Of a stretch of 64,000 nucleotides of DNA, positions 1-64,000 are shown in pieces (positions within the stretch are counted from its first letter, which is position 1; each line of letters starts with the position of its first letter). Position numbers and translations under genes: made by a program. Source of the DNA: Calditrichota bacterium (GTDB taxonomy: Bacteria > Caldisericota > Caldisericia > UBA6126). The stretch lies in contig DAIMET010000004.1 in the NCBI GenBank assembly GCA_036725105.1, positions 7,719-71,718 on the forward strand, given 5' to 3'. The notes under the pieces are model-generated. The model did not search any database and had not been told where the DNA came from. It worked only from the letters and a program-made list of their open reading frames with translations.

Positions 1-944
1 GTGGAGAAGAAACTGCACTCATAGCCTCATTAGAAGGGCAACGAGGTATGCCCAGATTGAAACCACCATTTCCTGCTCAAAAAGGCTACTGGGGAAAGCC
101 AACAAATATCAATAATGTAGAAACATTTGCAAATATTCCTTGGATTTTACTTTCCGGTGGAAGTGCCTTTGCAGCTTTGGGTACTGAAAAAAGCAAAGGA
201 ACCAAAGTGTTTGCTCTTGCTGGAAAAATACAGCGAGGTGGATTAATTGAAATCCCCATGGGACTCACATTGCGTGAAGTAATTTATGATATTGGTGGTG
301 GCATTCAAGACAATAAAGCATTCAAAGCAGTCCAGATGGGAGGTCCTTCGGGAGGGTGTATTCCTGCCTCTCTTCTAGACACTCCTATTGATTATGAATC
401 AATTACTGCTACTGGAGCCATTATGGGTTCTGGTGGAATGATTGTCATGGATGAAACTACTTGTATGGTAGATATGGCTAGATTCTTTTTAGATTTTACC
501 TGCAAAGAATCTTGTGGAAAATGCGTTCAGTGCCGAGTAGGCACCAAACGAATGCTTGAGATTTTAGAAAGAATCACCAATGGAGAAGGTAAAGATGGTG
601 ATATTGAATTACTAGAAGATCTTTGTCAAAAAGTGAAAGATGGTTCTCTATGTGCTTTAGGTGGAACAGCCCCTAACCCTGTGTTGACAACCCTACAGTA
701 TTTCCGTGACGAATACGAAGCTCATATTTATGAACATCGGTGTCCTGCACATAATTGTAAGAAATTGTTAACCTACACCATCAAAGAAGATCTATGTGTT
801 GGATGTGGAGCGTGTGCAAAAAAATGTCCATCCGATGCAATCAGTGGTGAACCTAAAAAAGTGCACTCTATTCATCAAGAACTTTGTATTAAATGTGGTA
901 CTTGCAAAACTGTCTGTACCTTTAATGCAATTGAAGCTCTGTAA
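1..944 (+). CDS. NuoF/HydB-like NADH-binding flavoprotein subunit with C-terminal 2x[4Fe-4S] domain (5' partial)
   Basis: Frame open from position 3: [15 protein letters not shown] motif, [19 protein letters not shown] and SLCALG N3 cluster motif; C-terminal CVGCGAC..CP and CIKCGTC..C ferredoxin motifs. Confidence 0.93.
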
Positions 945-960
945 ATAGAAAGGTGAGAAC

Positions 961-3900
961 ATGTCAATTATTAAATTAAACATAGACGGCATAGAAGTTG
1001 AAGGGCAAAAGGGACAAACTATTCTTGAGGTTGCAAGGCAGAATGGAATCAATATTCCAACGCTTTGTTACGATAGCAGAATTCAACCCTATGGAGGTTG
1101 TGGTCTTTGTGTGGTAGAGATCGAAGGTAGTCCAAAATTATTTCGCGCATGTGCAACAGAAATTGCTGATAATATGGTTATCTACACAAATACTTCTCGC
1201 ATTCGTTCCTCTCGCAAGACAACACTTGAACTGTTGTTAACTGATCATACAGGAGATTGCAGACCACCTTGTGTTCTTGCTTGTCCTGCTCAAACCGATT
1301 GCCAAGGATATGTAGGACTTATTGCAAATGGTGAATTTAAAGAAGCCTTAAAGCTGATTAAAGAACAATTACCTCTCCCTGCTTCAATAGGACGTGTTTG
1401 TCCTCATCCATGTGAAGAAGAATGCCGGCGACAATTAAAAGATGAACCGATATCCATCGCATGGTTGAAACGATTTGTTGCAGACATAGATTTGGATGAT
1501 CCATACATACCCCCAATGCAACCAGAAACATTTAAAAAAGTTGCAATAGTTGGAGGAGGACCAGGTGGATTATCCGCTGCATATTTTCTCTTATTGAAAG
1601 GACACCAAGTAACGATTTATGATATGATGCCTGAGATGGGCGGTATGTTAAAGTATGGAATTCCTGAATACCGACTTCCTAAAATGATTGTCGATCAAGA
1701 AGTTGCCATTATCAAGAAAATGGGAGCTTGTTTACAGAATAATAAAAAGCTCGGAAGAGATTTCTCTTTGCAAAGCCTTCAAGAAGAATACGATGCCATA
1801 TATCTTTCCATTGGATGTTGGAATAGTATTGATCTGGGTATTCCCGGCGAAAATCTCAATCGTGTATATGGGGGAATTCATTTCCTGGCGAATGTAATTC
1901 AAAACAAACCTGTTCCTATTGGTAAACGCGTTGCAGTAATAGGAGGCGGTAATACTGCCATGGATGCTTGTAGAACCGCGAAGCGTTTGGGAGCTGAAGA
2001 AGTTTATGTATTGTACCGTAGAACTCGTGCAGAAATGCCAGCAGAAGAGATTGAAATTGTAGAATGCGAAGAAGAAGGCATCCAATTCCGATTTCTTGTC
2101 AGTCCATTAGAAGTAGCGGGATCAAGTGGAAATGTGGAATCCATCCGACTTCAAAAAATGGAATTAGGAAAGCCAGATAGCAGTGGCCGACGTAGACCTG
2201 TCCCTATTGAAGGAGAAGAAGAAACGCTAGAGATTGATTCTTTAATAGTTGCGATCGGTCAATATGTGAATATTGAGGGATTGGATGGGATTGAACTTAC
2301 AAAAAGAAGTACCATTGCTTCAGATGAAAACACTTTTTCCACCAACATCCCAGGAATATTTGCAGGTGGAGATGCTATCAATGACAATCAAAAAATCGCG
2401 ATCCAAGCAATAGCTGATGGGAAAATTGCTTCCCAAGTAATTCACGGATATTTACTAGGAGTAGATGTTGCCTATACAAAACCCTATCTTGTTACCCGTG
2501 ATGATGTACATGAAGATGAATTTTCTCATCGACCCAAAGAATATCGGCCTCCAATGGATTTGCTTCGTCCTGAAGACCGGGAAGATAATTTTCTTGAAAT
2601 CGTAAAAGGATATACAACTGAAGAGGCAATCAAAGATGCAAAAAGATGTCTGGAATGCGGTTGCCCCGATTATTTTGAGTGCCAACTCATTCAATATTCT
2701 AAAGACTATCAAGTGAATCCCGATGATTTCATGGGTGAAAAGCATCATAGGGATTTATTGGACACACATCCCTTTATCTCTCGAAATCCCGACAAATGCA
2801 TTTTGTGCAGCCTATGTGTCCGTATTTGCAATGACGTGATGGGCATTACAGCCTTAGGTTTAGTAGATAGAGGATTTGATACAACAGTCCAACCCGATAT
2901 GAGTCGTCCCCTGGAAGATACAGATTGTATTTCCTGTGGACAGTGTATTTCAGTATGCCCTACGGGCGCATTGCAGGAAAAGTTGTTGATTACAAAACCC
3001 TGTCCAATGAAGACCACAAAGACAGAACAAATCTGTTCACATTGTAGTATTGGTTGTAACACTATTGTAGAAACTAGAGGCAATATGGCTCTGCGGGTTT
3101 TACCCGATACGGAAAGTTCTGTTGACAATGGATTGCTTTGTGTGAGGGGCCGTTTTGGATACAATATTCACCGTGATGAAATGAGGCTTACAGCTCCTTT
3201 GGTACGATTTCAGGATGAGTTAAAAGAAGTATCTTGGGATGAAGCTATTTTCTATGCAGCAAAGAAGTTAGAGAGCATACGATTCCGTTATGGTTCTGAT
3301 CGAATTGCAATGTCAATATCCGACCAGTGGTCACTGGAGGATATGTATGTCGCTCAGAAACTGGGTCAAACTGTTCTTGGAACCCCATGGATTACCAATT
3401 TCAACACGAACAAAAGTTCTCTTGATTCGGTTTTTGGTTTTGATGGATCTCTTAATACACTGAATGAGGTTCCCAATACCAATTGTATATTGCTTATTGG
3501 TTCCTACACATATCGCGACCACACCATAGCAGCACTGAAAATCAAAAATGCCGTAGAAAAGGGTGCTACTTTAATCACGATAAATCCTTGCGCCACAAAA
3601 ATGGATGAATACGCCATGATGAAGGTAAATCCTACAAACTCAATCACTTTTCTTAAAGAAATTGCTGCAGCAATGGTTAATATGGGATGCGAACCAAAAA
3701 ATGTGCAAGGCTGGGATGATGTTTTGCCTGAATTAAAATCAATTGAACCAGGCAAAGAAGCAATAGAGATTGCCCAAATTTATGTAAAAGCGAAAAAAGC
3801 AATGATTGTATTTGATCAAAATCAACTGAGCCGTGAAGGAATACAATGGACTGCTTATTTAGCATTGATTTCTGGTCATATTGGTAAACCACGAGATGGT

Positions 3901-4530
3901 ATCATTCAATTAAAGCCACAAAACAATAGCCAGTCTTTGCCTATTCTAGGAATAAATGAGGACTACCAAACCATTTTGCAAAAACTGCAGGATGACATGA
4001 TCCATGCTTTGGTTGTATTAGGCGAAAATCCGATGAAAACTACCGTAATGTCGAAACCAAAACTACTTATAGTTATGGATACACATCTCACTGAAACTGC
4101 CTTACGCGCTGATGTTGTGTTGCCTAGCTGTGCCCCTATGGAGATCTGCGGAACGTATATCAGCACCGACCGCATTATACAATCGTTCCCATCCGTTTTA
4201 CCAAAGGGAATACCCTATGACAATTGGATCATATTACAACAGCTATCTGTTGTTCTTAAGGGCCCTATAAGATTTCATTGCTTAGAAGAAATCGCAGAAG
4301 AAATTAGTGAAAAAATCCTAGGATATCAAAATACACTAACGGTGGGTTCTGATGACTGTTCTTCACAAAACACTCCCGTACTATGCACCCATCAATATAA
4401 TTTTGAGGACGGCATGGCAAGAATGTCTTCAGTGAAGGATGCTCTATTGTTTATACAAAAGGATTCTACTATTTACTCCACGCAAAAAATGAATGAGTTT
4501 TTAGTTGAACACGGACTTGTTCGATACTAG
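961..4530 (+). CDS. Multidomain oxidoreductase: [2Fe-2S] + GltD/NfnB-like FAD/NADPH module + NuoG/HydA-type Fe-S domains + degenerate molybdopterin-oxidoreductase domain (BfuA/NfnA-like)
   Basis: CYDSR..GGCGLCVVE; PCVLACP..GRVCPHPCEEEC; two GxGxxG motifs plus YRR; CILCSLCVRIC and CISCGQCISVCP; CSHCSIGC..LCVRGRFG; no Cys at the Fdh Mo-ligand position. Confidence 0.88.
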   Translation: MSIIKLNIDGIEVEGQKGQTILEVARQNGINIPTLCYDSRIQPYGGCGLCVVEIEGSPKLFRACATEIADNMVIYTNTSRIRSSRKTTLELLLTDHTGDCRPPCVLACPAQTDCQGYVGLIANGEFKEALKLIKEQLPLPASIGRVCPHPCEEECRRQLKDEPISIAWLKRFVADIDLDDPYIPPMQPETFKKVAIVGGGPGGLSAAYFLLLKGHQVTIYDMMPEMGGMLKYGIPEYRLPKMIVDQEVAIIKKMGACLQNNKKLGRDFSLQSLQEEYDAIYLSIGCWNSIDLGIPGENLNRVYGGIHFLANVIQNKPVPIGKRVAVIGGGNTAMDACRTAKRLGAEEVYVLYRRTRAEMPAEEIEIVECEEEGIQFRFLVSPLEVAGSSGNVESIRLQKMELGKPDSSGRRRPVPIEGEEETLEIDSLIVAIGQYVNIEGLDGIELTKRSTIASDENTFSTNIPGIFAGGDAINDNQKIAIQAIADGKIASQVIHGYLLGVDVAYTKPYLVTRDDVHEDEFSHRPKEYRPPMDLLRPEDREDNFLEIVKGYTTEEAIKDAKRCLECGCPDYFECQLIQYSKDYQVNPDDFMGEKHHRDLLDTHPFISRNPDKCILCSLCVRICNDVMGITALGLVDRGFDTTVQPDMSRPLEDTDCISCGQCISVCPTGALQEKLLITKPCPMKTTKTEQICSHCSIGCNTIVETRGNMALRVLPDTESSVDNGLLCVRGRFGYNIHRDEMRLTAPLVRFQDELKEVSWDEAIFYAAKKLESIRFRYGSDRIAMSISDQWSLEDMYVAQKLGQTVLGTPWITNFNTNKSSLDSVFGFDGSLNTLNEVPNTNCILLIGSYTYRDHTIAALKIKNAVEKGATLITINPCATKMDEYAMMKVNPTNSITFLKEIAAAMVNMGCEPKNVQGWDDVLPELKSIEPGKEAIEIAQIYVKAKKAMIVFDQNQLSREGIQWTAYLALISGHIGKPRDGIIQLKPQNNSQSLPILGINEDYQTILQKLQDDMIHALVVLGENPMKTTVMSKPKLLIVMDTHLTETALRADVVLPSCAPMEICGTYISTDRIIQSFPSVLPKGIPYDNWIILQQLSVVLKGPIRFHCLEEIAEEISEKILGYQNTLTVGSDDCSSQNTPVLCTHQYNFEDGMARMSSVKDALLFIQKDSTIYSTQKMNEFLVEHGLVRY

Positions 4531-4545
4531 AGCTGAGAGAAGCGG

Positions 4546-5028
4546 ATGAATCTCTCTACCATCTTTCTCATCATTGTAATTGTCTTGGTAGGATTTTTCC
4601 TACTAGGGGTATTTCTGCCTATTGTATTAAATCGATGGAACGTTATGCATCGTCCCATTCCTGGATATATTGAAGATGCTAGAGATTACATCTACAAGAT
4701 TTGCATTTTTCTGTCCATTCTTTTTTTTGTGAGTGCCTACGTGCTTTTGTTTGTTGCTGCTTATATGCAACATTCTGCGGGGAAGAGTTTCTTAAACACA
4801 CTGTCTCTTTTGTTTTTTGGACTTTTCTTTTCGTGCTTAGAGGGAATTGTGTTTTATCTAGGGTACACGTTTTCAAAAAAGAAGTTCCCGTATCCTTCGG
4901 ATATCCCAGCGGAGAGAGCTCTCCCCCGTGTTTCTGCTTTTGTTTTTGTTCTGTTCTACTTAGGAGCCATGACGTTGTTCTCTTATCCAATCGTTATGTT
5001 TGCTCAATGGGTTAGTTTCCTGATATAA
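4546..5028 (+). CDS. Hypothetical membrane protein (about 4 TM)
   Basis: 160-aa ORF with four hydrophobic segments, 15 nt after the previous stop. Confidence 0.7.
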   Translation: MNLSTIFLIIVIVLVGFFLLGVFLPIVLNRWNVMHRPIPGYIEDARDYIYKICIFLSILFFVSAYVLLFVAAYMQHSAGKSFLNTLSLLFFGLFFSCLEGIVFYLGYTFSKKKFPYPSDIPAERALPRVSAFVFVLFYLGAMTLFSYPIVMFAQWVSFLI

Positions 5029-5031
5029 AAT

Positions 5032-5069
5032 TTTTGTTGGAGAGAGAAAAAAAACTCTCTCCAACAAAA
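5032..5069. terminator. Intrinsic terminator-like hairpin (possibly bidirectional)
   Basis: Perfect 15-bp stem TTTTGTTGGAGAGAG / CTCTCTCCAACAAAA with an 8-nt A loop, right after the CDS stop. Confidence 0.75.
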
Positions 5070-5132
5070 TCTCACTAATTCAAGCTTTTCCACCCCCCTT
5101 CATTTTTTTTTCCATTTTTTTTCATTTCATTC

Positions 5133-5160
5133 TTGACAACCCGTTCCATTTTCCCATAAT
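5133..5160 (+). promoter_or_regulatory. Sigma70-type rRNA promoter
   Basis: TTGACA (5133-5138), 16-bp spacer, CATAAT (5155-5160), with upstream T-tracts resembling a UP element. Confidence 0.8.
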
Positions 5161-5177
5161 TAATCCTTGCTGTCTGA

Positions 5178-5188
5178 ACCTTGAAAAC
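5178..5188 (+). promoter_or_regulatory. BoxA-like antitermination element (leader)
   Basis: ACCTTGAAAAC, repeated exactly in the 16S-23S spacer at 7036-7046. Confidence 0.6.
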
Positions 5189-5381
5189 TGAAGAATGAGG
5201 AATGGATCTCACAGTTCTGCAAACGCAGAATTGTAAGAACCTACGATAACCCTTAAGAAATGTGAAAAGCGGAACCCAAGTTTGAACAATCCATCCACCA
5301 GATTCCTTGTGAATCTCGGCGTGGATTACAAATATCAATTGAACAAGTACTGTTCCTTCTTGCAAAAGAAGCAACATGTTT

Positions 5382-6937
<1,556 letters not shown>

Positions 6938-7035
6938 AAGGAGCTTTTTTCCCGCCTTTTCCACTTCCCAGGCCCGTAGGCCATGTCCATTCCTCCTTCA
7001 GTACAGCAGCACTGCCACACCCGTGTGTGAGCTGC

Positions 7036-7046
7036 ACCTTGAAAAC
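7036..7046 (+). promoter_or_regulatory. BoxA-like element in the 16S-23S spacer (spacer has no tRNA)
   Basis: ACCTTGAAAAC identical to the leader copy; no cloverleaf seen in the ~170-nt spacer. Confidence 0.6.
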
Positions 7047-7107
7047 CAACCAATGTATGATTGATCGAATCTCTAAGCAACGAAGTTTCACGCACGAGTA
7101 TGTGCGA

Positions 7108-10082
<2,975 letters not shown>

Positions 10083-10169
10083 TCGCACTACTCTCGGAAA
10101 CTTCTTTGCTTAGACATTTGATCAACTACATTGGATGGTAAAAAACCTTCTAAAATTTTACGAAATTTT

Positions 10170-10287
<118 letters not shown>

Positions 10288-10448
10288 TTTTTTTATTGGT
10301 GCAGTGTAGACCATACAATCTCTTCTTTCCAATTCTTGCAATCTCAAGCCTCTTTCTTGGTTATTCAATTTTTTTTCAAACTCTTCTTTTATTACCTCCT
10401 CATCACATCCATTTATTCTATTGGAATCTATTCAAATCAGGAGGAATC

Positions 10449-10988
10449 ATGAAAAAGAATCATGATCGAAAAGAAGCGTTTACATTAGTAGAGTTGTTAA
10501 TCACCATTGGGATCATTGTTATTATTGCTGGTGTTGCAGTACCTCAAATTGCAGGGTATTTGAACAGAAGCAAATCCGCTAGAGCAAAGATGGATTTATC
10601 AACTATTTCGACAGCGATTAAATGTTTTTATACAGATTGGGGTCGTTATCCTGCTTCATTGGAAGATCTGTTAGGAACTGACACATCTCTAGATGCCGTA
10701 AACACATCTGATAATTATACCGTAGCAGGATTACCCGGTGGAATAAACTATCTTGGTGTTACAATCCCTGCTGATATTTTTAATCAAGCCAGCTCAGAGA
10801 ATACTTATAAGTACCTTCTATTTACCGGTGACCAAGACTATATCTTGTGGTCGATCGGCCCCAACAAAGAATCAGAAATTACAGAGCAGACAGCAGCATT
10901 ATCAGATGATGCTGTTACGATTACTACAACAGAAGAATTCGACGATATCTATGATTCCAACTGTTCTGTATCCGTTGCAATTTCATAG
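10449..10988 (+). CDS. Type IV pilin / GspG-ComGC-like major pseudopilin
   Basis: ATG 10449 after GAGG; KEA|FTLVELLITIGIIVIIAGVAVP N-methylation motif; SKSARAKMDLSTISTAIKCFYTDWGRYP is GspG-like. Confidence 0.9.
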   Translation: MKKNHDRKEAFTLVELLITIGIIVIIAGVAVPQIAGYLNRSKSARAKMDLSTISTAIKCFYTDWGRYPASLEDLLGTDTSLDAVNTSDNYTVAGLPGGINYLGVTIPADIFNQASSENTYKYLLFTGDQDYILWSIGPNKESEITEQTAALSDDAVTITTTEEFDDIYDSNCSVSVAIS

Positions 10989-11017
10989 CAATCTTTTTAC
11001 CGTAGCATATTGAGAAA

Positions 11018-11500
11018 ATGAACCTCCTTTTCATTTCTAGGAAACCAGGGTTTACTTATTTTGAAACCCTGGTTTCCGTATTCTGTATTCTGATTTTTGT
11101 AACTGGATTTCAAAAATGGATGCTATATTCTGTTTCCCAAAAAACAACTATTCATATTCAACAAAAACTAACTGAAACATCTCACTGTATCACGACGTTG
11201 CTTCAAAATTCCAATACCAGTTGGATTCAGGACGAAACTTTCAATCCTACACCCCTTCATTATCGATTCTTAACGCAGGATGCAATGAGTACAATACCCA
11301 TACCATTGATGAGTGCAAATTCTTTCTTGAAAATTTCTTTACCCACCGATATCACCCAATTGCCCTACAGTCTTATCATATCGAAATCTACTGCAGAATA
11401 CTATCAAACTGAGTACACCCTTTATCATGTAATCGTTTTTGATACTACAAACACACAACATTCCGCCATTTCTACGTTTATCAAGAAAACTGCCACATGA
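11018..11500 (+). CDS. Minor pilin (prepilin-type cleavage motif)
   Basis: KPG|FTYFETLVSVFCILIFV. Confidence 0.75.
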   Translation: MNLLFISRKPGFTYFETLVSVFCILIFVTGFQKWMLYSVSQKTTIHIQQKLTETSHCITTLLQNSNTSWIQDETFNPTPLHYRFLTQDAMSTIPIPLMSANSFLKISLPTDITQLPYSLIISKSTAEYYQTEYTLYHVIVFDTTNTQHSAISTFIKKTAT

Positions 11501-11979
11501 AGTTATTATCAAAGCAGTTAACTTGTTTCAGTACTATTGAAACATTAGTAAGTGTTGCGATATGCAGTATGATTCTTTTTCCTATTGGAGTATGGATTCA
11601 ACATTCTTCTCATCTCTACTACCAACAAACAAAAGAAAACTCTGTCCGTCTAGACGTTTTATTCTTACTCGAAGATATCGAAACCCATTGGATGCAGTTT
11701 TATTATGAGCCAGATGCAATCAGACCCAAAGAGGGAATCACAGAACAGGCTTTGTTCTTTAAAACCACAGATCAAAGGCTTGTACGTTACTATTCAAAGG
11801 GAAATGAAGTTGGTAGAGATATCAATTACAGTACATTTCAGAATCTGACACAAAAGGTTGTGAAGAGATTCAAAGTGACCAGGTGTTATGATGGTCAATA
11901 TGGGCAAATCCAGATTTGTATTGAAGATATTCTTGGAAGAAAGTACAACAAGCTATTATGCTTTCAACTACCTTCTTGA
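11497..11979 (+). CDS. Minor pilin (GspJ/ComGF-like)
   Basis: LTC|FSTIETLVSVAICSMIL; ATGA overlap with the previous gene. Confidence 0.7.
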   Translation: MKLLSKQLTCFSTIETLVSVAICSMILFPIGVWIQHSSHLYYQQTKENSVRLDVLFLLEDIETHWMQFYYEPDAIRPKEGITEQALFFKTTDQRLVRYYSKGNEVGRDINYSTFQNLTQKVVKRFKVTRCYDGQYGQIQICIEDILGRKYNKLLCFQLPS

Positions 11980-12551
11980 TGACAATGAATTCATTATCTA
12001 CGAATCAGAAAAACTTAAAAAATGCTTTTATTCTCCCAATTTCATTTTTTATCATTACATTGCTTTTAGTTGTAGCCATTTACTTTATGCATCAAACCAT
12101 TCGAAATCAGCATATGCTCCATGCTACTGTAAATCAAGTGAAATTGGATCAGGGAAAAGAGATTGGTGAAAAAGTTTTATTGGATCTGTATGCAAACCAG
12201 GGTCGCGAAATATTGAAAAACAGGATATCGCAGGAACCAAAGATTTATGTAAGAAGTAATCCTATTTACCCCGAAGATATGGCAATCGTTTTCTCTTTTA
12301 TAGATGAGACGTCTACAAAGTGTATTGTGCAAATGTCTATTTTCCTCTTAAAATCGGAAGAAAAAGGAATTCTTACACATCCTCTATTGCGAGTTCCTTT
12401 ATATGTGAATGCCTACCGAAAATGCTATGTTTTATCTCATCAATACATCTCTTCCTACTTTTTAACCATGAAGTATACTATTTCAACAGAAGAAGAGACC
12501 GACGGAAATATTCTTAACAAAGAAATTGTGAAGATTTACTACAATGGGTAA
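11958..12551 (+). CDS. Minor pilin-like protein (PilX/ComGG-like)
   Basis: KNA|FILP followed by a hydrophobic helix without E5; position in the pilin cluster. Confidence 0.55.
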   Translation: MLSTTFLMTMNSLSTNQKNLKNAFILPISFFIITLLLVVAIYFMHQTIRNQHMLHATVNQVKLDQGKEIGEKVLLDLYANQGREILKNRISQEPKIYVRSNPIYPEDMAIVFSFIDETSTKCIVQMSIFLLKSEEKGILTHPLLRVPLYVNAYRKCYVLSHQYISSYFLTMKYTISTEEETDGNILNKEIVKIYYNG

Positions 12552-13140
12552 GATTTTATTGTTAGCAATTCTTCTACTTTTCTCAGTTGAAGATATACGA
12601 TTCAAGAGTATTTCAGAGAAATGGTTTTGGGGATTAACAGGATTTGTTATTCTTTCGCTTCTTGTGCCACCTTTACAGATACATCTAGACCAGCATTTAG
12701 TAGTACCTTTGGATCTGAAGAACTTCTTAATCATGCATACGGGTGCTAGTTTTTTTGAAGAGTTTGTGAAAAGTCTTTTAGATGGTTTTTTTTCTTTTCG
12801 CTACTTTCACAGTTTATCTGGTACACCCTGGTTTACTAACATAGTGAACCTTATATCTAGAGCAGGAGTTGGATTCCTGCTATTATACATCCCCTATTTG
12901 ATCACAAGAAAAAAAAGTCTAGGAGAGGGTGATATTTTTTATTTCACACTCATTTCATGTTTGTTTCCAATATCCATCATATGGTTATCGTATTTTTTAG
13001 CTTTTTTTTCAGGTTGTTTCTTGTTTCTCTTTCTTATCATCTTGATTCCTGAAAAAAAACGAAAGAATCTTTGTTCCTACAAGATTCCCTTTATTCCTTT
13101 TCTTTCCCTCGGTTTTGTGATTGGTCTGTTTTTTCAATGA
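12544..13140 (+). CDS. A24 prepilin peptidase (no N-terminal Zn/methylase domain)
   Basis: SVEDIR and LGEGDI catalytic Asp motifs; C-terminal IPFIPFLSLG. Confidence 0.85.
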   Translation: MGKILLLAILLLFSVEDIRFKSISEKWFWGLTGFVILSLLVPPLQIHLDQHLVVPLDLKNFLIMHTGASFFEEFVKSLLDGFFSFRYFHSLSGTPWFTNIVNLISRAGVGFLLLYIPYLITRKKSLGEGDIFYFTLISCLFPISIIWLSYFLAFFSGCFLFLFLIILIPEKKRKNLCSYKIPFIPFLSLGFVIGLFFQ

Positions 13141-13712
13141 AAATCCAAAAAAATCGTCGGTTTCGTGCACACATCCTTTTTGAAATCTTTTTTTGGATGG
13201 CAATGATCATAATTTTAAGCGGTTCTTTTGTTTCACTTTCAAATGAAGTATTACAGCAAAGACAATTAGATTCTTCCATTTGTACCCTCGTAGAAGATCT
13301 TCAGTTGCTTCGAATGAAATCAATAGCTACCCACCAGGACTTACGCATCATGTTTTATCCAACAAAAAACACATATGTATTTGAAACTGAAGAAAATGGT
13401 CTAAATATACCAGGAAAATTTGTACAGAGAGTTTTTCCGAAAAATATCGGCTACCCATATTACTTTGGAGTTTACACTCCTTCTTACGTTGATGAATGGG
13501 GAAATATCTGCTCTGGATCTGTAGAATTTGGTTATAGTGGGTCTCCGTTGCTTCCACGTAAGTTAACCTTTAAACATACGGGAACTCCTTCGTGTGGAGG
13601 TCACATTATTCTCACATCCTATCCGGATTTTCGAAGTAGTGTTGTCATTGTAAAGGTCGCAACGGGCAGAATTAGAGTAGGACGTGTTACTTTTGCCCCA
13701 ATGGAACCATGA
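13137..13712 (+). CDS. Minor pseudopilin (GspH/FimT/ComGD-like)
   Basis: ATG 13137 (ATGA overlap); FRA|HILFEIFFWMAMIIILS; C-terminal VKVATGRIR typical of FimT/GspH. Confidence 0.7.
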   Translation: MKIQKNRRFRAHILFEIFFWMAMIIILSGSFVSLSNEVLQQRQLDSSICTLVEDLQLLRMKSIATHQDLRIMFYPTKNTYVFETEENGLNIPGKFVQRVFPKNIGYPYYFGVYTPSYVDEWGNICSGSVEFGYSGSPLLPRKLTFKHTGTPSCGGHIILTSYPDFRSSVVIVKVATGRIRVGRVTFAPMEP

Positions 13713-13830
13713 CAAAATCGAAAATTCGGAAATTCTTTACCAATTCGTCATTATTTCTCGGAAAAAATCCATATAATTAGTAATACTCATATATCTTTTT
13801 TATAAGGCGACCTTTTTAATGGAGGTTTAT

Positions 13831-14343
13831 ATGACAAAAAGCGGTAAAGTACTTTTTGCGACTATTGTATGCATTGTTTTAGCTGGTTTTGTGTTTTCTT
13901 CTCCGATGTTGCAACTTTTCTACCAAGATGCTGAACCCTTCAAGTTTTTTGGCTATGAATTTGCAGCTGAATTCGATCCCATTAAGATCGCTTCTGTGAA
14001 AGATATTCCGGACGGAACAGGGCATTCCTTTAGCGTAAAACTTGATCTCCCCTTTGCTGGTCCTCAATATGTCCGCCAAGATATTTATGGGATCATAACA
14101 CATATTGACGGCGATTTCCATGCATATAGTGCAGTATGTCCACACCTTGGATGTATTGTAAGATGGGATGAAGACCAAAACCCTGAACAAAGAATATGGT
14201 GTAATTGTCACAGTGGAGCTTTTAATCCATCCACTGGCGATGTAACAGCAGGACCTCCACCAAGAGGATTGCCAGTGTACACGATTTATGTTGAAGGAGA
14301 TGATATTTACCTAGAAAGCATCAAAGAAGAAGGTGCACAATGA
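13831..14343 (+). CDS. Membrane-anchored Rieske [2Fe-2S] protein
   Basis: GGAGGT RBS then ATG 13831; N-terminal TM; CPHLGC and CNCHSGAF boxes; GPPPRGL. Confidence 0.93.
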   Translation: MTKSGKVLFATIVCIVLAGFVFSSPMLQLFYQDAEPFKFFGYEFAAEFDPIKIASVKDIPDGTGHSFSVKLDLPFAGPQYVRQDIYGIITHIDGDFHAYSAVCPHLGCIVRWDEDQNPEQRIWCNCHSGAFNPSTGDVTAGPPPRGLPVYTIYVEGDDIYLESIKEEGAQ

Positions 14344-15347
14344 GAGATATCCAACCAAAAGCAGTATCCTATCTAAACAATCCCTTTTACTATTTGGGAG
14401 GGATCACCTTCATCTTCCTTGTATTCCAGGTTTTATCGGGAACATTTTTGTTTATGAACTTTGTTCCAGCTATAGGCGGAGCTTATAATACACCAATCCC
14501 AGGTGCCTATGGTTCTCTTGTTTATATCACGAACACTCTACCATTTGGCGTATATCTACGAACTTTTCACCGATTTGCAGCCATGGGAATGCTTCTATTT
14601 GCTATTCTTCACTTGATTCGTATGTGGACTACTAACAAAGTGTCTAAACCCAGAAATCTTGGGTGGATCAGTGGTTTAGTGCTAGTATTTTTCGTGGTAG
14701 TGATCATTTTTACTGGTTTTTTATCTTCATACACCCCGCAATTTGAAGCTATGCTCATGAAATGGGCAGAGTTTTTTGATTATGGCCGTCGAGAATACCA
14801 GAATTTGTTGTCTGCAAATTTTGGACTTCATCTCTTACTGCCCATTTTGATTTTGATTGGTCTCATTATTCATTTCAAAAGAATTGCCAGACCAAAAATA
14901 ACACCACCTCTTTCGCTTATTTTATTCATTACTGGGATACTCATTTTATTGACCGCATTGTTTCCCATTCCATTTTTACCCGAAGAGCCTGTTGCATTCG
15001 AAGGAACCATTCCCACTTTTATGCAACAGATGTCAGTGTTGATCATCTTTTTAGGAATTTGCGTCCTCCTTGCCTTTTTACCAATGATTCTTCGACGAAA
15101 GCAGCTTTTTGCGAAAGTCGATCAAATTCGATGTACGGGCTGTCTATATTGTGTCGATGTTTGTCCGAAAAAAGCAATAAAACCCATCACGAAAGGAACC
15201 AGAGTTGTAGCATTCGTTGATGAATCCAAATGCCAGGGATGCGGAATATGCGAAGGTACATGTCGATCTCTTGCAATCCAGATCTACAATGATCCCTCAA
15301 AATCTACTTTAGAGGAGGTTCGAGCAATATGGCTAACAAAGAATTAG
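14340..15347 (+). CDS. Cytochrome b (four His heme ligands, no PEWY) fused to a C-terminal 2x[4Fe-4S] ferredoxin domain
   Basis: H77/H91 and H164/H178 with 14-residue spacing; CTGCLYCVDVCP and CQGCGICEGTC. Confidence 0.9.
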   Translation: MRDIQPKAVSYLNNPFYYLGGITFIFLVFQVLSGTFLFMNFVPAIGGAYNTPIPGAYGSLVYITNTLPFGVYLRTFHRFAAMGMLLFAILHLIRMWTTNKVSKPRNLGWISGLVLVFFVVVIIFTGFLSSYTPQFEAMLMKWAEFFDYGRREYQNLLSANFGLHLLLPILILIGLIIHFKRIARPKITPPLSLILFITGILILLTALFPIPFLPEEPVAFEGTIPTFMQQMSVLIIFLGICVLLAFLPMILRRKQLFAKVDQIRCTGCLYCVDVCPKKAIKPITKGTRVVAFVDESKCQGCGICEGTCRSLAIQIYNDPSKSTLEEVRAIWLTKN

Positions 15348-15724
15348 TATACCTTTTCCCATGCCTCGCAGAAAAAAGAAAAAAACTCATCCAAGAACTC
15401 ACCAAAAAGTACTCTTCGATCAAAGTTGTACCAATAATTTGTGCGGGTCGCTTTAATACTAGTTTAGCTCTAAAACTTATACATGAAGGAGCAAAAGGGG
15501 TGATTGTTTTAGGCTGCGAACCCGGAGATTGTCATTATCGAGAGGGAGCTGTCTTTTCTGAAAGGCGCTTTCTCCTTGCAAAGCATACACTAAAGGCCTT
15601 CGGTCTGGAAGAAGATCGATTTCAGGCATTGTGGCATAAACCTTCGGATGTGAAACATACTATGAAAGAAGTAGAACAGTGCATGAAGCTCTTATCTGAT
15701 CTAGACGAAGAGGGGGCGAAATAA
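15329..15724 (+). CDS. mvhD: MvhD/FlxD-like [2Fe-2S] subunit
   Basis: PC..VPIICAGR..GAKGVIVLGCEPGDCHY MvhD signature. Confidence 0.9.
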   Translation: MANKELVYLFPCLAEKRKKLIQELTKKYSSIKVVPIICAGRFNTSLALKLIHEGAKGVIVLGCEPGDCHYREGAVFSERRFLLAKHTLKAFGLEEDRFQALWHKPSDVKHTMKEVEQCMKLLSDLDEEGAK

Positions 15725-16716
15725 TGAAAACCCAAATTGAAAAAAACATAAAGCAGCTCTTAAACGAAATGTGGAAACCAGGAGACCTGGCTCTAGCATG
15801 GAAAAAAGCTTCTTTGCCTGGACACCGAATTCCTGCTTTCATTACACAAAAAGAAGAGATTCAAGACATCATTTACGATTCTTTTTGTGATCTTTCATTG
15901 GCGAAATATGTCAATTCTTTTAATCGTAAAGAGATTTTACCTCCCACATTTAAAGGAAAAATCCATATTGTTTGCAAACCATGTGATGCAAAATCAGTAA
16001 TGCAAGCATTTGCAGATGAGCAAATTTCTGAAGAAATGATCAATTTAATTGTAGTTGCTTGCGATGGCATCATCGACCTAACCAAAATTGAAAAGGAATG
16101 TGAAAAAGCTATTGAAAGCTATCAAGAAGAAGATTATGTGATTGTTTGCAAAGATATTGATGGAAACGAACATCGCTTTGATAAGAGAGAGTATTGGCTG
16201 AGAAAATGTGCTGATACACGGAACTGCGATTTCCCATTTTATTACGGTTATTACTTTGTTGGTAACGAAAAAGAATACAAAAAGCGTATCAAGCACTACC
16301 GCAGTAATTGGAGAACTTTACCACAGGATACCATGTCACCCAAAGAACTACGAAACATGATTCACCAAGAGTTGCAGCGATGCATACGCTGTAATGCTTG
16401 CCGAAACATCTGTCCAGCCTGTTTCTGTTCTGATCAGTGTATATTTGACAAACCAAAAGAAAACGTGAACCTTCTTGACATCGATACATCCACAGAGAAT
16501 ACAATTTTGTATCACATGATACGTTTTCACCATGTAGCACCAAACTGTACCGGCTGTGGAGAATGCGAAAGAGCATGTCCAAGAAATATCCCATTACATA
16601 TTTTTTATGAGTATTTCAACCGATTAATGGAAGAAGAATTTGGTTACCAACCTGGTAAGACAAACGACGAAAGACAAAAGCTTCTTTCTTACAATCTAGG
16701 CGAAGACTTGGTTTAA
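15724..16716 (+). CDS. FlxC/FdhB(FrhB)-like 4Fe-4S subunit
   Basis: VCKPCD..VVACDG; RCIRCNACRNICPACFC; CTGCGECERACP. Confidence 0.8.
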   Translation: MKTQIEKNIKQLLNEMWKPGDLALAWKKASLPGHRIPAFITQKEEIQDIIYDSFCDLSLAKYVNSFNRKEILPPTFKGKIHIVCKPCDAKSVMQAFADEQISEEMINLIVVACDGIIDLTKIEKECEKAIESYQEEDYVIVCKDIDGNEHRFDKREYWLRKCADTRNCDFPFYYGYYFVGNEKEYKKRIKHYRSNWRTLPQDTMSPKELRNMIHQELQRCIRCNACRNICPACFCSDQCIFDKPKENVNLLDIDTSTENTILYHMIRFHHVAPNCTGCGECERACPRNIPLHIFYEYFNRLMEEEFGYQPGKTNDERQKLLSYNLGEDLV

Positions 16717-16725
16717 GGAGGAATC

Positions 16726-17769
16726 ATGAGAAAGAGATTAAAAATTGATCAATTCAAACCCTTTCTACAGGAATTGCAAAAACAGGCTACTCTGATTGCT
16801 CCTGTAAAAACTGAAACCAATGAGCGTGAATTCATGGTAGTACAAGATAACACCAATGTCGCATTGGAGGGATTTAATCCACTTCGCTCCCCGAAGGAGT
16901 TCATATTTCCACAAATGGAAAAGATGTTTGAGTATCATATCCAAAAAGATGGAAAAGCTACTATTAAAGAATCAATTCAAAAAGAACCACAAATTATCCT
17001 AGGTGTGCGCCCCTGTGATTTACATGCAATATCGTATATGCAAGAGTTTTACTCTTCCACCCACGAAGACCCCTATATCCTTGAAAAATTGGATTCGACG
17101 GTTATCATTGGGTGGGCATGTCAAGACCCTATGAATACATGTTTTTGTACTTCTGTTGGAGATTCCCCTGTAGACACAAAAGGTGCGGACATAATGATGG
17201 CTAAAACAGATCAATTTTATTTAATTGAAGTCCTTACCGCTAAAGGGAAAAAAGTGTTTGAAGCAGTTGAATCCCTTCTAGACGAATCTCTTGCAGAAGA
17301 TGATGAAATATACCCCATGATTCGTCGCAATACAGAATCCAAAATCCGAGAGAAAGTAGATCTTCTTTCCGTAAAGGGACGTATTGGGTCAGTGTATTCG
17401 TCTAGTTTTTGGAAAACGTATAGCGATACCTGCATTGCTTGTGGAAGCTGCACTTTTAACTGTCCAACTTGTACTTGTTTTGACACCTCTGACTCACTGG
17501 ACACTTGCCAAGATGGTTGCCGATATCGCACATGGGATACATGCCAAAATTATGCATTTACATTGCATGCTTCGGGTCACAATCCACGAGCAACTCGATT
17601 ACACCGTCTGCGTCAGCGAGTTATGCATAAATTTCATTATTCGGTAGAACAACTCGGTCTCTTTTCTTGTACTGGGTGTGGACGATGCACTCGATCATGT
17701 CCTGTTCGAATCGATATGGTTTCGATCATTAAAGATATCAAGGAGGCAGTTGATCATGGAGAAAAGTAA
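16726..17769 (+). CDS. FlxB/AsrA-like 4Fe-4S subunit
   Basis: GVRPCD; CFCTSVG; CIACGSCTFNCPTCTC; RLRQRVMHKF; CTGCGRCTRSCP. Confidence 0.87.
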   Translation: MRKRLKIDQFKPFLQELQKQATLIAPVKTETNEREFMVVQDNTNVALEGFNPLRSPKEFIFPQMEKMFEYHIQKDGKATIKESIQKEPQIILGVRPCDLHAISYMQEFYSSTHEDPYILEKLDSTVIIGWACQDPMNTCFCTSVGDSPVDTKGADIMMAKTDQFYLIEVLTAKGKKVFEAVESLLDESLAEDDEIYPMIRRNTESKIREKVDLLSVKGRIGSVYSSSFWKTYSDTCIACGSCTFNCPTCTCFDTSDSLDTCQDGCRYRTWDTCQNYAFTLHASGHNPRATRLHRLRQRVMHKFHYSVEQLGLFSCTGCGRCTRSCPVRIDMVSIIKDIKEAVDHGEK

Positions 17770-18643
17770 AAAAATGACAACTACATCACAAAATGAATAT
17801 CTCCCATTTTATGCCCTTATACGAGAAGTAGGTCAACAAACATCCACAGTAAAGCATTTTTGGGTAGAATTACCCAAAGACAAAATTCCAAAAAAATATG
17901 TTCCTGGACAGTTTTATCAACTCTCCCTTCCTGGTGTTGGAGAAGTACCAATATCCATCTCAGACTATGATCCGAAGGCTAATGCTCTTCTTTTTTGCAT
18001 CGCCAAAACGGGCGTTGTAACTAACAAAATTCATGAACTAAAAGAAGGAGAGTATCTAGGACTTCGTGGTCCCTATGGAAACGGCTTTCCAATGGATACT
18101 TTCCAAGGAAAGAACATTGTGGTCGTTGCAGGTGGAATTGGATTAGTTCCTTTGCGAAGCGTTATTGAAGAGTATTTTCGAAATCCTGACAAATATGGTG
18201 AATTGGAAATTTTGTATGGAGCTAGAAATTCCAATGAAATTGTATACAAAGAAGAAATGAAACAGTGGCGACTGAAGAAAAAAACAACCTGCAAAATAAC
18301 CATTGATAAGCCTGAAAAAGGATGGGATGGAAACACGGGTTTTGTGTGCAATCTTGTAGACCAATCTTATTGCGATTGCAGCGAAGTTCTGTTCCATGGG
18401 AATTCATCCGATCGAAGCAACACCGTAGTGTTGGTTGTAGGTCCACCTGTAATGTTTCAATCTATTTTAGATCAATTGTCCTCTATTCAATTTCCAGATG
18501 ATTCTGTTTTTGTATCCCTAGAGAATCACATGAAATGCGGAATTGGAAAATGCGGTCATTGCAACTGCGGTGGCAAATATGTTTGCCAAGATGGTCCCAT
18601 TTTTTCCTGGAAAGAATTGAAATCCATGGAAAAAGAGTACTAG
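17756..18643 (+). CDS. FlxA/AsrB-like FAD/NAD(P)-binding [2Fe-2S] subunit
   Basis: AGGAGG RBS then ATG 17756; PGQF, GEVPISI, RGPYGNGF, AGGIGLVP, VVGPPVM, MKCGIGKCGHC..CQDGP. Confidence 0.9.
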   Translation: MEKSKKMTTTSQNEYLPFYALIREVGQQTSTVKHFWVELPKDKIPKKYVPGQFYQLSLPGVGEVPISISDYDPKANALLFCIAKTGVVTNKIHELKEGEYLGLRGPYGNGFPMDTFQGKNIVVVAGGIGLVPLRSVIEEYFRNPDKYGELEILYGARNSNEIVYKEEMKQWRLKKKTTCKITIDKPEKGWDGNTGFVCNLVDQSYCDCSEVLFHGNSSDRSNTVVLVVGPPVMFQSILDQLSSIQFPDDSVFVSLENHMKCGIGKCGHCNCGGKYVCQDGPIFSWKELKSMEKEY

Positions 18644-18652
18644 GAGGAAGAT

Positions 18653-19804
18653 ATGTCTGTACAATCGAGCACATGGCAAAAAATAACCTACTGGTTGAAA
18701 AATCGATTTCGCAATATGGATATTTTTGACGAGACGCTGCAACCAAAGCACCCTCGAAATCCTGCTTATTGGATTGGTGGGATGTTATATCTTGGTTTGC
18801 TAATTCAGATATTACTTGGTTCGATATTAGCAATTTACTATATTCCTTCTTTTGAAATGGCTTACCGAAGTGTTGAATCAATCATGCAACTGCAATTGTT
18901 TGGAGTTCCAATTGGACCATGGCTACGTGGTTTTCACCGATATTTAGCAGATGCCATAATTATCCTAGCAATGCTTCGTGTTTTTCGCCTTTATTTTGCT
19001 GCTGATCACAAGAAACCACATGAATTTACATGGTTTTGGGCTGTTTTATTCGTTGTCATCACAACCGTATTTGGTTTCAGCGGATACATACTTCCCCTGG
19101 ATCAACGTGCATATTGGGCCACAACTATTGGAACCACAATGCCCACTTTTGTGGACGAACTACCACTGCTGGGCAATTTACATTTAGGGAACTTTTTACA
19201 GTTTATTGCTCGAGGTTCGGTTGTAATCTGCACGAACACCATTACACGTTTTTACGCTCTTCACTATGTCTTGCCTGTTGGCATTGTTGTGTTAGCAGAG
19301 TCGTATTTCTACTTCTTCCGTAAAAAAAGAGTGAATCTTCCTGCTTTAGGGGTGATACTGCTATTTGCTATTGTGATTGCATGGCAAATTCTCGAACCGG
19401 CTCATTCCTTAGCTCCTGCAGATCCCTCATCCCCTCCTGAGCACATTCTACCTGATTGGTATTTCTTGTTTGTTTACTATTTCCTTAAGATAATGAACTT
19501 TTTATGGGGAATTCTGTTTAATGTCATCTTTTTAGTGTTTGTCATTCTGATGCCATATATTGAAAGGAATCATTTTAGAAAACCATCGAAAAGACCTTTG
19601 TGGAATTCTCTTCTTGTTTTAGGCTATGCACTCTTCATTATTCTTTCATGGAGAGCTGCTGCTTATTCGGAATCAGAAGTGTTGCGCGCTGATATTCCTT
19701 GGATTTTCGGTGCATATATTGTGTTTATTCTTGTATTTGGCTGGTGGCAAAAGAAAGTAGATCAAAATGAAAAAAGAAAAGGCGAGTTGGTTCATCAGAA
19801 ATAG
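18653..19804 (+). CDS. Second cytochrome b (long form) with Qo motif PDWY, lacking both heme bH His ligands
   Basis: H95 and H204 kept; R109 and Y218 at the bH His positions; GYILPLDQRAYWA; P267DWY. Confidence 0.9.
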   Translation: MSVQSSTWQKITYWLKNRFRNMDIFDETLQPKHPRNPAYWIGGMLYLGLLIQILLGSILAIYYIPSFEMAYRSVESIMQLQLFGVPIGPWLRGFHRYLADAIIILAMLRVFRLYFAADHKKPHEFTWFWAVLFVVITTVFGFSGYILPLDQRAYWATTIGTTMPTFVDELPLLGNLHLGNFLQFIARGSVVICTNTITRFYALHYVLPVGIVVLAESYFYFFRKKRVNLPALGVILLFAIVIAWQILEPAHSLAPADPSSPPEHILPDWYFLFVYYFLKIMNFLWGILFNVIFLVFVILMPYIERNHFRKPSKRPLWNSLLVLGYALFIILSWRAAAYSESEVLRADIPWIFGAYIVFILVFGWWQKKVDQNEKRKGELVHQK

Positions 19805-20063
19805 CACATGGTTTTTTTGGGTAGCCCTTGTGCCAGCGGTTGTTCTTGGTAATGTTATTTTTCTTAGAATTCAACTATTGGCTCGTTTCGGTTTCCAAAC
19901 TACCCATTTTATCATGTTGCTATTTAGCTCACTGTTGTTTCTAGCACTTCTCCTTTTTCTTTGTTTTATCATCTACGTGCATGACTCGTTGAATGGAAAT
20001 ATCAAAAGACGATTGTCATGGTTTGATTCCTGGATCCAAAAATGGCATTTGGAGGAAGACTGA
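19767..20063 (+). CDS. Small 2-TM hypothetical protein
   Basis: 98 aa, two hydrophobic helices, overlaps the cytochrome b stop. Confidence 0.6.
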   Translation: MKKEKASWFIRNSTWFFWVALVPAVVLGNVIFLRIQLLARFGFQTTHFIMLLFSSLLFLALLLFLCFIIYVHDSLNGNIKRRLSWFDSWIQKWHLEED

Positions 20064-20064
20064 T

Positions 20065-20277
20065 ATGAAAAAAATTGAAAATATGCTGTCCATTCTGTCG
20101 TATGTATTTCTTGTATGTATTGTAATTTTGCTGGGCTTGTGTTCACACTACCACATTATTAATGACCAAAGAATGGTTGTTATTTGCTCTGGTTTGATAT
20201 TGATTCTTTTTGGTATTGTGTTCACACTAGAAACAAAACTAAAGTGGTTGGAGAGTGAAAAAAGATCATTAAAATGA
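20065..20277 (+). CDS. Small 2-TM hypothetical protein
   Basis: GGAGGA RBS then ATG 20065; 70 aa; ATGA overlap with the next gene. Confidence 0.65.
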   Translation: MKKIENMLSILSYVFLVCIVILLGLCSHYHIINDQRMVVICSGLILILFGIVFTLETKLKWLESEKRSLK

Positions 20278-22985
20278 AGCTACATCGTTTCATAGCTTTT
20301 GTTTTTTTATGTTGCCTGATCACAGGGTCGTCCCTTTCTCTTCCTGCAGTCGAAGGAAAGGATAGTCTTTCGATTGAACCGTCCTCTGTTTCTTTTTCCA
20401 TAACAACGACCCAACGCGATACAAAAGCGATTTTACTCACCAACCAATCATCTGAGTCCATACAATTTTCAGTCGTTAAGCAAGCTACTGAAAAAAGCAG
20501 TTCAACTGAAATATTACCATCCTTTCATGGAGATGCACCACAGGAAGTAGGTTCTCCCTGGGTTACTCCTCAATACAATTTTGCCAGAACGGGTTACAAT
20601 CTTATCGAATCAACGTCACCACCTTTTGAACAAAAATGGCGATCAACCTATACAAAAGCTTTGCTTCCCCCTGTTTTATCGGGTAACAACTTATACTTAC
20701 CCTCCGAAGATGGGAGAATTCATCACCTGCATTGTAGGACCGGTGTCAAAGAAGAAATGTTTCATATGGGCGAAGCTCTTTACTCTGTTCATCTATATAC
20801 GCGTTACCTCATTGTAGCTACTAACACAAATCTTGTCCTATTTGATCGAATTGCCAAACAGGTGATTTGGACTCGACCTTACTTTGTTCCAAGCATGTAC
20901 GGCGTTGCAGCTTGGGAGGGCCTGTTGTTTATAGGGACACAGACTAAACTTATCTGTTTGGATCTTATCACTGGACGAGAGATATGGTACAAGCCAGGAT
21001 TATGTGAATACATCTCAACTGATCAAGGGGTTGTAGCAGCTGTGTTGGATTCTTCAACACTTTTTATTGCGCGCGGACAATCTGGAAATGAGATTGTTTC
21101 GATTTCTACTCAAGAAATTTTTACAGGTCCCGCCGTTTTTACCCAGGACAATTTGTATTACTGTACTACTCAACAAGACCTGAAAAAAAGTCATGTTGTT
21201 CGATTTTCGTTAGACGGAAAAAAGCAGTGGGAATACATACAAGAAAACTATATTCCTTCTTCTCTAGCTGTAGACGATCAACATGTGTATTTCTGTACAA
21301 ATCAGGGAGATGTGGTTGCTCTTGAACGTTTCTCTGGGAAGAAGCAGTGGGAAAAAAACATCCATTCCCCCATCCTGATCCCACCTATCGTAGCGTGGAA
21401 TTCCATTTATATAGGCGGAAACGACGGTGCAATCCATTGTTTTAACCGAAATAATGGTACAGACATTTGGAACTACAAAATGTCTTTTCCTCTCAATTCA
21501 CCTTTTGTTATGGCGCAAGGTTTTTTGTATTTTGCCGACAATACTGGGAATTTTTATGCCTTTTGTCGCATTGGAGAAAATGTTCTTCCCCCTTATGCTC
21601 CTGCACGCGTCAAGGGCTATCCTGGAAATCAAAAATTTGTGTTAAGCTGGGAAATTGAGCAGCCAAAACCAGATTTAGCAGGTTTTCATATTTATCGAAA
21701 GAAAGAATTTGAACGTGATTTTTCATTTATAGACAAAACGGATATTGTCAGTTTTTATGAAGATAGTCCCCTTGAGAATGGAGAGAAAGTCAGCTATATT
21801 GTTCGAGCATTTGATACATATGGCAATGAAAGCACCAGCTCCAATATGGTCACGGGTATACCTTCTCAAGATCCAACACCAACCTGGCTTGATTATGTTC
21901 CGACATCCGGTAGTATTAAGCCAAACGATTCGGTCATCCTTACGGTTAAGGTTGATGGCTCTAAGGTTCCCCCTGGTGAATATCATGCTGAACTTGTACT
22001 ACTTTGCTCCCATCTTCCACCCAATGAGAATACAATTCATATTCCTGTATCCATGAAGACATCAAAAGGAGATTCTTCTATTCTTCAGCCTCCTTCTCTT
22101 GAGACAATTACAAGTTCTGACACCAGAGCGTTGCTGAAGTGGAGGAAGTATCCTGCAATATGGTCCATATATGTGTATCGCTCCACGGTGTCTCAAGATG
22201 AAATGGTGCGAATTGCTTCCGTAAGAGGAACTGAAGAGCAATATATTGACGATACCGTCCAAAATGGTGTAATGTATTATTATTCCCTAAAAGCAGTATC
22301 TGAAGATGGTTTATTGAGTGACTTTTCCAACGAGCTTTCTATTGTTCCTATGCCAGCTTCACTCCAAATTTTAAAAGAGAATAGTATTACTGTTTTTCAT
22401 CCAGTTTTTGATATACAGGGGAAAGCAGACCCGAAAGCCAAACTCACTGTACAAGGCCATCCCATTGAGTTAAAAGCTGATGGAACTTTTACCACTCCTC
22501 TCGGAGTACCAGTTGGAATCAGCACTCTTTTCTTCCAGGCTATTGCAACAGATCAGACTGTACAAGAAAAAAAGATAGAAGTGAATTGCATCTCTGAATC
22601 CTATACCATCAAAATGCAGATTCAAAATCCAAATGTAACTGTGAATGATCTTCCATGGCCCTGGGCATTAGAAGCACCCCCTATACTGGAATCTCAAAGA
22701 ACCTTTGTGCCCTTGCGCTTTATTAGTGAAATTGTAGGGGGGTCTGTTCTGTGGGATTCGGAAGAAAAAAGAATTCAAGTTTTGTATAAACAAAACGAAG
22801 TAGTATTATGGATAGGGAAAAGAGAAATTTTAGTCAATGGCAAAAAAGAAAAAATTGATGCTCCGCCATTCATTTTGAACGGTCGCACACTTGTACCATT
22901 GCGATTTGTTACCGAGCCATTGGGAGCAAAAATTGAGTGGAAAGCTGAAACTCGTACAATTTTACTTTCTTTCCATTTTACTTAA
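20274..22985 (+). CDS. Secreted PQQ-like beta-propeller + fibronectin III + copper amine oxidase N-terminal (stalk) domain protein
   Basis: Signal peptide; repeated G..W propeller motifs; two FN3-like GFHIYR/IYVYR segments; C-terminal RTFVPLRFISE..RTLVPLRFVTEPLGAKIEW. Confidence 0.85.
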   Translation: MKLHRFIAFVFLCCLITGSSLSLPAVEGKDSLSIEPSSVSFSITTTQRDTKAILLTNQSSESIQFSVVKQATEKSSSTEILPSFHGDAPQEVGSPWVTPQYNFARTGYNLIESTSPPFEQKWRSTYTKALLPPVLSGNNLYLPSEDGRIHHLHCRTGVKEEMFHMGEALYSVHLYTRYLIVATNTNLVLFDRIAKQVIWTRPYFVPSMYGVAAWEGLLFIGTQTKLICLDLITGREIWYKPGLCEYISTDQGVVAAVLDSSTLFIARGQSGNEIVSISTQEIFTGPAVFTQDNLYYCTTQQDLKKSHVVRFSLDGKKQWEYIQENYIPSSLAVDDQHVYFCTNQGDVVALERFSGKKQWEKNIHSPILIPPIVAWNSIYIGGNDGAIHCFNRNNGTDIWNYKMSFPLNSPFVMAQGFLYFADNTGNFYAFCRIGENVLPPYAPARVKGYPGNQKFVLSWEIEQPKPDLAGFHIYRKKEFERDFSFIDKTDIVSFYEDSPLENGEKVSYIVRAFDTYGNESTSSNMVTGIPSQDPTPTWLDYVPTSGSIKPNDSVILTVKVDGSKVPPGEYHAELVLLCSHLPPNENTIHIPVSMKTSKGDSSILQPPSLETITSSDTRALLKWRKYPAIWSIYVYRSTVSQDEMVRIASVRGTEEQYIDDTVQNGVMYYYSLKAVSEDGLLSDFSNELSIVPMPASLQILKENSITVFHPVFDIQGKADPKAKLTVQGHPIELKADGTFTTPLGVPVGISTLFFQAIATDQTVQEKKIEVNCISESYTIKMQIQNPNVTVNDLPWPWALEAPPILESQRTFVPLRFISEIVGGSVLWDSEEKRIQVLYKQNEVVLWIGKREILVNGKKEKIDAPPFILNGRTLVPLRFVTEPLGAKIEWKAETRTILLSFHFT

Positions 22986-22997
22986 AGAGGTAATACA

Positions 22998-24107
22998 ATG
23001 ATAATACAATGTAAAAAGAATGACCTGAGTACTATTTTGCAGGAAATGATCACCGTGATTCCTTCTAGTTCTTTAGTTCCTATACTCAACTGTTTTCATT
23101 TTTCCGTGAAGAATCAGCAGATTACCATAACAGCCTCCGATTTAGAAATAGGTTTTACAAGTCATCTAGACTGTGAAGCTGATGGAGAAACAACGGTTGC
23201 GATTCCAGCCAAGCTTCTAACCGATATCGTAAAAAGTATGGACGAAGAGATTATTAAATTAGAATTTCAAGATTTGCATCTAACCATCTATGGGCAAACT
23301 AGCCATTTTTCGATTCATTGTATCAATCCAGATGAATTCCCATCATTACCCGAAGTAGTTGGTACTGCTTATGAAGTCCCGATTAGTAAGCTCATTTCGT
23401 TATATAACAAAGTTTCTCCAGCTGTCTCTCAGAAAATGGAAGGAAATCTGAATCTGCACTGTATTCCGTTACAATCAGACGGTCACGAACTACGTATGAT
23501 TGCCTCAGATGCACAACGACTTGTTGTGGCCAAAACCATTGAAGAGAAGGACTATGATACGATTCGCGTTCTTACTCTTCCCAAAGTGTTTAAAATTTTG
23601 TCCCGTATCGCATTAAAAGCCCATACAGATACTATGAAAATGGTTGTAGCAGAGCGTGAGATCATGTTTTCTTTTGACAAACAAATTCTTGTATCTCGTT
23701 TAGTGGACTCTAACTTTCCTGATTACAACAAGGTAATACCAAAAGAATCATCGTACCGATTTATTGTGAATCGAGAAAAACTTCTTCATGCTTTACAGCG
23801 ACTTTACCTCGTAGTTCGAAATAATACCAGTCGTATCAGTATGAAATTAAAGGAAAACTCTGTTATGTTGATTGCCAATGATCCTGAAATAGGTTCTGGT
23901 GAAGAAGAGATTCCAGTGGAATATCTGGATCGTAGCGGAGAAGCTTGTGAAGTCCTTTTTGATGCCAGGTACATGATTGAGGGCGTAGAAGGTGTCGAAA
24001 CCAGTCTTGTAGAATACAATCTTCAAGGTTCTATTCATCCACTGGTTGTTAAAGAGCCTGAATCGGATAATTATCTCTATGTTTTGGTGACTATCCGGAT
24101 GAAATAA
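22998..24107 (+). CDS. dnaN: DNA polymerase III beta sliding clamp
   Basis: 369 aa; ITASDLEIG, ASDAQRL, SRLVDSNFPDYNKVIP, FDARY. Confidence 0.96.
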   Translation: MIIQCKKNDLSTILQEMITVIPSSSLVPILNCFHFSVKNQQITITASDLEIGFTSHLDCEADGETTVAIPAKLLTDIVKSMDEEIIKLEFQDLHLTIYGQTSHFSIHCINPDEFPSLPEVVGTAYEVPISKLISLYNKVSPAVSQKMEGNLNLHCIPLQSDGHELRMIASDAQRLVVAKTIEEKDYDTIRVLTLPKVFKILSRIALKAHTDTMKMVVAEREIMFSFDKQILVSRLVDSNFPDYNKVIPKESSYRFIVNREKLLHALQRLYLVVRNNTSRISMKLKENSVMLIANDPEIGSGEEEIPVEYLDRSGEACEVLFDARYMIEGVEGVETSLVEYNLQGSIHPLVVKEPESDNYLYVLVTIRMK

Positions 24108-25174
24108 TGTATGTTGACCACCTGCAGGCAACAAGTTTTCGTTGTTTTGATCAAATCGATTGTATGTTTTCCAGAAACACCAATATTATCTTTGGGAAAA
24201 ATGGAGCTGGGAAAACTAATTTTTTAGAAGCAGTACATTTTGCTTTGCAGGGAAATGGTTTTCGCACACGTCAAGATTTCCATTTGCTCAAATACTCCAC
24301 CCCATTCCTCCGAACTGAAATAGAAGTATATACGCAAAGCATGAACAAAACCATTTCAGTGTCGTGGGAAAAAAACGGGAAAAAACGAATTGTCATCAAC
24401 GGCATGGACAATCAACGGATCGTCGACTTATTTGGCACTTGTTACGTTGTGTTAATGACCCCGAGTACGCCCGAACTTGTTAAGGGAGGACCAGAGTATA
24501 GGCGCAAATTTATTGATCGAATTCATGCCAAAGAAAATCCCCCCTATTTAGCTATATTAAATCGATATGCCATCACGTATAAATCCAGAAACATTTTGAT
24601 TAAAAAAGGTCTTCGAGAATCTCAGGATCGTAAGCTGTATGATATTCTCACTCACACTATTCTTGATCTTTCTACTGTGATCCAGAAAGAGCGGAGAAAT
24701 ACGATTGAAAAGATGCAAAAAGTTTTTACTACGGTTTGTGATCAATTGTGCTTCCCCGTTCTGAACGATATTCAACTTGTATATTCTCCTTCTTCACTGG
24801 ATGTTAATCTATATTCTCTTCGAGAGCAGGAAGTACTGCGAGGAAGCTCTCTTGTCGGTGCTCATTTGGACAGAATAAGTATAAAAAGAGATACAAAGTC
24901 TATCCGTATTTATGGCTCAGAGGGAGAACAGAAAATTATATCTTTTGTACTAAAATTGTGTGAGTTTCATTTCCTGGAACGTGAAACAAAAAGTGTACCT
25001 GTTGTTCTTTTGGATGATTTTCAATCAGAGCTAGACCAAGATAATTTCCAGATGTTGCTTGACTTCATTCAGCCCAAAGCACAGATTTTCATCACTTCTT
25101 TACATCCCTCACTAATCAACGATGCTGGAAGGCAGTTTGAAATCCGAGAAGGAAGAGTGTATGGAAAAGATTAA
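24107..25174 (+). CDS. recF: DNA replication/repair protein RecF
   Basis: GKNGAGKTNFLEA, GGPEYRRKFID, GAHLD, GSEGEQK, VVLLDDFQSELD. Confidence 0.95.
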   Translation: MYVDHLQATSFRCFDQIDCMFSRNTNIIFGKNGAGKTNFLEAVHFALQGNGFRTRQDFHLLKYSTPFLRTEIEVYTQSMNKTISVSWEKNGKKRIVINGMDNQRIVDLFGTCYVVLMTPSTPELVKGGPEYRRKFIDRIHAKENPPYLAILNRYAITYKSRNILIKKGLRESQDRKLYDILTHTILDLSTVIQKERRNTIEKMQKVFTTVCDQLCFPVLNDIQLVYSPSSLDVNLYSLREQEVLRGSSLVGAHLDRISIKRDTKSIRIYGSEGEQKIISFVLKLCEFHFLERETKSVPVVLLDDFQSELDQDNFQMLLDFIQPKAQIFITSLHPSLINDAGRQFEIREGRVYGKD

Positions 25175-25598
25175 TCAGTCTCTTACCTATTTTTTCTCAC
25201 GGAACAAATACCAACAGAAAAAAATTGTGGAAAGCTCTTTTGTATATGCAGCTTATCCTCATGCAGTGGGAGAAATGTTAGCTCGATCCACACGAATACT
25301 AGCTTTCAAAAGGGGATTATTGACAGTTGCTTGCAAAAATTCTATTTTTGTTACAGAGTTAAACCAGATGAAAGAACTAATGATCAATAAAATGAATGAA
25401 GTATTGCAGCAAGATATTATTCATGACATCCGTTTTGTTATTGGAAATGTGAAGCCCGTTACCGTTCGTAAAAAGAAAAAACCACTTCATAAGGAGCAAA
25501 AAGAATGGGTTGAACGAGTTGTCAAAGATGCACCAGAATGTTACAAAGATCAAGTAAGATCTATGTTGGTTGCATATAAGGAGAAAACAAATGGGTAA
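25161..25598 (+). CDS. dciA: DUF721/DciA family protein
   Basis: After recF; AVGEMLARSTRILAFKRGLLTVAC.NS..EL...K..I.DIRF pattern. Confidence 0.8.
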   Translation: MEKINQSLTYFFSRNKYQQKKIVESSFVYAAYPHAVGEMLARSTRILAFKRGLLTVACKNSIFVTELNQMKELMINKMNEVLQQDIIHDIRFVIGNVKPVTVRKKKKPLHKEQKEWVERVVKDAPECYKDQVRSMLVAYKEKTNG

Positions 25599-27327
25599 AC
25601 TGTGGATCCTTAAAATCATTATTTTCTGCTTGTTGTGCCTTGTGGTGGTTGGTTTCTTTTATCCCTATGCAAAACCTCTACCGAAAGGTATTTATGTAGA
25701 CGATAGCCAACAAAAGATTATGATTGATGTAAATTCTACACATTCCCCTTCTCTTTTTATCCAATTTCCAGAGGATTACATCTGTTCCAATGTATCCATA
25801 GTGAAGGATTCGATTTTGCCTAAAGGGGAAAAAGGAGTGGTGGAAGAAACCAGTGTACAAATGGAGCTTTGGTTGCCACAAATATCTTTACCGGTTAGTG
25901 CAAATACGATTATTCGAACATTTCGAAATGGAGATTTGTTTATATTACTGCGCTTCTTTAGTGCTCAAACAATTCCTCAGCCCATTCAGTTTACGTTTCA
26001 TTCTGCTGTAGCAAATTCGCAAGATGCCCAGACGTGGTATCTGCAATATACATCTGACAAACGACCTGAAGAGGCCACTGTTCCTGATTCTGAGTTTATT
26101 TCATACCCCCTTCACTACGGTATGAATATTTTGCCTCCCAGCTTGCATTATATGGAGTTTACAAAGGATCAACTCCCGCAGGGTAGTATTTTAGCGGGTG
26201 CTTCAAGTGTCTATCAAAAAGCACCTACAGAACACAGCGATATTTCCACTCTTGTGCGCATGAATTCCCAACCCGTCGTGCAGTGGGATCAAAAAACAGG
26301 GGTTTCGATTACATCGTCTATTTCTCTTGAATCCTATCAAACAGCAGAGAGTTGGTTTTTTGCCAGTAAAAGCTCTATGTTAGACTTCACCAACGAAGAA
26401 ACAGTAGAAAATATGCGTTCAGCAGATTTTACGCTCCGAAAAAAAATAACAAAGGACGGCATATTTCATATTGCAAATGAAAACCAATATGTTGGAGCAT
26501 CCAATGATCGATATGACTATTACTATACATATGCTGGCTGGGAGGGTAGAAGATTTATGAATCTTCACCAAAACTATCCCCAACAAAGCTTTTTCTATGA
26601 TATGTTTGCCAATACTGTCTATACTATAGCCAAAGCTGCTAGTAAATATGGCATTTGGCCATCGGGACATGCAAGTGTATATTTGTGGAATCTATACCAT
26701 TTTCCCAAGAATTATATTGATACTCGTTACTGCACCGATGCAGGCTTTTTTTTGTTGAAGGCACACAACGATTATCAAATACCCGAAGCATTGTACACGG
26801 GCAAGAAATTTGGTGATTATCTCGTAGAACTTTCTCAAAAGGACCAGAAGATACAGACTACAAACGGTTTTTTCTTTTATGACTATTACCACAACGATTT
26901 CCCGAATACAGTTACTCATGCTTCGCTTAATCATATTTTGTCAGAGATGAACTATCTACTAGAACTGTACCTAGCTACACATGATGAATCCTATTTAGCA
27001 ACAGCAGAAAAAATGTTAGCAGCGATTCAAGATACAGAGAAACGCTGGATCCGAAAGGATGCCACTGAAAATTACAAATGGTATCATGATCTTTGGTATT
27101 GCGTTGTACCTAAAAGCGATGGATCACTGGTTTTCGAAAATCATGATTATACAAAAGATTTGACATATAAAGATTTGCTAAAATCTCAGTATTTGATCGA
27201 AAAAATATACAATCGGAAAAATCCATCCATTGAGAATTTGATTCAACACAAACAGCAATTCCTTATAAAAGCAGGCTATGATGTTGACAAGATTTACTCG
27301 GATTTTTCTTTAGATCAATCCCGCTAG
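25591..27327 (+). CDS. Membrane-anchored/exported hypothetical protein with an aromatic-rich, probably (alpha/alpha)-barrel C-terminal domain
   Basis: AAGGAG RBS then ATG 25591; N-terminal hydrophobic helix; HASLNHILSEMNYLLELY resembles C5-epimerase/six-hairpin families (weak). Confidence 0.6.
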   Translation: MGKLWILKIIIFCLLCLVVVGFFYPYAKPLPKGIYVDDSQQKIMIDVNSTHSPSLFIQFPEDYICSNVSIVKDSILPKGEKGVVEETSVQMELWLPQISLPVSANTIIRTFRNGDLFILLRFFSAQTIPQPIQFTFHSAVANSQDAQTWYLQYTSDKRPEEATVPDSEFISYPLHYGMNILPPSLHYMEFTKDQLPQGSILAGASSVYQKAPTEHSDISTLVRMNSQPVVQWDQKTGVSITSSISLESYQTAESWFFASKSSMLDFTNEETVENMRSADFTLRKKITKDGIFHIANENQYVGASNDRYDYYYTYAGWEGRRFMNLHQNYPQQSFFYDMFANTVYTIAKAASKYGIWPSGHASVYLWNLYHFPKNYIDTRYCTDAGFFLLKAHNDYQIPEALYTGKKFGDYLVELSQKDQKIQTTNGFFFYDYYHNDFPNTVTHASLNHILSEMNYLLELYLATHDESYLATAEKMLAAIQDTEKRWIRKDATENYKWYHDLWYCVVPKSDGSLVFENHDYTKDLTYKDLLKSQYLIEKIYNRKNPSIENLIQHKQQFLIKAGYDVDKIYSDFSLDQSR

Positions 27328-27412
27328 TTGAAATATTGGATGTATTATTGGAAAAAACTGCTACACTACTACTATTAACCGTGTTTTCTATATAAATGTC
27401 AGGAGGAGTATA

Positions 27413-27679
27413 ATGGCCAATGTGAAGCTGATAATAGGAATCCTTCTTTCTGCGATTATTGTACTTTTTATTGTGCAGAACGTGACTGTTGTAGAAATCC
27501 ATTTTATAACCTGGACGTTTGAAATGTCACAAGTTTTGATGATGTTCATTCTTTTCATTACAGGAATCATTACGGGCTGGATCATGCATGAGTTCCATGT
27601 GTGCAAGCCCTACCAGAAAAAAGTCAAAATAAAAATGGAATCACAAAAAACCCAAGAAGAAAAGGAAGAAACAGATTGA
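27413..27679 (+). CDS. LapA-domain (DUF1049) small membrane protein
   Basis: AGGAGG RBS; FIVQNVTVVEIHFITW followed by a TM helix. Confidence 0.8.
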   Translation: MANVKLIIGILLSAIIVLFIVQNVTVVEIHFITWTFEMSQVLMMFILFITGIITGWIMHEFHVCKPYQKKVKIKMESQKTQEEKEETD

Positions 27680-27714
27680 AACAAGACTGGTTTTTTCTTT
27701 CTAAGTAGCAATCC

Positions 27715-28896
27715 ATGAATGAGGGAAAAATTCGTTTTAAAGAGAATGTTAAGCAGAGATTAGAGCTGTATTTTGTCTTGTATTCGATTGTTCTTGGGGG
27801 GATTCTGGCAATTCTCCACCTTCTGATTGCTCCTTTTTTTGTGTTTCAAGGCTGGCTTGCTGTCGGAATTAAAATTATAGGTGCGCTTTTTTGTACATAT
27901 GGCTTTGTACACTGGCTACATGGTATAAGTTCTAAACGAGATTTGATGCAAAAAGAATTTATTCTGACCAAAAGGTGTTACAGAATCACCAGACACCCAA
28001 TCTTGTCGGGAGCTTTATTTGCATTGAGTGGCACTTTTGCGGTGCTAACACATTCTTTTCTAAGTGTGATCTACTTTTTTCTATTGTATACAGTTGTATT
28101 GATTATTCTTCCTACTCAAGAAAAAAAACTGATTGAGCTTCATCAATTACGATACATATATTACAAAAACTGTGTCCCTGCCATAATTCCAAAACCAATA
28201 GCATTATTCACCTCTCACAAATCTTTGATTCCTTCCCGCTGGATTACAAAACAGTGTTTTGCAGTAAAAGACGTAGATGTGAATATTTATCTTTTTTCTG
28301 CTGGTGAAAACTTTTTAGCTATTAACACAGGTTATCGTGCCCCTATTGTCCAAGAAGAGTGTAGTCGGTTCAATTTCTGTTTACAAAAGGTATCGTGCGC
28401 TATTTATACCCAATTGGATCGCCACCATAAGCTGGGAATTGCTGCTGTTCAGCAAATTGAGGCTTATATCTTACCTGCACAATCTGCAGCACTGAAACAA
28501 GGAAAGCCTTTCAAGAAAATCAATACAATATCACTAGATTCTTTTTCTCAAGAATCTTACCAGCCATCGTTTCATATAGGGGAGATACAAATACTTCCTC
28601 TTCCTGTACCAGGTGTTTCAAAAGTAGTAAATTTTGTTCTACAAGAGCAGTATTTATTCACAGGTAGCGTGTTGAATTTTCAAAATGGAAGAATTTGGGT
28701 GAATCGTTCTATGTTTCGGTGGAATCGATCTCATATAAATGCCTATCTAGATCAGATTTCGTCTATTCTCCAGAAAACTCCCACTATTCGATATATTCTT
28801 TCTTCTACCAGTGGATATCTTCAAAGGTATTCTGAGAATAGGTTTTTTCAAATAGAATCTCATTATCCCTACATACAACAGTTCTATTCCTTTTAA
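27715..28896 (+). CDS. ICMT/PEMT-like membrane methyltransferase domain fused to a degenerate metallo-beta-lactamase-fold domain
   Basis: RCYRITRHP..EKKL..Y...VPAIIP; then VNIYL..AINTG and TQLDRHH. Confidence 0.6.
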   Translation: MNEGKIRFKENVKQRLELYFVLYSIVLGGILAILHLLIAPFFVFQGWLAVGIKIIGALFCTYGFVHWLHGISSKRDLMQKEFILTKRCYRITRHPILSGALFALSGTFAVLTHSFLSVIYFFLLYTVVLIILPTQEKKLIELHQLRYIYYKNCVPAIIPKPIALFTSHKSLIPSRWITKQCFAVKDVDVNIYLFSAGENFLAINTGYRAPIVQEECSRFNFCLQKVSCAIYTQLDRHHKLGIAAVQQIEAYILPAQSAALKQGKPFKKINTISLDSFSQESYQPSFHIGEIQILPLPVPGVSKVVNFVLQEQYLFTGSVLNFQNGRIWVNRSMFRWNRSHINAYLDQISSILQKTPTIRYILSSTSGYLQRYSENRFFQIESHYPYIQQFYSF

Positions 28897-28917
28897 CTAG
28901 CAATGGTCCATCGTAGC

Positions 28918-29730
28918 TTAAGGGATGGTATGGTTTAGAATCCAAGCAACTCCATTATCTATGTTTGCAGGTCCCTTGAATTGAGCAATGTCAAGTACCT
29001 GAGGGATTGCATTTCCAACAGCTGCAGGATACCCCACCAATTTTAGAAGGTCTATATCGTTAAAGGAATCACCGATATAGAGAACATTCTGCAGGGGTAC
29101 ATGGAAATGATTTGCCAGAAACTTTCCTGCTTCCACTTTTGATATGGGTTGAGAAAACAATTCAATAAAACTAGTTTTCTGTTTTTCCATGCTTTTGACT
29201 GGGTAAAGTTTGGTATATTCTTGATGAAAAAAATCTAAAAAAGCTGTTATATTTTGTTCTGCTCCTATCAAAGCAATTTGTGAAAGATACGGTTCTTTTT
29301 CCCACATTGCAAAAGAAGAAGCTGTTCTCCATTGATTGATAGAAAAATAATATTCAAAAGGACCTAAATATGGATAAGGAATATAAATCTTTTCAGAATG
29401 AATAAACTCACCAAAAATGGTTGGAAAAACTGAGAAAGATTGACTGTGTGATAAAACCTTCTGGCACCACTCTTTTGGGAAATCGATTCTTTGCAAGATT
29501 TTGTGGGTTGAAGGAGTACAAATTAATGCACCATTTTGAAATGCACAAGGAGTGTCTTTGGGAAGCAATGACAGTAGCTCCTTCGCTGTTACATAGCTAC
29601 GTCCCGTTATAAAGGTAAGGGGAATGCTTTTCTTTAGTATTCTTTGCAAGGATTTTTGGGTTTCGTTTGAGATGGTCCGATTACGATCTAATAAAGTTCC
29701 GTCTATGTCAATGAAAACTGCTTGGATCAT
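28918..29730 (-). CDS. Cof-type HAD-IIB hydrolase
   Basis: DIDGTLL, TGR, YIGDSFNDIDLL..VGNA. Confidence 0.93.
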   Translation of the reverse strand: MIQAVFIDIDGTLLDRNRTISNETQKSLQRILKKSIPLTFITGRSYVTAKELLSLLPKDTPCAFQNGALICTPSTHKILQRIDFPKEWCQKVLSHSQSFSVFPTIFGEFIHSEKIYIPYPYLGPFEYYFSINQWRTASSFAMWEKEPYLSQIALIGAEQNITAFLDFFHQEYTKLYPVKSMEKQKTSFIELFSQPISKVEAGKFLANHFHVPLQNVLYIGDSFNDIDLLKLVGYPAAVGNAIPQVLDIAQFKGPANIDNGVAWILNHTIP

Positions 29731-29733
29731 GTC

Positions 29734-30420
29734 TTATCCTTCCGGATGAGCAAACACAATGCTGGTTACTTCACATGTTGGATTTTTCTCTTGAATTGCT
29801 TTTCTGCATTCAAAGAGAGTTTTGCCTGTTGTACAGATGTCATCTACCAAGATAACCGAGGGGTAGATTTTCTTACCTGACCATATAAACTGGCATGTTG
29901 GATTAGATTCACGATGTTTCCTGGAAAGACCTATTTGGTCTTTATCGAAAATATAAGGTTTCCGTAGTAGACTATTTGAATCATAAGGAATTCCTGTTAT
30001 TGAAGATAAAGACTGAGCAATCATCTCGCATTGATTGTAGCCTCGAGAAAGTTTTTTGTGCATACTAATGGGAACAGGCACAATGGTTGTATCTTGGAGA
30101 TGTGAAAAGGGAATGACTGATTCTAAGAGTGGAAGAAGAAAAGCGGCAATCCATTTGGCTGCAGGGTAATTTTTTTGATATTTTAGAGATGTGATGAGAT
30201 GAGAAGCTTGCTTCGAATATCGCGATGCACAATAAATGCGATCTCCGAAACGACTTATGAATTGTTGATGAGGATATTGCGATTCTTGTAGCTTTTGATA
30301 GCAGTCATGGCAAAGAAAATTCGTAGATGGCTGGTTGCATATACTACAGGATGGTGGGAAGAGAATATGGAGAAACTCTGTTTTGATCGTTGTGAGAATT
30401 TTCTGAGGAGTCGTTCTCAT
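29734..30420 (-). CDS. comF: ComF family protein (double zinc ribbon + PRTase)
   Basis: FPPSCSIC..LCHDC; RGYNQ; ILVDDICTTGKTL. Confidence 0.92.
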   Translation of the reverse strand: MRTTPQKILTTIKTEFLHILFPPSCSICNQPSTNFLCHDCYQKLQESQYPHQQFISRFGDRIYCASRYSKQASHLITSLKYQKNYPAAKWIAAFLLPLLESVIPFSHLQDTTIVPVPISMHKKLSRGYNQCEMIAQSLSSITGIPYDSNSLLRKPYIFDKDQIGLSRKHRESNPTCQFIWSGKKIYPSVILVDDICTTGKTLFECRKAIQEKNPTCEVTSIVFAHPEG

Positions 30421-33365
30421 ATTTTTTGTATGAATTTTTCCAGTTCATCAAAGTTGGCTTTGTTCATTTGTTGAAGAACGACAACCTCATCTTTATATGG
30501 CAATGGTAAGTGTGCAGGATCGTAAAATGAGCGAAAAGCTCGCATCATAGAAGCAGTATCATCATTTTTAGTGAGAACTGGTTGCAAGTGTAAAATCTGC
30601 GCAAATGTTTCTACCTTAGGATCGTAAATGAAAGGAAGAATGGGTTTTCGAAGAAGGGACAAAAGGATCATGAAATGAAGGCGCATCCCAATTCCAAATG
30701 TACACCGTCTTAACAGGGACAACATATCCTCGGGAGTATTGAAAGTGTCAATCAAGTAAGAGGGAGTTGACATTTTCTGCTGCAGCTTTATAGAAAAACG
30801 TTTGTCATAGTCAGGATAGAAGGGAGTAAACACTAGAGGAAGTTTCGTTATGTTCCCAATTTCGTCTAAAAAGGCTGCCAACTGATCAATTTTAGCATTG
30901 GTTTGTTGATTGGGACCAAAGCAAATGGCAATAAAGTTATCATAGTGGGGGTATGAGTCAATATTATATGCATGTTCTGGATGAAGGGAGAAGATTGGAT
31001 CAATGGTAACAATAGAGTGGTGAACTCCAATGGTTTGAAGTAATCTTTGAGAAGCTTCGTCTCGAAGAGTAATGGCATTGCACTGGTTGAGTACAATTTT
31101 GCATAAAAAGCGATTTATACGATGATGTAAAGGTCCGATACCATTGGCATAAATTAAAACAGGTTTTCGGAACAAACGAGCAATCTGAATGATTCCCAAG
31201 TAGTACAATGGACTTTTAAAACTCGTGATGTCTTGGATCAACCCGCCTCCTCCACTGATAAGTGCATTGCATCGGAACACTTCGTTTACTACAGCAAAAA
31301 AAGAAAAGCGTTCTATGGCAAAAGCATCTGTTAGGGTGGAAGTAGAATATGGATTTGCTGAAAGCACAGATATATCCAAGGAATACCCTTTTTCTTTTAA
31401 CTGGGTTAAATCGCGCATTAACGTACGAAGTATAGCTTCGTCCCCAATATTTCCAAAACCGTAGTATCCCGAGAGTACTATTTTTTTACTCCGTTGAATT
31501 TTATGATTTTGTTGCAGATAGAAAGGGAGGGTTTTCAAAATCCTAGAAAAGCGAACTTTGGGTTCTTTTATTGCGCGGTAAAGCCATTCAAGCTTGTGGT
31601 TAATCCACCACTTGGGCGCACGTTTTAAGTGGCCAGACCATACATCAAATGAACCCCCTACGCCAATTGCTATTGAACATGGCAAAGCAGATTTCCATGT
31701 GGATATAAAGAGTTCTTGCTTTCCCATACCAAGGGCAACGAAGAGAATGTCTGGCTTTGTACTTTGGATTTCTTCTACAATACTTTTTTCTTCATGAGAA
31801 GAAAAATAGCCATTGTGTAAACCCGCTATGACAAGGTCTGGATATTCCTTTTGAATATGCTTTTGAAGATCTGAAAGAATCTCTTTTTTTCCCCCCAGAA
31901 AGAACACCCTTTTGTGCTGAAGATGAGCCATTTTAAGAAGATCGGTAGAAAATTCAATTCCTGGAATTCTTTGAAGAGAACAAGAAGATTGTTTTTTTGC
32001 TAAAGATACGATGCTCATTCCATCTGGTAGAACTACATCGGCGTGTTGGATTGCATGGAATAGTTTTTTATCTTGGCATGCTTTTGCTAGCATCTCAATA
32101 TTAAGAGTCACCAATTGCTTGCATCCCGAGGTGGCATGCACATTTGTGGTTAGGTCATCTAGTGTTTGTTCCTTTGATTTACCTGTAATGGGGATGGAAC
32201 ATATAGAAACTGAATCTTGCAAAACTGAACGATATATATCTTCCGTTTTTCTGATCATAGTGTCGTTGGAGAAGTATTGATGAATCATTTTGCGACCATT
32301 TTTCACAAATGCATTCTGTTTTTCTTCTGATTCCAACACATCAAGTACGGCTTTTTGCAAACCAGCAGGAGATTGACAGATAGATCCATTGTATTCGTGA
32401 ATGATCAATTCCCTGATTCCACCCACTTTTTTTGCAACAACTGGTACTCCTGCATTCATACTTTCTAAGATGGCGATACCAAGTGCTTCTGAACGAGGAG
32501 TAAACAGCATAACGTCGGATGCAACAATATACGGAGTTGGTTTATGTTGAAAACCTACAAAGAGAACATTTTCTTCAATATGTAGCTGTTTAGTTAGCAG
32601 TTTGAGCTGAAGTTCTTGCTCTCCACCACCAATTAATAATAGATAAATGGGTGTAGTATGCGTTTTTTCATACTCTTTTTTAAGGGAGGCAAAGATACGA
32701 ATTGTTTCCATATATCCTTTAACAGGAACCAGTCTACCAAGGCTTCCAATTACCTTTGCTCCGCTGGGAATATGGAGTTGCTCTCGAATATGTTGTTTTG
32801 TTTGCTCGTCATCCGTTGAGACCTTTTGAATGGGGACACCATTTTTTATGATATGGATTCTGTTTCTTGAAACACCCCGGCGAATCAATTGTAATGCCAC
32901 TTCATAGGAAACAGCAATATAGGTGGACGTAATATGGAGAGATAATTGGTCAATATAGCTAAACAGAACTCCTAGAATTCTTGAGGAGTAATCAAATAAT
33001 GGATTGCTATGGTATGTGGTCACGATTGGAATCAAGGTTTTTCGTAAAGCCAACCTACCATACATGTTCGCCTTTAGGCCATGAGTATGTAAAAGGTCAA
33101 TTCTCTGAGATACCGCCCAATCACGAATGATGGAAGGTAGAGTAGGGTCCATTTTGGAACGAAGGGGATGGGATGTAGTATCGATGTTTTCTAAAGAATC
33201 CACAGAATGGGATAGGGCACCTTCTCCTAGAGAAAAAAACGATACAGAGACATTCTCCGAAGGTAATCTTTCACATAAAGTTAATATATGTCTTCTTCCG
33301 CCTCCAGCATCACCGCCATCAGCAAGAATACCAATCCGAATTTTACGCATATGCATAGTATACAA
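30417..33365 (-). CDS. Triple fusion: GT4 glycosyltransferase + WecB/TagA/CpsF (GT26) + CsaB polysaccharide pyruvyltransferase
   Basis: EALGIAILESM (GT4); PDG..RIPG..GVGGSFD..LEWLYR (TagA); GYYGFGNIGDEAIL..GGGGLIQD..MRLH (CsaB). Confidence 0.9.
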   Translation of the reverse strand: MYTMHMRKIRIGILADGGDAGGGRRHILTLCERLPSENVSVSFFSLGEGALSHSVDSLENIDTTSHPLRSKMDPTLPSIIRDWAVSQRIDLLHTHGLKANMYGRLALRKTLIPIVTTYHSNPLFDYSSRILGVLFSYIDQLSLHITSTYIAVSYEVALQLIRRGVSRNRIHIIKNGVPIQKVSTDDEQTKQHIREQLHIPSGAKVIGSLGRLVPVKGYMETIRIFASLKKEYEKTHTTPIYLLLIGGGEQELQLKLLTKQLHIEENVLFVGFQHKPTPYIVASDVMLFTPRSEALGIAILESMNAGVPVVAKKVGGIRELIIHEYNGSICQSPAGLQKAVLDVLESEEKQNAFVKNGRKMIHQYFSNDTMIRKTEDIYRSVLQDSVSICSIPITGKSKEQTLDDLTTNVHATSGCKQLVTLNIEMLAKACQDKKLFHAIQHADVVLPDGMSIVSLAKKQSSCSLQRIPGIEFSTDLLKMAHLQHKRVFFLGGKKEILSDLQKHIQKEYPDLVIAGLHNGYFSSHEEKSIVEEIQSTKPDILFVALGMGKQELFISTWKSALPCSIAIGVGGSFDVWSGHLKRAPKWWINHKLEWLYRAIKEPKVRFSRILKTLPFYLQQNHKIQRSKKIVLSGYYGFGNIGDEAILRTLMRDLTQLKEKGYSLDISVLSANPYSTSTLTDAFAIERFSFFAVVNEVFRCNALISGGGGLIQDITSFKSPLYYLGIIQIARLFRKPVLIYANGIGPLHHRINRFLCKIVLNQCNAITLRDEASQRLLQTIGVHHSIVTIDPIFSLHPEHAYNIDSYPHYDNFIAICFGPNQQTNAKIDQLAAFLDEIGNITKLPLVFTPFYPDYDKRFSIKLQQKMSTPSYLIDTFNTPEDMLSLLRRCTFGIGMRLHFMILLSLLRKPILPFIYDPKVETFAQILHLQPVLTKNDDTASMMRAFRSFYDPAHLPLPYKDEVVVLQQMNKANFDELEKFIQKI

Positions 33366-33378
33366 AAAAACCTTTCAT

Positions 33379-34614
33379 TTACTGCATCTGATATACTCGC
33401 CAAACTTTCTCAACAGAACCCATTTTTCGAAGAGGATTGACCATTCTCAAATTGCAATCTGCAATTTGAGAAGCAGAGATTTTTCGGATGCTTAATTTTT
33501 GAATTGCACAATACAAGTTTTTGTACAGAGCTGCATCTAGCGCTATAAACGGAACCGTTGAACCCAATATGAGCACTCTTGCTTGAGAGAAATTCTTCTT
33601 TTGGACTCGACACAAAATACGACCGAGTCCCAGCAGGTTTTGATGCAAGTAAGAAAGTGAGGTTGGTTTTGATGAAACATTTACAGGAAAGCCCTTCAAT
33701 GCCTCATTGATATCAGGTACTGTTATTCCAAGACCAACTAATTCGTGGTTTTGTGTTTCCGCGATATGAATCAAGGAAGGTTCCCAAAACATAGTAATTG
33801 TTTTTAACAAAGATCGTTTTTCTCCTGCACACAATGGAGAAAACTGAGGATGGTTCGGTGACGACCATAGTTGATTGTAGAATCGAATGACTCGATCTAC
33901 TTCAAATGATAGTGTTTTTTTGGAAGGAGAGTAAACACGTATTCCTTTTTGCTGTAGCTGATTTTCTAGTGATCCAAAACGATTTTCCATCTGAAGAATT
34001 CGTTGGTAATATTGATAGAAGCTTCCTTCATCTACTCCAAAAGAATACCAATCGTTCTTTTTTTCTCCAATCAATGCAAAGTATTGTTGATAATAAGGTG
34101 GGTTGAATGGTTCCATAAAGAAGGGTGGGTGATGAAAACCATCAATTTGTAAACCAATCTGAGAGCTAGCATTAAAACGACCTGGTCCTAAAATGTTACA
34201 AACTTTTTGATTTCGAAGATTTTCTAATGCTGTGCTCAGTAATAGATGTGCAACCTGAGAATCATCAATGGATTCAAACAAACCAATCCAGCCTGTTTTC
34301 TTCTTCATATCGGGATGTTTTATTTCATCGTATTTAGTATCGATCCATGCAGCTATTCGACCAACGGGATTTTGATTTTGATAGGCTACCCAATATTGAA
34401 GATAAGAAACATGTTCAGAAAAAAACGGATTCTTATTAGGATGAAGTTCGAGGGTTTCAAAGAGGGGGAGTTGATACTGAGATTGATGGAGCTGATACCA
34501 AGGGATTTGAAAAAAAACACGAAAAAAATGCAAAAAAGAATTAGAGTCGGAATGATAGTGAAAACAACCGTTCTCTGTATGACCATGAAGTGCAGTACGA
34601 ATTGTAAGGTTCAA
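33379..34614 (-). CDS. YghO-like GNAT-fold protein
   Basis: PVGRIAAWID, GLFESIDD, GLQIDGF..PF..PFNPPYY. Confidence 0.75.
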   Translation of the reverse strand: MNLTIRTALHGHTENGCFHYHSDSNSFLHFFRVFFQIPWYQLHQSQYQLPLFETLELHPNKNPFFSEHVSYLQYWVAYQNQNPVGRIAAWIDTKYDEIKHPDMKKKTGWIGLFESIDDSQVAHLLLSTALENLRNQKVCNILGPGRFNASSQIGLQIDGFHHPPFFMEPFNPPYYQQYFALIGEKKNDWYSFGVDEGSFYQYYQRILQMENRFGSLENQLQQKGIRVYSPSKKTLSFEVDRVIRFYNQLWSSPNHPQFSPLCAGEKRSLLKTITMFWEPSLIHIAETQNHELVGLGITVPDINEALKGFPVNVSSKPTSLSYLHQNLLGLGRILCRVQKKNFSQARVLILGSTVPFIALDAALYKNLYCAIQKLSIRKISASQIADCNLRMVNPLRKMGSVEKVWRVYQMQ

Positions 34615-34622
34615 GAGGAACC

Positions 34623-35177
34623 CTAGTTTTTTATCAGAGAAGCATGTGTTTTTTTAATTTTTTCAACCTTTGGTTGAATGGAAATCTGGCAATAAACTTG
34701 GTGAGGATTATTCTTAAAATATTGGTGGTGATGAAGTTCTGCTGGATAGAATTCCTGTAATTCATTGATTTCAGTGACAATGGGTTGATTGTAAATCTTA
34801 TTGTCTGTAAGGTCTCGAATTGTCTTTAATGCTAATTCTTTTTGTTTTTGTGAAGAATAGAAAATTGCAGATCGATATTGCGACCCAATGTCTGCCCCTT
34901 GTGCATTTAAAGTCGTTGGATTATGTGCAGAAAAGAAAACGGAAAGCAATTCTTCATAGGAAACCTTTGATGGATCGAACTGAATACGTATTGCTTCTGC
35001 ATGCCCAGTTGTATTTGTACATACATCTTCGTACGCAGGTTGCTGGCTATGCCCACCTGTATACCCTGGTTCTACAGTATGGACTCCTTTAATGGTTGAA
35101 AAAACTGCTTCCATACACCAAAAGCAACCACCTGCAAAAATTGCAGTTTCAAATGTATGATTTTCATTGACTGTCAT
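34623..35177 (-). CDS. msrA: Peptide-methionine (S)-S-oxide reductase
   Basis: AGGCFWC, GYTGG, TGHAE, QYRSAIF, FYPAE.HHQYF. Confidence 0.97.
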   Translation of the reverse strand: MTVNENHTFETAIFAGGCFWCMEAVFSTIKGVHTVEPGYTGGHSQQPAYEDVCTNTTGHAEAIRIQFDPSKVSYEELLSVFFSAHNPTTLNAQGADIGSQYRSAIFYSSQKQKELALKTIRDLTDNKIYNQPIVTEINELQEFYPAELHHHQYFKNNPHQVYCQISIQPKVEKIKKTHASLIKN

Positions 35178-35179
35178 CT

Positions 35180-38100
35180 TTACATACTCCTAACGCTATT
35201 TTCAAGCGAATCAATGTGAGGGTAATTGATTAATCGCAACTGACATAGTAAAGAAATGCTTTTTGCTACATCTTTGGAAAAAAACATTTTTTCACGGAAA
35301 ACCTCTGGATCTAAAAGCTCTAAGACTTCAACCAAATGGGTGTATTGGATACGAGTGAGTGTTTTTAAGATACTTTGGATATCTTCGATGTCATCCGATT
35401 TACGAATTTTCTCTACAAACAGAACAGCTGGAATCTGATGCATATTACGGTATTTATTCTTATAAAGAGCATTTAAGAAGGAGCAAAGCTCTTGAAGATC
35501 TTCACATCCACTAATCTTTTCTTGTAATACTTGAATGCTGAAAGAAGATAGGAGTATCTGGAAATTGGTTTGTTGAAGAATGGGACGCAAGGTATTGAGA
35601 AACATTTCAATTTGAGACAGAGAAGGGCATTCTTGTAGTTTTTCGACATACAAATTCATGGGTATTTTAGTTAGGTCATTATATTGAATTTTATGAAGGG
35701 TACTGAGCAATATACCAATGTCATGCAAATGACTCTGTTCTTTAATTTTTTCAATAAATACCCACGCAGGAAGTGTTCTTAAAACGTATCTAAAACTACT
35801 CTTTGTGCAGACTTCCTTAAGTGTGCACAGTAACATCCCAATATCTCGTAAATTCGTACCCATCCTAATTTTGGATTCAAAAAGCATAGGCGGTAGCTTA
35901 GTAATATAGATGTATTGGATTTCTTCTAAATATGTCAGTAAAAGACCAATGCTTCGCAGGTCATCAGAAGCCTCAATTTTCTCTGCAATTAGGTTCGGTG
36001 GAATCAATTGGATCAAGTCTAAAAAGAAAGAAGGAGAGACGGTAACTTGCAAAGAAGAAAGAAACCAACTAATCGTTTCAAGATTGTTATTGTCGTGGAT
36101 TTTTTCCACCAACATTGTGGGTTCAATTTCGCGAATAAATGGATAATTTATCGCTTGTAAATCTTTGATTAACTTGCTGATATATGGTAGGTCCTCTGTA
36201 TTTTTTATTTGGTTTACAAAGATGGAAGCGGGTAACAGTTTTATAACTACATTGAAAAGTTCTCCAGAGAATGTCTCTTTTAAAGTATTCATCAAATGAC
36301 CTGTTTCGGATATACTAGATGAATTTTTAATCTTAGAAGCAAACAAACTAGGAGGGATTCCGTCGATATGGGGGTAATGGATTTCTTTCAAGAAAAGAAG
36401 AAGTGCAGAGATGTCTTCAAGGTTTTGTGTTTCTTCAATGAGATTTTGGAAGACCGTAGATGGCAATTGATTGCATTTGTCATAGTGTTCGCAGATAAAT
36501 AGAAGACAAGAAAATGGGCACTTTTTTTGCAATGATTCAATAATAGTTTTAATAGAAGGTAATGAGAGAGAGGAAAAAACACTCTTAAGCTCTGAGTTTT
36601 TAAAATTGTAAGAAAGGGATTCGTTGACATACATAGTATTCATTAAGATAGTTTTGAAGAGCTGAGGAAATTCCTTATGTGTAGTTAACTGATTGCATAC
36701 TTCTATTGGTATCCTTGATAGAACCGTTATCCCTTCTTCGGGGAATTTCTGTAAATAATGGACCAGAAAATCATTTTGAGTTGCTTTAGTATCTTGAGTT
36801 GTTATGCTCACAGGATCTTCTGATTCTTTATCAAGAAGAGAAGCATGACGATATACTTCAATGATATGATTTGCCAACGAAGGATGAGACAGATACAGGT
36901 ATTGAGGATTTTTGGTGGAAGTTTTCTGGATCAGGGGCGTAAGCGTACTCTTGTCAATATCCTCCGGTAGTATATTGCAGAAATTAGTCAAGAAGTCTTT
37001 TCGAATAGGGATTTCATATTGGCCTAGATATGCAATCGGAAGTATAAGGTTGGTTAAGTGGAAGTGTTGAATTGTTTCAGCAAGAATTTCTTTCGTGGGA
37101 GTATTCATCTGTAGCGAGTGGAGTTTGAAACACAACTGAGAAAGGTCATGGTAGTGATCTAATGTTAGTCGCATTTCTACAATCTTTTTAATCAGAGAAA
37201 GATCGTAAGATTGCCTTTTTAGAATCATGAGAAAACGATCTACTATTCGGTTGGATAAGTTATTATGCAATTGAAGTTGTAGACAGTTTTGAATAGTAGA
37301 CAAAAATGGTTTGTTGCGCAAAAATAAAACTCGGTTTTGAATGGAGGAGTAATATTCTTCATGAAAAAACTCATCATCTTGAGCTAGATGCAAATCATCA
37401 ACAATGAGAAAGGAATCTCCACCCTCTAGCAAAGAAGCTAAATCCAATAGTGCCTGGGGCTTTATCTGGTTTTGTCGGAACGACATATACAACACCAAGG
37501 TTCCATGTCTTGCTAATTCATATCCAACGTAATAGCCAAACGTAGTCTTTCCTGAAGAGTGGTCCGACTGTATCATTATAGTTTGGTTTTCATAGCTATT
37601 GCGAACTTTTTTGAAAATGGGATCGTTCACCATAAACCCTTTTTGGAAGTCTATCCACCTAGGATCTTGAAACCTATAAAACTCGGGTTGTAAATAAATA
37701 TCCTTACCCAACGTGGTTTCAATGGTGGAGTAGTTTTTCTTTAAAAAGTCTTGAATCTGGCGGGAAATCAGACTATGAAGATTTGAATGTTGCTTTGAAA
37801 TCGAGTGATAGATACTAAGCGATGAGCCTTTTTTTGGGTCTAGCATCCAACGTACTGTAAACCGATGGGCAATCAAGAAAAAGCCACAGAAGAGAAGAGA
37901 AGCAAAGAAAATGGAAAGGATTTCATGAAAAGTAAGAAAAAACTGTACGTTGAGGAGTAAAATGAAGAATACAATTACATTCAAAATAGTAAGCCAAGTA
38001 GAAGATTTTTTCAACTGGAACCGATCAAAAATGTGGATGGAATCGGAAACTTCTTTTATGGCGTATTGAATTTGTTGGTCAAAAACATCTTGTATACGTT

Positions 38101-38380
38101 CGATTCTATCATGGATTTGTTTGGGTGAATCAGATTCATCTAAATGGAAGGAAGAACTGACATGAGTCAAAGTTTTTCGAATGAGGGCAGGTTTACGAAG
38201 CAGAAGAAGGTATGATAGAAAAATAACAATGCTCTCTGTGAAAAAGAAAAGGGTAACAAACAATAGACCATTTTGCAAGGACGTGTTTCCTTGAATAGCT
38301 TTGATGACACTGGGGAACTGATCAAGCAAAAAGTGTCCAACCCATGTTTGAAAATAAGCGGCCAATGCGATAAACAACAT
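35180..38380 (-). CDS. TM + P-loop NTPase (STAND-like) + helical tandem-repeat protein
   Basis: N-terminal TM helices; SDHSSGKTT and FLIVDDLH; C-terminal alternating 36/41-aa repeats. Confidence 0.7.
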   Translation of the reverse strand: MLFIALAAYFQTWVGHFLLDQFPSVIKAIQGNTSLQNGLLFVTLFFFTESIVIFLSYLLLLRKPALIRKTLTHVSSSFHLDESDSPKQIHDRIERIQDVFDQQIQYAIKEVSDSIHIFDRFQLKKSSTWLTILNVIVFFILLLNVQFFLTFHEILSIFFASLLFCGFFLIAHRFTVRWMLDPKKGSSLSIYHSISKQHSNLHSLISRQIQDFLKKNYSTIETTLGKDIYLQPEFYRFQDPRWIDFQKGFMVNDPIFKKVRNSYENQTIMIQSDHSSGKTTFGYYVGYELARHGTLVLYMSFRQNQIKPQALLDLASLLEGGDSFLIVDDLHLAQDDEFFHEEYYSSIQNRVLFLRNKPFLSTIQNCLQLQLHNNLSNRIVDRFLMILKRQSYDLSLIKKIVEMRLTLDHYHDLSQLCFKLHSLQMNTPTKEILAETIQHFHLTNLILPIAYLGQYEIPIRKDFLTNFCNILPEDIDKSTLTPLIQKTSTKNPQYLYLSHPSLANHIIEVYRHASLLDKESEDPVSITTQDTKATQNDFLVHYLQKFPEEGITVLSRIPIEVCNQLTTHKEFPQLFKTILMNTMYVNESLSYNFKNSELKSVFSSLSLPSIKTIIESLQKKCPFSCLLFICEHYDKCNQLPSTVFQNLIEETQNLEDISALLLFLKEIHYPHIDGIPPSLFASKIKNSSSISETGHLMNTLKETFSGELFNVVIKLLPASIFVNQIKNTEDLPYISKLIKDLQAINYPFIREIEPTMLVEKIHDNNNLETISWFLSSLQVTVSPSFFLDLIQLIPPNLIAEKIEASDDLRSIGLLLTYLEEIQYIYITKLPPMLFESKIRMGTNLRDIGMLLCTLKEVCTKSSFRYVLRTLPAWVFIEKIKEQSHLHDIGILLSTLHKIQYNDLTKIPMNLYVEKLQECPSLSQIEMFLNTLRPILQQTNFQILLSSFSIQVLQEKISGCEDLQELCSFLNALYKNKYRNMHQIPAVLFVEKIRKSDDIEDIQSILKTLTRIQYTHLVEVLELLDPEVFREKMFFSKDVAKSISLLCQLRLINYPHIDSLENSVRSM

Positions 38381-38413
38381 TCGTTACCTTTCCATTACAT
38401 CAAACAAGGATTC

Positions 38414-38950
38414 TCATTTGAGGGAGTATGCATTATGCAACGTTTCAATGTATTGAATCAAATCGTCCGCTGTATCAAAAGTTTTGTAGCTTTCGTTGAG
38501 AGGAGAAGGTGGTGTAGCGATAAACTCTTTTTGAGACGTAAACTCCATAATTGACCACGGGTAAATCTGAGGGGGAGATGGTGTATCAGCTTTGAAAAAA
38601 TGGTTTTTATACGGGTAGTTTTTTAACTGAAACACATAGTAGGTTTCTCTGAATGAGGCATTTTGGACTAAATAAAGAAATTGAGAGAAATAGCTTTCAT
38701 TGCCAAAATAACAACCTTTTTCTGTGAAATAGGGATTGTGAACATGAAGATATTCGTTGTGCCACTGAATAAGTGATTGAATGGTAGAGCATTCTTGTGT
38801 GGATGAAAGTTCAGGGCTCCAAGAAGTTAGCTTTTTTCTAATCCGAATCAATTCTGTCATAGCTTTTTCTTTCGATGAGTCCGATGGAAGATTTTCAAAA
38901 GGAAAAACTACAATGGCTTCATCGTTAAACGCAGTCATAGTCATCTCCAT
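38414..38950 (-). CDS. Hypothetical protein
   Basis: 178-aa ORF heading the minus-strand run. Confidence 0.6.
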   Translation of the reverse strand: MEMTMTAFNDEAIVVFPFENLPSDSSKEKAMTELIRIRKKLTSWSPELSSTQECSTIQSLIQWHNEYLHVHNPYFTEKGCYFGNESYFSQFLYLVQNASFRETYYVFQLKNYPYKNHFFKADTPSPPQIYPWSIMEFTSQKEFIATPPSPLNESYKTFDTADDLIQYIETLHNAYSLK

Positions 38951-39019
38951 GTTTTAATCGAGTTTTGAATTCATTTTTACCAAATAACTTGTTACCATTG
39001 TACCATATTTTGAGAAAAT

Positions 39020-39568
39020 TTAATTTACAAAGGTTTTTTCGGTAACATGGGACTGGACTGCACTTAAGAACTCTTCAGGATTATCAGAACCAATGAATAT
39101 CGTTGCACCATTTTTCAAAACAAGATGCAGTCCAACATTTCCATGAATCAAATATGCTTTTTTTCTGCCCAATCCACGATTGCCCCAACCACCATATTCC
39201 AAGATAGGGTTGCATGTTCTGATGTGAACCTGTTGAATGTTCTCAAATGGGATAAAACGACGGATAAAAATACAATTAGCGGAGGAAAGATGAATGCCAT
39301 CCTGATCCACTATGGTGTGCATGTTGCTAGTAATCATGAAAACAGGAAACAATATCCCAAATCCAATCCATATCAATACAACACCTAAATCAGAAGCTGG
39401 ATTGGTACCGACAGGTATTTTCTCGATCAGTTGAATATATGCTGTGTACCATGCTCCTACTGAAGTTGCAATAACAATTAACCAAACCCACCATTGATTC
39501 AGCCACTGTTTTTCTTCAAACTCAATAAAAGTGTTCTTCATTACATGATCTTGATTCATATTATCCAC
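39020..39568 (-). CDS. DUF6141-like / bPH-domain membrane protein
   Basis: FEEKQW..WW; EYGGWG.R..AY..GN.GL.L..G..IFIGS..PEE. Confidence 0.75.
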   Translation of the reverse strand: MDNMNQDHVMKNTFIEFEEKQWLNQWWVWLIVIATSVGAWYTAYIQLIEKIPVGTNPASDLGVVLIWIGFGILFPVFMITSNMHTIVDQDGIHLSSANCIFIRRFIPFENIQQVHIRTCNPILEYGGWGNRGLGRKKAYLIHGNVGLHLVLKNGATIFIGSDNPEEFLSAVQSHVTEKTFVN

Positions 39569-39743
39569 CTTTACTCTAGAATCATAACCGGCTGCATACG
39601 TTCACTACAACCATTGTACTGTATTGAACTCGTAAAAAGAAGAAATTTTTTAGTTAGGTGCTAGAAATTCATTAATCTGCTTTTTCAATTATACTAGTAG
39701 TTGGAGCAGTATAATTGCTCCACTAAGCCACAGGAGGTATCGT

Positions 39744-39968
39744 ATGGCAGATTTTACATTTAAGATTGAAGAAACGATTGGTGTTCTGTCTACCAATGCA
39801 AAAGGATGGACAAAAGAGTTGAATAAGGTATCCTGGAGTGGAAGATCACCCAAATTTGACATCCGTGATTGGTCACCTGAGCACGACAAAATGAGTAAGG
39901 GCGTGACTTTAACGGATGAAGAAGTAAAGGAATTGAAGAAATTACTAGAACCACTTTCGACAGAATAG
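39744..39968 (+). CDS. PC4/YdbC family ssDNA-binding protein
   Basis: GGAGG RBS; GWTKELNKVSW..PKFDIRDW..MSKGVTL. Confidence 0.92.
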   Translation: MADFTFKIEETIGVLSTNAKGWTKELNKVSWSGRSPKFDIRDWSPEHDKMSKGVTLTDEEVKELKKLLEPLSTE

Positions 39969-40157
39969 CTCATTTTGGTAGGGAATTTTTTTGAATGTTT
40001 TGAAACTGATGGTTTTGTAAATGTAATTTAATGGATATGAAAAAAACTCCAATTTAAAAATATAAAAAAAATGGAACAGTATTCCCAAATCCTTTTTCTT
40101 TTTCTCTCACTCTATTTCTTTGAAAACGTATTTTTCATGCTAAAATATTTATGGTTT

Positions 40158-40233
40158 GGGGCAGTAGTTCAATTGGGAGAACACGTGCTTCGCAAGTACG
40201 AGGTCGGGGGTTCGACCCCCCCCTGCTCCACCA
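40158..40233 (+). tRNA. tRNA-Ala(CGC)
   Basis: GGGGCAG/CTGCTCC acceptor stem with G3:U70, anticodon loop TTCGCAA, GGTTCGA T-loop, encoded CCA; 76 nt. Confidence 0.97.
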
Positions 40234-40423
40234 TCTCCCTTCTCTCATAAATACCAACTTTCTTCTCTCCGTAATCTTTTGATTTGAGAATCACTTTGAG
40301 TTATAGATTCTCTAAACTTTGACTCAATAAGTGTGACAGTCCAGTCTTTTTTTTTCATAGAATCACAAAAAACAAGTGAAAGTTACACCGTTTCCTTATT
40401 TTTGCATAGTGGTAGTTTTTTTA

Positions 40424-41782
40424 CTACGAGTTTTTTTTATTTTTCACTTCTCTTTGCTGCCAAAGTTTGTCAGCTTTCTGAGCCCATTTCTGAGCCGGGT
40501 TAATAGTTTTGCTAACTAAATGGTCTACATCTTCAGGGTTTCCCATATCAGTTGATTTTGCATTGCTTCTATGCACCATTTCCTGTAATTTTTCAGGATT
40601 ATCTAATAGGGGGCAGGGACGATACATATTTTTATTGAAAGGCTGTCCTTTGTGGTATTCCATGAATAAAGGCGATTTTAGAGCTTCTAGTAGCGTTTTA
40701 TCCTTAATGTTGGAATCGGCATAGTGTATGAAAGCACAGGGTTCAATATCTCCATTGGCATTAATGTGTAAGTATTTTCTACCACCAGCTATACAACCAT
40801 TCGAATAATCGCCGTCATTCCAAAAATCAAGTGTGAACAATGGTTTTGTTTTTCTATATTCTCGAATTTTCCGATACATGTACTCGCGTTGCTCAGGCGT
40901 GGCAATTAAGTCGGGAATTGCATCCATTCCGACAGGGATATAAGTAAAAAACCAGCCGAATTTACATCCTTTTTCAATCGTAAAATCTATGTATTCTTCG
41001 CTACCTATTACATCTGTATTGTATTTATGATAGCAGGTTGAAAAGCCAAAAAGAATTTTCTTTTTGCGCATAATATCCATTGCCGTTACAATTTTATTGA
41101 AAGTTCCTTCTCCACGTCTCATATCCGTTTCTTTTTCAAAACCTTCAATACTCACAATCGGAATAAAATTTTTGACTTGAAGAATTTCTTCGGCAAATTC
41201 TTCATCAATAAGCGTGGCGTTGGTAAAAGCCATAAAAGTGCTGTCACTGTGCTTTTTACACAATTGGATTACATCTTTTTTTCTTACTAAAGGCTCTCCA
41301 CCTGAGAGAATATAGGTATAAACGCCAAATTCTTTACCTTGCTTAATGATACTATCCATAGTTTCAATGGATAAATTTAATGCATGGTTGTAATCAGCCG
41401 CCCAGCACCCTTTGCAACGAAGGTTACAGGCTGAAGTGGGATCCATCAATATAGCCCAGGGAATATTACATTTATGCTTTTCACGAAGTTCACTCTGTCG
41501 TTGTCCGCCTACTACTCCGCCGTTGACAAAAAAATTAACAAAGAAAGTTTTCCGTATGCTTGGATCAATATCAGAATATACCATGTGCATTAAGTCATAC
41601 CAATTATCTTTTCGTTCCAGGAAATTACGGAATGCCTGGAAAGAATTGGTATGAATGTGTTTTAGGTCAAATTTTTCTAGCCAATTTATAACGATGGGCA
41701 TGTGCTTATCTGGATCAGATTGTAAATAATTCGCCATTTTAGTTAATCCAAATTTTTCAACATTTTCGAGTAACGAATTCAT
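40424..41782 (-). CDS. Radical SAM protein with SPASM/twitch-like C-terminus
   Basis: GGAGGT RBS then ATG 41782; CNLRCKGC; SGGEP; GCIAGGR.Y.HINANGDIEPCAF. Confidence 0.9.
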   Translation of the reverse strand: MNSLLENVEKFGLTKMANYLQSDPDKHMPIVINWLEKFDLKHIHTNSFQAFRNFLERKDNWYDLMHMVYSDIDPSIRKTFFVNFFVNGGVVGGQRQSELREKHKCNIPWAILMDPTSACNLRCKGCWAADYNHALNLSIETMDSIIKQGKEFGVYTYILSGGEPLVRKKDVIQLCKKHSDSTFMAFTNATLIDEEFAEEILQVKNFIPIVSIEGFEKETDMRRGEGTFNKIVTAMDIMRKKKILFGFSTCYHKYNTDVIGSEEYIDFTIEKGCKFGWFFTYIPVGMDAIPDLIATPEQREYMYRKIREYRKTKPLFTLDFWNDGDYSNGCIAGGRKYLHINANGDIEPCAFIHYADSNIKDKTLLEALKSPLFMEYHKGQPFNKNMYRPCPLLDNPEKLQEMVHRSNAKSTDMGNPEDVDHLVSKTINPAQKWAQKADKLWQQREVKNKKNS

Positions 41783-41850
41783 GTATATTACCTCCAAAAA
41801 TTTCATCAATACAGGGTTGATGAATGAAATAAAAAAATATTATATTCAAA

Positions 41851-42453
41851 TCAATAACCTATTTGTTCATTTTCGACTCTCAGTGAACCCCCAGGCAAAT
41901 GTAAGCTTTCCTCAATCATACGAAGCAAAGTATTCTGTTCTATGTGATTATTTTTCCGTAAATCATAAAATCCATCAATTAGTGCTAATAAAATTTCTAC
42001 AGAGTATTGAATGTGGATTTGGTTTTCCGCCTTTCCAATTTCAATAAGACGCTTTACAATTCGATGATTTAGTTCTCTTATACTTTGTTGAATGGAATCA
42101 AGCAGAATTATATATGTGGAAAGATTCATATTTCGAAATACTCTGGGACTCATTTTATCCAGCAGTTTTATCTCTAAACCAATAAACTGGATTAATTTTT
42201 GCACAAATGATTTAGGAGGATATTCAATAGTGGCAAACATTTGCTCTTCAATTTTCTCAAATTCAAGCTCTATACCGGACATAATAACATCTTTTTTGGA
42301 AGGGAAATAATAATAAAATAAACCTTGTGCTACTCCTATTTCTTTTACAATAGAGCTGACAGGCGTATTTGCAATACCATTTTTAAAAAAAAGTTTCCAG
42401 GCTGTTTCCACAATCTCATGTTTTCGCTCACTTGGCAATTTTTTTGTACTCAT
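41851..42453 (-). CDS. TetR/AcrR family regulator
   Basis: ETAWKLFFKNG..TPVSSIVKEIGVAQGLFYYYFPSKKD. Confidence 0.93.
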   Translation of the reverse strand: MSTKKLPSERKHEIVETAWKLFFKNGIANTPVSSIVKEIGVAQGLFYYYFPSKKDVIMSGIELEFEKIEEQMFATIEYPPKSFVQKLIQFIGLEIKLLDKMSPRVFRNMNLSTYIILLDSIQQSIRELNHRIVKRLIEIGKAENQIHIQYSVEILLALIDGFYDLRKNNHIEQNTLLRMIEESLHLPGGSLRVENEQIGY

Positions 42454-42483
42454 GTTTCTCCCAATATGCAATTGTTTCTATGT

Positions 42484-42519
42484 ATTATATCAACTGACTA
42501 AAAAATGTAAATAGTCAGT
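42484..42519 (-). promoter_or_regulatory. tetR promoter overlapped by an inverted-repeat operator
   Basis: Minus strand TTTACA-N16-TGnTATAAT; perfect IR ACTGACTA (42493-42500) N11 TAGTCAGT (42512-42519). Confidence 0.7.
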
Positions 42520-42846
42520 ATGATACATGTTGTGCTTTAAATAGTTGCATATGTGCTTTCAATTCCTCATTTTCTGTCCATTATTTAAAGAATTGTATGG
42601 TCTATACACTCATGAGAGTAGATATGCTCACAAAGTAGAAGAATGAGCATATAAATCTTACAAACTTGTCGAAAGAGTAGAGACTCCAACAAAATCAGTG
42701 GGTAATGGTTAGCTTGAGACATGTCTGTAAATGATGAATAACGGACATTGAAGTTGAGAATTGTCTTTCTTTGTGGGAAACATTTTTGCTATACTAGCGA
42801 TTGATAGAGCACTTTTTTGGTTTGAATTTTCAAGAAAGGAATTGCG

Positions 42847-43311
42847 ATGAAAAACGTCATACTTATAGTGGGACTTTTTTTCATGTTGGTTTTGCCCCTT
42901 AGTTTTTTTGCACATGTGAACATGACTAGTGATCCACTCGACTACTATAAATCACAAAATCCCACCATCACGCAAGAGCAAATTGATATGTTTAAACAGC
43001 AGCACGGACTGGACAAGCCTTCACTTGTACGGTATGTATACTGGCTTAAGAATATTGCTACGGGAGATGCAGAAGTGTATAAAGCTTACAATATGAGCAT
43101 TTTTCCCTTCATAATGATCGTACTTGCTTCGTTGATTACAGGCATCGCTGCAGTTTTTATTCTGAAAAAACCCTTAGTTTCTATTGTGCTGTTTGGTTTT
43201 GCCATATTACCCTCCCTTATTGCACGAATCTATGGCTTCGTAATCATTCTACTTTTTCTAATCGTCCTATCGTGCATCGCGTACAAACAAACAAAGCAAA
43301 CAGTTGCGTGA
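42847..43311 (+). CDS. Membrane protein with a DppB/OppB-type permease N-terminal domain (short, orphan)
   Basis: DP..ITQEQID..GLDKP..RY..WL.NI.TGD; lacks the EAA core. Confidence 0.65.
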   Translation: MKNVILIVGLFFMLVLPLSFFAHVNMTSDPLDYYKSQNPTITQEQIDMFKQQHGLDKPSLVRYVYWLKNIATGDAEVYKAYNMSIFPFIMIVLASLITGIAAVFILKKPLVSIVLFGFAILPSLIARIYGFVIILLFLIVLSCIAYKQTKQTVA

Positions 43312-43455
43312 GGATGTAAACTAAATAAGAAAGGAGTAAGCATGTATCCGGATATGGGAAAGCCCAATTACGGTATCTTGTAACCTGTTCAATATAAACT
43401 TTTCTAGTATACTAATGGTAACATTAACAAATATGCAAGGAATGAGAGATTAAAT

Positions 43456-43797
43456 ATGCAATCTACAAAAGTCAATGTTGTTTATCAGAAAGAACCCGAA
43501 TCTGAACCACTTTATATAAATGGTGCTTATGGTGGTTTTACACCTCAAGGGGAGCTTCTTATACAGTTTTATCTTGAAAAATTTTCAATGCACGAAAAAG
43601 CTGAATTGTATGTTTCCAAGGATGGTTCAATAATGGAAGAATCGTTAGATGATGAATCTTCCTATGTTATTAGAAGAGTCCAAACTAGTGTTATTCTTAA
43701 TCCAAGCTTTCTAAAAGTTTTTCATGAATGGCTAGGAAAAAAAATTGAAGAATACGAAATGATAAAAAAGAATAAGGATGAACAAAGTGAATTATAA
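43456..43797 (+). CDS. DUF3467-like small acidic protein (possible chaperone)
   Basis: LYINGAYGGFTPQGELLIQFY pattern. Confidence 0.55.
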   Translation: MQSTKVNVVYQKEPESEPLYINGAYGGFTPQGELLIQFYLEKFSMHEKAELYVSKDGSIMEESLDDESSYVIRRVQTSVILNPSFLKVFHEWLGKKIEEYEMIKKNKDEQSEL

Positions 43798-44224
43798 AAG
43801 CACTATTACCGCGTGTAGTACCAATACATGGCGTACTTTTATATCAAATGTCCAGAATTCTTCTACTTATCCTCGTATGACTTACAATACTGAAATGATA
43901 GGAAATCTAGCTTTATTAGATGCTTTTCACAAATTGAAGGATGATTGGGATGGCAATGATGCTCCCGGTTTTTGTGATAAAGCTGCGCTCATCAAGTTTT
44001 GCAAAGAAGTCATAATCAATTTGGGGTACCAGCAACCAAATATATATCCAACCTCTAGAGGCAGTATTCAACTGGAATATGAAAAAGACAATGGAGAGTA
44101 TTTGGAGTTTGAGATCTTTGAAGAAGAAAGAATCATTGGTTTTCAGATTTGTTCTAATCAAGAAGAAATCAACGTTGAGATAAGATCAATTGAGGAACTA
44201 AAGAAAAAAGTGATGGCATTCTGA
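43778..44224 (+). CDS. Hypothetical protein with WDG..P.I.P..G.IQLE motif (possible antitoxin)
   Basis: DDWDGNDA; QPNIYPTSRGSIQLEYE; overlaps the upstream gene by 20 nt. Confidence 0.6.
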   Translation: MNKVNYKSTITACSTNTWRTFISNVQNSSTYPRMTYNTEMIGNLALLDAFHKLKDDWDGNDAPGFCDKAALIKFCKEVIINLGYQQPNIYPTSRGSIQLEYEKDNGEYLEFEIFEEERIIGFQICSNQEEINVEIRSIEELKKKVMAF

Positions 44225-44231
44225 TTCCATT

Positions 44232-44612
44232 ATGAATTACGACCATGTTGAAGATCATGAACTGCTATACCGTGCTGTTCCGAAATTCCCGAATTATTGG
44301 AATAAAGATAGAAATTCTGTTTCGTCAGCTTTGTTTAAAGATAAAAATGGAGTATCTGTAGATCGAGACGGGAATAGAAAAGAAAAAGTTATCTGTAAAC
44401 AACTCCAAAATAAGATTTCAAATAGCATTGCTGCAATATCTGTTAAAACGAACTCGGTTCGTTCAATTAGTGCTTTAGTATTACCCAAACCGTCTAATGC
44501 AAACCAGTATCATGCTGAAATCCATGACTCAGAAACAAAAATTCTACTTTCCTCTTCAAAAGCTAAGCGTTTAAGTAAAATGGGAAAGCTTATCTGGTTT
44601 ACTGTAAAGTGA
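44232..44612 (+). CDS. Small basic protein with ART-like motif pattern (possible toxin)
   Basis: LLYRAV, SSALFKD, GVSVDR, NQYHAEI. Confidence 0.55.
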   Translation: MNYDHVEDHELLYRAVPKFPNYWNKDRNSVSSALFKDKNGVSVDRDGNRKEKVICKQLQNKISNSIAAISVKTNSVRSISALVLPKPSNANQYHAEIHDSETKILLSSSKAKRLSKMGKLIWFTVK

Positions 44613-44730
44613 AAGTTGGAAGTCTCTGCATTAAAGCCATGAGGAGAAATTGATATTCGAATGCCGTGCTGATGGAATCAGCAAATAACATTCTTGAGTA
44701 TAATTATTGCATGTTTGTAGGTGAAAGTGA

Positions 44731-45636
44731 ATGAGCAATCTTCATCGGATACAGTGGATTGATAAAGAAATTCGAGCACAACGGTATCCAAATTGTCATG
44801 AGATATCTTCTCATTTTGAGATTTCTTATCGACAAGCTTCACGGGACATAGAGTATCTGCGATATTCTTTGCAAGCTCCTATTGCCTATTCACAAGAAAA
44901 TCAGGGATACTATTACGAAGATAGCGCGTTTGTTTTGCCTGCATTGTATTTATCTGACGAAGAAAAAAACCTGTTATCCTTTTTAGCAGAAAAGTATTCA
45001 ACTCTCCACCACCCACAGGGTCACCGCATAGCAGAAATCTTTGATCGACTCATTATTGAAAGAGAAAAGAAAAAAGCCATATCCAAGGGCCCTCCCATTA
45101 TTTCCCTTCCACAATTACAATCGATTCCCTGCTACCATCACATTCGAGAAGCGATCCAGAAAAATGTTAAAATCGAAATCGAATACACCAACAAAAACCA
45201 AGAAAGACGAATTCGATTAGTTCATCTCTACCAGTTTTTAGAAAAATATAACTACTTTTACTTGATTGCATGGTGTGAGTTAAAGAATGCGCTTCGCATT
45301 TTTCGTCTAGATCGAATTCAATCCATGAAAACCACAAGTGACGGTTTTACCAAAGACAATGCCCAGCTCCAGATTTATCTCCATGAAGAGGATCCTCATT
45401 TTCTAGCACTCAAACCCTATACTGCTAACATCAAGATTTCTCAAGAATCAATCCCTAGCAATCCACCGTATGAATGTGTCCAGATTTCTCAAGACATCGT
45501 ACAATTTCAGTTTTATGATTCCGAAAAGTTCATTCAATACTTACTGACTCTTCCATCTTTTCAAGTTCAGTCTCCGAAATGGTTAAAAGAGAAAGTGCGC
45601 GAAAGATTTCATACCTATTGGAAGCTCCATGAATAA
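44731..45636 (+). CDS. HTH + WYL domain transcriptional regulator
   Basis: EISSHFEISYRQASRDIEYLR HTH; YFYLIAWCELKNALRIFRLDRI. Confidence 0.93.
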   Translation: MSNLHRIQWIDKEIRAQRYPNCHEISSHFEISYRQASRDIEYLRYSLQAPIAYSQENQGYYYEDSAFVLPALYLSDEEKNLLSFLAEKYSTLHHPQGHRIAEIFDRLIIEREKKKAISKGPPIISLPQLQSIPCYHHIREAIQKNVKIEIEYTNKNQERRIRLVHLYQFLEKYNYFYLIAWCELKNALRIFRLDRIQSMKTTSDGFTKDNAQLQIYLHEEDPHFLALKPYTANIKISQESIPSNPPYECVQISQDIVQFQFYDSEKFIQYLLTLPSFQVQSPKWLKEKVRERFHTYWKLHE

Positions 45637-45704
45637 TGCTAGGGTATGCAATATGGAAAAGCATAAAACGATTCTAAGATATCCAATGCCTAAGGCAACG
45701 TAAA

Positions 45705-46700
45705 ATGATAGAAACAACAGAAAGAAGGGCTACCATGCAAACAAGAAAAGAGATAGCTGTTGAAATGGGTCCATGCTGGCAAACATATGTATCTTCTGCA
45801 TTTGGAGCTTTACGAGCAGCGCATTATTGGGAGTATGATGCGTCCCTGTTCATGGTTCTTTCAGGAAGAGGATTTCCTCTCATTGTAGAAGAAAGATGTT
45901 GTGCAAGTTCTGTAACGGTATATGAGTGGAATGAAGAACATTTTAGAGCATTGGACCGAATCGGTGTTTTTTCAGAAACAAACACTACAATTCTTCACCC
46001 CCCTGTTCATTCATTGAAAAATCTTCAAGAACATGCCAAGAAAAGGATTATCGAATCATTGCTTCAAGAGAAACCAGTAGTGATTTGGTCGCCAACTTCC
46101 ATTTGTGAATTTGGATTGATCCGTGGGTTTGACCTTGAAGATGGTGTGTATTTTGTGACTTCCATTGATCAAAAGAACCCTGATCCTCTCTTATTTGAAA
46201 ACCTTGGATTTGCCTCTGGCGTGAATATTTTACACTATCAAATACTCCATAGTGTTCAATCCATCCCAATGGAAACAATGCTTCAGTCTAGCTTGGAGTA
46301 TGCACAAAAATCCTGGAATCAAGAGTGTAGTTCTCATCCTCGCTATAGAAAAGGAGAAAGGGGATATGATACGTGGATAAAAGCTTTAAAAACCAGTCAA
46401 TTTGATTCCTTTGGCGTGCGATATCTTCTTGCTGTTTATGGTGACAATCGTTTGCATCTTGCATCTGGTTTCCGGCAACTCCAAGATTTTTTTCCAAAAA
46501 GAAAGACACTGAAAAATATTGCTGATTTGTACCAACAAGTAGCAGATCTATTTGCAAAGATGAGAGAGATCGCTCCATTCAGTCCTCCATCAATACCTTC
46601 TGCTCTACTTTCATCTGAAGCAATCCAGCAACTTCACACTGCACTAGAAGAATGTAAAATCCTTGAATCCAAAGCCATGCAAATCATTTCCATCCAGTAA
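45705..46700 (+). CDS. BtrH-N/peptidase C39-like hypothetical protein (start may be 45735)
   Basis: CWQTY..; IIESLLQEKPVVIW..EFGLIRGFD; G..GYD.W. Confidence 0.5.
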   Translation: MIETTERRATMQTRKEIAVEMGPCWQTYVSSAFGALRAAHYWEYDASLFMVLSGRGFPLIVEERCCASSVTVYEWNEEHFRALDRIGVFSETNTTILHPPVHSLKNLQEHAKKRIIESLLQEKPVVIWSPTSICEFGLIRGFDLEDGVYFVTSIDQKNPDPLLFENLGFASGVNILHYQILHSVQSIPMETMLQSSLEYAQKSWNQECSSHPRYRKGERGYDTWIKALKTSQFDSFGVRYLLAVYGDNRLHLASGFRQLQDFFPKRKTLKNIADLYQQVADLFAKMREIAPFSPPSIPSALLSSEAIQQLHTALEECKILESKAMQIISIQ

Positions 46701-47220
46701 CACCTCGGATGCAACCTAAATCTTTATTCTTTTTTAAAACAAACAACGCATAATGAGATGAACATAATCGCTGTTAAAACTAAGCAGAGATATCTCCACC
46801 ACGTCTCCGGTAATACATTGAGAGTATGAAGGAGTTTCCCTAAACCAACAAGCGAAATGCTAATACAAGCGATTTTGAAATTAGATACCCGTGCATAGTG
46901 CAAAAAAACCAATCCAAAACCAATGAAGAAGAACGATAAAAACAAACTCCAAAAATCAATATTGTTCACGATAACTTTCCTTTCTTTTTGTTATTCGCTG
47001 TTTTTTACTACAGATCAAAACCAAGAGTAGATCATTCATTTCGACCGATAAACTCACAAAATACAGCCAGTATGAGTTTTTCTGCTAAACAATATTCATC
47101 ATATTATATCCATATTCTAATATACTGATGATGAAACGCAAGGAATTTGAATAGATTTTGACAACAATAAGTTTTGCTTCATACATGTAAAAAAATATTC
47201 CCACCCAGTAACACCTCGGA
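46694..47220. repeat. 16-bp direct repeat CCAGTAACACCTCGGA (46694-46709 and 47205-47220)
   Basis: Exact copies flanking a ~495-bp segment that carries a small minus-strand gene. Confidence 0.85.
46724..46969 (-). CDS. Small 3-TM membrane protein
   Basis: 81 aa hydrophobic ORF; GAAAGGAAAG RBS-like sequence upstream. Confidence 0.6.
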   Translation of the reverse strand: MNNIDFWSLFLSFFFIGFGLVFLHYARVSNFKIACISISLVGLGKLLHTLNVLPETWWRYLCLVLTAIMFISLCVVCFKKE

Positions 47221-47275
47221 CATTATATGTCATAGCTACCGGGTACACTGGTAAAAAAACCTTTGGAGGTAAAAG

Positions 47276-47767
47276 ATGAATCCAAAAATTGTTACAAAAG
47301 ATCCAGTTCATGTTGTAGGCATTGAGTATGTTGGTGAAAACAAGAATGATGAAATCAAAGAGATGTGGGGAAAGTTTAATTCGATCATGAAAACTATTCC
47401 CAACCAACAGATTCCCATGAAAGCGTGCTATGGAGTTTGCTATATGCTACCGGAGGATTCAAATCCTAACATCTTCCACTATATTGCAGGTGTACAAACA
47501 ACCTCCCTTGACAATATTCCCGATGGAATGAAGGGTGTTACCATCCCTGCAGGAAAATATGCGGTTTTCACACATAAAGGCAAACTGGATACGTTGCATC
47601 AAACGTATGATGACATTTTTCAAAAACGGATGCCAGAAATGAAACTGGTTCCTCGAAGTCTGCCTGATATCCCCTTCCAAAATCTTGATTACGAATACTA
47701 CGATGAACGTTTCATGATTGACGACGACAATTCTGAATTTGATATCTGCATTGCCATCAAGGAGTAG
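47276..47767 (+). CDS. GyrI-like small-molecule-binding protein
   Basis: VVGIEY..EIKEMWGKF..YGVC..YIAGV..IPAGKYAVFTHKG..Y..I..DYEYYDERF. Confidence 0.92.
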   Translation: MNPKIVTKDPVHVVGIEYVGENKNDEIKEMWGKFNSIMKTIPNQQIPMKACYGVCYMLPEDSNPNIFHYIAGVQTTSLDNIPDGMKGVTIPAGKYAVFTHKGKLDTLHQTYDDIFQKRMPEMKLVPRSLPDIPFQNLDYEYYDERFMIDDDNSEFDICIAIKE

Positions 47768-47776
47768 TCTAGCAAG

Positions 47777-47821
47777 ATCCCAGCCCTATGTAAGAGATTT
47801 TTACATAGGTCTGGGATTTTC
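47777..47821 (+). terminator. Intrinsic terminator after the GyrI gene
   Basis: 17-bp stem ATCCCAGCCCTATGTAA / TTACATAGGTCTGGGAT (one mismatch) followed by Ts. Confidence 0.8.
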
Positions 47822-47852
47822 AAACGTATTTTAGTTCTGCTTCATGAAAATT

Positions 47853-47973
47853 TTCCACAACAGAGCTTTTTCTTTTACAATGAAAACCTAAACTGTTTCA
47901 TGAAGGAGAGTTGCTTAAACTTCCGTGGTAGCAATATTACTAAACTCGTTGAAGAATTTGAAAAACTCGATAT
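47853..47973 (+). pseudogene. Internally deleted remnant of the VOC gene and its leader
   Basis: 47853-47911 matches 50750-50808 and 47912-47973 matches 50986-51047, each with a few substitutions. Confidence 0.85.
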
Positions 47974-47988
47974 CATTAAAGCGGATGA

Positions 47989-49500
47989 CTAATCAGGAGG
48001 ATTATAGCCGTCCCTTACTGCCTGCTCTATGCCAGATAGTTCTTCATCGGTCAGGAAGTCAAAGTGAGTGGCTCGTTTCTTTGCAGAAAGCCTGCCATTG
48101 TTCTGCAGGCACAACTGAATGAACAAGTCGATTAGGCGGTCGGGCATATCAATGATGTCCTGTATTGCCTTTTTGGTATTGTCGTAATTGACCAGAAAGC
48201 TAAGTTCTTCCAAAAGCTCTTCTTCGATCGTTTTGGTTACAAACTCGTACAAGGCTTCTGACTGAGTGGTCATATCCATATATCGATACCAGCATGAGGT
48301 ATCGTTCTCGACGGTCATTTGACCCATTTCATCCAACCGATAATCGATGAGTTGCAACAATGGTCGAGAGAAAGCTTCCAGCGATGCATCGTAGTCCGCT
48401 GGATTTTTTAGCATGACAGCCGAAACCGGGAACATCAAACCAGGTGGCACAAATTCCTGCAACGACAGAATGTTGTGTATCAAAAATCGATGGATTCGTC
48501 CATTCCCATCCTCAAACGGATGCAGGAACACAAATCCATAGGCGATGATCGCTGCATGAATGACCGGAGATACATTTCCAACTTTTATACGCTTATGGGT
48601 ATCGATTAATCCCTCCATGAGGCTTTTCAGGTCATCAGGTTTTGGACAAATGAAATGTATAACCTCTTTTTGATAGGCAACCGTCTGGCCAACATAATTC
48701 TGACTCACCCGATAGTCACTGTCTTTGAAACGCGGATCGACGATGCGGTTTTGAAGTTCTATCAGCCTTTCCTTTTCACAGAAGTCTTCCTTTTCGGCAA
48801 GTTCCAGCGATGCGATAAATTTTTCAGTTCGTGAAGTGTTAGGCTTAATGTGCTCAATTTCAAAAGATGACTTTGTTTCCTTATTGTAAAGGTAACTCAG
48901 AGCACGGCGAAGCAGTTCCGGTGAATATGCAGTGACAATATCCTCACACCTTTTACGCAAGTCGGATGAATCCAGTTTGACAAGTTTTTTGGTTCTTCGC
49001 ACGACAGGACAAAACGATTTGGGACCAAGGAGATTGTTTACAATACGGTGACGTGAAGATTTTTCTCCGTTCTGAACGGTGTAATAATCTTTAGCCTCCA
49101 ATGCATCGACATAATTGCCAGAAGTCAGGTTATCAACAGGCAGTTGCTTTCCGGTCAGAAACTCATAGAAGAACCAGATTCTTCGAGTGTACTTCCCGGT
49201 AGGTTTGGATTTGATATACTCGGTGAGTTCATCTTGAGAAGCTTTTTCGAAGATGCGAGACAGCAAGCCCAGATTGACCCCATCATATTTCAGCAGGAAT
49301 TCAAGATGGTCTCCGATCTTTTCCCCGGGCCAGTACCTTATAGGGTAAATGTCCTCTATTCTTCCACCTTGAACCTTCGATCTGTGAGTTCCTGATGAGG
49401 ACACAAACGAGGTATGCCAATGGGGAATGCCTGTCGGCTCCATCATATCAAGAAGATACGCATAACCTGCTGGGCGAGATTCCAAAACTTTTATATCCAT
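47989..49500 (-). CDS. Fic family protein
   Basis: Canonical HPFEDGNGRIHR motif; 503 aa; visibly more GC-rich than its neighbours. Confidence 0.95.
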   Translation of the reverse strand: MDIKVLESRPAGYAYLLDMMEPTGIPHWHTSFVSSSGTHRSKVQGGRIEDIYPIRYWPGEKIGDHLEFLLKYDGVNLGLLSRIFEKASQDELTEYIKSKPTGKYTRRIWFFYEFLTGKQLPVDNLTSGNYVDALEAKDYYTVQNGEKSSRHRIVNNLLGPKSFCPVVRRTKKLVKLDSSDLRKRCEDIVTAYSPELLRRALSYLYNKETKSSFEIEHIKPNTSRTEKFIASLELAEKEDFCEKERLIELQNRIVDPRFKDSDYRVSQNYVGQTVAYQKEVIHFICPKPDDLKSLMEGLIDTHKRIKVGNVSPVIHAAIIAYGFVFLHPFEDGNGRIHRFLIHNILSLQEFVPPGLMFPVSAVMLKNPADYDASLEAFSRPLLQLIDYRLDEMGQMTVENDTSCWYRYMDMTTQSEALYEFVTKTIEEELLEELSFLVNYDNTKKAIQDIIDMPDRLIDLFIQLCLQNNGRLSAKKRATHFDFLTDEELSGIEQAVRDGYNPPD

Positions 49501-49908
49501 GCGAACTCCTCATAAAACTATTATTCTACTGGTAATATAGTTAGAATAGGCAATTTGTCAATATAATAATTATATATCGGCCTCTAACTAGTAAAAATAT
49601 TACAGACAAGCAACCAACGTTTAGAATGGCATCTGGCTGGCGAAACTGTTATATAGCTGATAAAATGATTATTTATTGACGGTTGGCTGGTAAAAACATT
49701 ACAAAGAGCGTGGTGTAAAAAGACCTTTCTACAATGTAGAATGTCCGAAAAGCACTTTCTGCAGAGCAACTTATTGATACCTATATTGGTACAAGACGGA
49801 CATTATATGTCATAGCTACGGGGTACACTGGTAAAAAAACCTTTGGAGGTAAAAGATGAATCCAAAAATTGTTACAAAAGATCCAGTTCATGTTGTTGGT
49901 GGACTTTT

Positions 49909-50637
49909 TTACTTTACAGACTTAAGAAGAAATGAATAATCCGCTTTGATGTACCCCAATATGTGATCTGTGATTAACTGATGTCCTTTGGAATTGGGAT
50001 GAATTCCATCAACACACATATAGTCTTCGAAGTTTTTCTGATCCAAAAATGCTTTCCGTATATCAATCCATCGAATGTTTGCTTCACGTGCTATCGTGAT
50101 AATGGCATCATTATACATCGATTGCCATCGAGATATCTGTTCTACATCTCCAAGCCAAGATAGAATACGATTCATTTTTCTAGAATCACTGTTGCCTACC
50201 CATTTTAAATATCTTGTAGATACTAATGGTGGAAGAGAGAGAAAGACCGGGAAAATATTCCATAATTTTAATTGTTCCAATGCTTCTAGTAAATGTTCTT
50301 TAAAGGTGCTCAAATTCGTATTTGGTACATGTTTATCAAAAGGTTTTTCTGCTACCTCATCCCATTGAAAATCACAGTCGTTTCCTCCAAACTCTAGAAC
50401 CACTATATTGGGTTTTCTTTTTTCAATATCTTTTGAGAGATTTCGTAACCCTCGAATCAAAGTATTGCCAAAAGAAGATGCATTATAGAAAGCACAATTG
50501 AAGGTTTGTGAAAGAGAAGATGCAAAGCTTTGTTTTGTAACAACATACTTTTTCTTTTCTTCATCATAAATGACACCGCGAGAAATAGAATCGCCATAAA
50601 GTATTATGCTGTATGAATCACAACTCGGTTTCATCAT
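49909..50637 (-). CDS. SGNH/GDSL hydrolase
   Basis: GGAGGT RBS then ATG 50637; YGDSISRG, GGND, DGIHPN. Confidence 0.93.
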   Translation of the reverse strand: MMKPSCDSYSIILYGDSISRGVIYDEEKKKYVVTKQSFASSLSQTFNCAFYNASSFGNTLIRGLRNLSKDIEKRKPNIVVLEFGGNDCDFQWDEVAEKPFDKHVPNTNLSTFKEHLLEALEQLKLWNIFPVFLSLPPLVSTRYLKWVGNSDSRKMNRILSWLGDVEQISRWQSMYNDAIITIAREANIRWIDIRKAFLDQKNFEDYMCVDGIHPNSKGHQLITDHILGYIKADYSFLLKSVK

Positions 50638-50811
50638 ACCTCCATGAAATTCATAGAATACCCCCATTATAGTCGATAAATTCAAAATAGAAAAAGTAAA
50701 CTTTTCACTATGGAGATCCCTTGCATAAGAAAAGCATACTACATTAGACTTCCACAACAGAACTTTTTCTTTTACAATAAAAACCTAAACTGTTTCATGA
50801 AGGAGAGTGTA

Positions 50812-51174
50812 ATGAACATCGGGCATTTGGAAATTTGTTTAAACGTAAAGGATTTACGCAGATCATTGGATTTTTATCACAAACTTGGATACGAAGATGT
50901 AAGTGTTTTTCTGAAAGATAAATGGGCAATCCTTCGATACAGAGAGAACATATTAGGACTGTACGAAGGGCACATTCAGGAAAATTGTTTAAACTTCCGT
51001 GGTGGCAATATTACAAAACTCGTTGAAGAATTTGAGAAACTTGATATTCCATTTGAAAGTGTACCAGTATTCAATGATGACGGGTCAGGAAGTGCATTTC
51101 TACGGGATCCCGATGGGAATCTACTTTTTTTTGATACTTCACCAGAAGAACTGGAAGAATTGGATGAAGACTAA
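50812..51174 (+). CDS. VOC/glyoxalase family protein
   Basis: GGAG RBS then ATG 50812; LNVKDLRRSLDFYHKLG; FLRDPDGNL. Confidence 0.92.
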   Translation: MNIGHLEICLNVKDLRRSLDFYHKLGYEDVSVFLKDKWAILRYRENILGLYEGHIQENCLNFRGGNITKLVEEFEKLDIPFESVPVFNDDGSGSAFLRDPDGNLLFFDTSPEELEELDED

Positions 51175-51185
51175 AGAGCAAATAT

Positions 51186-51602
51186 TTATTGCAATGCTAG
51201 CATATCCGATGCAAACTGAATGATGTCATCGAGTTTTTTTTCTTCAATCAGGTTTTTTACTAAACCAATGTTCAACTTTTCGTAGGTGTGAACTAGGATA
51301 TTCCGAAATCCAACCATATTGCATAAATTATTACAAGTCGCTTCATCAATAAAAGAAGCTTCCTTTAACAATTGAAAACTATCTTTACTAGAAGAAGGAA
51401 GTCCGATTTTTTTTTCTTTAATGATGATATTGGCGATATCAATACACAAATCACAAACTCTTTGCATATTGATGGCAATTGCATCCTGAATTAAATAGTT
51501 TTGTTCAAAAGGAAGGGGAGATGGTTGATGGAAGTAGAAATAGATTTGTTTTACACACCGTTCAAGACGGGATTTTTTTGCAAGAATCAATTCATTGACC
51601 AT
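51186..51602 (-). CDS. hepT: HepT-like HEPN toxin (DUF86)
   Basis: GFRNILVHTY (RX4HXY motif); downstream of the MNT gene. Confidence 0.88.
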   Translation of the reverse strand: MVNELILAKKSRLERCVKQIYFYFHQPSPLPFEQNYLIQDAIAINMQRVCDLCIDIANIIIKEKKIGLPSSSKDSFQLLKEASFIDEATCNNLCNMVGFRNILVHTYEKLNIGLVKNLIEEKKLDDIIQFASDMLALQ

Positions 51603-52017
51603 AGAATCTTCCTTTCTCTAAACCGTCTTGTACAATTTCTTTCCGTTCTTCCAAAAACAATTGGTATCTTCTCATAATAAAGACTTCGTATTCATCCACT
51701 TTGAACCCATTATCGCAATAAATCCGTTTTCCTTTGTACACAATTTCTTTTTGCAAAATGGTTCCAGCATCTCTTAAACTGACTAAATCAACAGTTTTAT
51801 GGAGTGTATGAGAAAGGTCTGATATCAAGTTTACGAAGCGTGATGTGTCGGTTTTAAAGGAATGATGGAAAAGAATAGCAATGTCAATATCGCTATCTTC
51901 TCTTTCATATGGCGTACCAAAGGATCCAAATAAATAAATAGCGTGTAAATTTGGATAGGAAGCTAGACAAATCTCCACTATGGTTTTTTCAATTGGAGCT
52001 GTATCTTGTTTTTTCAT
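51592..52017 (-). CDS. mntA: MntA-like minimal nucleotidyltransferase antitoxin
   Basis: YLFGSFG..REDSDIDIAI..VDLV. Confidence 0.9.
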   Translation of the reverse strand: MKKQDTAPIEKTIVEICLASYPNLHAIYLFGSFGTPYEREDSDIDIAILFHHSFKTDTSRFVNLISDLSHTLHKTVDLVSLRDAGTILQKEIVYKGKRIYCDNGFKVDEYEVFIMRRYQLFLEERKEIVQDGLEKGRFYGQ

Positions 52018-52049
52018 ATCCCAAGTATAATACCTTCTGTATTTGAAAT

Positions 52050-52367
52050 CTAGCGAATAAGCCACCCATAATCTTGACGGCAATCAAGGATATAATCAAC
52101 ATATATTGCTTGATCTTTGACCTGATACAGTACTAAGTACCACTTTCGTACAAAAAGCTTATGGTATTTGTTAGGTGAGAAACAACTTGTGTTAAGAAAT
52201 GGGAATCGATGGGGCATTTCATACAAAGAACGTATTGCCTCCATAATCTCGTTTTTCGTTTTCTTCGCAGCTTCAATATTCTCTTTGGCTATAAACTGTA
52301 TATGTTGCATCAACATCTTGCTAGCTTTGTCCGAGACAACCACCCTATACTTACTTGTTTGATTCAT
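52050..52367 (-). CDS. RelE/ParE family toxin
   Basis: YRVVVSDKASKML..EIMEAIRSLYEMPHRFP..YHKLFV..YLVLYQV. Confidence 0.88.
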   Translation of the reverse strand: MNQTSKYRVVVSDKASKMLMQHIQFIAKENIEAAKKTKNEIMEAIRSLYEMPHRFPFLNTSCFSPNKYHKLFVRKWYLVLYQVKDQAIYVDYILDCRQDYGWLIR

Positions 52368-52635
52368 TAGCTTCTTCATTAATGATCTGATCAAGACGAC
52401 GATCTAATTCCTCTAGATCCATTCCCGTAAGACCTGACAATCGATCTTCTTCGACCGATAATAGCTTTTCTCTAAGCTGGAGCATTTTCTCGCGACGGAC
52501 AAATGCATCAATATCCATTACGACAAGGTCTCCTTCACCATTTTTTGTTAGGTACACGGGTTCGCCAGAAGATTTACACAATTCAGCGATCTTGTTATAG
52601 TTCTGACGGATGCTTGCAGATGCTCTTATATACAT
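52351..52635 (-). CDS. Phd/YefM family antitoxin
   Basis: IRQNYNKIAELC..EPVYLTKNGEGDLVVMDI. Confidence 0.92.
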   Translation of the reverse strand: MYIRASASIRQNYNKIAELCKSSGEPVYLTKNGEGDLVVMDIDAFVRREKMLQLREKLLSVEEDRLSGLTGMDLEELDRRLDQIINEEANESNK

Positions 52636-52735
52636 AGTATTTACTCCTTATAGCAATATACTACCCATATTATATCCATAAACTGCTACATATTCAATAC
52701 ATCATGAAGTATTCTTCAGGGGTGCTGGAAGAGAG

Positions 52736-53296
52736 CTACCAGTTGTAGGGATCGAATTCGATGATATCACTCATGGATTTGACGACAGGGTTGCTATCTG
52801 GAGCAATTGGAAAAAGATACAGATTGCATCTGTAAATACCTTCTTCAGGACTGGCAGTGTATTTAGCAATGTAATGGACAGGTACATTGAGATCTTCAGT
52901 TTGTGAATCTTGAAACACTTTTTCCAATGCTTGGGCATCGTCAAAAATGAGAATGGAAATATTCTCGGATCTTTTTTCCAGTACCACCAGCTTTTTCACA
53001 AGATTTTTCGTTTTTTCACTTAGGTTTTCAAAATCTGATTCGAGAGGTGGAATCAAAACAAACAGGGTATCACCCTCATCGCTGCGCAAATGAGAAACCT
53101 GATGTACAATCTCGTAAGATGGAAATTGTATAGGGGTTAACAAGTATTCTTGTGTTTTTTCATCGTTATAAGAAACAACAGGTGGGGGTTTAACTGGATC
53201 AGATTGTATGTGAGAAGTTTTCTGAGGTAAACAGGACCCCATCGATACTACTACGAGTACTAGAAAAATAACAAGAAATGGATTTTGGGTTTTCAC
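52736..53296 (-). CDS. Hypothetical lipoprotein
   Basis: Probable GTG start at 53296 after GGAGGAG; hydrophobic signal ending in SMGSC (lipobox-like). Confidence 0.65.
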   Translation of the reverse strand: MKTQNPFLVIFLVLVVVSMGSCLPQKTSHIQSDPVKPPPVVSYNDEKTQEYLLTPIQFPSYEIVHQVSHLRSDEGDTLFVLIPPLESDFENLSEKTKNLVKKLVVLEKRSENISILIFDDAQALEKVFQDSQTEDLNVPVHYIAKYTASPEEGIYRCNLYLFPIAPDSNPVVKSMSDIIEFDPYNW

Positions 53297-54333
53297 TACT
53301 CCTCCTGGGGTTCGTAGGAAAAACGAATCTGGAATGTTAAGCTGCAATGGGAAGAAATACTATCTTCTAACGGGTGTATTGTAATTGTTGCAGTGTTTTC
53401 CCCGATTTCTAACTCGTTTGTATCAATATACATAGCAATACCCTTTTTACGGTTTGCTTTCACGGTATAGTCTTTCAAAAAACGAAGACATGAAGAGTCC
53501 GAAGAAAGTGTGAAATGAGCATCTTCCAGCCCAATATTTTCCATACTCACATATCGCTTTGTTTCTTTGTCGCGTTGAATTGTATCTAAGTCAATAACGG
53601 GAGGAAACGAAAGATAACCTTTGTCATTGTCAAAGGGGTCAGTGCAATATTCTAGCCAAACATTCCCAACAAACTCCCCTTCGATCTCAACCCAGACAAG
53701 TGCTTTCAGCAATGAAACATCGGCTTGGTTTTGTAGTTCGAATGTAACTGTTTTTTCACCATTTCCATCAATGGGAAACGTTTGACCATCCAATACATAA
53801 TTGCGGAAGTGAACACCATCTTGCAAGGTCGTATGTGAAACCAGTGCAAAATGAATTGTACCATCTACATTGTCAAGTAGGTCGTAACGAGCTGTGATTG
53901 TAAAATCATTTTCTGTGTGTTCTTCTTTAGCAGATAACTCGATTTTTTTCGTAAAGGAGAAGTTTTCAATGGTTTCGGATATTGTTTCGCATATAGAATC
54001 AGAGAATCCAATCCAGTGCTCAGTACCCTGAAGAACACAATGGGGGATACCCTGAACTTCGTATTGGGTTCTTCTGTCTTGAATAAAGGAGTTTTTGTTC
54101 ATGACATCAAAAGTTAAAAATTGAAAAGGTGGAATACCTGAATCGTATAATTCGACAATGACTTCATCCATCATTAAACACGGTGTGCACCAGCTTGCAG
54201 AGTATTTTTCCAAAACCGGTATTTGCGATTGTTCAATCCAGTTTTCCTTTTCATCAGCAGTGGCAGAGGAAGAAATGGAAAAAACTGACACGCAAAGAAG
54301 TGCAATGCAACAAACTGAAAGCCATTTTTTCAT
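53296..54333 (-). CDS. Exported thioredoxin-fold (Omp28-like) protein with a C-terminal Ig-like domain
   Basis: AGGAG RBS then ATG 54333; signal peptide; YSASWCTPC; YEVQGIP. Confidence 0.75.
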   Translation of the reverse strand: MKKWLSVCCIALLCVSVFSISSSATADEKENWIEQSQIPVLEKYSASWCTPCLMMDEVIVELYDSGIPPFQFLTFDVMNKNSFIQDRRTQYEVQGIPHCVLQGTEHWIGFSDSICETISETIENFSFTKKIELSAKEEHTENDFTITARYDLLDNVDGTIHFALVSHTTLQDGVHFRNYVLDGQTFPIDGNGEKTVTFELQNQADVSLLKALVWVEIEGEFVGNVWLEYCTDPFDNDKGYLSFPPVIDLDTIQRDKETKRYVSMENIGLEDAHFTLSSDSSCLRFLKDYTVKANRKKGIAMYIDTNELEIGENTATITIHPLEDSISSHCSLTFQIRFSYEPQEE

Positions 54334-54403
54334 AGTGGTTCTCCTATGTATTGGAAAGATGGTCAACAAATGCAAAAACATATATATGAATTATATGTGA
54401 AAC

Positions 54404-54850
54404 TTATATAGTGTCCATTGAAGGTAACTCGTTTAATATAGCCCAGAAAACACCAATGTATTTGACTGCTTCAAGAAAATCCTTGAAATTGACCGGTTTC
54501 ACAACGTATGCATTGACACCCAAAGCATAACATTTTTGTAGATCAGGTTCTTGTCTTGAAGAGGTGAGCATCACGATAGGAAGCAATTTATAAGAAGGAT
54601 TGCTTCGGATGGCTTCCAATACCTCTATACCACTCATGCGAGGCATTTTTATATCCAGGAGTAATACAACTGGATTACCTTTTTCCCGATCTTTGAACCG
54701 GCCTTCATAATTCAGATATTCCATCACTTCCACACCGTCATGAACAACAACCACTCGGTTTACTAGATTATATTCCTTTAATGCTTCTAAGGTCAATTCA
54801 ACATCTTGTGGATTATCTTCGGCTAGTAGTATTGTATCTAGTTCTTTCAT
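54404..54850 (-). CDS. Single-domain response regulator (Rcp1/CheY-like)
   Basis: LLAEDN, LLLDIKMP, MLTSS, YVVKP. Confidence 0.95.
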   Translation of the reverse strand: MKELDTILLAEDNPQDVELTLEALKEYNLVNRVVVVHDGVEVMEYLNYEGRFKDREKGNPVVLLLDIKMPRMSGIEVLEAIRSNPSYKLLPIVMLTSSRQEPDLQKCYALGVNAYVVKPVNFKDFLEAVKYIGVFWAILNELPSMDTI

Positions 54851-56688
54851 GATCGTTCCTTTCTATCTTTGGGGATACTAAAAAAGAAGGTTGCTCCATT
54901 GCCAGGCTCTGCTTCAGCCCATACCCTTCCATTGTGTTTATGTACAATCCGTTGCACACTAGCTAAACCAATGCCAGTACCTTCAAACTCTGTCTGTGTA
55001 TGAAGTCGCTGAAATACACCAAACAACTTGTGTGCGTATTTCATATCAAAACCAACCCCATTGTCACGAATAAAAAACACAAAATGAGTTTCATTCTCAT
55101 CGAAACCAATTCCAATTTTAGTTTTTTCTTTTTTACTCGTATACTTTACGGCATTGTCAATAAGATTTACCCATACTTGTTGCAAGAGGGTAGAATCACC
55201 GAACACTTGGGGTAACTCTTGTTTATTCCATACAATATCTCGCGAAGAAGTAGTTTGCTTGGTGTTTTCGATAACTTGGTCTACGAGTTCGTTCATATTG
55301 ATTCTTGTTTTTCTAAGTTCCTGGCGGCCCATTCTGGAGAATTGCAACAATTCATCGATCAAAATACCCATCTGCTTGGCTGCATTGGTGATAACAGATA
55401 GGTAACGCTGTGCTTCCTGAGGCAAATCAAGTGTGTATTTTTCTTGCAGCATCTCAACATAACCATGAATATGTCGAAGTGGTGCGCGTAAATCATGAGA
55501 AACAGAGTATGAAAAAGCTTCCAATTCTTTGTTGGAAAGCTCCAGTTTTCTTTTTTCTTCTTGGAGTTCTATTGCCAGATTGTTCAGATCTTCCACCATA
55601 TATAGCATAGCTTTTTCGCTTTTATGCAGTCTTTCTACTTTTTCGCGTAGTTCATTTGTACGATTTTCTACGATGATCTCTAGTTTCGTCTTCAGCTCAT
55701 TGAGTTCAGAAGCAGACTGTTTTATTCCTGTAACATCCAGATAGCAACCCTCAATCCTGATGGGATTATTCTGATCATCTCGTATCAATCGAGCGCTTGC
55801 TAAAATAGACATGAAATCTCCAGTAGCAGTTCTTGCATCAATTTCGTAATGTCGAATGCTTCCACATTCTAAAAGTTTTTTTAAATAAGTCTCACGGTCT
55901 ATGGGGTTTTGCCAGAACTGATCAATTTGGATTCCCCTGTGGTCTTCTTTGGGGTCAAGGTTAAAGATGCGAGTAAACTCGATATTGTAGTCCAATAGAA
56001 TTCCATCAATACTAACACTGTTAAATCCTTCCATCAAATTTTTTATCATGCTGCGGTATTCTTCTTCACTCTTTTTGAGAGATTTCGTGGAAATATTGTA
56101 TTCAAGATGAAGGAAAAATATAATAGCTACCAACATCACAATCGATGTTCCCGCAAAACCAATAGCCACGTCTTGCACAATACCTGTAATAAAGGCTAAT
56201 GTTAAAATATCCGTAAATACAGCTAACAAAACGAGCCAGAAATAGCTAGTTTGAGCAAAATTAATAAATGTTTTGCGTTTAAAAAGTACGATGAATGTAA
56301 GGATTAATGCGGTAAAAAATTGAACTAAAACCCCTGGAGAAGGACCCAGGTTTATATCAAAAAATGGCAATGCACCATAAATGATAATGATTATACTTCC
56401 AAGATAGATATGGCGCCACTGAATGGCATTGAAATAAAGCAGTGCACCAAAAAAAATCCACAAAGTACCAAGACTTGCGAACAAGCTAGTAAAGTATGAA
56501 TCCATTGTACCCGATGAAACATATGTATATAAGCCCCATGCAGAACTCATAGTTACACACAACCATCCTGCCATAAGAAGGATATATATCTTTTCTCGTT
56601 TTTGAAGGTAAAGATGGAGAAAGATGAAGATTGCCATCAAACGAATTCCCACCAAAAGTAGAAGACTTACAACCAAAGAATCAATCAT
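54847..56688 (-). CDS. Membrane sensor histidine kinase (about 7 TM + PAS + HisKA + HATPase)
   Basis: ELEAFSYSVSHDLRAPLR H-box; NLIDNAVKY; DNGVGF; FQRLH; GTGIGLA. Confidence 0.95.
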   Translation of the reverse strand: MIDSLVVSLLLLVGIRLMAIFIFLHLYLQKREKIYILLMAGWLCVTMSSAWGLYTYVSSGTMDSYFTSLFASLGTLWIFFGALLYFNAIQWRHIYLGSIIIIIYGALPFFDINLGPSPGVLVQFFTALILTFIVLFKRKTFINFAQTSYFWLVLLAVFTDILTLAFITGIVQDVAIGFAGTSIVMLVAIIFFLHLEYNISTKSLKKSEEEYRSMIKNLMEGFNSVSIDGILLDYNIEFTRIFNLDPKEDHRGIQIDQFWQNPIDRETYLKKLLECGSIRHYEIDARTATGDFMSILASARLIRDDQNNPIRIEGCYLDVTGIKQSASELNELKTKLEIIVENRTNELREKVERLHKSEKAMLYMVEDLNNLAIELQEEKRKLELSNKELEAFSYSVSHDLRAPLRHIHGYVEMLQEKYTLDLPQEAQRYLSVITNAAKQMGILIDELLQFSRMGRQELRKTRINMNELVDQVIENTKQTTSSRDIVWNKQELPQVFGDSTLLQQVWVNLIDNAVKYTSKKEKTKIGIGFDENETHFVFFIRDNGVGFDMKYAHKLFGVFQRLHTQTEFEGTGIGLASVQRIVHKHNGRVWAEAEPGNGATFFFSIPKDRKERS

Positions 56689-58105
56689 TGGATTCCTCTA
56701 AAAAAGCTAAATTTTCATGATTATCAAGTTTGCCTTTCAGTTGTTTAATTTCTTCTCGTAGTTCATTCATGCGAATCTCTCGATTGATGGTAGCATCGTG
56801 AAACCTTTCAAGTTCAGACAATCGTTCCTGCAATTCTTTAGTCTTTTCTTCTACTTCTTTTTGTAGCTTATCTTTAAGTTTCTGTAACTCTGCTTCAGCC
56901 TGTTTGCTTTTATTGATGTCTTGAAAAGACCCTTCTACTCGTACTATTTTTCCATTCTCATCTTTCACCGCTTTACCAATAGTACGTATCCAAAGCCTCT
57001 TCCCCGTTGAAGTGATAATCTCCATTTCTTCATTATAAGGAATACCACTATGAGCACATTTATTGTAAACTTGAGTGATTTTGTCTCTCCACTGGGGTGC
57101 ATAAAAATGAATACCTTCTTCAACAGAAGGGGAGTATCCATGAGGCATCTCATGAATATCTGCTACAGTGTTTGACCAAGTGTGAATGTTTTTTTCTAAA
57201 TCGACACTCCATCCCCCAAAGCTTGCAGATTCTCCAGCAATCTCTAAAAGTACATAACTTTCTTTAAGTTTTTGAGTAGTCCATACTTGTTTTTTTAGAA
57301 TTTGTACAACAAGAACTCCAGCTATTAAAAAAACGACTAGATACAAGTATCTCATAAACAATACATGAGAGTGAGGATTAATAAAAGCAATTTCCCAAAA
57401 TGATTGATTTTGCTCATTAAAGATGGAATACGTTACGATACTGTCAATGAACCAAATGATGAAGCTTATAAGTATTGACAAAGCATAAATTGCATTGATT
57501 GTACGAGCCACAGGAAGCTTTTTCAATTGTAGTAACCTTCGCACAATAGATAGATGAAGAAAGACATGAGCTAGCAACAGTAGCAAATATGCTGTTATTG
57601 TATGCTTGATAGCTACCAAAACAACCCAATCAAAAGATACGTAATTCCATGTAATAGAAGGATCCCAGAAAGGAGGATTTTGAGCCACAAGCCAACGAAA
57701 GATTGTAAAAAAACCGATTTCAATAAGAATTCGAAATGGGATCTCTGCAACAAATTCTGAATAATACCAAGGATATGAATCTAGTGTTTGCCGTTTTTCT
57801 GCCCAATACCCATGCCATACTATCCATAAAGTGAAGACTGGTACGGCATATAAAAAACCATATCCATCGGTACTCCATAGCCACCACATTGCTTGACATC
57901 CACCTGCCAAAGCAGATAGTAGGCCATATCGCCAACCCCAAGCAAGTGCGATAAGAAGAGGAAAGAGAAGTCCTAATAGAATACTTACTTTAAACAGGCT
58001 CGAATCTATCAACTGTATATCAATGAAATTAACTGCAAATCCAATCAATCCGAAAAGAATAGAGAGGAATATGCGGTATACTGTGGTCTTTTGAATGATT
58101 GTCAT
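56681..58105 (-). CDS. Multi-TM + PAS sensor with a coiled-coil tail and no output domain
   Basis: TM region, PAS/PAC (WIRTIGKAV..GSFQDI), ends ELERFHDATINREIRMNELREEI. Confidence 0.85.
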   Translation of the reverse strand: MTIIQKTTVYRIFLSILFGLIGFAVNFIDIQLIDSSLFKVSILLGLLFPLLIALAWGWRYGLLSALAGGCQAMWWLWSTDGYGFLYAVPVFTLWIVWHGYWAEKRQTLDSYPWYYSEFVAEIPFRILIEIGFFTIFRWLVAQNPPFWDPSITWNYVSFDWVVLVAIKHTITAYLLLLLAHVFLHLSIVRRLLQLKKLPVARTINAIYALSILISFIIWFIDSIVTYSIFNEQNQSFWEIAFINPHSHVLFMRYLYLVVFLIAGVLVVQILKKQVWTTQKLKESYVLLEIAGESASFGGWSVDLEKNIHTWSNTVADIHEMPHGYSPSVEEGIHFYAPQWRDKITQVYNKCAHSGIPYNEEMEIITSTGKRLWIRTIGKAVKDENGKIVRVEGSFQDINKSKQAEAELQKLKDKLQKEVEEKTKELQERLSELERFHDATINREIRMNELREEIKQLKGKLDNHENLAFLEESND

Positions 58106-60489
58106 TTCTGATTCCGCTTTAACTGTTCAATTTCTTCTCGAAGTTCTTTGATGCGAAATTCTCTTTGTATTGTAGCGTCATGAAATCTTTCTAATTCAGA
58201 AACACGTTCATTCAGGGCCTGGGTCTTTTCAGCAATCTTTTTTTCTAATTGATCGTTAAGTTTGAGAAGCTCCTTCTCCGCTATTTTACGCGTAACTATT
58301 TCCCCAATCAAATTGGCAGAAGCTTGTAATCGATCTTTTGCAATTTCAATAATATATGGGGGACGGGATTTGTATTCCTTTGCCTTTTTCAACAATTCCT
58401 CTAGTGGAACTCTGTATTTATCTGCAAGTTTTTCAAGAGTTTCTTTGTCTCTTGGTGGATCACCATACCCAAAGTTGATTGCTCCAACTACTTCTTTACC
58501 AGCAAAAATTGGTACAGCATACATATGGATTCCACCTGCGCACTCGATGTCAGAAGGCTTGCCAGTACTCATTGCTACTTTTGCTGAATCTTTCCAGCAC
58601 GATTCATGACAAAGCCATTTCCCGCAATGCAGTGCTTCTTTATTGTCATCCGTCCCACACAATCCTCGAGAAGCCTGGTCCATAAACTGACACCAACTGG
58701 AAGCAAAAATACCCAAAGCATAATCCCCATTTTTTTCGTAAATTGCTGAGGATGTTTCAAGTAATCCCAAAAAGTCACCAGCAATATCTTTGAGAACATC
58801 TTGTCCAACAGCATCAAGAATCAATCTACAGTTATTTAATTCTGAAAGGTCGCCATACAAAGGAGTTGGGCTTTCCTCTTCTTCAGCTGTTTTTTTACTC
58901 AGCATCCATTCAATCCGCCTTAACTCTTCCTCCGCTTGATACCGTTCTGTAATATCTCTGTTGACAACTATTGCTCCTTCTATATTCCCTTGATCATCAA
59001 GGATGGGGGCAGTATAGTTTACGATTATTTTAGTGAATCCATCGAAAGCATCAATTTCTAGAAGCTCATCAACGATGGTCGAGCCATCATTAACAGTATG
59101 TGCCAATGCCCAATCATTGGGTTTAATCTCTTCTCCAGAGGGCAAACGTCTGGCTTTGAATACACCGTATTCACTTTGACAAACCTTCGGTTCCATTCCC
59201 CAAATCTTCACCCCAGCTGGGTTACCTTGCAAAAGCGTTCCATTTTCATCTGCAATCCATAAACCGATGGGAAGTATGTCAAAGACTTTCTGGAAAAGGT
59301 TTTCACTTTTTCTTAATGCTTCCTCAGCCATTTTGCGGTCTGTGATATCTCGCACCCATTCCATGAACATTACGACGTTGTTATCTTCATCTAGAAATGG
59401 GATTACACGAATGTCATGCCAAGTTCCATCGGGTAGCTGAGCTTCCCTCCTAAAGGCTTTTCGAGTTTCTAGAACTGATTTTGCAAGACAATCGGGGCAT
59501 ATTTTATCCAGGTTACGATAGGTTTTATAACATTTGGTGTTTGCCTTTTGTCTGTTCTCAGGAACTGCTGCAAAACCCTGCCAATTGCTGTAGAGAATAT
59601 CCATGTCAGGGCTATGAATAGAAATCATGTCAGGAACAACTCCCAACATTTTTTGGAATCTTTGCTCACTTTCTGTAAGTAATTCTTCAGCTCGTTTACG
59701 TTCAGTGATGTTCATCACTAGACCGCGAACACTCAAGGGTTTGCCTTGTAAATCTCTTTCTACAATTGCTCCAATATCATAAAACCATAAGTATTTTCCT
59801 TCGCTATTTTTTATTCTGTACTCGACTTCGTATTTATCAAGCGAACCCTCAAGGTGTTTCCGCATTGTAATCATTGCTTTTTCATTGTCGTCTGGATGAA
59901 CCAATGCCATGAAATCTTTGTAATGTTTAAATTTTTCAGGAGCATAGGCTAACATTTCAGCTTTCTTTTTAGAAAACATAACTTGCCCCGTAGAAACATC
60001 CATTTCCCACCATGCCATATTGGCAACTGTCATAGCGAGATCAAGACGTGAATTGTTCTTTTTTATCTCTTCTTCTATCTTTTTTCGATCGGTGATATCT
60101 TCTGCAACACCTTCAATCCAACCTTTGTCGGTATAGATCCTGGCAGAATATCGTGCCCAGAAAATCGATTTATCCTTGCGATAGAAACGAGCTTCAAAGT
60201 TTTTGATGAAGCCTTTCTCTTTGATGATTTCCAGCATTTTTTCCCGAGTACCCTCATCTACATAGTTTTCAGAAGTTATGTATTCTGAGAGAAACTTTTC
60301 CCTATCGTCATATCCAAACATTTTCGCCAGCTGCTCATTGCTTTCCAGTATTTTACCATCATGAATTCTGGTTCGGAACAAACCCACTTGAGCATTTTGA
60401 AACAAATTGCGATAGGTTTTCTCGCTCTCTTGGATTCTTTGTAACAATTTTTCTAGGTCTTCGGCTTTTTGAATACTCATATAGACCAT
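58102..60489 (-). CDS. Cytoplasmic multi-PAS + PocR sensor with a coiled-coil tail and no output domain
   Basis: Four PAS/PAC units ending DITDR/NITER; PocR-like SSWCQF..CHESC..ECAGG; ends ELERFHDATIQREFRIKELREEI. Confidence 0.85.
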   Translation of the reverse strand: MVYMSIQKAEDLEKLLQRIQESEKTYRNLFQNAQVGLFRTRIHDGKILESNEQLAKMFGYDDREKFLSEYITSENYVDEGTREKMLEIIKEKGFIKNFEARFYRKDKSIFWARYSARIYTDKGWIEGVAEDITDRKKIEEEIKKNNSRLDLAMTVANMAWWEMDVSTGQVMFSKKKAEMLAYAPEKFKHYKDFMALVHPDDNEKAMITMRKHLEGSLDKYEVEYRIKNSEGKYLWFYDIGAIVERDLQGKPLSVRGLVMNITERKRAEELLTESEQRFQKMLGVVPDMISIHSPDMDILYSNWQGFAAVPENRQKANTKCYKTYRNLDKICPDCLAKSVLETRKAFRREAQLPDGTWHDIRVIPFLDEDNNVVMFMEWVRDITDRKMAEEALRKSENLFQKVFDILPIGLWIADENGTLLQGNPAGVKIWGMEPKVCQSEYGVFKARRLPSGEEIKPNDWALAHTVNDGSTIVDELLEIDAFDGFTKIIVNYTAPILDDQGNIEGAIVVNRDITERYQAEEELRRIEWMLSKKTAEEEESPTPLYGDLSELNNCRLILDAVGQDVLKDIAGDFLGLLETSSAIYEKNGDYALGIFASSWCQFMDQASRGLCGTDDNKEALHCGKWLCHESCWKDSAKVAMSTGKPSDIECAGGIHMYAVPIFAGKEVVGAINFGYGDPPRDKETLEKLADKYRVPLEELLKKAKEYKSRPPYIIEIAKDRLQASANLIGEIVTRKIAEKELLKLNDQLEKKIAEKTQALNERVSELERFHDATIQREFRIKELREEIEQLKRNQK

Positions 60490-60620
60490 CCTTCACAATG
60501 GATGCACAATACAAAAGCAGAAATCAAAAAAACTACCTACACCTACCATCGACAGGTATATTTTAACAGTATAGCATTTGATGGATATGAAATAAATGTT
60601 TTAATATCAATGGCAAGCAT

Positions 60621-62444
60621 TTATATTTGTTTCTGGTAGGCTTTTTGGTGGAGCTGGTAATAGAATCCCTTTTTCACCATTAACTCTTTGTGGGTGCCTC
60701 TTTCAATAATTTCTCCATGATCAATTACAAGAATTAAATCGGATTTACGTATGGTACTTAGTCGGTGCGCAATCACAAAACTGGTTCGTCCTTTCATTAG
60801 CTTCAGTAAAGCTTCTTGAATATGCATCTCGGTGCGAGTATCCACGCTACTGGTGGCTTCGTCTAAGATCAAGATTGGTGGATCTGCTAATATAGCCCGT
60901 GCGATGGAAAGAAGTTGTCTTTGTCCTTCGCTAATATTCCCACCATCTTCGGATAGGATTGTATGGTAGCCATCGGGCAGATGATTAATAAAATGATGAG
61001 CATTGGCCATTTTTGCAGCTGCTTTCACTTCATCATCAGTGGCATTCAACCGACCATAGCGAATGTTTTCAAGAACCGATTCAGAAAACAAATGAGTATC
61101 TTGCAATACAATGGCCAAAGAATTACGCAAAGATTCTCTTTGAATGGCCTGAAGGTTGTGGCCATCAATATGAATGGATCCTTCCTGAATATCATAAAAT
61201 CGGGTTAACAGATTCACAATGGTCGTTTTTCCTGCTCCTGTAGGACCCACCAGTGCAATGCTTTGGCCGGGCTTTGCAGAAAAAGTAATGTGTTTCAGGA
61301 CAGGATCGGAAGGGTCGTATCCAAAAGTGACATCGGAAAACTCCACGTGTCCTTTTACATTGTCAAGTATATAAGCATTCTCGGGATCGGCAGGTTCAGG
61401 TGCTTCGTCCAGCACCTGGAATACCCTTTCTGCTCCTGCCACCGCAGATTGAATCATAGTAAACTGGTTAGCCATTTCTGCTAGGGGTCTTGTAAATTGC
61501 CTGGTGTAGTTGACAAAACTGGCTATGACTCCGACTGTAATCATCTGGGACAAGACCATCCAACCTCCTACCCCGGCGACAATGGCAAAACTTAAATTAT
61601 TCAACACGCCCATAATAGGGGGGACAATGCCTGCAAATATTTGTGCTTTTATCCCCACCTTGCGCAGTTCCTGGTTTTCAACAGACATTTCTGAAATCAC
61701 TGCTTGTTCATGATTAAACACTGTGACAACTTTTTGTCCCGTGATGGTTTCTTCTATCATTCCGTTAATCTTTCCAAGGTATTGCTGCTGCTGAAGAAAA
61801 TACGTTTTGGTTTTTGATGCAATGAATGTGGTAGTAATGAGCATGATGGGAAGAATAATAAGAGAAAATGCAGTCAGAAGAGGACTTAACACAAGCATCA
61901 TGATTACTGTACCCACTACCGTTAGCAAACTAGTAATAAACTGAGTTACCGTAGAGTTGAGTGTATTACTGATATTCTCTATATCATTGGTCACTCTGCT
62001 CATGATATCCCCTTTGGAGTGAGTATCAAAATAACCAATAGGAAGTGTCTGCAATGTATGAAAAATATCTTTTCGCAAAGCCATAACAGTATTTTGTGCA
62101 ATCTCAATCATAAGAACATTTTGTAACCAATAAAACAGCGATCTAGAAAGGTATACAAGAAGCATAATCACCAAGATTCCTGCCAATCCGGTAAAGTCTG
62201 CGGGAATAATGTATCGGTCTATGGCGGTTCCAATTAAAAAAGGTCCTGCGATCACTGCACCGGAAGCAAGAATGACAAGCAAAACAACCCAATAGAATTG
62301 AACCCTGAATACTGCCATATATTTCCATAATCGCTTCAGAGTAACACCAATATTTTTGGGCTTGTCGCCTACACCCATCATGCCACGACCTTTTCCAAAT
62401 CCAGGTTGGAAGGTAGATTGTTGACTGACTTTTTTATTCTTCAT
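60621..62444 (-). CDS. ABC exporter subunit (TM288-like, consensus Walker B/H-loop)
   Basis: GPTGAGKTT, ISEGQRQ, ILILDEATS, IAHR. Confidence 0.95.
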   Translation of the reverse strand: MKNKKVSQQSTFQPGFGKGRGMMGVGDKPKNIGVTLKRLWKYMAVFRVQFYWVVLLVILASGAVIAGPFLIGTAIDRYIIPADFTGLAGILVIMLLVYLSRSLFYWLQNVLMIEIAQNTVMALRKDIFHTLQTLPIGYFDTHSKGDIMSRVTNDIENISNTLNSTVTQFITSLLTVVGTVIMMLVLSPLLTAFSLIILPIMLITTTFIASKTKTYFLQQQQYLGKINGMIEETITGQKVVTVFNHEQAVISEMSVENQELRKVGIKAQIFAGIVPPIMGVLNNLSFAIVAGVGGWMVLSQMITVGVIASFVNYTRQFTRPLAEMANQFTMIQSAVAGAERVFQVLDEAPEPADPENAYILDNVKGHVEFSDVTFGYDPSDPVLKHITFSAKPGQSIALVGPTGAGKTTIVNLLTRFYDIQEGSIHIDGHNLQAIQRESLRNSLAIVLQDTHLFSESVLENIRYGRLNATDDEVKAAAKMANAHHFINHLPDGYHTILSEDGGNISEGQRQLLSIARAILADPPILILDEATSSVDTRTEMHIQEALLKLMKGRTSFVIAHRLSTIRKSDLILVIDHGEIIERGTHKELMVKKGFYYQLHQKAYQKQI

Positions 62445-64000
62445 CAGTGACTCCTTCCTGAATTTGAGATCGATAAATCTCTTGGTACAACAAGCTTTCT
62501 TTCATGAGCATAGGGTGATTTCCTATGGAGGCAATGCGACCTTCTTCTAACACGATGATTTTATCTGCGTTCATAATCGAATTCACCCTTTGTGCCACGA
62601 TGAAGGTTGTGGTATGATGAAGGTAGGATTTTAAGTTCTTTTGTATCTTTGCTTCAGTGGCTGTGTCCACAGCACTGGTGCTATCATCTAACAAAAGTAT
62701 GGGTGGCTTCTTTAAAAGAGCTCTTGCAATAGCAATACGCTGTTTCTGTCCTCCTGATAAATTCACTCCTTTTTGTCCCAAAACTGTATTGTATCCCTCG
62801 GGAAACTGCTGTATAAAATCATGAGCTTGTGCTATTTTGCAAACTTCCTCAACTTCTTGGACACTTGCTTCTTGGTTGCCCCATTTTAAATTATCAAGGA
62901 TGGTACCTGAAAATAGAATTGTATTTTGTAATACAAATCCAATGGATTGCCGAAGTGTTTTTAGATCATAGTTTTTTATGTTTTGATTTTGAATAGAAAG
63001 GCTACCGCTAGACACTTCATAAAGCCTGGGAATCAATTGCAATAGCGTCGTCTTTCCCGACCCCGTGCCCCCAATAATCCCAACGGTTTCTCCTTCTTGC
63101 ACCGAAAAAGTAAGGTCTTTTAAAATGGGCGGCGATTTCAGATAGTGAAATGACACGGAATCAAATTGTACTGATCCTTTCGTGATAGGAGTGACAATAG
63201 GGTTATAGATATTTACGATGTCGATCTGGGTTTCAAGAACTTCATTAATTCGTTTTGCAGAGACTTGTGCTCTGCTATAGTAAATCAATAAAAAGGTAAT
63301 CATCATGAATGCCATTAATATCTGTGTCATATAGTTGATGTAAGCCATAATCTGCCCGACTTGCATAGATCCAGCATCCACTTGAATTCCCCCAAACCAT
63401 AAGATAGCTACCACGCTAAGGTTGACACAAAGCATCATAATGGGCATCGTAAGAAACATCAATGTAAAAGCCTTCACATTTATATCACGAAGATCTTTAT
63501 TTGCAGTGTGAAATCGCTTTTTTTCTTTTCTTTCTCGAACAAATGCTTTTACCACACGAATGGCTGAAAGGTTTTCTTGCACTACTTGGTTTAGCCGATC
63601 CAGTTTCACTTGTACCTTTGTGAATAAGGGAAGACTCTTTTTCATGATGAAAAATAGAGTGATACCCACAATAGGAATGATTACCACCAATATCAGACTT
63701 AGCTTTGCATTCAAAGATACTGCCATCACAATCCCCCCCAAGCAAAGAAGAGGAGCTCCCACAAAAATGCGAAGCAGCATCATGATCAAATTCTGCACTA
63801 GCACCACGTCGTTTGTTAAACGGGTCAGCAAAGAAGAGGAAGTAAAACGATCAAAAGTGGAGAAAGAAAAATTCTGCACCTTGGTAAACAATTCATACCG
63901 AATATCGGTGCCTGCATTTTGACTGGCTATACTAGCTGCAATGGTACATCCAAGCCCTCCAATCATGCCAATAAGGGCAATACCAATCATTGTCAGACTA
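62434..64000 (-). CDS. ABC exporter subunit (TM287-like, degenerate site; 5' end beyond window)
   Basis: GGTGSGKTT, LSGGQKQR, LLLDDSTS (E to D), IVAQR (H to Q); frame open to the window edge. Confidence 0.95.
   Translation of the reverse strand, partial: SLTMIGIALIGMIGGLGCTIAASIASQNAGTDIRYELFTKVQNFSFSTFDRFTSSSLLTRLTNDVVLVQNLIMMLLRIFVGAPLLCLGGIVMAVSLNAKLSLILVVIIPIVGITLFFIMKKSLPLFTKVQVKLDRLNQVVQENLSAIRVVKAFVRERKEKKRFHTANKDLRDINVKAFTLMFLTMPIMMLCVNLSVVAILWFGGIQVDAGSMQVGQIMAYINYMTQILMAFMMITFLLIYYSRAQVSAKRINEVLETQIDIVNIYNPIVTPITKGSVQFDSVSFHYLKSPPILKDLTFSVQEGETVGIIGGTGSGKTTLLQLIPRLYEVSSGSLSIQNQNIKNYDLKTLRQSIGFVLQNTILFSGTILDNLKWGNQEASVQEVEEVCKIAQAHDFIQQFPEGYNTVLGQKGVNLSGGQKQRIAIARALLKKPPILLLDDSTSAVDTATEAKIQKNLKSYLHHTTTFIVAQRVNSIMNADKIIVLEEGRIASIGNHPMLMKESLLYQEIYRSQIQEGVTDEE

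Follow-up and report, generated by a model that had tools for sequence, protein, structure and literature searches.

In anammox bacteria, NAD(P)H is proposed to be generated by Rieske/cytochrome b complexes that bifurcate electrons (PMC12954380): quinol would be bifurcated, the low-potential electron passing to NAD(P)+ rather than to the quinone of the Qi site (PMC12954380; PMC5600118). These complexes (Kuste4569-4574 and Kustd1480-1485 of Kuenenia stuttgartiensis) share with the operon described here a gene set that joins a Rieske protein and a cytochrome b to a cytoplasmic iron-sulfur module that binds FAD and NAD(P). The anammox enzymes however have a canonical b6-type cytochrome b and subunit IV with haems bP, bN and cN, have been modelled as homodimers in which the dimer axis carries an additional haem, and comprise a single large Bfu/Nfn-like NAD(P) reductase, multihaem c-type cytochromes and a Rieske protein above +300 mV. 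The operon, in contrast, encodes a cytochrome b without haem bH, a second di-haem cytochrome b carrying an HdrA-type ferredoxin domain, an NAD(P) link made of MvhD and FlxCBA-like proteins, and no c-type cytochrome.

FlxABCD-HdrABC, the NADH dehydrogenase/heterodisulfide reductase of Desulfovibrio and other anaerobes, is another close system: in L167-L169 (see below) a four-gene cassette of the same make-up and order comes after HdrA, and the interface between MvhD and the ferredoxin domain appears to be retained in the operon. HdrA, HdrB and HdrC are nevertheless missing from the operon; with a membrane-bound, haem-based partner, bifurcation, if any, would take place at a quinone site instead of the HdrA flavin. 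Cytochromes bc1 and b6f have in common with the operon the Rieske boxes and disulfide cysteines, the haem bL ligands, the P(D/E)WY Qo motif and small transmembrane (TM) subunits, but the operon lacks haem bH and cytochrome c1/f and contains an extra cytochrome b paralogue with iron-sulfur clusters. The beta and gamma subunits of Pyrococcus furiosus sulfhydrogenase I, like AsrAB, are full-length homologues of the g5 and g6 products, the pair being an NAD(P)H:iron-sulfur oxidoreductase; unlike these systems, the operon has no hydrogenase subunits and no AsrC, and all NCBIfam scores of g5 and g6 fall under the curated cut-offs. In QmoABC and HdrDE-type complexes, a di-haem membrane cytochrome b and iron-sulfur domains join the quinone pool to cytoplasmic HdrA/MvhD-type modules; this cytochrome b is of the NarI/HdrE type, with no Rieske protein and no Qo site, hence no quinone-based bifurcation.

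Kao and Hunte (2014) devoted one sentence to a 'PDWF-FeS clade' of cytochrome b proteins with 4Fe-4S and MvhD domains in Turneriella parva and Magnetospirillum magneticum (PMC4122944). For these proteins, relatives of g2, no Rieske protein was reported in the gene cluster. In Melainabacteria, 'complex III/IV fusion' operons with petB/petC-like genes beside a cbb3-type oxidase were described (PMC6349859), and we find that they contain bH-less cytochrome b, g2-type and MvhD genes. Neither report mentions missing haem bH ligands, paired cytochrome b paralogues or an Flx/NAD(P) link (PMC4122944, PMC6349859). The earlier note on this DNA knew of no characterised architecture joining Flx/MvhD to a Rieske/cytochrome b module; likewise, we found no description of the operon architecture in the literature searched.

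A nine-gene operon in Caldisericota

The operon lies at positions 13831-20277 of the window, the 64-kb stretch of DNA analysed, which comes from an uncultured anaerobe of the Caldisericota, and consists of nine closely spaced genes on the + strand (Table 1). The identities that had been read from the letters were borne out for all nine genes, by Pfam matches for g1 to g7 and by two predicted TM helices each for g8 and g9. Three open reading frames begin upstream of the likely starts: g1 opens at 13819 with an orthologue-conserved start (MTKSGK) at 13831, g6 opens at 17678 with a likely start at 17756 or 17774, and g9 opens at 19993 with a likely start (MKKIEN) at 20065. From g1 to g9 the junctions measure -4, -19, -1, +9, -14, +9, -38 and +1 nt, and g9 in turn shares 4 nt with the gene that follows, g10. 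Tight coupling of the run thus holds, the largest gap being 9 nt, but the earlier description of overlaps or gaps of 10 nt or less does not, some overlaps being larger (e.g. -38). In the window lineage, a conserved type IV pilin-like cluster lies upstream of the operon and a gene for a secreted 903-aa protein downstream.

Table 1. Position and predicted products of the nine operon genes in the window.
Gene	Position	Strand	Predicted product	Family match
g1	13831..14343	+	Rieske [2Fe-2S] protein, N-terminal membrane anchor	PF00355, E 1.3e-11
g2 (b')	14340..15347	+	di-haem cytochrome b-ferredoxin fusion	PF00033 + Fer4 families / Fer4 dicluster
g3	15329..15724	+	MvhD/FlxD-type [2Fe-2S] adaptor protein	PF02662 FlpD, E 1.3e-22
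g4	15724..16716	+	FlxC-like iron-sulfur protein, FdhB/FrhB-type fold	Fer4_8
g5	16726..17769	+	FlxB-like iron-sulfur protein (HydB/AsrA family)	Fer4_22, 4.1e-30
g6	17756..18643	+	FlxA-like FAD/NAD(P)-binding protein, C-terminal [2Fe-2S] site	NAD_binding_1 2e-17, DHODB_Fe-S_bind 3.6e-10
g7 (b)	18653..19804	+	full-length cytochrome b, 8 predicted TM helices	PF00033 2.5e-32, PF00032 2.1e-13
g8	19767..20063	+	small membrane protein, 2 predicted TM helices	no family match above threshold
g9	20065..20277	+	small membrane protein, 2 predicted TM helices	no family match above threshold

CxxCH cytochromes c, hdrABC, a hydrogenase large subunit and AsrC had all been noted as absent. Indeed, none of the nine operon proteins contains CxxCH, and no Hdr, hydrogenase or AsrC protein was found among the 30 other window ORFs scanned against Pfam; the 15 ORFs of at least 110 aa that lay outside the scan are all under 360 aa, a length that rules out HdrA and a hydrogenase large subunit but would accommodate HdrB or HdrC.

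At least 19 species of Caldisericota keep the gene order, in two genomic settings that differ in the genes on either side, one of them that of a second Caldisericota lineage; the order is also kept in relatives of the window down to 38-56% protein identity. The earlier note had made its reading depend on synteny of the Flx and Rieske/cytochrome b genes in relatives, and this order was found in 19 of the best 80 GTDB loci retrieved with the cytochrome b. In every Caldisericota locus seen (19/19 type I loci) the Flx genes lie between both cytochrome b genes. The arrangement is not due to chance. In GTDB, 322 loci carry a core formed by the Rieske protein, the bH-less cytochrome b, the cytochrome b-ferredoxin protein and MvhD; beyond Caldisericota (Armatimonadota, Acidobacteriota, Melainabacteria and others), this core comes with c-type cytochromes and no Flx genes. 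The core is a widespread module and the Flx-linked form is its Caldisericota version.

The two cytochromes b and the iron-sulfur chain

The g7 product retains the haem bL ligands (H95 and H204) and the PDWY Qo motif, and P/S-D-W-Y with its surroundings (ILPDWYF) is invariant or nearly so across phyla. Where the second histidines of helices B and D would be, R109 and Y218 are found, along with an invariant E216. The pattern H-[RK]-H-E-[YFHR] characterises all members of the bH-less clade examined (42/42), versus H-H-H-x-H in all canonical sequences (38/38): the histidine pair of haem bH is replaced in all these clade members (the full-length cytochrome b having Arg and Tyr/Phe instead) and in none of the 38 canonical relatives. 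Judged by these residues, the bc-type quinol-oxidising module of the operon has lost its inner haem and its quinone-reduction site; with no haem bH there would be no Qi site and no Q cycle. All loci of bH-less cytochromes b that are long enough to judge also contain a g2-type gene.

Besides a di-haem cytochrome b domain of four helices, the g2 protein has two further TM helices and a 2x[4Fe-4S] ferredoxin domain in the cytoplasm; the total of six predicted TM helices would place this domain on the N side. Its only four histidines (H77, H91, H164 and H178) and eight cysteines are invariant in 18 homologues and also in 28 distant ones. Residues 255-320 match the C-terminal ferredoxin domain of HdrA (5odc_A 574-633 and 7bkb_A 592-655), as well as positions 568-640 of NCBIfam HdrA2; on sequence grounds, the two domains are homologous. 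MvhD feeds electrons to HdrA through this C-terminal ferredoxin domain (PMC9012536), and g3 matches the MvhD chains of Hdr complexes (8rvu_F, 1.9e-16; 5odc_D, 3.4e-15). The g2-type protein and MvhD are fused into one polypeptide in many organisms. The g2 profile retrieves 320 cluster representatives at E<1e-30, most of them 480-790 aa long (g2 has 335 aa); of the seven long g2-type forms scanned, three were found to contain FlpD, as was P0025. In type II loci that extend far enough, MvhD adjoins the g2-type gene (by BLAST, MvhD in about 26/61).

The C-terminal half of g4 matches FdhB of the Fdh-Hdr-Fmd complex (7bkb_E, 8.7e-19), and the best Foldseek matches of its AF2 model (pLDDT 85.6) were 7bkb_E (1.5e-16, TMq 0.69), 8rvu_E and then FrhB, a predicted fold shared with FdhB, which belongs to Hdr-MvhD supercomplexes. 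Over its full length, g5 matches sulfhydrogenase I beta of P. furiosus (9nez_B, 3e-46; NCBIfam ShyB 3e-57 and AsrA 3e-45, both under curated cut-offs), and g6 matches sulfhydrogenase I gamma (9nez_C, 9.1e-53) and PyrK, its best NCBIfam models being sulfhydrogenase gamma and AsrB (4e-64), again under cut-offs. Homologues of g4 with ~30% identity occur on three unrelated contigs (L167-L169) in clusters ordered HdrC-HdrB-HdrA-FlpD-[g4 homologue]-Fer4_22-NAD_binding_1, which argues that the MvhD-FlxC-FlxB-FlxA genes of the operon are the cassette that follows HdrA elsewhere; the Flx assignment is founded on these homologues in Hdr-Flx-type clusters. The architecture proposed from the letters, with a Rieske/cytochrome b module in place of HdrABC beside the Flx cassette, is supported by these clusters, by the HdrA-type ferredoxin domain of g2 and by the position of the Flx genes between both cytochrome b genes.

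The Rieske protein g1 has one predicted TM helix and its translation reads CPHLGC and CNCH at the cluster-binding boxes. In Caldisericota, Armatimonadota and Melainabacteria, the gene immediately after the cytochrome b is a small one weakly similar to g8, with no conserved His or Cys among the g8-like proteins. g9 is kept in the window lineage and other lineages have a second small gene at the same position; g8 and g9 may be structural subunits.

Electron path and alternative readings

We propose, with a probability of roughly 0.55, that the products of the nine genes assemble into one membrane complex, a quinol:NAD(P)+ oxidoreductase that bifurcates electrons at a single Qo site and has no Q cycle, and in which a wire leading out to (or in from) the cytoplasm takes the place of the haem bH/Qi half. 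PDWY is correlated with menaquinone and with Rieske proteins of low potential (PMC4122944), and this motif suggests menaquinol as the substrate. Menaquinol would be oxidised at the Qo site that g7, with its PDWY motif and haem bL, makes up together with the Rieske protein g1; both parts are present. One electron would pass through the Rieske cluster to a high-potential acceptor encoded outside the operon. The other would reach haem bL of g7 and, because haem bH is missing, continue to the two haems of g2, most likely within a g7/g2 heterodimer arranged like the cytochrome b homodimer, with bL-to-bL transfer. It would thus arrive at the g2 ferredoxin domain on the cytoplasmic side, as topology and homology indicate, and from there travel through the MvhD [2Fe-2S] cluster, the FlxC-like and FlxB-like clusters and the FlxA-like [2Fe-2S]/FAD centres to NAD(P)+, an order suggested by the Hdr/Flx precedent, by fusions and by the sequence of the genes. 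The chain can probably run both ways: when quinol is oxidised, quinone-based bifurcation would yield NAD(P)H and membrane potential without a Q cycle, and in reverse NAD(P)H would reduce quinone jointly with a donor on the Rieske side.

Three observations count against this proposal. First, the energetics are unfavourable: with menaquinol at about -74 to -80 mV and NAD+ at -320 mV, reduction of NAD+ needs an acceptor above about +170 mV, and driving an electron against the membrane potential adds to the cost. PDWY-type Rieske proteins usually reach only about +120 to +200 mV (PMC4122944), and an acceptor above +170 mV is not obvious in an anaerobic-digester organism. Second, no electron acceptor or donor for the Rieske protein was found in or beside the 19 type I loci, where CxxCH occurs only inside FeS proteins. 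Third, the twin-arginine motif is absent from g1 in all eight loci of the window lineage, leaving no evident route for export of the folded domain; an RR pair is present in the Rieske proteins of all other lineages examined (the second Caldisericota lineage, Melainabacteria and Armatimonadota).

The second of these observations would be accommodated if the enzyme were a non-bifurcating NAD(P)H:quinone oxidoreductase, an unlikely scheme. Both electrons of NAD(P)H would then run via Flx, MvhD and the ferredoxin domain and haems of g2 to the P side, where the g7 site would reduce quinone with one electron from haem bL of g7 and the other from the Rieske cluster, which the P-side haem of g2 would re-reduce in place of cytochrome c1, so that no external partner is needed. 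That no type I locus has a Rieske partner, where type II relatives have c-type cytochromes, fits this scheme, as does the exergonic transfer from NADH to menaquinone. The Flx module of Flx-Hdr systems is also usually described as an NADH dehydrogenase (reportedly by Ramos et al. 2015). On the other hand, P-side reduction by outward-moving electrons would dissipate membrane potential in a reaction that needs no help, we know of no precedent for direct transfer between a Rieske cluster and a haem b, and the strict joint conservation of an intact Qo motif and a disulfide-type Rieske protein would be unaccounted for.

We consider it improbable that the operon merely co-transcribes two separate enzymes, an ordinary Rieske/cytochrome b quinol oxidase and an FlxABCD serving HdrABC or another partner encoded elsewhere. 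While FlxDCBA cassettes normally accompany HdrCBA, and the search for hdr genes covered the 64-kb window of the genome, (i) in all 19 type I loci the flx genes stand between the two cytochrome b genes and reading frames overlap, (ii) MvhD accompanies the g2-type cytochrome b, often as a fusion, in phyla with no Flx genes nearby, (iii) g2 carries the HdrA domain that docks MvhD and (iv) without haem bH, g7 cannot be an 'ordinary' Q-cycle enzyme. Very improbable is a quinone-free transmembrane conduit with a vestigial Qo-like pocket, delivering NAD(P)H electrons through the b haems and the Rieske protein to an extracytoplasmic acceptor, a reading which the pilin-like cluster and secreted protein flanking the operon might favour but which is disfavoured by the near-invariant Qo sequence, by the different flanking genes of the second Caldisericota lineage and by a polyprenyl synthase gene near 30 of the 61 type II loci, which points to a quinone.

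The quinol:NAD(P)+ oxidoreductase thus remains our preferred reading. The proposed wiring, in which electrons leave a bH-less module by way of another cytochrome b and a chain of iron-sulfur clusters and end at a flavoprotein that binds NAD(P)H, appears to be undescribed and, if this reading is true, the operon enzyme would be an analogue of the anammox complexes, differently built.

A closely packed operon and its co-inheritance in Caldisericota

The operon consists of nine reading frames, g1 to g9, whose successive junctions measure -4, -19, -1, +9, -14, +9, -38 and +1 nt. Pfam and NCBIfam confirm each domain that the earlier note had named in them (see the table). The note had also claimed that hdrABC, hydrogenase, AsrC and CxxCH proteins are missing, and the analysis agrees: none of the nine proteins contains CxxCH, and a Pfam scan of 30 other ORFs of the window (15 ORFs of at least 110 aa, all below 360 aa, lying outside it) revealed no Hdr, hydrogenase or AsrC gene. 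A promoter and terminator scan over 13300-24300 gave counts not above those of shuffled sequence and is uninformative on the operon boundaries.

Features of the window, followed by example loci of the wider family
Feature	Position	Strand	Content
NuoF-like fragment and fusion	48-4530		NADH_4Fe-4S + Fer4 ORF, probably cut at the window edge, then a 1189-aa fusion (2Fe-2S domain, GltD-like Fer4_20/Pyr_redox_2 module, Nqo3-type ferredoxin domain, molybdopterin oxidoreductase domain)
rRNA operon	5382-10287		
Pilin-like genes	10296-13712		Type IV pilin/pseudopilin-like cluster, one prepilin-type N-terminus (FTLVELL)
Operon g1-g9	13831-20277	+	Nine reading frames
g1		+	Rieske
g2 (b')		+	Cytochrome b N-terminal domain + 4Fe-4S dicluster domain
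g3		+	FlpD/MvhD
g4		+	Fer4_8 protein
g5		+	Fer4_22 protein
g6		+	NAD_binding_1/DHODB_Fe-S_bind protein
g7 (b)		+	Cytochrome b, N- and C-terminal domains
g8, g9		+	Small membrane proteins, two helices each
g10	20274-22985		903-aa secreted protein overlapping g9 by 4 nt; PQQ_2 beta-propeller, BACON-like domain, two Cu_amine_oxidN1 repeats
dnaN, recF-like gene, DciA-like gene	22998-25598		dnaN directly after g10
Flip of coding strand	~28.9 kb	+ to -	
Maximum of cumulative GC skew	near 38-40 kb		Skew over 1-64000, climbing before and declining after
Sensory gene run	54404-60489	-	Response regulator, PAS/HisKA/HATPase kinase, two large PAS + PocR-domain proteins
ABC exporter pair	60621-63990		Adjoins the sensory gene run
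Long g2-type fusion, locus L141	7251-12144		
Long g2-type fusion, locus L010	212-5654		
Type II-like operon, locus L151	2945-11707		
Type II-like operon, locus L085	1-5814		

The g2 protein shares 97% identity with one encoded by a Caldisericia MAG of anaerobic membrane bioreactor origin, and its close relatives all belong to Caldisericia or Caldisericota MAGs. Seven Caldisericia species in GTDB keep the order g1-g9, g10, dnaN, with identities of 54-97% (tblastn with the window proteins), and the same gene order recurs on a JGI contig at ~47% identity and in four further species at 40-56%. A second Caldisericota lineage, with a cytochrome b that is 38-44% identical and has a long insertion in the A-B loop, shows the identical nine-gene order among different neighbours (an ABC transporter upstream, DprA downstream). 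When GTDB was scanned with an alignment of the g7 clade, 322 loci were returned, and 19 of the best 80 carry g1-g2-g3-g4-g5-g6-g7-g8 in this order, all of them from Caldisericia/Caldisericales (hereafter type I loci). The operon is also carried by OY771555.1 and by the 2.17-Mb contig JAXGMQ010000001.1. The co-occurrence of cytochrome b, MvhD and Flx-type genes that the earlier note had pointed to is a matter of synteny in the 19 loci. Scanning GTDB with the g2 alignment and ferredoxin-motif patterns gave 80 loci, most of which match only through the Fer4 domain of unrelated proteins; full-length matches were confined to Caldisericota. The g1-g9 block is therefore co-inherited and stays intact while its flanks vary, as expected for one operon encoding one complex.

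The pilin-like, g10 and dnaN flanks are kept to ~35-47% identity in one Caldisericota lineage and are missing in the second. The g10 protein was considered as a partner of the Rieske protein and rejected: it has no redox-cofactor motif, its quinoprotein dehydrogenase match is marginal and it does not occur in the second lineage. Elsewhere in the window, the 1189-aa fusion looks like a NAD(P)H-linked formate-dehydrogenase-like enzyme; the dnaN, recF-like and DciA-like genes lie beside the rRNA operon, and a replication origin or terminus may be situated near this region.

Two cytochromes b and the Flx cassette

The g2 protein has just four His: H77 and H91, H164 and H178. Within each pair the distance is 14 residues, as between the haem bL and bH ligands of helices B and D, and none of the four varies in 18 close or 28 distant homologues. 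All four haem ligands are present; the Qo half is absent. The four-helix bundle is followed by two further TM helices and then by a ferredoxin domain with eight invariant Cys. The two extra helices place this domain on the cytoplasmic side, together with the soluble g3-g6 proteins, which have neither a TM helix nor a signal sequence.

With its eight helices, g7 retains both bL ligands (H95 and H204) and a PDWY Qo motif; the motif is kept in all Caldisericota orthologues. The bH-ligand positions are occupied by Arg109 and Tyr218, with an invariant Glu216 just before the latter, so that of the four His which hold haems bL and bH in bc-type complexes only the bL pair is kept. In one alignment of 80 sequences, the pattern H-[R/K]-H-E-[Y/F/H/R] was found in 24/24 database proteins of the g7 clade and 18/18 Melainabacteria relatives, against H-H-H-x-H in 38/38 canonical cytochromes b. 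Because Phe and Arg at the bH positions are unable to ligate haem iron, g7 very probably carries a single haem (bL) and no Qi site. The operon thus resembles bc-type complexes in the Rieske boxes and membrane anchor of g1 and in the P(E/D)WY-type Qo motif of g7, and differs from them in lacking a full set of four haem ligands in g7, a c-type acceptor and, in the window's lineage, a Tat signal.

On the cytoplasmic side, g3 corresponds to FlxD, g4 and g5 to FlxC and FlxB, and g6 to FlxA. The g3 protein is of the MvhD type (PF02662, E 1.3e-22) and aligns with MvhD chains in Hdr complex structures. Full-length homology links g5 and g6 to the beta and gamma subunits, respectively, of P. furiosus sulfhydrogenase I, g6 having the FAD/NAD(P)-binding and [2Fe-2S] domains of FlxA (NAD_binding_1 and DHODB_Fe-S_bind; E 9e-53 to the gamma subunit). 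Their best family matches, sulfhydrogenase and AsrA/AsrB, all lie under the curated cut-offs (NCBIfam scores of 154.8 against 323 for AsrA and 216 against 288.6 for AsrB). As no catalytic subunit is encoded in the window ORFs scanned either, membership in AsrABC or sulfhydrogenase was rejected: the operon has neither an AsrC sirohaem protein nor [NiFe] hydrogenase subunits. For g4, the C-terminal half aligns with FdhB from the Fdh-Hdr-Fmd supercomplex; Foldseek, queried with the AlphaFold2 model of g4 (pLDDT 85.6), places FdhB (7bkb_E, E 1.5e-16, TMq 0.69) and, from Elp-Hdr, the FdhB-like subunit at the top, with FrhB next.

Full-length homologues of g4, with ~30% identity, occur on three unrelated contigs (L167-L169) in the order HdrC, HdrB, HdrA, FlpD, g4 homologue, Fer4_22 protein, NAD_binding_1/DHODB protein. 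The MvhD-FlxC-FlxB-FlxA cassette is consequently the same in both settings, and g3-g6 are identical in kind to the cassette that accompanies HdrA. The Hdr clusters and g1-g9 differ in what stands before MvhD. No type I locus contains an Hdr gene, so that the HdrABC association of FlxABCD was not found at these loci. Residues 255-320 of g2 are homologous to the C-terminal ferredoxin domain of HdrA (5odc_A 574-633, 7bkb_A 592-655, HdrA2 profile positions 568-640), the domain through which MvhD electrons reach the flavin in the Mvh-Hdr structure (PMC9012536). The proposal that the Rieske/cytochrome b module stands where HdrA normally does is hence supported at the level of domain homology.

Relatives without Flx genes

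Most of the best 80 g7-clade loci (61) are of a second type, without Flx genes (type II); their hosts are Armatimonadota, Holophagaceae, Solibacteraceae, Anaerolineae, Melainabacteria/Vampirovibrionales and several lineages with no finer name than bacteria. The genes are arranged as (di-haem cytochrome c)-Rieske-bH-less cytochrome b-small subunit(s)-g2-type-MvhD. Unlike type I loci, 52/61 have a CxxCH protein upstream, and the Melainabacteria operons begin with cbb3-type oxidase genes. FlxCBA homologues are near none of the 61, and no cytoplasmic partner of MvhD is encoded near these operons. A polyprenyl synthase gene lies ~4 kb downstream in 30/61, and CcmC/CcmE-like genes lie upstream in ~21/61. 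Type II-like operons (loci L131-L165 and L183-L249) have two small subunits with the bH-less cytochrome b. In type II loci of high GC, 'MvhD' ORFs of 340-536 aa were tried as fusions and rejected, being alternative-frame extensions that overlap g2. At each bH-less cytochrome b locus long enough to judge, a g2-type gene is present, and this constant pairing is the strongest comparative argument for joint function.

The g2 family extends further. A profile search of 1.8 billion representatives gave 320 clusters at E<1e-30 with matches spanning the whole fusion, many of them 480-580 aa or 630-790 aa long, compared with 335 aa for g2. FlpD was found in 3/7 long forms scanned; g2 and MvhD are thus fused in other organisms. 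In the longest forms MvhD is followed by an extra TM helix and then by a C-terminal domain whose fold is unknown, giving the layout cytochrome b N-domain, two TM helices, 2x[4Fe-4S], MvhD, TM helix, C-terminal domain. Long fusions, of 650-790 aa, occur at no fewer than 504 GTDB loci (among them L087-L166), in SAR324, Leptospiraceae/Turneriella, Nitrospirota, Nitrospinota, Aquificaceae, Thiotrichaceae and others. Their usual neighbours are a COX1-like haem-copper oxidase, a SCO1 protein and a UbiA-family (haem O synthase-like) gene, and also a small protein whose CxExCxxxHxxM motif is CuA-like. Among cluster representatives, P0168 has SCO1 fused at the N-terminus of the long form and P0153 a C-terminal CxxCH domain. 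The long fusions may be modules for electron input from the cytoplasm to an oxidase.

Parts of this family have been glimpsed before: two long proteins of this kind were recorded, without a Rieske protein, as the 'PDWF-FeS clade' (Kao and Hunte 2014, PMC4122944), and the Melainabacteria operons appear only under the name 'complex III/IV fusion', with petB and petC (PMC6349859). In the literature searched, which left most subscription journals outside, we found neither the bH-less cytochrome b nor its obligatory cytochrome b-ferredoxin-MvhD partner nor the Flx-linked form described, in line with the earlier suspicion that the Flx/MvhD architecture is uncharacterised.

A possible quinol-bifurcating mechanism and its meaning

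We propose, with a probability of roughly 0.55, that the operon encodes a quinol-bifurcating complex whose low-potential electron is sent to NAD(P)+. Quinol would be oxidised at the g7 Qo site together with the Rieske protein. As g7 has no haem bH, the bL electron would have no onward path inside it and would have to move to g2, most simply within a heterodimer by bL-bL contact, as in cytochrome b homodimers. From there it would cross the membrane over the g2 haems and pass through the ferredoxin domain, MvhD, FlxC, FlxB and the FAD of FlxA to NAD(P)+. A similar function has been proposed for two NAD(P)-linked anammox complexes (PMC12954380), which are built from other parts: they combine a b6-type cytochrome b and subunit IV (here an unsplit g7 without bH), a single large Bfu/GltD-like NAD(P) reductase (here MvhD and FlxCBA) and multihaem cytochromes c (here no haem c). 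The operon product would work like the anammox complexes with the wiring of Flx-Hdr systems; it belongs to neither class.

Our confidence goes no higher because the Rieske partner, the energetics, the Tat loss, the genome-wide gene content and the heterodimer geometry weigh as weak points. The g1 protein has the CxH...CxxH ligand boxes (CPHLGC and CNCH; PF00355) and is anchored by one TM helix. No c-type cytochrome or other CxxCH protein that could serve as its acceptor is encoded in the operon or in the 19 type I loci, and the CxxCH motifs of the second Caldisericota lineage, tried as c-type cytochromes, were rejected since they lie inside the FlxC- and FlxB-like FeS proteins. Caldisericota type I loci thus encode nothing to accept an electron from the Rieske cluster or to donate one to it. 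Moreover, the Rieske N-terminus (13819-13900 in the window) in the window's lineage reads MTKS[GS]KV in 7/8 loci and MRGISRSKG in the eighth (L009), with no RR in any, while the twin-arginine pair is kept in the second Caldisericota lineage (TRRELLK), in Melainabacteria (KRRTILK) and in Armatimonadota (DRRSLL). The motif has been lost in the window's lineage, which leaves the passage of a folded [2Fe-2S] domain to the outer side of the membrane unexplained.

As for the energetics, PDWY-type Qo motifs accompany menaquinone and low- to mid-potential Rieske proteins (PMC4122944). With menaquinone at ~-74 to -80 mV and NAD at ~-320 mV (PMC3578206, PMC4122944, PMC12954380), running the complex towards quinol oxidation takes an acceptor above ~+170 mV, and further driving force to push the electron against the membrane potential; for an organism of anaerobic digesters we cannot name such an acceptor. 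Run in reverse, the chain would let NAD(P)H and a donor on the Rieske side reduce quinone together, which is thermodynamically easy and of unclear benefit.

These difficulties frame the best of the alternatives, a NAD(P)H:quinone reductase that does not bifurcate; set beside the intact Rieske boxes and the Qo motif, it seems to us unlikely. That two unrelated enzymes are co-transcribed by happenstance is improbable: the Flx genes lie between the two cytochrome b genes in all 19 type I loci, and the g1-g9 block stays intact. A quinone-independent electron conduit, which would have the haem and FeS chain in common with our proposal and leave the PDWY motif aside, is slightly less probable still.

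Quinol bifurcation through g7 and g2, if true, would couple quinol oxidation directly to NAD(P)+ reduction, and a bc-type enzyme could run on one haem in its main cytochrome b by relying on the inter-monomer bL-bL route, which is optional in ordinary bc-type enzymes. Such direct coupling has, to our knowledge, so far been proposed for anammox bacteria only. We also know of only two established principles of electron bifurcation, one at the Qo site of bc complexes and one at flavins (HdrA, Etf, Nfn, Bfu); the operon unites signature parts of both, the Qo site and Rieske protein of the former with the MvhD/HdrA-ferredoxin/Flx wiring of flavin-based systems. Arguments on how b6f complexes and, in the cyanobacterial lineage, aerobic respiration arose draw on the Melainabacteria 'complex III/IV' operons; since these hold the same core, their plain petB/petC annotation would have to be revised.

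More tentatively, and at somewhat less than even odds, the family could be an architectural class of Rieske/cytochrome b enzymes in its own right, the third and so far unrecognised, with members in Caldisericota, Armatimonadota, Acidobacteriota, Melainabacteria and several unclassified bacterial lineages. Its heterodimer core, a bH-less Qo-bearing cytochrome b with a di-haem cytochrome b'-ferredoxin fusion, would export the low-potential electron via MvhD and have no Q cycle, and the Caldisericota form would name one cytoplasmic acceptor, NAD(P)+ via FlxCBA. The architecture is unexpected and widely spread; its function is one that we infer, and the predictions made by this compact system are sharp: it should contain three b haems and a single Rieske cluster and show activity linked to NAD(P)H. 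If the third class is real, it would be the quinone-based equivalent of HdrA and would stand near the 'cytochrome b plus cytoplasmic oxidoreductase plus Rieske' assembly that is the postulated ancestor of bc complexes.

Follow-up and report, generated by a model that had tools for sequence, protein, structure and literature searches.

The window, a stretch of 64,000 nucleotides from a Caldisericia contig, contains a compact operon that includes two genes for cytochrome b, referred to here as copy 1 and copy 2 (Table 1). Genes for an MvhD/FlpD-type protein, two Fe-S proteins and a protein with FAD, NAD(P)-binding and 2Fe-2S domains lie between the two copies, and a Rieske gene, whose stop codon overlaps the copy 1 start, is located directly 5′ of copy 1. 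The genes of the operon overlap or are 9 bp apart, and GGAGG-type sites are found upstream of most of them. The Rieske reading frame is open from 13819 and its most likely start, with GGAGG just upstream, is 13831; the start codon of the FAD/NAD(P) gene was also checked and is most likely at 17756. A single membrane complex is the best explanation for the ten genes at 13831-20277. The gene for an exported beta-propeller protein that follows is syntenic with the operon in Caldisericota, and its 903-aa product may be no part of the complex.

Table 1. Features of the operon and of the gene that follows it (positions in the window).
Feature	Position	Strand	Remarks
Rieske [2Fe-2S] protein	13831..14343	+	PF00355 1.3e-11; one N-terminal transmembrane (TM) helix
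Cytochrome b copy 1, 335 aa	14340..15347	+	b6-like core helices A-D, two more TM helices, 2x[4Fe-4S] C-terminus
Copy 1 haem-ligand codons	14568..14873	+	H77 14568, H91 14610, H164 14829, H178 14871
Two CxxCxxCxxxC [4Fe-4S] motifs of copy 1	15132..15263	+	C265 to C308; all eight Cys invariant
MvhD/FlpD-type [2Fe-2S] electron-transfer subunit	15329..15724	+	PF02662, 80.5 bits
Fe-S protein, 330 aa	15724..16716	+	Pfam Fer4_8; C-terminal two-cluster domain FdhB-like
Fe-S protein, 347 aa, HydB/ShyB/AsrA-like (sulfhydrogenase beta)	16726..17769	+	PF17179, 104.9 bits
FAD + NAD(P)-binding + [2Fe-2S] protein, HydG/AsrB/PyrK-like	17756..18643	+	PF00175, PF10418
Cytochrome b copy 2, 383 aa	18653..19804	+	Eight-helix bc1-type; Qo region and bL ligands intact, bH ligands absent
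Copy 2 key codons	18935..19306	+	H95 18935, R109 (CGT) 18977, A130 19040, H204 19262, E216 19298, Y218 (TAT) 19304
PDWY Qo motif of copy 2, residues 267-270	19451..19462	+	[PS]DWY in 82/82 copy-2-types
Small two-TM subunit sm1	19767..20063	+	C-terminal basic stretch, then aromatic-acidic-aromatic motif
Second small two-TM protein sm2	20065..20277	+	ORF open from 19993; 20065 is the likely start
Exported beta-propeller protein, 903 aa	20274..22985	+	PQQ_2/BamB-like, Cu_amine_oxidN1-type C-terminus

The original prediction described complementary residue patterns in the two cytochrome b copies, and every residue and coordinate was reproduced. Pfam matched copy 1 to Cytochrome_B (1.1e-16) and Fer4 (1.5e-11). 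Copy 1 has four histidines only, and a phmmer comparison with cytochrome b6 identified H77 and H91 as the helix-B ligand pair and H164 and H178 as the helix-D pair. All four are invariant in 24/24 homologues and in 67/67 copy-1-type sequences, which also keep the helix-C n-side Gly. The alignment to b6 stops after FTGFLSS, and the cd region is shortened, with a gap of 38 residues between G126 and H164 as compared to 60 in copy 2 (G144-H204). Neither GYxLPxDQ nor PEWY was found in copy 1 in the alignments to b6 or in the homologue alignment, and by these alignments its Qo elements are degenerate. The AlphaFold2 (AF2) single-chain model (mean pLDDT 75.9) had cytochrome b and b6 as its best Foldseek matches. 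Since copy 1 has six TM segments, its Fe-S C-terminus would be located on the n side, beside bH. The two Fe-S motifs are present in 65 of the 67 copy-1-type sequences, and the other two reading frames are cut by contig ends; by this count the Fe-S fusion is universal on the four-His copy.

Pfam recognised the N-terminal as well as the C-terminal domain of cytochrome b in copy 2, and GYILPLDQRAYWA is found at residue 144. In Foldseek, its AF2 single-chain model (mean pLDDT 75.6) matched bc1 cytochrome b with TM-scores of 0.64-0.70. In a HMMER comparison with b6, R109 and Y218 took the place of the second ligand His of helix B and of helix D, respectively, and A130 stands in for the helix-C n-side Gly, which packs bH. 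When the 82 copy-2-type sequences were checked for the bH histidines, the helix-B position was Arg in 78, Lys in 4 and His in none, while position 218 in helix D was His in one and otherwise variable (Y, F, L, R, W). The helix-C n-side Gly was kept in only 4/82, being replaced by Ala, Leu or Ser. H95, H204 and E216 were present in 82/82, and the p-side glycines and GYxL were equally invariant.

Loss of haem ligands is expected of a degenerating duplicate, and the variability at the helix-D position, where His is one of the residues found, would agree with copy 2 being a paralogue that is in decay or has no redox function, serving as a pseudo-subunit for structure or regulation, with neutral bH substitutions. 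This explanation is hardly credible, because the copy 2 gene is undamaged and preceded by an AGGAGG site, all 82 sequences retain the bL ligands, the p-side glycines, GYxL and [PS]DWY, and Arg/Lys 109 and E216 do not vary between lineages with only 31-40% identity to one another. Neutral decay is contradicted by these conservation data. The proposal that bH was lost through selection is well supported because compensating changes, the invariant E216 and the replacement of the helix-C Gly, accompany the loss. As judged from conservation, the state of copy 2 is the product of purifying selection on a specific new state and not of drift.

The 82 copy-2-type sequences cover at least seven phylum-level lineages, and the residue pattern recurs in all 82 of them and in all 67 copy-1-type sequences, far beyond chance. 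The pair was found in Caldisericota, Armatimonadota, ANGP1, Sysuimicrobiota, Bacillota, Holophagaceae, Melainabacteria/Vampirovibrionales and Anaerolineae; the Bacillota loci include a Symbiobacterium thermophilum MAG. Both paralogues were present in 65/65 untruncated loci. A Rieske gene was seen in most loci and MvhD after copy 1 in many; two small two-TM genes were located downstream of copy 2 in the loci inspected, with sm1 after copy 2 in every lineage. The copy-1-type and copy-2-type sequences form two separate clades with mirrored tree topology, and the pairwise distance matrices of the two paralogues correlate with r = 0.69, a value reached by none of 2000 permutations. When 1.84 billion cluster representatives were searched with a profile, the scores dropped from 306 to 222 bits, a gap that isolates about 18 clusters, all of them with the pattern H-R/K-x-H-E. 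The helix-D His is kept in about five clusters in this search, which may have a non-standard haem site.

From the residues, domains, conservation, co-occurrence and co-phylogeny observed, we infer that the complex encoded at 13831-20277 probably includes an obligate asymmetric cytochrome b heterodimer with one Qo site and three b haems. Copy 2 would be the quinol-site half, forming with the Rieske protein the sole competent p-side Qo site, and its PDWY motif would be of the menaquinol type. It would bind haem bL only, the bH pocket being filled by a putative Arg109-Glu216 pair and the bulkier helix-C residue. Copy 1 would be the wire half, in which the Qo elements were lost while bL and bH were kept, with the cytoplasmic 2x[4Fe-4S] domain next to bH. 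Either half is incomplete alone, copy 2 having no acceptor haem for bL and the copy 1 of the window having no cd/PEWY elements. As copy 2 offers its bL electron no way out within the monomer, the electron would have to take a bL-bL bridge to copy 1. The predicted membrane part of the chain is Qo/Rieske - bL(2) - bL(1) - bH(1) - 2x[4Fe-4S] - MvhD [2Fe-2S]. In the naturally occurring protein P0086, cytochrome b, Fer4 and MvhD are fused into a single chain, which supports the bH to Fe-S domain to MvhD contact that the original prediction had proposed.

An improbable alternative is that the locus encodes two separate, adjoining enzymes with no bL-bL transfer between the paralogues. One would be a copy 1 homodimer acting as a cytochrome b-Fe-S/MvhD/HydBG-like NAD(P)H:menaquinone oxidoreductase, a membrane-anchored module analogous to those of the Qmo, HdrDE or DsrMK type, and the other a separate module of the Rieske protein and copy 2. 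It is recognised that cytochrome b can serve to anchor cytoplasmic oxidoreductases (PMC5600118). Neither a Rieske gene nor a copy-2 gene was found within about 4 kb of P0086, a distant fusion that adjoins a COX1-like gene; copy-1-type modules may function with no copy-2 partner. Furthermore, the Qo loss in copy 1 is restricted to the Caldisericia subclade of the window. Copy-1-types outside it keep the four ligands, a cd motif (GYxLVWDE or GYxLPxDG) and an ef motif (xDWF, xDVF or FDWV); they could handle quinone alone and may be self-sufficient, which weakens the logic of complementarity across the family. The claim of complementary losses thus stands for this subclade and does not extend to the other lineages. 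Against two enzymes, the copy 1 of the window has no cd/PEWY and hence no evident p-side quinone site of its own, and a Rieske protein with a copy-2 homodimer would leave the bL electron nowhere to go, so that turnover as a Qo enzyme would be impossible; dimers engineered with symmetric bH knockouts do not function (PMC4152375). The strict co-occurrence, the mirrored phylogenies and the copy 2-sm1-sm2 block beside copy 1 in every lineage also argue against this alternative.

The soluble partners form, by their domain and structure matches, a coherent NAD(P)H-to-Fe-S module. The MvhD-type protein matched PDB entries 8rvu_F (1.9e-16) and 5odc_D (3.4e-15), and the 330-aa Fe-S protein matched 7bkb_E (8.7e-19) and 9t1s_M (1.2e-19); entry 7bkb also contains HdrA and an MvhD-type subunit. 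The 347-aa protein matched NCBIfam ShyB (3e-57) and PDB 9nez_B (3e-46), and the FAD/NAD(P) protein matched NCBIfam PRK08345 (1.6e-73) and PDB 9nez_C (1e-52); the two 9nez chains are the beta and gamma subunits of sulfhydrogenase. In the heterodimer scheme, the chain after MvhD would continue through the 330-aa Fe-S protein, the HydB-like Fe-S protein and the [2Fe-2S]/FAD of the HydG-like protein to NAD(P)(H). The HydBG/Flx-like NAD(P)H trio was found only in Caldisericota. The outlet from MvhD through Flx to NAD(H) in the original prediction applies to this phylum; in the other lineages MvhD is the last component on the cytoplasmic side.

Which way the electrons flow is less certain than any other step, and the chain would be reversible in principle. 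Mutagenesis data indicate that the Ser and Tyr of box II raise the potential in bc1-type Rieske proteins. The Rieske protein of the window has CPHLGC as box I (residue 107 of the reading frame counted from 13819) and CNCHSGAF, with neither Ser nor Tyr, as box II, which suggests a low potential. The motif splits between Caldisericota, with C[NR]CH.G.F, and the other phyla, with CPCH[LF]SIY together with an RR Tat motif. The twin-arginine motif common to other family members is missing from the window's protein, making its export and membrane side less certain. No c-type cytochrome gene was found near the window's operon, nor any CxxCH reading frame of at least 80 aa on the operon strand or near the operon, and neither a donor nor an acceptor for the Rieske cluster was found. 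On the other hand, aerobic lineages have cytochrome c, cupredoxin and cbb3-type genes next to the core module, and in the two loci of other phyla examined, L075 and L016, cytochrome c or cupredoxin genes are nearby. We slightly favour NAD(P)H as the donor in the Caldisericia version, because of box II without Ser/Tyr, the menaquinol-type Qo motif and the absence of a c-type cytochrome gene nearby. The b haems would then receive electrons from the cytoplasmic side in an NAD(P)H-fed, single-Qo Rieske/cytochrome b enzyme.

The same three-haem heterodimer could also run forward, a possibility that we consider rather unlikely. Menaquinol would be oxidised at the copy 2 Qo site, with one electron passing through the Rieske protein to a p-side acceptor and the other through bL(2)-bL(1)-bH(1)-Fe-S-MvhD-FAD to NAD(P)+ or a different cytoplasmic acceptor of low potential. 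Such a reaction would amount to electron bifurcation from quinol without a Qi site, like the one put forward for anammox R/b-2 and R/b-3, and the Kuenenia complexes with cytoplasmic NAD(P) oxidoreductases are a direct conceptual precedent (PMC12954380). All the architectural evidence for the heterodimer applies equally to this direction. The absence of bH and Qi from copy 2 and of obvious Qi residues from copy 1 fits the export of low-potential electrons, and the flanking genes and Ser/Tyr Rieske of the aerobic lineages would supply the pull for bifurcation. However, the Caldisericota Rieske lacks both potential-raising residues and no gene for a high-potential acceptor is present, while the NAD(P)H module occurs only in the anaerobic lineage and is absent from the aerobic ones, in which bifurcation would meet the least difficulty. 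For menaquinone, bL is placed at about -250 mV by the symmetry rule (PMC12954380), and electron transfer from menaquinol to NAD(P)+ would run uphill and against the membrane potential.

No earlier description of the paralogue pair was found in the literature. Among known systems, the anammox NAD(P)-linked Rieske/cytochrome b complexes and engineered cross-inactivated bc1 dimers come closest. The proposal of NAD(P)+ reduction in anammox rests on unusually high Rieske potentials, +303 and +335 mV (PMC12954380), whereas the Rieske sequence found here points to the opposite. In the engineered dimers, bH is knocked out in one half by H212N and Qo in the other half by G158W, and photosynthetic growth is sustained via the bL-bL bridge (PMC4152375). 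The complex of the Caldisericia operon resembles a respiratory complex III that has become asymmetric and is connected to an NAD(P)H enzyme in the cytoplasm.

Alignment with HMMER to solved cytochromes b6 and bc1 places H95 and H204 of copy 2 at the bL (bp) ligands and R109 and Y218 at the positions of the bH (bn) ligands. Copy 1 contains only four histidines, H77, H91, H164 and H178, and they align with all four ligand positions. The four haem-ligating histidines of Rieske/cytochrome b complexes are therefore complete in copy 1 and incomplete in copy 2, and all of the residues and codons named in the original prediction were found when the sequence was re-read. Misaligned or chance histidine positions were ruled out, as HMMER alignments to PDB b6 and bc1 entries, MAFFT family alignments and hmmalign of cluster representatives all concur. 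The similarity of copy 1 to b6 ends directly after helix C, and GYxLPWDQ and PEWY are absent from it in the alignment to b6. Copy 2 has both Qo elements, GYILPLDQ in the cd-helix and PDWY in the ef-loop. Six TM helices followed by a ferredoxin-like domain are predicted in copy 1, and this number of helices would place the Fe-S domain on the cytoplasmic (n) side, beside bH. AF2 single-chain models of both copies were of moderate confidence (mean pLDDT about 76). In Foldseek comparisons, TM-scores of the copy 2 model to full-length bc1 cytochrome b were 0.64-0.70, and the model of copy 1 matched b6 and QcrB cores.

The two genes belong to a tight operon in which adjacent genes overlap or are spaced by 9 bp, with GGAGG-type sites 5' of most of them (see the table below). 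A scan for promoters and terminators between 10000 and 25500 found sites in numbers lower than, or no higher than, those in shuffled sequence. The nearest genome match, 97% identical in amino acids across copy 2, is a MAG of Caldisericia that came from an anaerobic membrane bioreactor, which places the window in Caldisericota.

Features of the operon and its surroundings (positions in the window)
Feature	Position	Strand	Remarks
NuoF-type NADH_4Fe-4S + ferredoxin protein	48-944		possibly truncated by the window edge
1189-aa fusion protein	961-4530		2Fe-2S, GltD/NfnB-like FAD/NAD(P), Nqo3-type ferredoxin and molybdopterin-oxidoreductase domains
16S-23S-5S rRNA operon	5382-10287		complete; directly upstream of the pilin/Rieske region
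Type IV pilin/pseudopilin-like gene cluster	10296-13712		directly upstream of the Rieske operon
T2SSG protein with N-methylation motif	10446-10988		in the pilin cluster
Polytopic membrane protein	12544-13140		in the pilin cluster
Rieske/cytochrome b operon	13819/13831-20277	+	genes 1 to 9
Gene 1, Rieske protein	13819-14343	+	start at 13819 or 13831
Gene 2, cytochrome b copy 1	14340-15347	+	C-terminal 2x[4Fe-4S] domain
Gene 3, MvhD/FlpD		+	PF02662
Gene 4, Fe-S protein		+	330 aa, FdhB-like
Gene 5, Fer4_22 Fe-S protein		+	347 aa, HydB/AsrA-like, PF17179
Gene 6, FAD/NAD(P)/[2Fe-2S] protein		+	HydG/AsrB-like, PF00175 + PF10418
Gene 7, cytochrome b copy 2	18653-19804	+
Genes 8-9, small two-TM proteins (sm1, sm2)		+
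Exported beta-propeller protein	20274-22985		903 aa, after sm2
dnaN, recF, DciA-domain gene	22998-25598		directly downstream of the operon
WYL-domain protein; Fic/DOC-domain protein; PAS-rich sensor run + histidine kinase	44731-45636; 47989-49500; 54847-60489		link to the operon not evident
CxxCH ORF	~62286	-	96 aa

The 903-aa protein combines PQQ_2/BamB-like beta-propeller repeats with a copper-amine-oxidase-N1-type C-terminal domain, and no redox cofactor motif was seen in it; domain searches found no redox-cofactor domain in this protein, sm1 or sm2. It adjoins the operon throughout Caldisericota (loci L001-L014, L060 and L077), after sm2 but upstream in L060, on the complete Caldisericia chromosome OY771555.1, and in L077. 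The pilin cluster includes four more genes with pilin-like N-termini and no Pfam match. The same pilin arrangement, together with a Peptidase_A24 prepilin peptidase, lies 5' of the operon in L001, a locus of 56% identity. The first two proteins of the table look like an NAD(P)H-linked, formate-dehydrogenase-like enzyme. No tRNA match was obtained in the 175-bp 16S-23S spacer, and dnaA was not seen between the operon and the dnaN/recF/DciA-domain genes.

Whether orthologues of copy 2 keep the bH histidines was checked in a family tabulation of 80 loci fetched from GTDB species representatives, comprising 82 copy-2-type and 67 copy-1-type sequences (those resembling copy 2 and copy 1, respectively); roughly 300 loci of this kind occur in GTDB. 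The bL histidines of helix B (H95) and helix D (H204) are present in every sequence of both types (82/82 and 67/67). Both bH positions are occupied by His in 67/67 copy-1-type sequences. In the copy-2-type sequences, the helix-B position (109) is Arg in 78 and Lys in 4, hence Arg/Lys in 82/82 and His in 0/82, and the helix-D position (218) is Tyr, Phe, Leu, Arg or Trp, with His in 1/82. Position 216 is Glu in 82/82 copy-2-type sequences and Trp, Ile or Val in those of copy-1 type. The n-side glycine of helix C, which packs bH, is found in 67/67 copy-1-type and 4/82 copy-2-type sequences, and the Qo motif is [PS]DWY in 82/82 copy-2-type sequences and variable in the others. Of the 67 sequences of copy-1 type, 65 have two CxxCxxCxxxC motifs, and the two exceptions are ORFs cut at contig ends. 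The helix-B bH histidine is absent from all homologues of copy 2 found in databases at identities down to 31%. When 1.84 billion cluster representatives were searched with a profile, a gap in score from 306 to 222 bits set apart about 18 clusters (50% identity); all have H-R/K-x-H-E, about five retain the helix-D histidine and none that of helix B. Three independent markers of bH loss and a fixed Arg/Glu pair point to purifying selection on a new state, and this conservation rules out that copy 2 is a decaying gene or pseudogene. The original suggestion that bH was lost under selection was thus borne out.

Both types are encoded in 65/65 loci free of contig-end cuts. The pair was found in Caldisericota, Armatimonadota, ANGP1, Sysuimicrobiota, Bacillota, Holophagaceae, Melainabacteria/Vampirovibrionales and Anaerolineae. 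Among the Bacillota, the core module is found in a MAG (L079) assigned to Symbiobacterium thermophilum; this species is in culture, so experiments should be feasible. In a neighbor-joining tree with canonical cytochromes b, the two types formed separate clades with mirrored internal branching, and comparison of their pairwise distance matrices gave r = 0.69, a value reached in 0/2000 permutations. The gene order is Rieske - b1FeS (copy 1) - MvhD - three soluble genes - b2 (copy 2) - sm1 - sm2 in Caldisericota and Rieske - b2 - smA - smB - b1FeS - MvhD in other phyla. The block of b2 and the two small proteins is constant in both, and a conserved motif lies at the C-terminus of the first small protein. 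Conservation of both the bH loss and the pairing of the paralogues is strongly supported by these sequence comparisons.

We argue that two obligatorily co-encoded paralogues favour a heterodimer over a homodimeric core, and the sequence logic, strict co-occurrence and co-phylogeny make a b1:b2 architecture somewhat more probable than not. There are points against it. Copy-1-type proteins could be self-sufficient in most lineages, and a natural b-b fusion was not found among the 150 best hits from the 1.84 billion representatives; the long members (about 690 aa) have an insertion in the ab-loop, not a second cytochrome b. Another such point is P0086, a distant natural single polypeptide of cytochrome b, Fer4 and MvhD, as its 9.5-kb contig contains no Rieske or second cytochrome b gene, with none within about 4 kb of it. 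The same fusion supports direct contact between the Fe-S domain of copy 1 and MvhD. P0086 (L083, 4074-5654) has 526 aa, with cytochrome b, 2x[4Fe-4S] and MvhD/FlpD domains, and its gene is divergent from those of an Rrf2 regulator and a COX1-like haem-copper oxidase/NOR with SCO1/SenC. In copy-2-type proteins of the Caldisericales branch (P0018-P0022 and P0087; loci L032, L041, L049, L050, L060 and L077), the p-side loop that follows helix A contains a large insertion of hydrophilic and acidic character; these proteins are 458-686 aa long, and their ORFs in the loci, counted from stop to stop, reach 709 aa.

The complementarity of the losses, as first proposed, held only for one side: the bH loss of copy 2 is family-wide, but the Qo loss of copy 1 is restricted to the window's Caldisericia subclade (window, L001 and L003-L015), the only one with a shortened cd region and no ef motif. 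Copy-1-type proteins retain GYxLPxDG and FDWV in other Caldisericales and GYxLVWD[EQ] and xDWF or xDVF in other phyla. The Flx-like module of the same proposal also needed narrowing. An FAD/NAD(P)/[2Fe-2S] subunit and a Fer4_22-type Fe-S subunit are encoded together in the operon; the three soluble genes (FdhB-like, HydB/AsrA-like and HydG/AsrB-like) were found only in Caldisericota. The MvhD/FlpD protein scored 80.5 bits with PF02662 (cut-off 22.3), has the conserved Cys set and aligns to 8rvu_F and 5odc_D, including GCxxGDCHY. The FAD/NAD(P)/[2Fe-2S] subunit matches 9nez_C (1e-52) and the Fer4_22-type Fe-S subunit matches 9nez_B (3e-46). All NCBIfam scores of the soluble subunits fell below the equivalog cut-offs; these proteins are therefore relatives, not orthologues, of HydB/G or AsrA/B. 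HdrA, HdrB and HdrC domains were not found in the operon or its flanks. For other phyla, Pfam scans of L016 and L075 were used, neighbourhood clustering being noisy, with shadow ORFs in high-GC loci. In these two loci the cytoplasmic end is MvhD alone. The Melainabacteria locus L075 (5072-7262) has FixO-like and di-haem cytochrome c genes with the core module directly after them. In the ANGP1 locus L016 (5890-6999 and 11696-12088), a cytochrome c gene flanks the module, which is followed by cupredoxin, polyprenyl synthetase and TatC genes.

The Rieske protein (PF00355, 1.3e-11) has both ligand boxes, CPHLGC (residue 107) and CNCH (residue 128), as well as the disulfide cysteines. Box II reads CPCH[LF]SIY in other phyla, where a twin-arginine (Tat) motif is also present, and C[NR]CH.G.F in Caldisericota, as compared in the window and loci L001-L063. 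Mutagenesis of bc1 Rieske proteins showed that the Ser and Tyr of box II raise the cluster potential by about 130 and 65 mV, respectively. Since the Caldisericota box II has neither, the cluster is predicted to be of low potential. This prediction fits the PDWY motif, which among bacteria was found only in menaquinol oxidisers (Kao and Hunte, PMC4122944). The RR pair is lost in the window's subclade (MTKSGKVLF...), which raises the question of how, or whether, the Rieske cluster domain is exported. The operon has no cytochrome c1, f or di-haem c gene, and the single CxxCH ORF of at least 80 aa in the 64-kb window does not lie near it.

In the proposed mechanism, quinone would be oxidised or reduced at the Qo site by copy 2 and the Rieske protein, and, as copy 2 would have no second haem, the sole exit for an electron on its bL would be another bL. 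The window's copy 1, which has no Qo elements, would supply bL, bH and the cytoplasmic di-cluster domain. The simplest working assembly would be a b1:b2 heterodimer with its three haems as a transmembrane wire, and the cytoplasmic chain would lead on via MvhD, and then the Fe-S proteins, to FAD/NAD(P). A more tentative proposal, to which we give somewhat less than even credence, is that of a natural Rieske/cytochrome b complex that is an obligate heterodimer and has a single Qo site and three b haems, in which bL-bL transfer would be the sole catalytic route and the low-potential branch would end or start in an Fe-S/MvhD chain instead of a Qi site. Such an enzyme would be a 'complex III' without a Q-cycle through which the menaquinone pool exchanges electrons with NAD(P)(H) or with carriers at the ferredoxin level, and it would be conserved in lineages that range from the anaerobic Caldisericota to the aerobic Armatimonadota, Bacillota and Melainabacteria.

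Regarding direction, the symmetry rule (PMC12954380) would put bL near -250 mV here, so that NAD(P)+ reduction across the membrane, against the potential, would be uphill. This consideration, the low-potential-looking Rieske protein, menaquinone and the lack of a gene for a high-potential acceptor lead us to lean slightly towards NAD(P)H as the donor. Its electrons would enter bH(1), the bH of copy 1, and then either reach a site of Qi type on that copy or cross over to the Qo site of copy 2. The forward bifurcating direction is a serious rival, especially in the aerobic versions.

In canonical bc1 and b6f complexes, a single type of cytochrome b forms a homodimeric core, which contains four b haems and two sites each of the Qo and Qi kind. 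The complex resembles them in the Rieske CxHxGC and CxCH boxes, cytochrome b fold, bL histidines, p-side glycines and PDWY Qo motif. It differs in that two diverged paralogues, always co-encoded, take the place of one cytochrome b, one without bH ligands and the other with 2x[4Fe-4S] and, in the window, without Qo elements; it also differs in the lack of a c1/f gene. This asymmetry predicts three b haems and one Qo site, i.e. a complex of the Rieske/cytochrome b kind but with a putative heterodimeric, three-haem, Fe-S-terminated core. Engineered Rhodobacter bc1 heterodimers (cytochrome b-b fusions and two-tag systems) combine a half in which bH is knocked out (H212N) with a half in which Qo is (G158W); these cross-inactivated dimers sustain growth via the bL-bL bridge, which symmetric knockouts fail to do (PMC4152375). 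Both lesions occur naturally in the window, the first in copy 2 and the second in copy 1. However, the engineered dimers are laboratory constructs of a normal Q-cycle enzyme with Qi kept, whereas the natural pair has the apparently compensating R109/E216 and a putative cytoplasmic Fe-S exit or entry.

To our knowledge, no Rieske/cytochrome b enzymes other than the anammox R/b complexes have been described that carry an NAD(P) module in the cytoplasm. R/b-2 and R/b-3 of Kuenenia (Kuste4569-4574 and Kustd1480-1485) likewise have, at their cytoplasmic face, an NAD(P) oxidoreductase with Fe-S and FAD; a link from the low-potential b-haem branch to NAD(P)(H) was proposed, and the AF3 model has a single cytoplasmic module on the dimer (PMC12954380). 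Their cores were modelled as cytochrome b homodimers with a full haem complement, and one additional haem was predicted to lie on the dimer axis. Their NAD(P) module is not the same protein as here but one homologous to formylmethanofuran dehydrogenase, and multihaem c subunits (octa- or hexa-haem) are present; NAD(P)+ reduction by quinol bifurcation is a proposal backed by Rieske potentials of +303 and +335 mV (PMC12954380). Here, in contrast, the asymmetry lies in the two genes themselves, the Rieske sequence suggests a low potential, there are no haem c motifs near the operon, and the link consists of a fused ferredoxin domain, MvhD and HydBG-like proteins, the NAD(P) module being HydBG-like.

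A di-haem membrane cytochrome b coupled to [4Fe-4S] and MvhD/HdrA-type partners is also found in QmoC, HdrDE and DsrMK, but here the cytochrome b is of the bc1/b6 family (PF00033), not the NarI/HdrE type, and the unit includes a Rieske protein and a second cytochrome b. MvhD, two Fe-S proteins and an FAD/NAD(P) protein make up what we take, by description, to be the domain composition reported for FlxDCBA; unlike FlxABCD-HdrABC, the operon has no HdrA, HdrB or HdrC genes. The second bH histidine is systematically missing from Pyrobaculum cytochrome b (PMC4122944), and in cyanobacterial subfamily K the helix-2 His is replaced by Glu or Gln and the bn-packing glycine is missing (PMC5600118). Neither is described as paired with a four-His, Fe-S-fused paralogue, and the substitutions here are Arg/Lys with an invariant Glu.

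No description of a bH-less/Fe-S-fused pair was found in the full-text literature; Dibrova et al. 2013 (PMC3839093) and ten Brink et al. 2013 could mention it. A survey of Qo motifs removed sequences missing any of the four histidines (PMC4122944), a filter that would exclude the copy-2-type clade and may explain why it went unnoticed. Dibrova et al. 2017 report haem-ligand loss in subfamily K; 'in many other cases', they add, oxidoreductase genes are neighbours of those for cytochrome b, and 'large conserved operons of unknown function' are mentioned for a clade G' that could overlap with the present family. The pair is not described in their accessible text (PMC5600118). The Melainabacteria version was annotated as petB/petC in a complex III/IV operon (PMC6349859). 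This published 'b6f-like complex III/IV operon' appears to encode the bH-less/Fe-S-fused pair, not a standard b6f.

Electron crossing between the bL haems of complex III, and the purpose of the dimer, have been argued for decades and addressed mainly with engineered asymmetric mutants. If the heterodimer is obligate, evolution ran that experiment, with bH lost in one half and, in this lineage, Qo in the other. The enzyme would work only through the bridge and would be a clean natural system to measure bL-bL transfer. If true, the family would also provide a second example, independent of the first and genetically simpler, of a connection between a Rieske/cytochrome b complex and cytoplasmic NAD(P)(H), a wiring that, as far as we know, has so far been proposed, and is unproven, only for anammox bacteria. 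The core module is found in several poorly known phyla and therefore affects how 'complex III' and 'b6f' annotations in MAGs are read; standard Q-cycle models for the Melainabacteria complex III/IV operon (PMC6349859) may be wrong.

Follow-up and report, generated by a model that had tools for sequence, protein, structure and literature searches.

A cytochrome b with an HdrA-type ferredoxin tail, encoded in overlap with mvhD in a Caldisericota Rieske/cytochrome b operon

What is a two-cluster ferredoxin domain doing at the end of a cytochrome b, and why does its gene run into the gene for the [2Fe-2S] protein MvhD? The question is raised by an open reading frame of 335 codons (positions 14340–15347, forward strand; its translation ends ...KVDQIRCTGCLYCVDVCPKKAIKPITKGTRVVAFVDESKCQGCGICEGTCRSLAIQIYNDPSKSTLEEVRAIWLTKN*, as quoted in the initial annotation) in a stretch of 64,000 nucleotides of DNA from an uncultured Caldisericota bacterium, referred to here as the window. 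The initial annotation proposed that the fused domain and MvhD reproduce the interface between the C terminus of HdrA and MvhD, and that the module arose by grafting the 3′ end of an hdrA–mvhD–flx operon onto a cytochrome b gene. Its premises agree with the literature: HdrA ends in a 2×[4Fe-4S] domain that docks MvhD and, with it, makes up one mobile electron-input arm through which electrons enter (PMC9012536, PMC13580544, PMC13518236), the domains at the N and C termini of HdrA moving jointly with MvhD as a ‘mobile arm’ (PMC13580544, PMC13518236); HdrA–MvhD fusions exist as well (PMC5296606; proteins P0221 and P0223).

The N-terminal part of the protein is a cytochrome b domain (residues 1–253; 14340–15098, forward strand), with a Pfam Cytochrome_B match of 61.7 bits over residues 13–128, and Fer4-type dicluster families match residues 257–310. 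Six transmembrane helices are indicated by hydropathy, and the AF2 model of the full-length protein (pLDDT 80.7, pTM 0.80; pLDDT ~77–87 in the ferredoxin domain) has helices at residues 15–39, 70–97, 106–130, 150–181, 191–207 and 227–250. The domain contains four histidines in all, H77 and H91 in helix 2 and H164 and H178 in helix 4, each pair spaced as HX13H; these are predicted to be the canonical ligands of two b hemes. The best Foldseek matches are QcrB and cytochrome b6 chains (E ~1e-6; 26–29% identity to b6). A PEWY-type motif is absent, the C–D loop is short and divergent, and the C-terminal domain present in the complete second cytochrome b of the same operon is lacking. The six helices and the positive-inside rule are predicted to place the ferredoxin tail in the cytoplasm.

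Directly after the sixth helix begins the tail (residues 254–335; 15099–15347, forward strand), which profile, fold and alignment evidence assign to the HdrA C-terminal type. It carries two CxxCxxCxxxC cluster motifs, C265–C275 (15132–15164) and C298–C308 (15231–15263), whose eight cysteines (C265, C268, C271, C275, C298, C301, C304 and C308) are invariant in 24 sequences, followed in the full-length AF2 model by a helix at about residues 322–334 (15303–15341). The sequence of this helix in the window is IQIYNDPSKSTLEEVRAIWL, the family consensus being IQLxGSxDxxLLEEVxxxWL and the HdrA counterpart L.GF.D..I..E[VI]..A. Similarity to HdrA starts just past TM6, at (V/F)AKVDQxRCxGC, as seen on comparing the HdrA of locus L013, ‘PIVAKVDQTRCIGC’, with the window, ‘QLFAKVDQIRCTGC’.

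With the single tail as a query against the PDB, the best single stretch is the C-terminal domain of HdrA (9sfi_A residues 575–634, 33.2 bits, 60 residues ungapped), the best single repeat of an FwdF/FmdF polyferredoxin reaching at most 22.4 bits. In a search of 1.84 billion (1.84e9) representative proteins, every match was rescored per domain. Ranked by whole-protein score, the polyferredoxins FwdF, FmdF and MvhB came out on top because their many repeats are summed; per-domain rescoring removed them from among the closest relatives. All 32 proteins outside the family with one domain at 63.9 bits or above were examined, a list that is complete above this score because a whole-protein score is never below the best-domain score. 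No polyferredoxin, PorD, NuoI or PsaC domain is among them. In 31 of the 32 the domain is followed by an HdrA-like helix, its usual form being G[F/Y]x[D/N]xx[ILVM]..E[VI] (28 called by a fixed pattern and three more by eye; the exception is P0254), and at least 10 have HdrA flavoprotein sequence upstream of the matched domain. In matches to a profile of 21 tails, HdrA aligns through profile positions 77–81, trailing helix included. Per domain, the tail thus groups with HdrA C termini, as the initial annotation had anticipated.

The reciprocal comparison points the same way. An HMM built from 60 HdrA C termini of clostridial hdr–flx loci, never selected with the tail, scores the fusions at 35.7–48.6 bits over model positions 6–86 of 88. 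It gives 14–33 bits to those polyferredoxin domains that resemble the tail most, and 16 bits or less to the other ferredoxin domains of the window. Fold comparison with an AF2 model of the tail only (low confidence, pLDDT 70) puts five HdrA chains on top, at 43–44% identity with weak E-values of 0.02–0.05. A specific donor lineage was also sought: the HdrA C termini of hdr–flx operons (43–65 bits in the sampled operons) are no nearer to the tail than other HdrA ends, and therefore no donor lineage can be named. The thioredoxin-reductase-like FAD domain and the N-terminal FeS domain of HdrA are not found upstream of the tail, where the cytochrome b stands instead, and no HdrA body is encoded anywhere in the 64-kb window; the protein is therefore not an HdrA, the tail alone being of HdrA type.

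Starting inside the end of this gene is mvhD (15329–15724, forward strand), which encodes a 131-residue MvhD/FlxD-like [2Fe-2S] protein (Pfam PF02662 FlpD/MvhD, 80.5 bits against a cut-off of 22.3; PDB matches 8rvu_F at 1.9e-16 and 5odc_D at 3.4e-15, with MvhD chains overall at 1e-16 to 1e-8). The two reading frames share exactly 19 nt (15329–15347) in different frames, confirming the overlap reported in the initial annotation. The presumptive signal for mvhD translation, a GAGGAGG ribosome-binding site at 15312–15318, 10 nt before the ATG, is formed by the L-E-E-V codons of the tail helix, so that part of the conservation of LEEV may act at the nucleotide level. The overlap suggests translational coupling of the two genes, and no −1 slippery heptamer that would give a fused ferredoxin–MvhD product was seen by eye within the 19 nt. 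The counterpart overlaps measure 22 nt in L002, 19 nt in L020 and 13 nt in L017, and hdrA and mvhD themselves overlap by 10 nt in L011 and L035. The same order of ferredoxin domain, helix and MvhD occurs within a single chain in the HdrA–MvhD fusions (Methanosarcina HdrA2, NCBIfam NF040770; P0221, P0223): the tail matches HdrA2 positions 568–640 and the window MvhD positions 675–775 of 777, so that the HdrA2 layout is that of the window across the overlap, but split here over two genes, and where the fusions have the flavoprotein the window has a membrane cytochrome b.

How much of the HdrA–MvhD interface could be retained is limited by MvhD itself. Of the five conserved cysteines, four have a counterpart in it, C12, C38, C63 and C68, which are presumed, from the alignment, to be the ligands of the [2Fe-2S] cluster; the equivalent of Cys16, a non-ligand of the cluster (PMC13580544), is missing. 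The canonical CNWCSYAGAD reads FPCL--AEKRK in the window, with loss of this second cysteine, and GCHxGDCHY reads GCEPGDCHY, with loss of His68. The NWCSYAGAD segment and the second cysteine are lost in all cytochrome-b-associated MvhDs in the alignment. Cys16 and His68 lie near the Cys202/Cys205 pair and the flavin of HdrA (PMC13580544). Because both residues are lost, the flavin-facing side of MvhD is not reproduced, and the proposed interface can hold at most for the side that faces the ferredoxin domain.

The neighbouring genes, all on the forward strand, combine a Rieske/cytochrome b complex with an Flx-type module. First in the operon, as also in L002, L017 and L020, is the gene for a 174-residue Rieske [2Fe-2S] protein, which has a membrane anchor at its N terminus and carries CPHLGC and CNCHSGAF motifs (13819–14343; Pfam Rieske 44.7 bits, with the b6f/bc1 Rieske families of NCBIfam matching below their cut-offs). 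Behind mvhD, with an ATG that shares one base with its stop codon (TAATG), is the gene for a 330-residue FeS protein (15724–16716; Pfam Fer4_8), FlxC-like by position; its homologues directly follow mvhD in hdr operons. Then come a 347-residue FlxB-like FeS protein similar to HydB, ShyB and AsrA (16726–17769; Pfam Fer4_22 104.9 bits; NCBIfam ShyB 3e-57 and AsrA 3e-45, both under their cut-offs) and an FlxA-like protein that resembles HydG and AsrB, binds FAD and NAD(P) by its domain content and has a [2Fe-2S] site at its C terminus (17756–18643; Pfam NAD_binding_1 and DHODB_Fe-S_bind; NCBIfam PRK08345 2e-73, AsrB 4e-64). The start of the latter is uncertain: the reading frame opens at 17678, and the ATG at 17756 agrees with the lengths of the homologues in L002, L017 and L020. 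The four components of an Flx-type NAD(P)H module, namely an MvhD-like protein, a pair of FeS proteins and an FAD/NAD(P)-binding one with a [2Fe-2S] site, are thus encoded together. The seventh gene encodes the second, full-length cytochrome b of 383 residues (18653–19804), with both N- and C-terminal domains and a PDWY motif (Pfam Cytochrome_B 112.7 and Cytochrom_B_C 50.8 bits), the likely carrier of the quinol-oxidizing site. With the CPHLGC and CNCH motifs of the Rieske protein, these are the parts expected of a Rieske/cytochrome b complex. Neither this operon nor the homologous operons contain hdrA, hdrB or hdrC, and hdrBC is not found in the 64-kb window.

The same arrangement recurs outside the window. 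The fusion with an overlapping mvhD is present in 24 protein clusters at 45–97% identity, in seven MAGs assigned to Caldisericota within the GTDB set, and in a second Caldisericales lineage that is deeper (P0164; loci L017–L025); fusion and overlap are neither a product of chance nor an assembly artefact. The order of the seven genes, overlapping or abutting, is kept in the two Caldisericota lineages, whose fusion proteins are 34% identical. In other phyla the three parts form a single cytochrome b–ferredoxin–MvhD chain of ~520 residues, with the six-helix plus ferredoxin layout of Caldisericota: such chains were found in Gemmatimonadota (P0025, P0297–P0415) and in a Nitrospinota MAG (L026), where the reading frame runs past the contig end and was seen by direct translation. 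These natural fusions suggest, at the level of sequence, that tail and MvhD belong together. No Flx-like genes lie near the Gemmatimonadota or Nitrospinota fusions. Neither form was found in a cultured organism in the GTDB scans, which reach fairly close relatives only, and the literature searched, with most subscription journals outside it, holds no description of a cytochrome b–ferredoxin–MvhD protein or of the Caldisericota operon.

The origin of the arrangement is best seen from the operons that hold the nearest non-Caldisericota homologues of the 330-residue FeS protein. Five such outgroup loci are distinct (L011/12, L013/14, L015/16, L034 and L035), and all five have the gene order hdrB/C–hdrA–mvhD–330–345–279, with the domain order CCG/HdrB plus HdrC-like, HdrA, FlpD, 330-residue homologue, Fer4_22 and NAD_binding_1 plus DHODB. 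The 330-residue protein is 28–34% identical to its homologues in hdr–flx loci, and relatives of this operon type number at least 551, chiefly in Clostridia. From the tail onward the window is colinear with the outgroup loci, with a cytochrome b where the body of the HdrA flavoprotein stands; the boundary between the fusion gene and mvhD would thus sit where hdrA and mvhD meet in operons of the hdr(CB)A–mvhD–flxCBA type. We consider it likely that the tail, mvhD and the three genes that follow are one colinear block from such an operon, in which a six-helix, two-heme cytochrome b replaced the HdrA body. What was once a soluble electron-transfer chain seems to have been rewired so as to serve a respiratory complex in the membrane.

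Of the proposed graft, the HdrA-type tail and the operon order in all five outgroup loci support the source, and a single local event is not required. The cytochrome b domain of the fusion is nearer to the Gemmatimonadota triple fusions (63 bits) than to the second cytochrome b of its own operon (44 bits) or plain cytochromes b (37–39 bits), so that the junction of cytochrome b and ferredoxin may be older than Caldisericota and need not be the outcome of one local event. The HdrA origin could then be right while the cytochrome b–ferredoxin(–MvhD) module is an older one that Caldisericota has in common with Gemmatimonadota and Nitrospinota. The Flx-like genes would have been lost in those two lineages, or else a further recombination, at mvhD or downstream of it, would have added them in Caldisericota. 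This history fits the identical six-helix plus ferredoxin layout and the losses, common to all cytochrome-b-associated MvhDs, of the NWCSYAGAD segment and the second cysteine, but the latter could be convergent once the flavin partner in HdrA was gone. The window MvhD is, moreover, nearer to the MvhDs of hdr–flx operons (52–63 bits, 25–31% identity) than to the MvhD domain of the Gemmatimonadota fusions (~35 bits, ~20%), the tail profile scores HdrA C termini (43–77 bits) above the Gemmatimonadota ferredoxin domain (37–42 bits), and the order mvhD–330–347–FAD/NAD is exactly that of hdr–flx operons, for which transfer of one block is the simplest fit. We therefore regard the older module as possible but rather doubtful. 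Very improbable is an origin of the tail without HdrA, from a generic dicluster ferredoxin of bacterial type that joined cytochrome b and, as a short Cys-rich domain, came to resemble HdrA by convergence, with mvhD and the flx genes recruited separately: dicluster domains are short and promiscuous, polyferredoxins lead the whole-protein rankings, and on the short tail domain the NCBIfam score of HdrA2 (39.1 bits) is barely above that of PorD (38.6 bits), but against this stand the per-domain rescoring, the trailing helix and the pre-domain ‘VAKVDxxxC’ segment common to tail and HdrA, the preference of the independent HdrA C-terminal HMM for the fusion tails, and the hdrA-operon gene order downstream in five of five loci.

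What might the transferred block do on a membrane complex? We infer docking, cofactor occupancy and the path and direction of the electrons from the domain identities, conservation, colinearity and predicted topology described above. The tail would lie at the cytoplasmic face beside the N-side heme (putative ligands H91 and H178) and would dock MvhD as the C-terminal domain of HdrA does, a contact suggested indirectly by colinearity, by the overlapping genes and by the natural cytochrome b–ferredoxin–MvhD and HdrA–MvhD fusions. A wire could then run from heme bN through the 2×[4Fe-4S] tail, the [2Fe-2S] cluster of MvhD, the FeS clusters of the 330- and 347-residue proteins and the [2Fe-2S] and FAD sites to NAD(P)(H), in either direction. 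As the fusion cytochrome b has no PEWY-type loop or C-terminal domain, and shares its operon with a Rieske protein and with another cytochrome b that is complete, it is probably the low-potential exit or entry branch of the Rieske/cytochrome b complex.

For the direction we tentatively prefer that quinol is oxidized at the Qo site and the low-potential electron passed on to NAD(P)+, by analogy with the proposal for two anammox complexes. In these two, Kuste4569–4574 and Kustd1480–1485, the Rieske/cytochrome b complex carries an NAD(P) oxidoreductase subunit as the proposed recipient of the low-potential electron of heme bN (PMC12954380). They are the closest system in proposed working, likewise joining a Rieske/cytochrome b complex to a cytoplasmic FeS–FAD–NAD(P) module. 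Their soluble module, in contrast, is a single FeS flavoprotein of different origin from the HdrA-type ferredoxin, MvhD and three Flx-like proteins found here; they have multihaem c-type cytochromes, of which the window operon has none; and here an extra, truncated cytochrome b bears the link covalently. No CxxCH motif occurs in any open reading frame from 13819 to 22985, and the operon encodes nothing else that would accept electrons from the Rieske protein, which leaves a bifurcation scheme without its high-potential branch. The reverse flow, from NAD(P)H into the b hemes and the quinone pool, is a serious possibility, if not the preferred one. More speculative, and rather unlikely as a whole, is a complex with two different cytochromes b, in which the full-length subunit would oxidize quinol at Qo and pass the low-potential electron across the b hemes of the truncated one, and from there through the HdrA-derived ferredoxin/MvhD/Flx chain to NAD(P)+. 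The cytochrome b–ferredoxin–MvhD unit, a single chain in many Gemmatimonadota, would then be a widespread but undescribed means of anchoring soluble redox modules that depend on MvhD at the membrane and connecting them to the quinone pool. If true, this would be a second, independently evolved quinol-driven generator of NAD(P)H beside the proposed anammox one.

Improbable is a scheme without any wire from the hemes to NAD(P)(H), in which the tail would dock or exchange electrons with a soluble ferredoxin or another partner, and MvhD with the Flx-like proteins would form a separate soluble enzyme that shares the operon. The Gemmatimonadota and Nitrospinota fusions, by their lack of nearby Flx-like genes, are consistent with this and indicate that cytochrome b–ferredoxin–MvhD can work with other partners. 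The seven-gene order kept across two Caldisericota lineages, the fusion of MvhD to the tail in other phyla, and the occurrence of the same four proteins after HdrA in Hdr–Flx operons argue against it.

With MvhAGD–HdrABC and Fdh–Hdr (PDB 5ODC, 7BKB, 9SFI, 8RVU) the Caldisericota arrangement shares the spacing of the two CxxCxxCxxxC motifs, the trailing helix and an MvhD encoded next, HdrA chains being both the best single-domain sequence match of the tail and its top fold matches. It differs from them in having the ferredoxin domain after a cytochrome b rather than after the thioredoxin-reductase-like FAD domain of HdrA, in having no HdrB, HdrC or bifurcating flavin, and in an MvhD without Cys16 and His68. 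FlxABCD–HdrABC appears in PMC5861303, under Ramos et al. 2015, as an NADH dehydrogenase/heterodisulfide reductase. In Hdr–Flx clusters, clostridial and other, MvhD/FlxD, two FeS proteins and an FAD/NAD protein follow right after hdrA in the same set and order, whereas here HdrABC is absent and a Rieske/cytochrome b operon carries the module, which domain content and context suggest to be equivalent to the Flx proteins of Desulfovibrio. Membrane b-type cytochromes also join the quinone pool to HdrA/MvhD-like or HdrD FeS proteins in QmoABC and HdrED: QmoB is HdrA-like with an MvhD-like end, QmoC is a cytochrome b fused to an FeS domain, and the anchoring cytochromes b are of NarI/HdrE type and carry an FeS domain like that of HdrC. 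The cytochrome b that serves as anchor here is, by contrast, of bc1/b6 type (PF00033), and its ferredoxin domain is of HdrA type.

The operon looks like a clear case of modular evolution in energy metabolism: the arm by which electrons enter a soluble, flavin-based bifurcating enzyme (the C-terminal domain of HdrA, MvhD and the NAD(P)H module) was apparently transferred in one piece to a cytochrome b of bc type. For the question of electron exchange between Rieske/cytochrome b complexes and NAD(P)(H), which for anammox has so far been proposed only (PMC12954380), it provides a second system, one without c-type cytochromes. That MvhD can have a membrane protein as its partner bears on Sporomusa ovata, in which MvhD seems to connect HdrCBA–MetVF to the membrane through an as yet unknown partner (PMC9430772).

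Among the relatives, the fusions of soil Gemmatimonadota form a large family of their own, unnamed so far; they adjoin a haem–copper oxidase operon and are labelled in databases only as ‘cytochrome b N-terminal domain-containing protein’ or ‘hydrogenase iron-sulfur subunit’. In the window, the second cytochrome b gene is followed by two small hydrophobic open reading frames of 98 and 94 residues (19767–20277, forward strand), whose membership in the complex is uncertain: the first (19767–20063) has a sub-threshold AI-2E_transport match (17.2 bits, cut-off 34.3) and the second (19993–20277) no Pfam match. Two small frames follow the second cytochrome b elsewhere too, of 105 and 67 residues in L002 and of 85 residues each in L017.

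Encoded on the forward strand between positions 13819 and about 20277 is a tight operon of an uncultured Caldisericota bacterium (G+C 38.8%). It begins with a Rieske protein (13819–14343), followed by a 335-residue cytochrome b that ends in a dicluster ferredoxin domain (14340–15347), an MvhD/FlpD protein (15329–15724), a 330-residue FeS protein (15724–16716), a HydB/AsrA-like FeS protein (16726–17769), a HydG/AsrB-like FAD/NAD(P) protein (about 17756–18643) and a second, full-length cytochrome b (18653–19804), and closes with two small hydrophobic ORFs (up to about 20277). As the initial annotation had stated, the cytochrome b–ferredoxin gene overlaps mvhD by exactly 19 nt (15329–15347), in another frame, and the peptide it quoted for the fused domain is correct on translation. 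The mvhD ribosome-binding site GAGGAGG (15312–15318) lies within the codons for the conserved LEEV in the terminal helix of the tail, placing this motif under double constraint, and the mvhD stop shares one base with the start of the next gene (TAATG).

The fusion protein is composed of six transmembrane helices, a ferredoxin fold and a terminal helix (residues 322–334), as seen from hydropathy and an AF2 model (pLDDT 80.7, pTM 0.80) for which Foldseek returns QcrB and cytochrome b6 chains (E about 1e-6). Histidine occurs just four times, as the pairs H77/H91 (helix 2) and H164/H178 (helix 4), and the HX13H spacing within each pair matches the canonical arrangement for two haems in cytochrome b. 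This cytochrome b has neither a C-terminal (subunit IV-like) domain nor a PEWY-type motif, and a short, divergent loop joins its helices C and D. In the second cytochrome b, N- and C-terminal domains are both present, as is a PDWY motif. Basic loops follow helices 2, 4 and 6 of the fusion protein; by the positive-inside rule, and from what is known of cytochrome b topology, the tail is therefore likely to be cytoplasmic, on the side of the H91/H178 haem.

The cytochrome b–ferredoxin fusion is genuine and conserved. Its homologues form 24 protein clusters (45–100% identity), and it is present in seven Caldisericota MAGs from the GTDB species set. The same seven-gene operon is found in a deeper Caldisericales lineage (P0164; L017–L019, L022–L025), where the fusion is 34% identical, the second cytochrome b has 490 residues and the flanking genes differ, with groES/groEL upstream and dprA downstream; in the contig collection the operon of this lineage appears in 96 blocks, suggesting that the organism is abundant in the sampled habitats. 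Invariant across the fusion sequences are all eight cluster cysteines (8/8) and all four histidines (4/4).

The tail (residues 254–335) belongs to the HdrA C-terminal ferredoxin-domain type, whereas the whole protein is not an HdrA; no HdrA body was found anywhere in the 64-kb window. The profile comparison with HdrA C-termini proposed in the initial annotation consistently favours these domains in per-domain scores. In the PDB, the best stretch for the single tail sequence is an HdrA C-terminal domain (9sfi_A 575–634, 33.2 bits, 60 residues ungapped), with 5odc_A 574–633 matched likewise, and the best single polyferredoxin repeat reaches at most 22.4 bits; for a profile of 21 tail sequences, the HdrA match reaches through the trailing helix. 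This profile was run against 1.84 billion representative proteins with every match rescored per domain; outside the family, P0164, the second Caldisericota fusion, ranks top at 83 bits. A further 32 proteins reach 63.9 bits or more with a single domain: an HdrA-like trailing helix is present in 31 of them (the exception is P0254), HdrA flavoprotein sequence lies upstream in at least ten, and the N-terminus is HdrC-like in four or five. Polyferredoxin, PorD, NuoI and PsaC domains all stayed below that score in the search. A reciprocal HMM, built from 60 HdrA C-termini taken from hdr-flx loci of Clostridia (operons with hdrA, mvhD, then FeS/FeS/FAD-NAD genes) and thus free of tail-profile selection, gives the fusion tails 35.7–48.6 bits over nearly the full model length, against 14–33 bits for the most tail-like polyferredoxin domains and at most 16 bits for the other ferredoxin domains of the window. 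With a weak tail-only AF2 model (pLDDT 70), the first five Foldseek chains are all HdrA (43–44% identity). The similarity starts immediately after TM6 (window, QLFAKVDQIRCTGC; HdrA of an hdr-flx locus, PIVAKVDQTRCIGC). NCBIfam models, not decisive alone, give 39.1 bits for HdrA2 and 38.6 bits for PorD. Polyferredoxins head the whole-protein rankings, which mislead because these proteins add up many weak repeats, and per-domain rescoring removes them from the top.

The representative search also returned proteins in which an HdrC-like N-terminus (CxxCxxCYxxCPQ) precedes an HdrA-type ferredoxin with trailing helix (P0198, P0213, P0229, P0261 and P0276); P0276 continues into an MvhD domain, and P0229 has about 160 further residues ahead of its HdrC-like part. 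The ferredoxin(–MvhD) unit thus seems to be a reusable module.

Gene order points the same way as the tail. Orthologues of the 330-residue protein in the same Caldisericota operon extend down to 39% identity and, after a gap, the next homologues follow at 28–34%. All five distinct outgroup loci of these homologues encode HdrB(CCG)/HdrC, HdrA, FlpD, the 330-residue homologue, Fer4_22 and NAD_binding_1+DHODB proteins, with a 10-nt hdrA/mvhD overlap in two of the five; the operon type is common in Clostridia (Oscillospiraceae, Lachnospiraceae, Blautia; at least 551 relatives). Gene order in the window thus follows that of hdrA-mvhD-flxCBA-type operons from the ferredoxin tail on, and its cytochrome b-Fd|mvhD boundary coincides with the hdrA|mvhD boundary. 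The earlier proposal that the 3' end of such an operon was grafted onto a cytochrome b gene is supported by this colinearity and the HdrA-type tail, with caveats concerning the age and number of events.

Electrons from hydrogenase travel via MvhD and the ferredoxin domain at the HdrA C-terminus (PMC9012536), and MvhD forms a rigid mobile arm with the HdrA N- and C-terminal domains (PMC13580544, PMC13518236). HdrA–MvhD fusions are known (PMC5296606), as the initial annotation noted, and P0221 and P0223 among the representative-protein matches add to them. Single chains of about 520 residues unite the cytochrome b N-domain (six transmembrane helices), the 2x[4Fe-4S] ferredoxin and MvhD/FlpD. Besides one such protein (P0025), 119 others (P0297–P0415), all Gemmatimonadota where named, were listed among 2,758 matches, a total that includes plain cytochromes b; the fusion occurs at 15 MAG loci (L116–L130). 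A Nitrospinota MAG (L026, about 5990–7745) encodes a similar fusion with the same four-cysteine MvhD pattern and an extra C-terminal extension past the contig end. These fusions are Rosetta-stone evidence that tail and MvhD would work together.

Within the FlpD family, to which it clearly belongs, the window MvhD has a derived N-terminus. Four cysteines (C12, C38, C63 and C68 in the window) persist in every MvhD associated with a cytochrome b, be it a separate protein or part of a fusion. In all of these MvhDs the NWCSYAGAD segment has been lost, together with the second cysteine of CNWC (Cys16), and His68 is replaced. PMC13580544 locates His68 near a ligand bound by HdrA Cys202/205, and Cys16 likewise close to this cysteine pair and the flavin. 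Such losses would be expected had the flavoprotein partner vanished and the ferredoxin-side partner stayed.

The Gemmatimonadota triple fusions form a large, functionally unnamed family, mostly from soil MAGs. At the two loci examined (L001, 4074–5654; L033, 7001–8599) the fusion gene is divergent from an Rrf2 - 52/57 aa - 190–207 aa - COX1 - SCO1 operon; after the fusion gene comes one for a protein of roughly 180 residues without a Pfam hit, and the neighbourhood has neither Rieske nor Flx genes.

The evidence best fits a cytoplasmic electron wire joined to a Rieske/cytochrome b complex. Electrons would pass between the N-side haem and the two [4Fe-4S] clusters of the tail, then the MvhD [2Fe-2S] cluster, the FeS proteins, FAD and NAD(P)(H). 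Slightly preferred, if tentatively, is that the low-potential Qo electron exits via the truncated cytochrome b to NAD(P)+, since the Rieske protein, conserved together with a Qo-competent cytochrome b, is needed only for quinol oxidation. Against this direction, the operon encodes no c-type cytochrome or other Rieske acceptor, and Ser and Tyr are absent from Rieske box II (CNCHSGAF, 14190–14215). In bc1/b6f Rieske proteins these residues hydrogen-bond to the cluster and raise its potential, and their absence suggests that the centre may be of low potential. The reverse direction, in which NAD(P)H is oxidised and electrons enter the b hemes and quinone pool, is somewhat less probable. For two anammox complexes, Kuste4569-74 and Kustd1480-85, transfer of the low-potential Qo electron to NAD(P)+ has been put forward (PMC12954380); the window system would work most like these NAD(P)-linked Rieske/cytochrome b complexes but is made from different parts. 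Its Flx-like genes have the components and order of a Flx-type module, though without attachment to HdrABC. No description of a cytochrome b–ferredoxin–MvhD system was found in the literature searched.

A single ancient graft, with later divergence and loss of Flx genes, may account for all cytochrome b–ferredoxin proteins: the fusion cytochrome b domain scores 63 bits against that of the Gemmatimonadota triple fusions and 44 bits against the second cytochrome b of its own operon, which suggests that these proteins could share one origin. However, the window MvhD and tail are nearer to hdr-flx MvhDs and HdrA ends than to their Gemmatimonadota counterparts, and the cytochrome b-Fd-MvhD-Flx arrangement may instead have arisen by independent or stepwise events.

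Immediately upstream of the Rieske gene is a run of six small genes (10437–13712); the leading one encodes a T2SSG pilin domain and an N-terminal methylation motif, and most of the others encode hydrophobic N-termini. A similar cluster led by an N_methyl-motif protein precedes the operon in two lineages of 47–51% identity (L002, L020) and is absent before it in the Caldisericales lineage. Downstream is a 903-residue secreted-looking protein (20274–22985) with PQQ-like β-propeller and copper amine oxidase N-terminal domains and no haem-c motif, followed by dnaN; it is kept in L002 and L020. Directly upstream of the pilin-like genes, a complete rRNA operon (5382–10287; 16S 5382–6935, 23S 7110–10081, 5S 10171–10287) would permit exact placement of the organism. 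Near the window start, a NuoF-like protein (48–944, possibly cut at the window start) and a 1189-residue fusion of [2Fe-2S], GltD/NfnB-like pyridine-nucleotide oxidoreductase, NuoG-like FeS and molybdopterin oxidoreductase domains (961–4530) resemble an enzyme of the formate dehydrogenase type that carries an NAD(P) module of its own.
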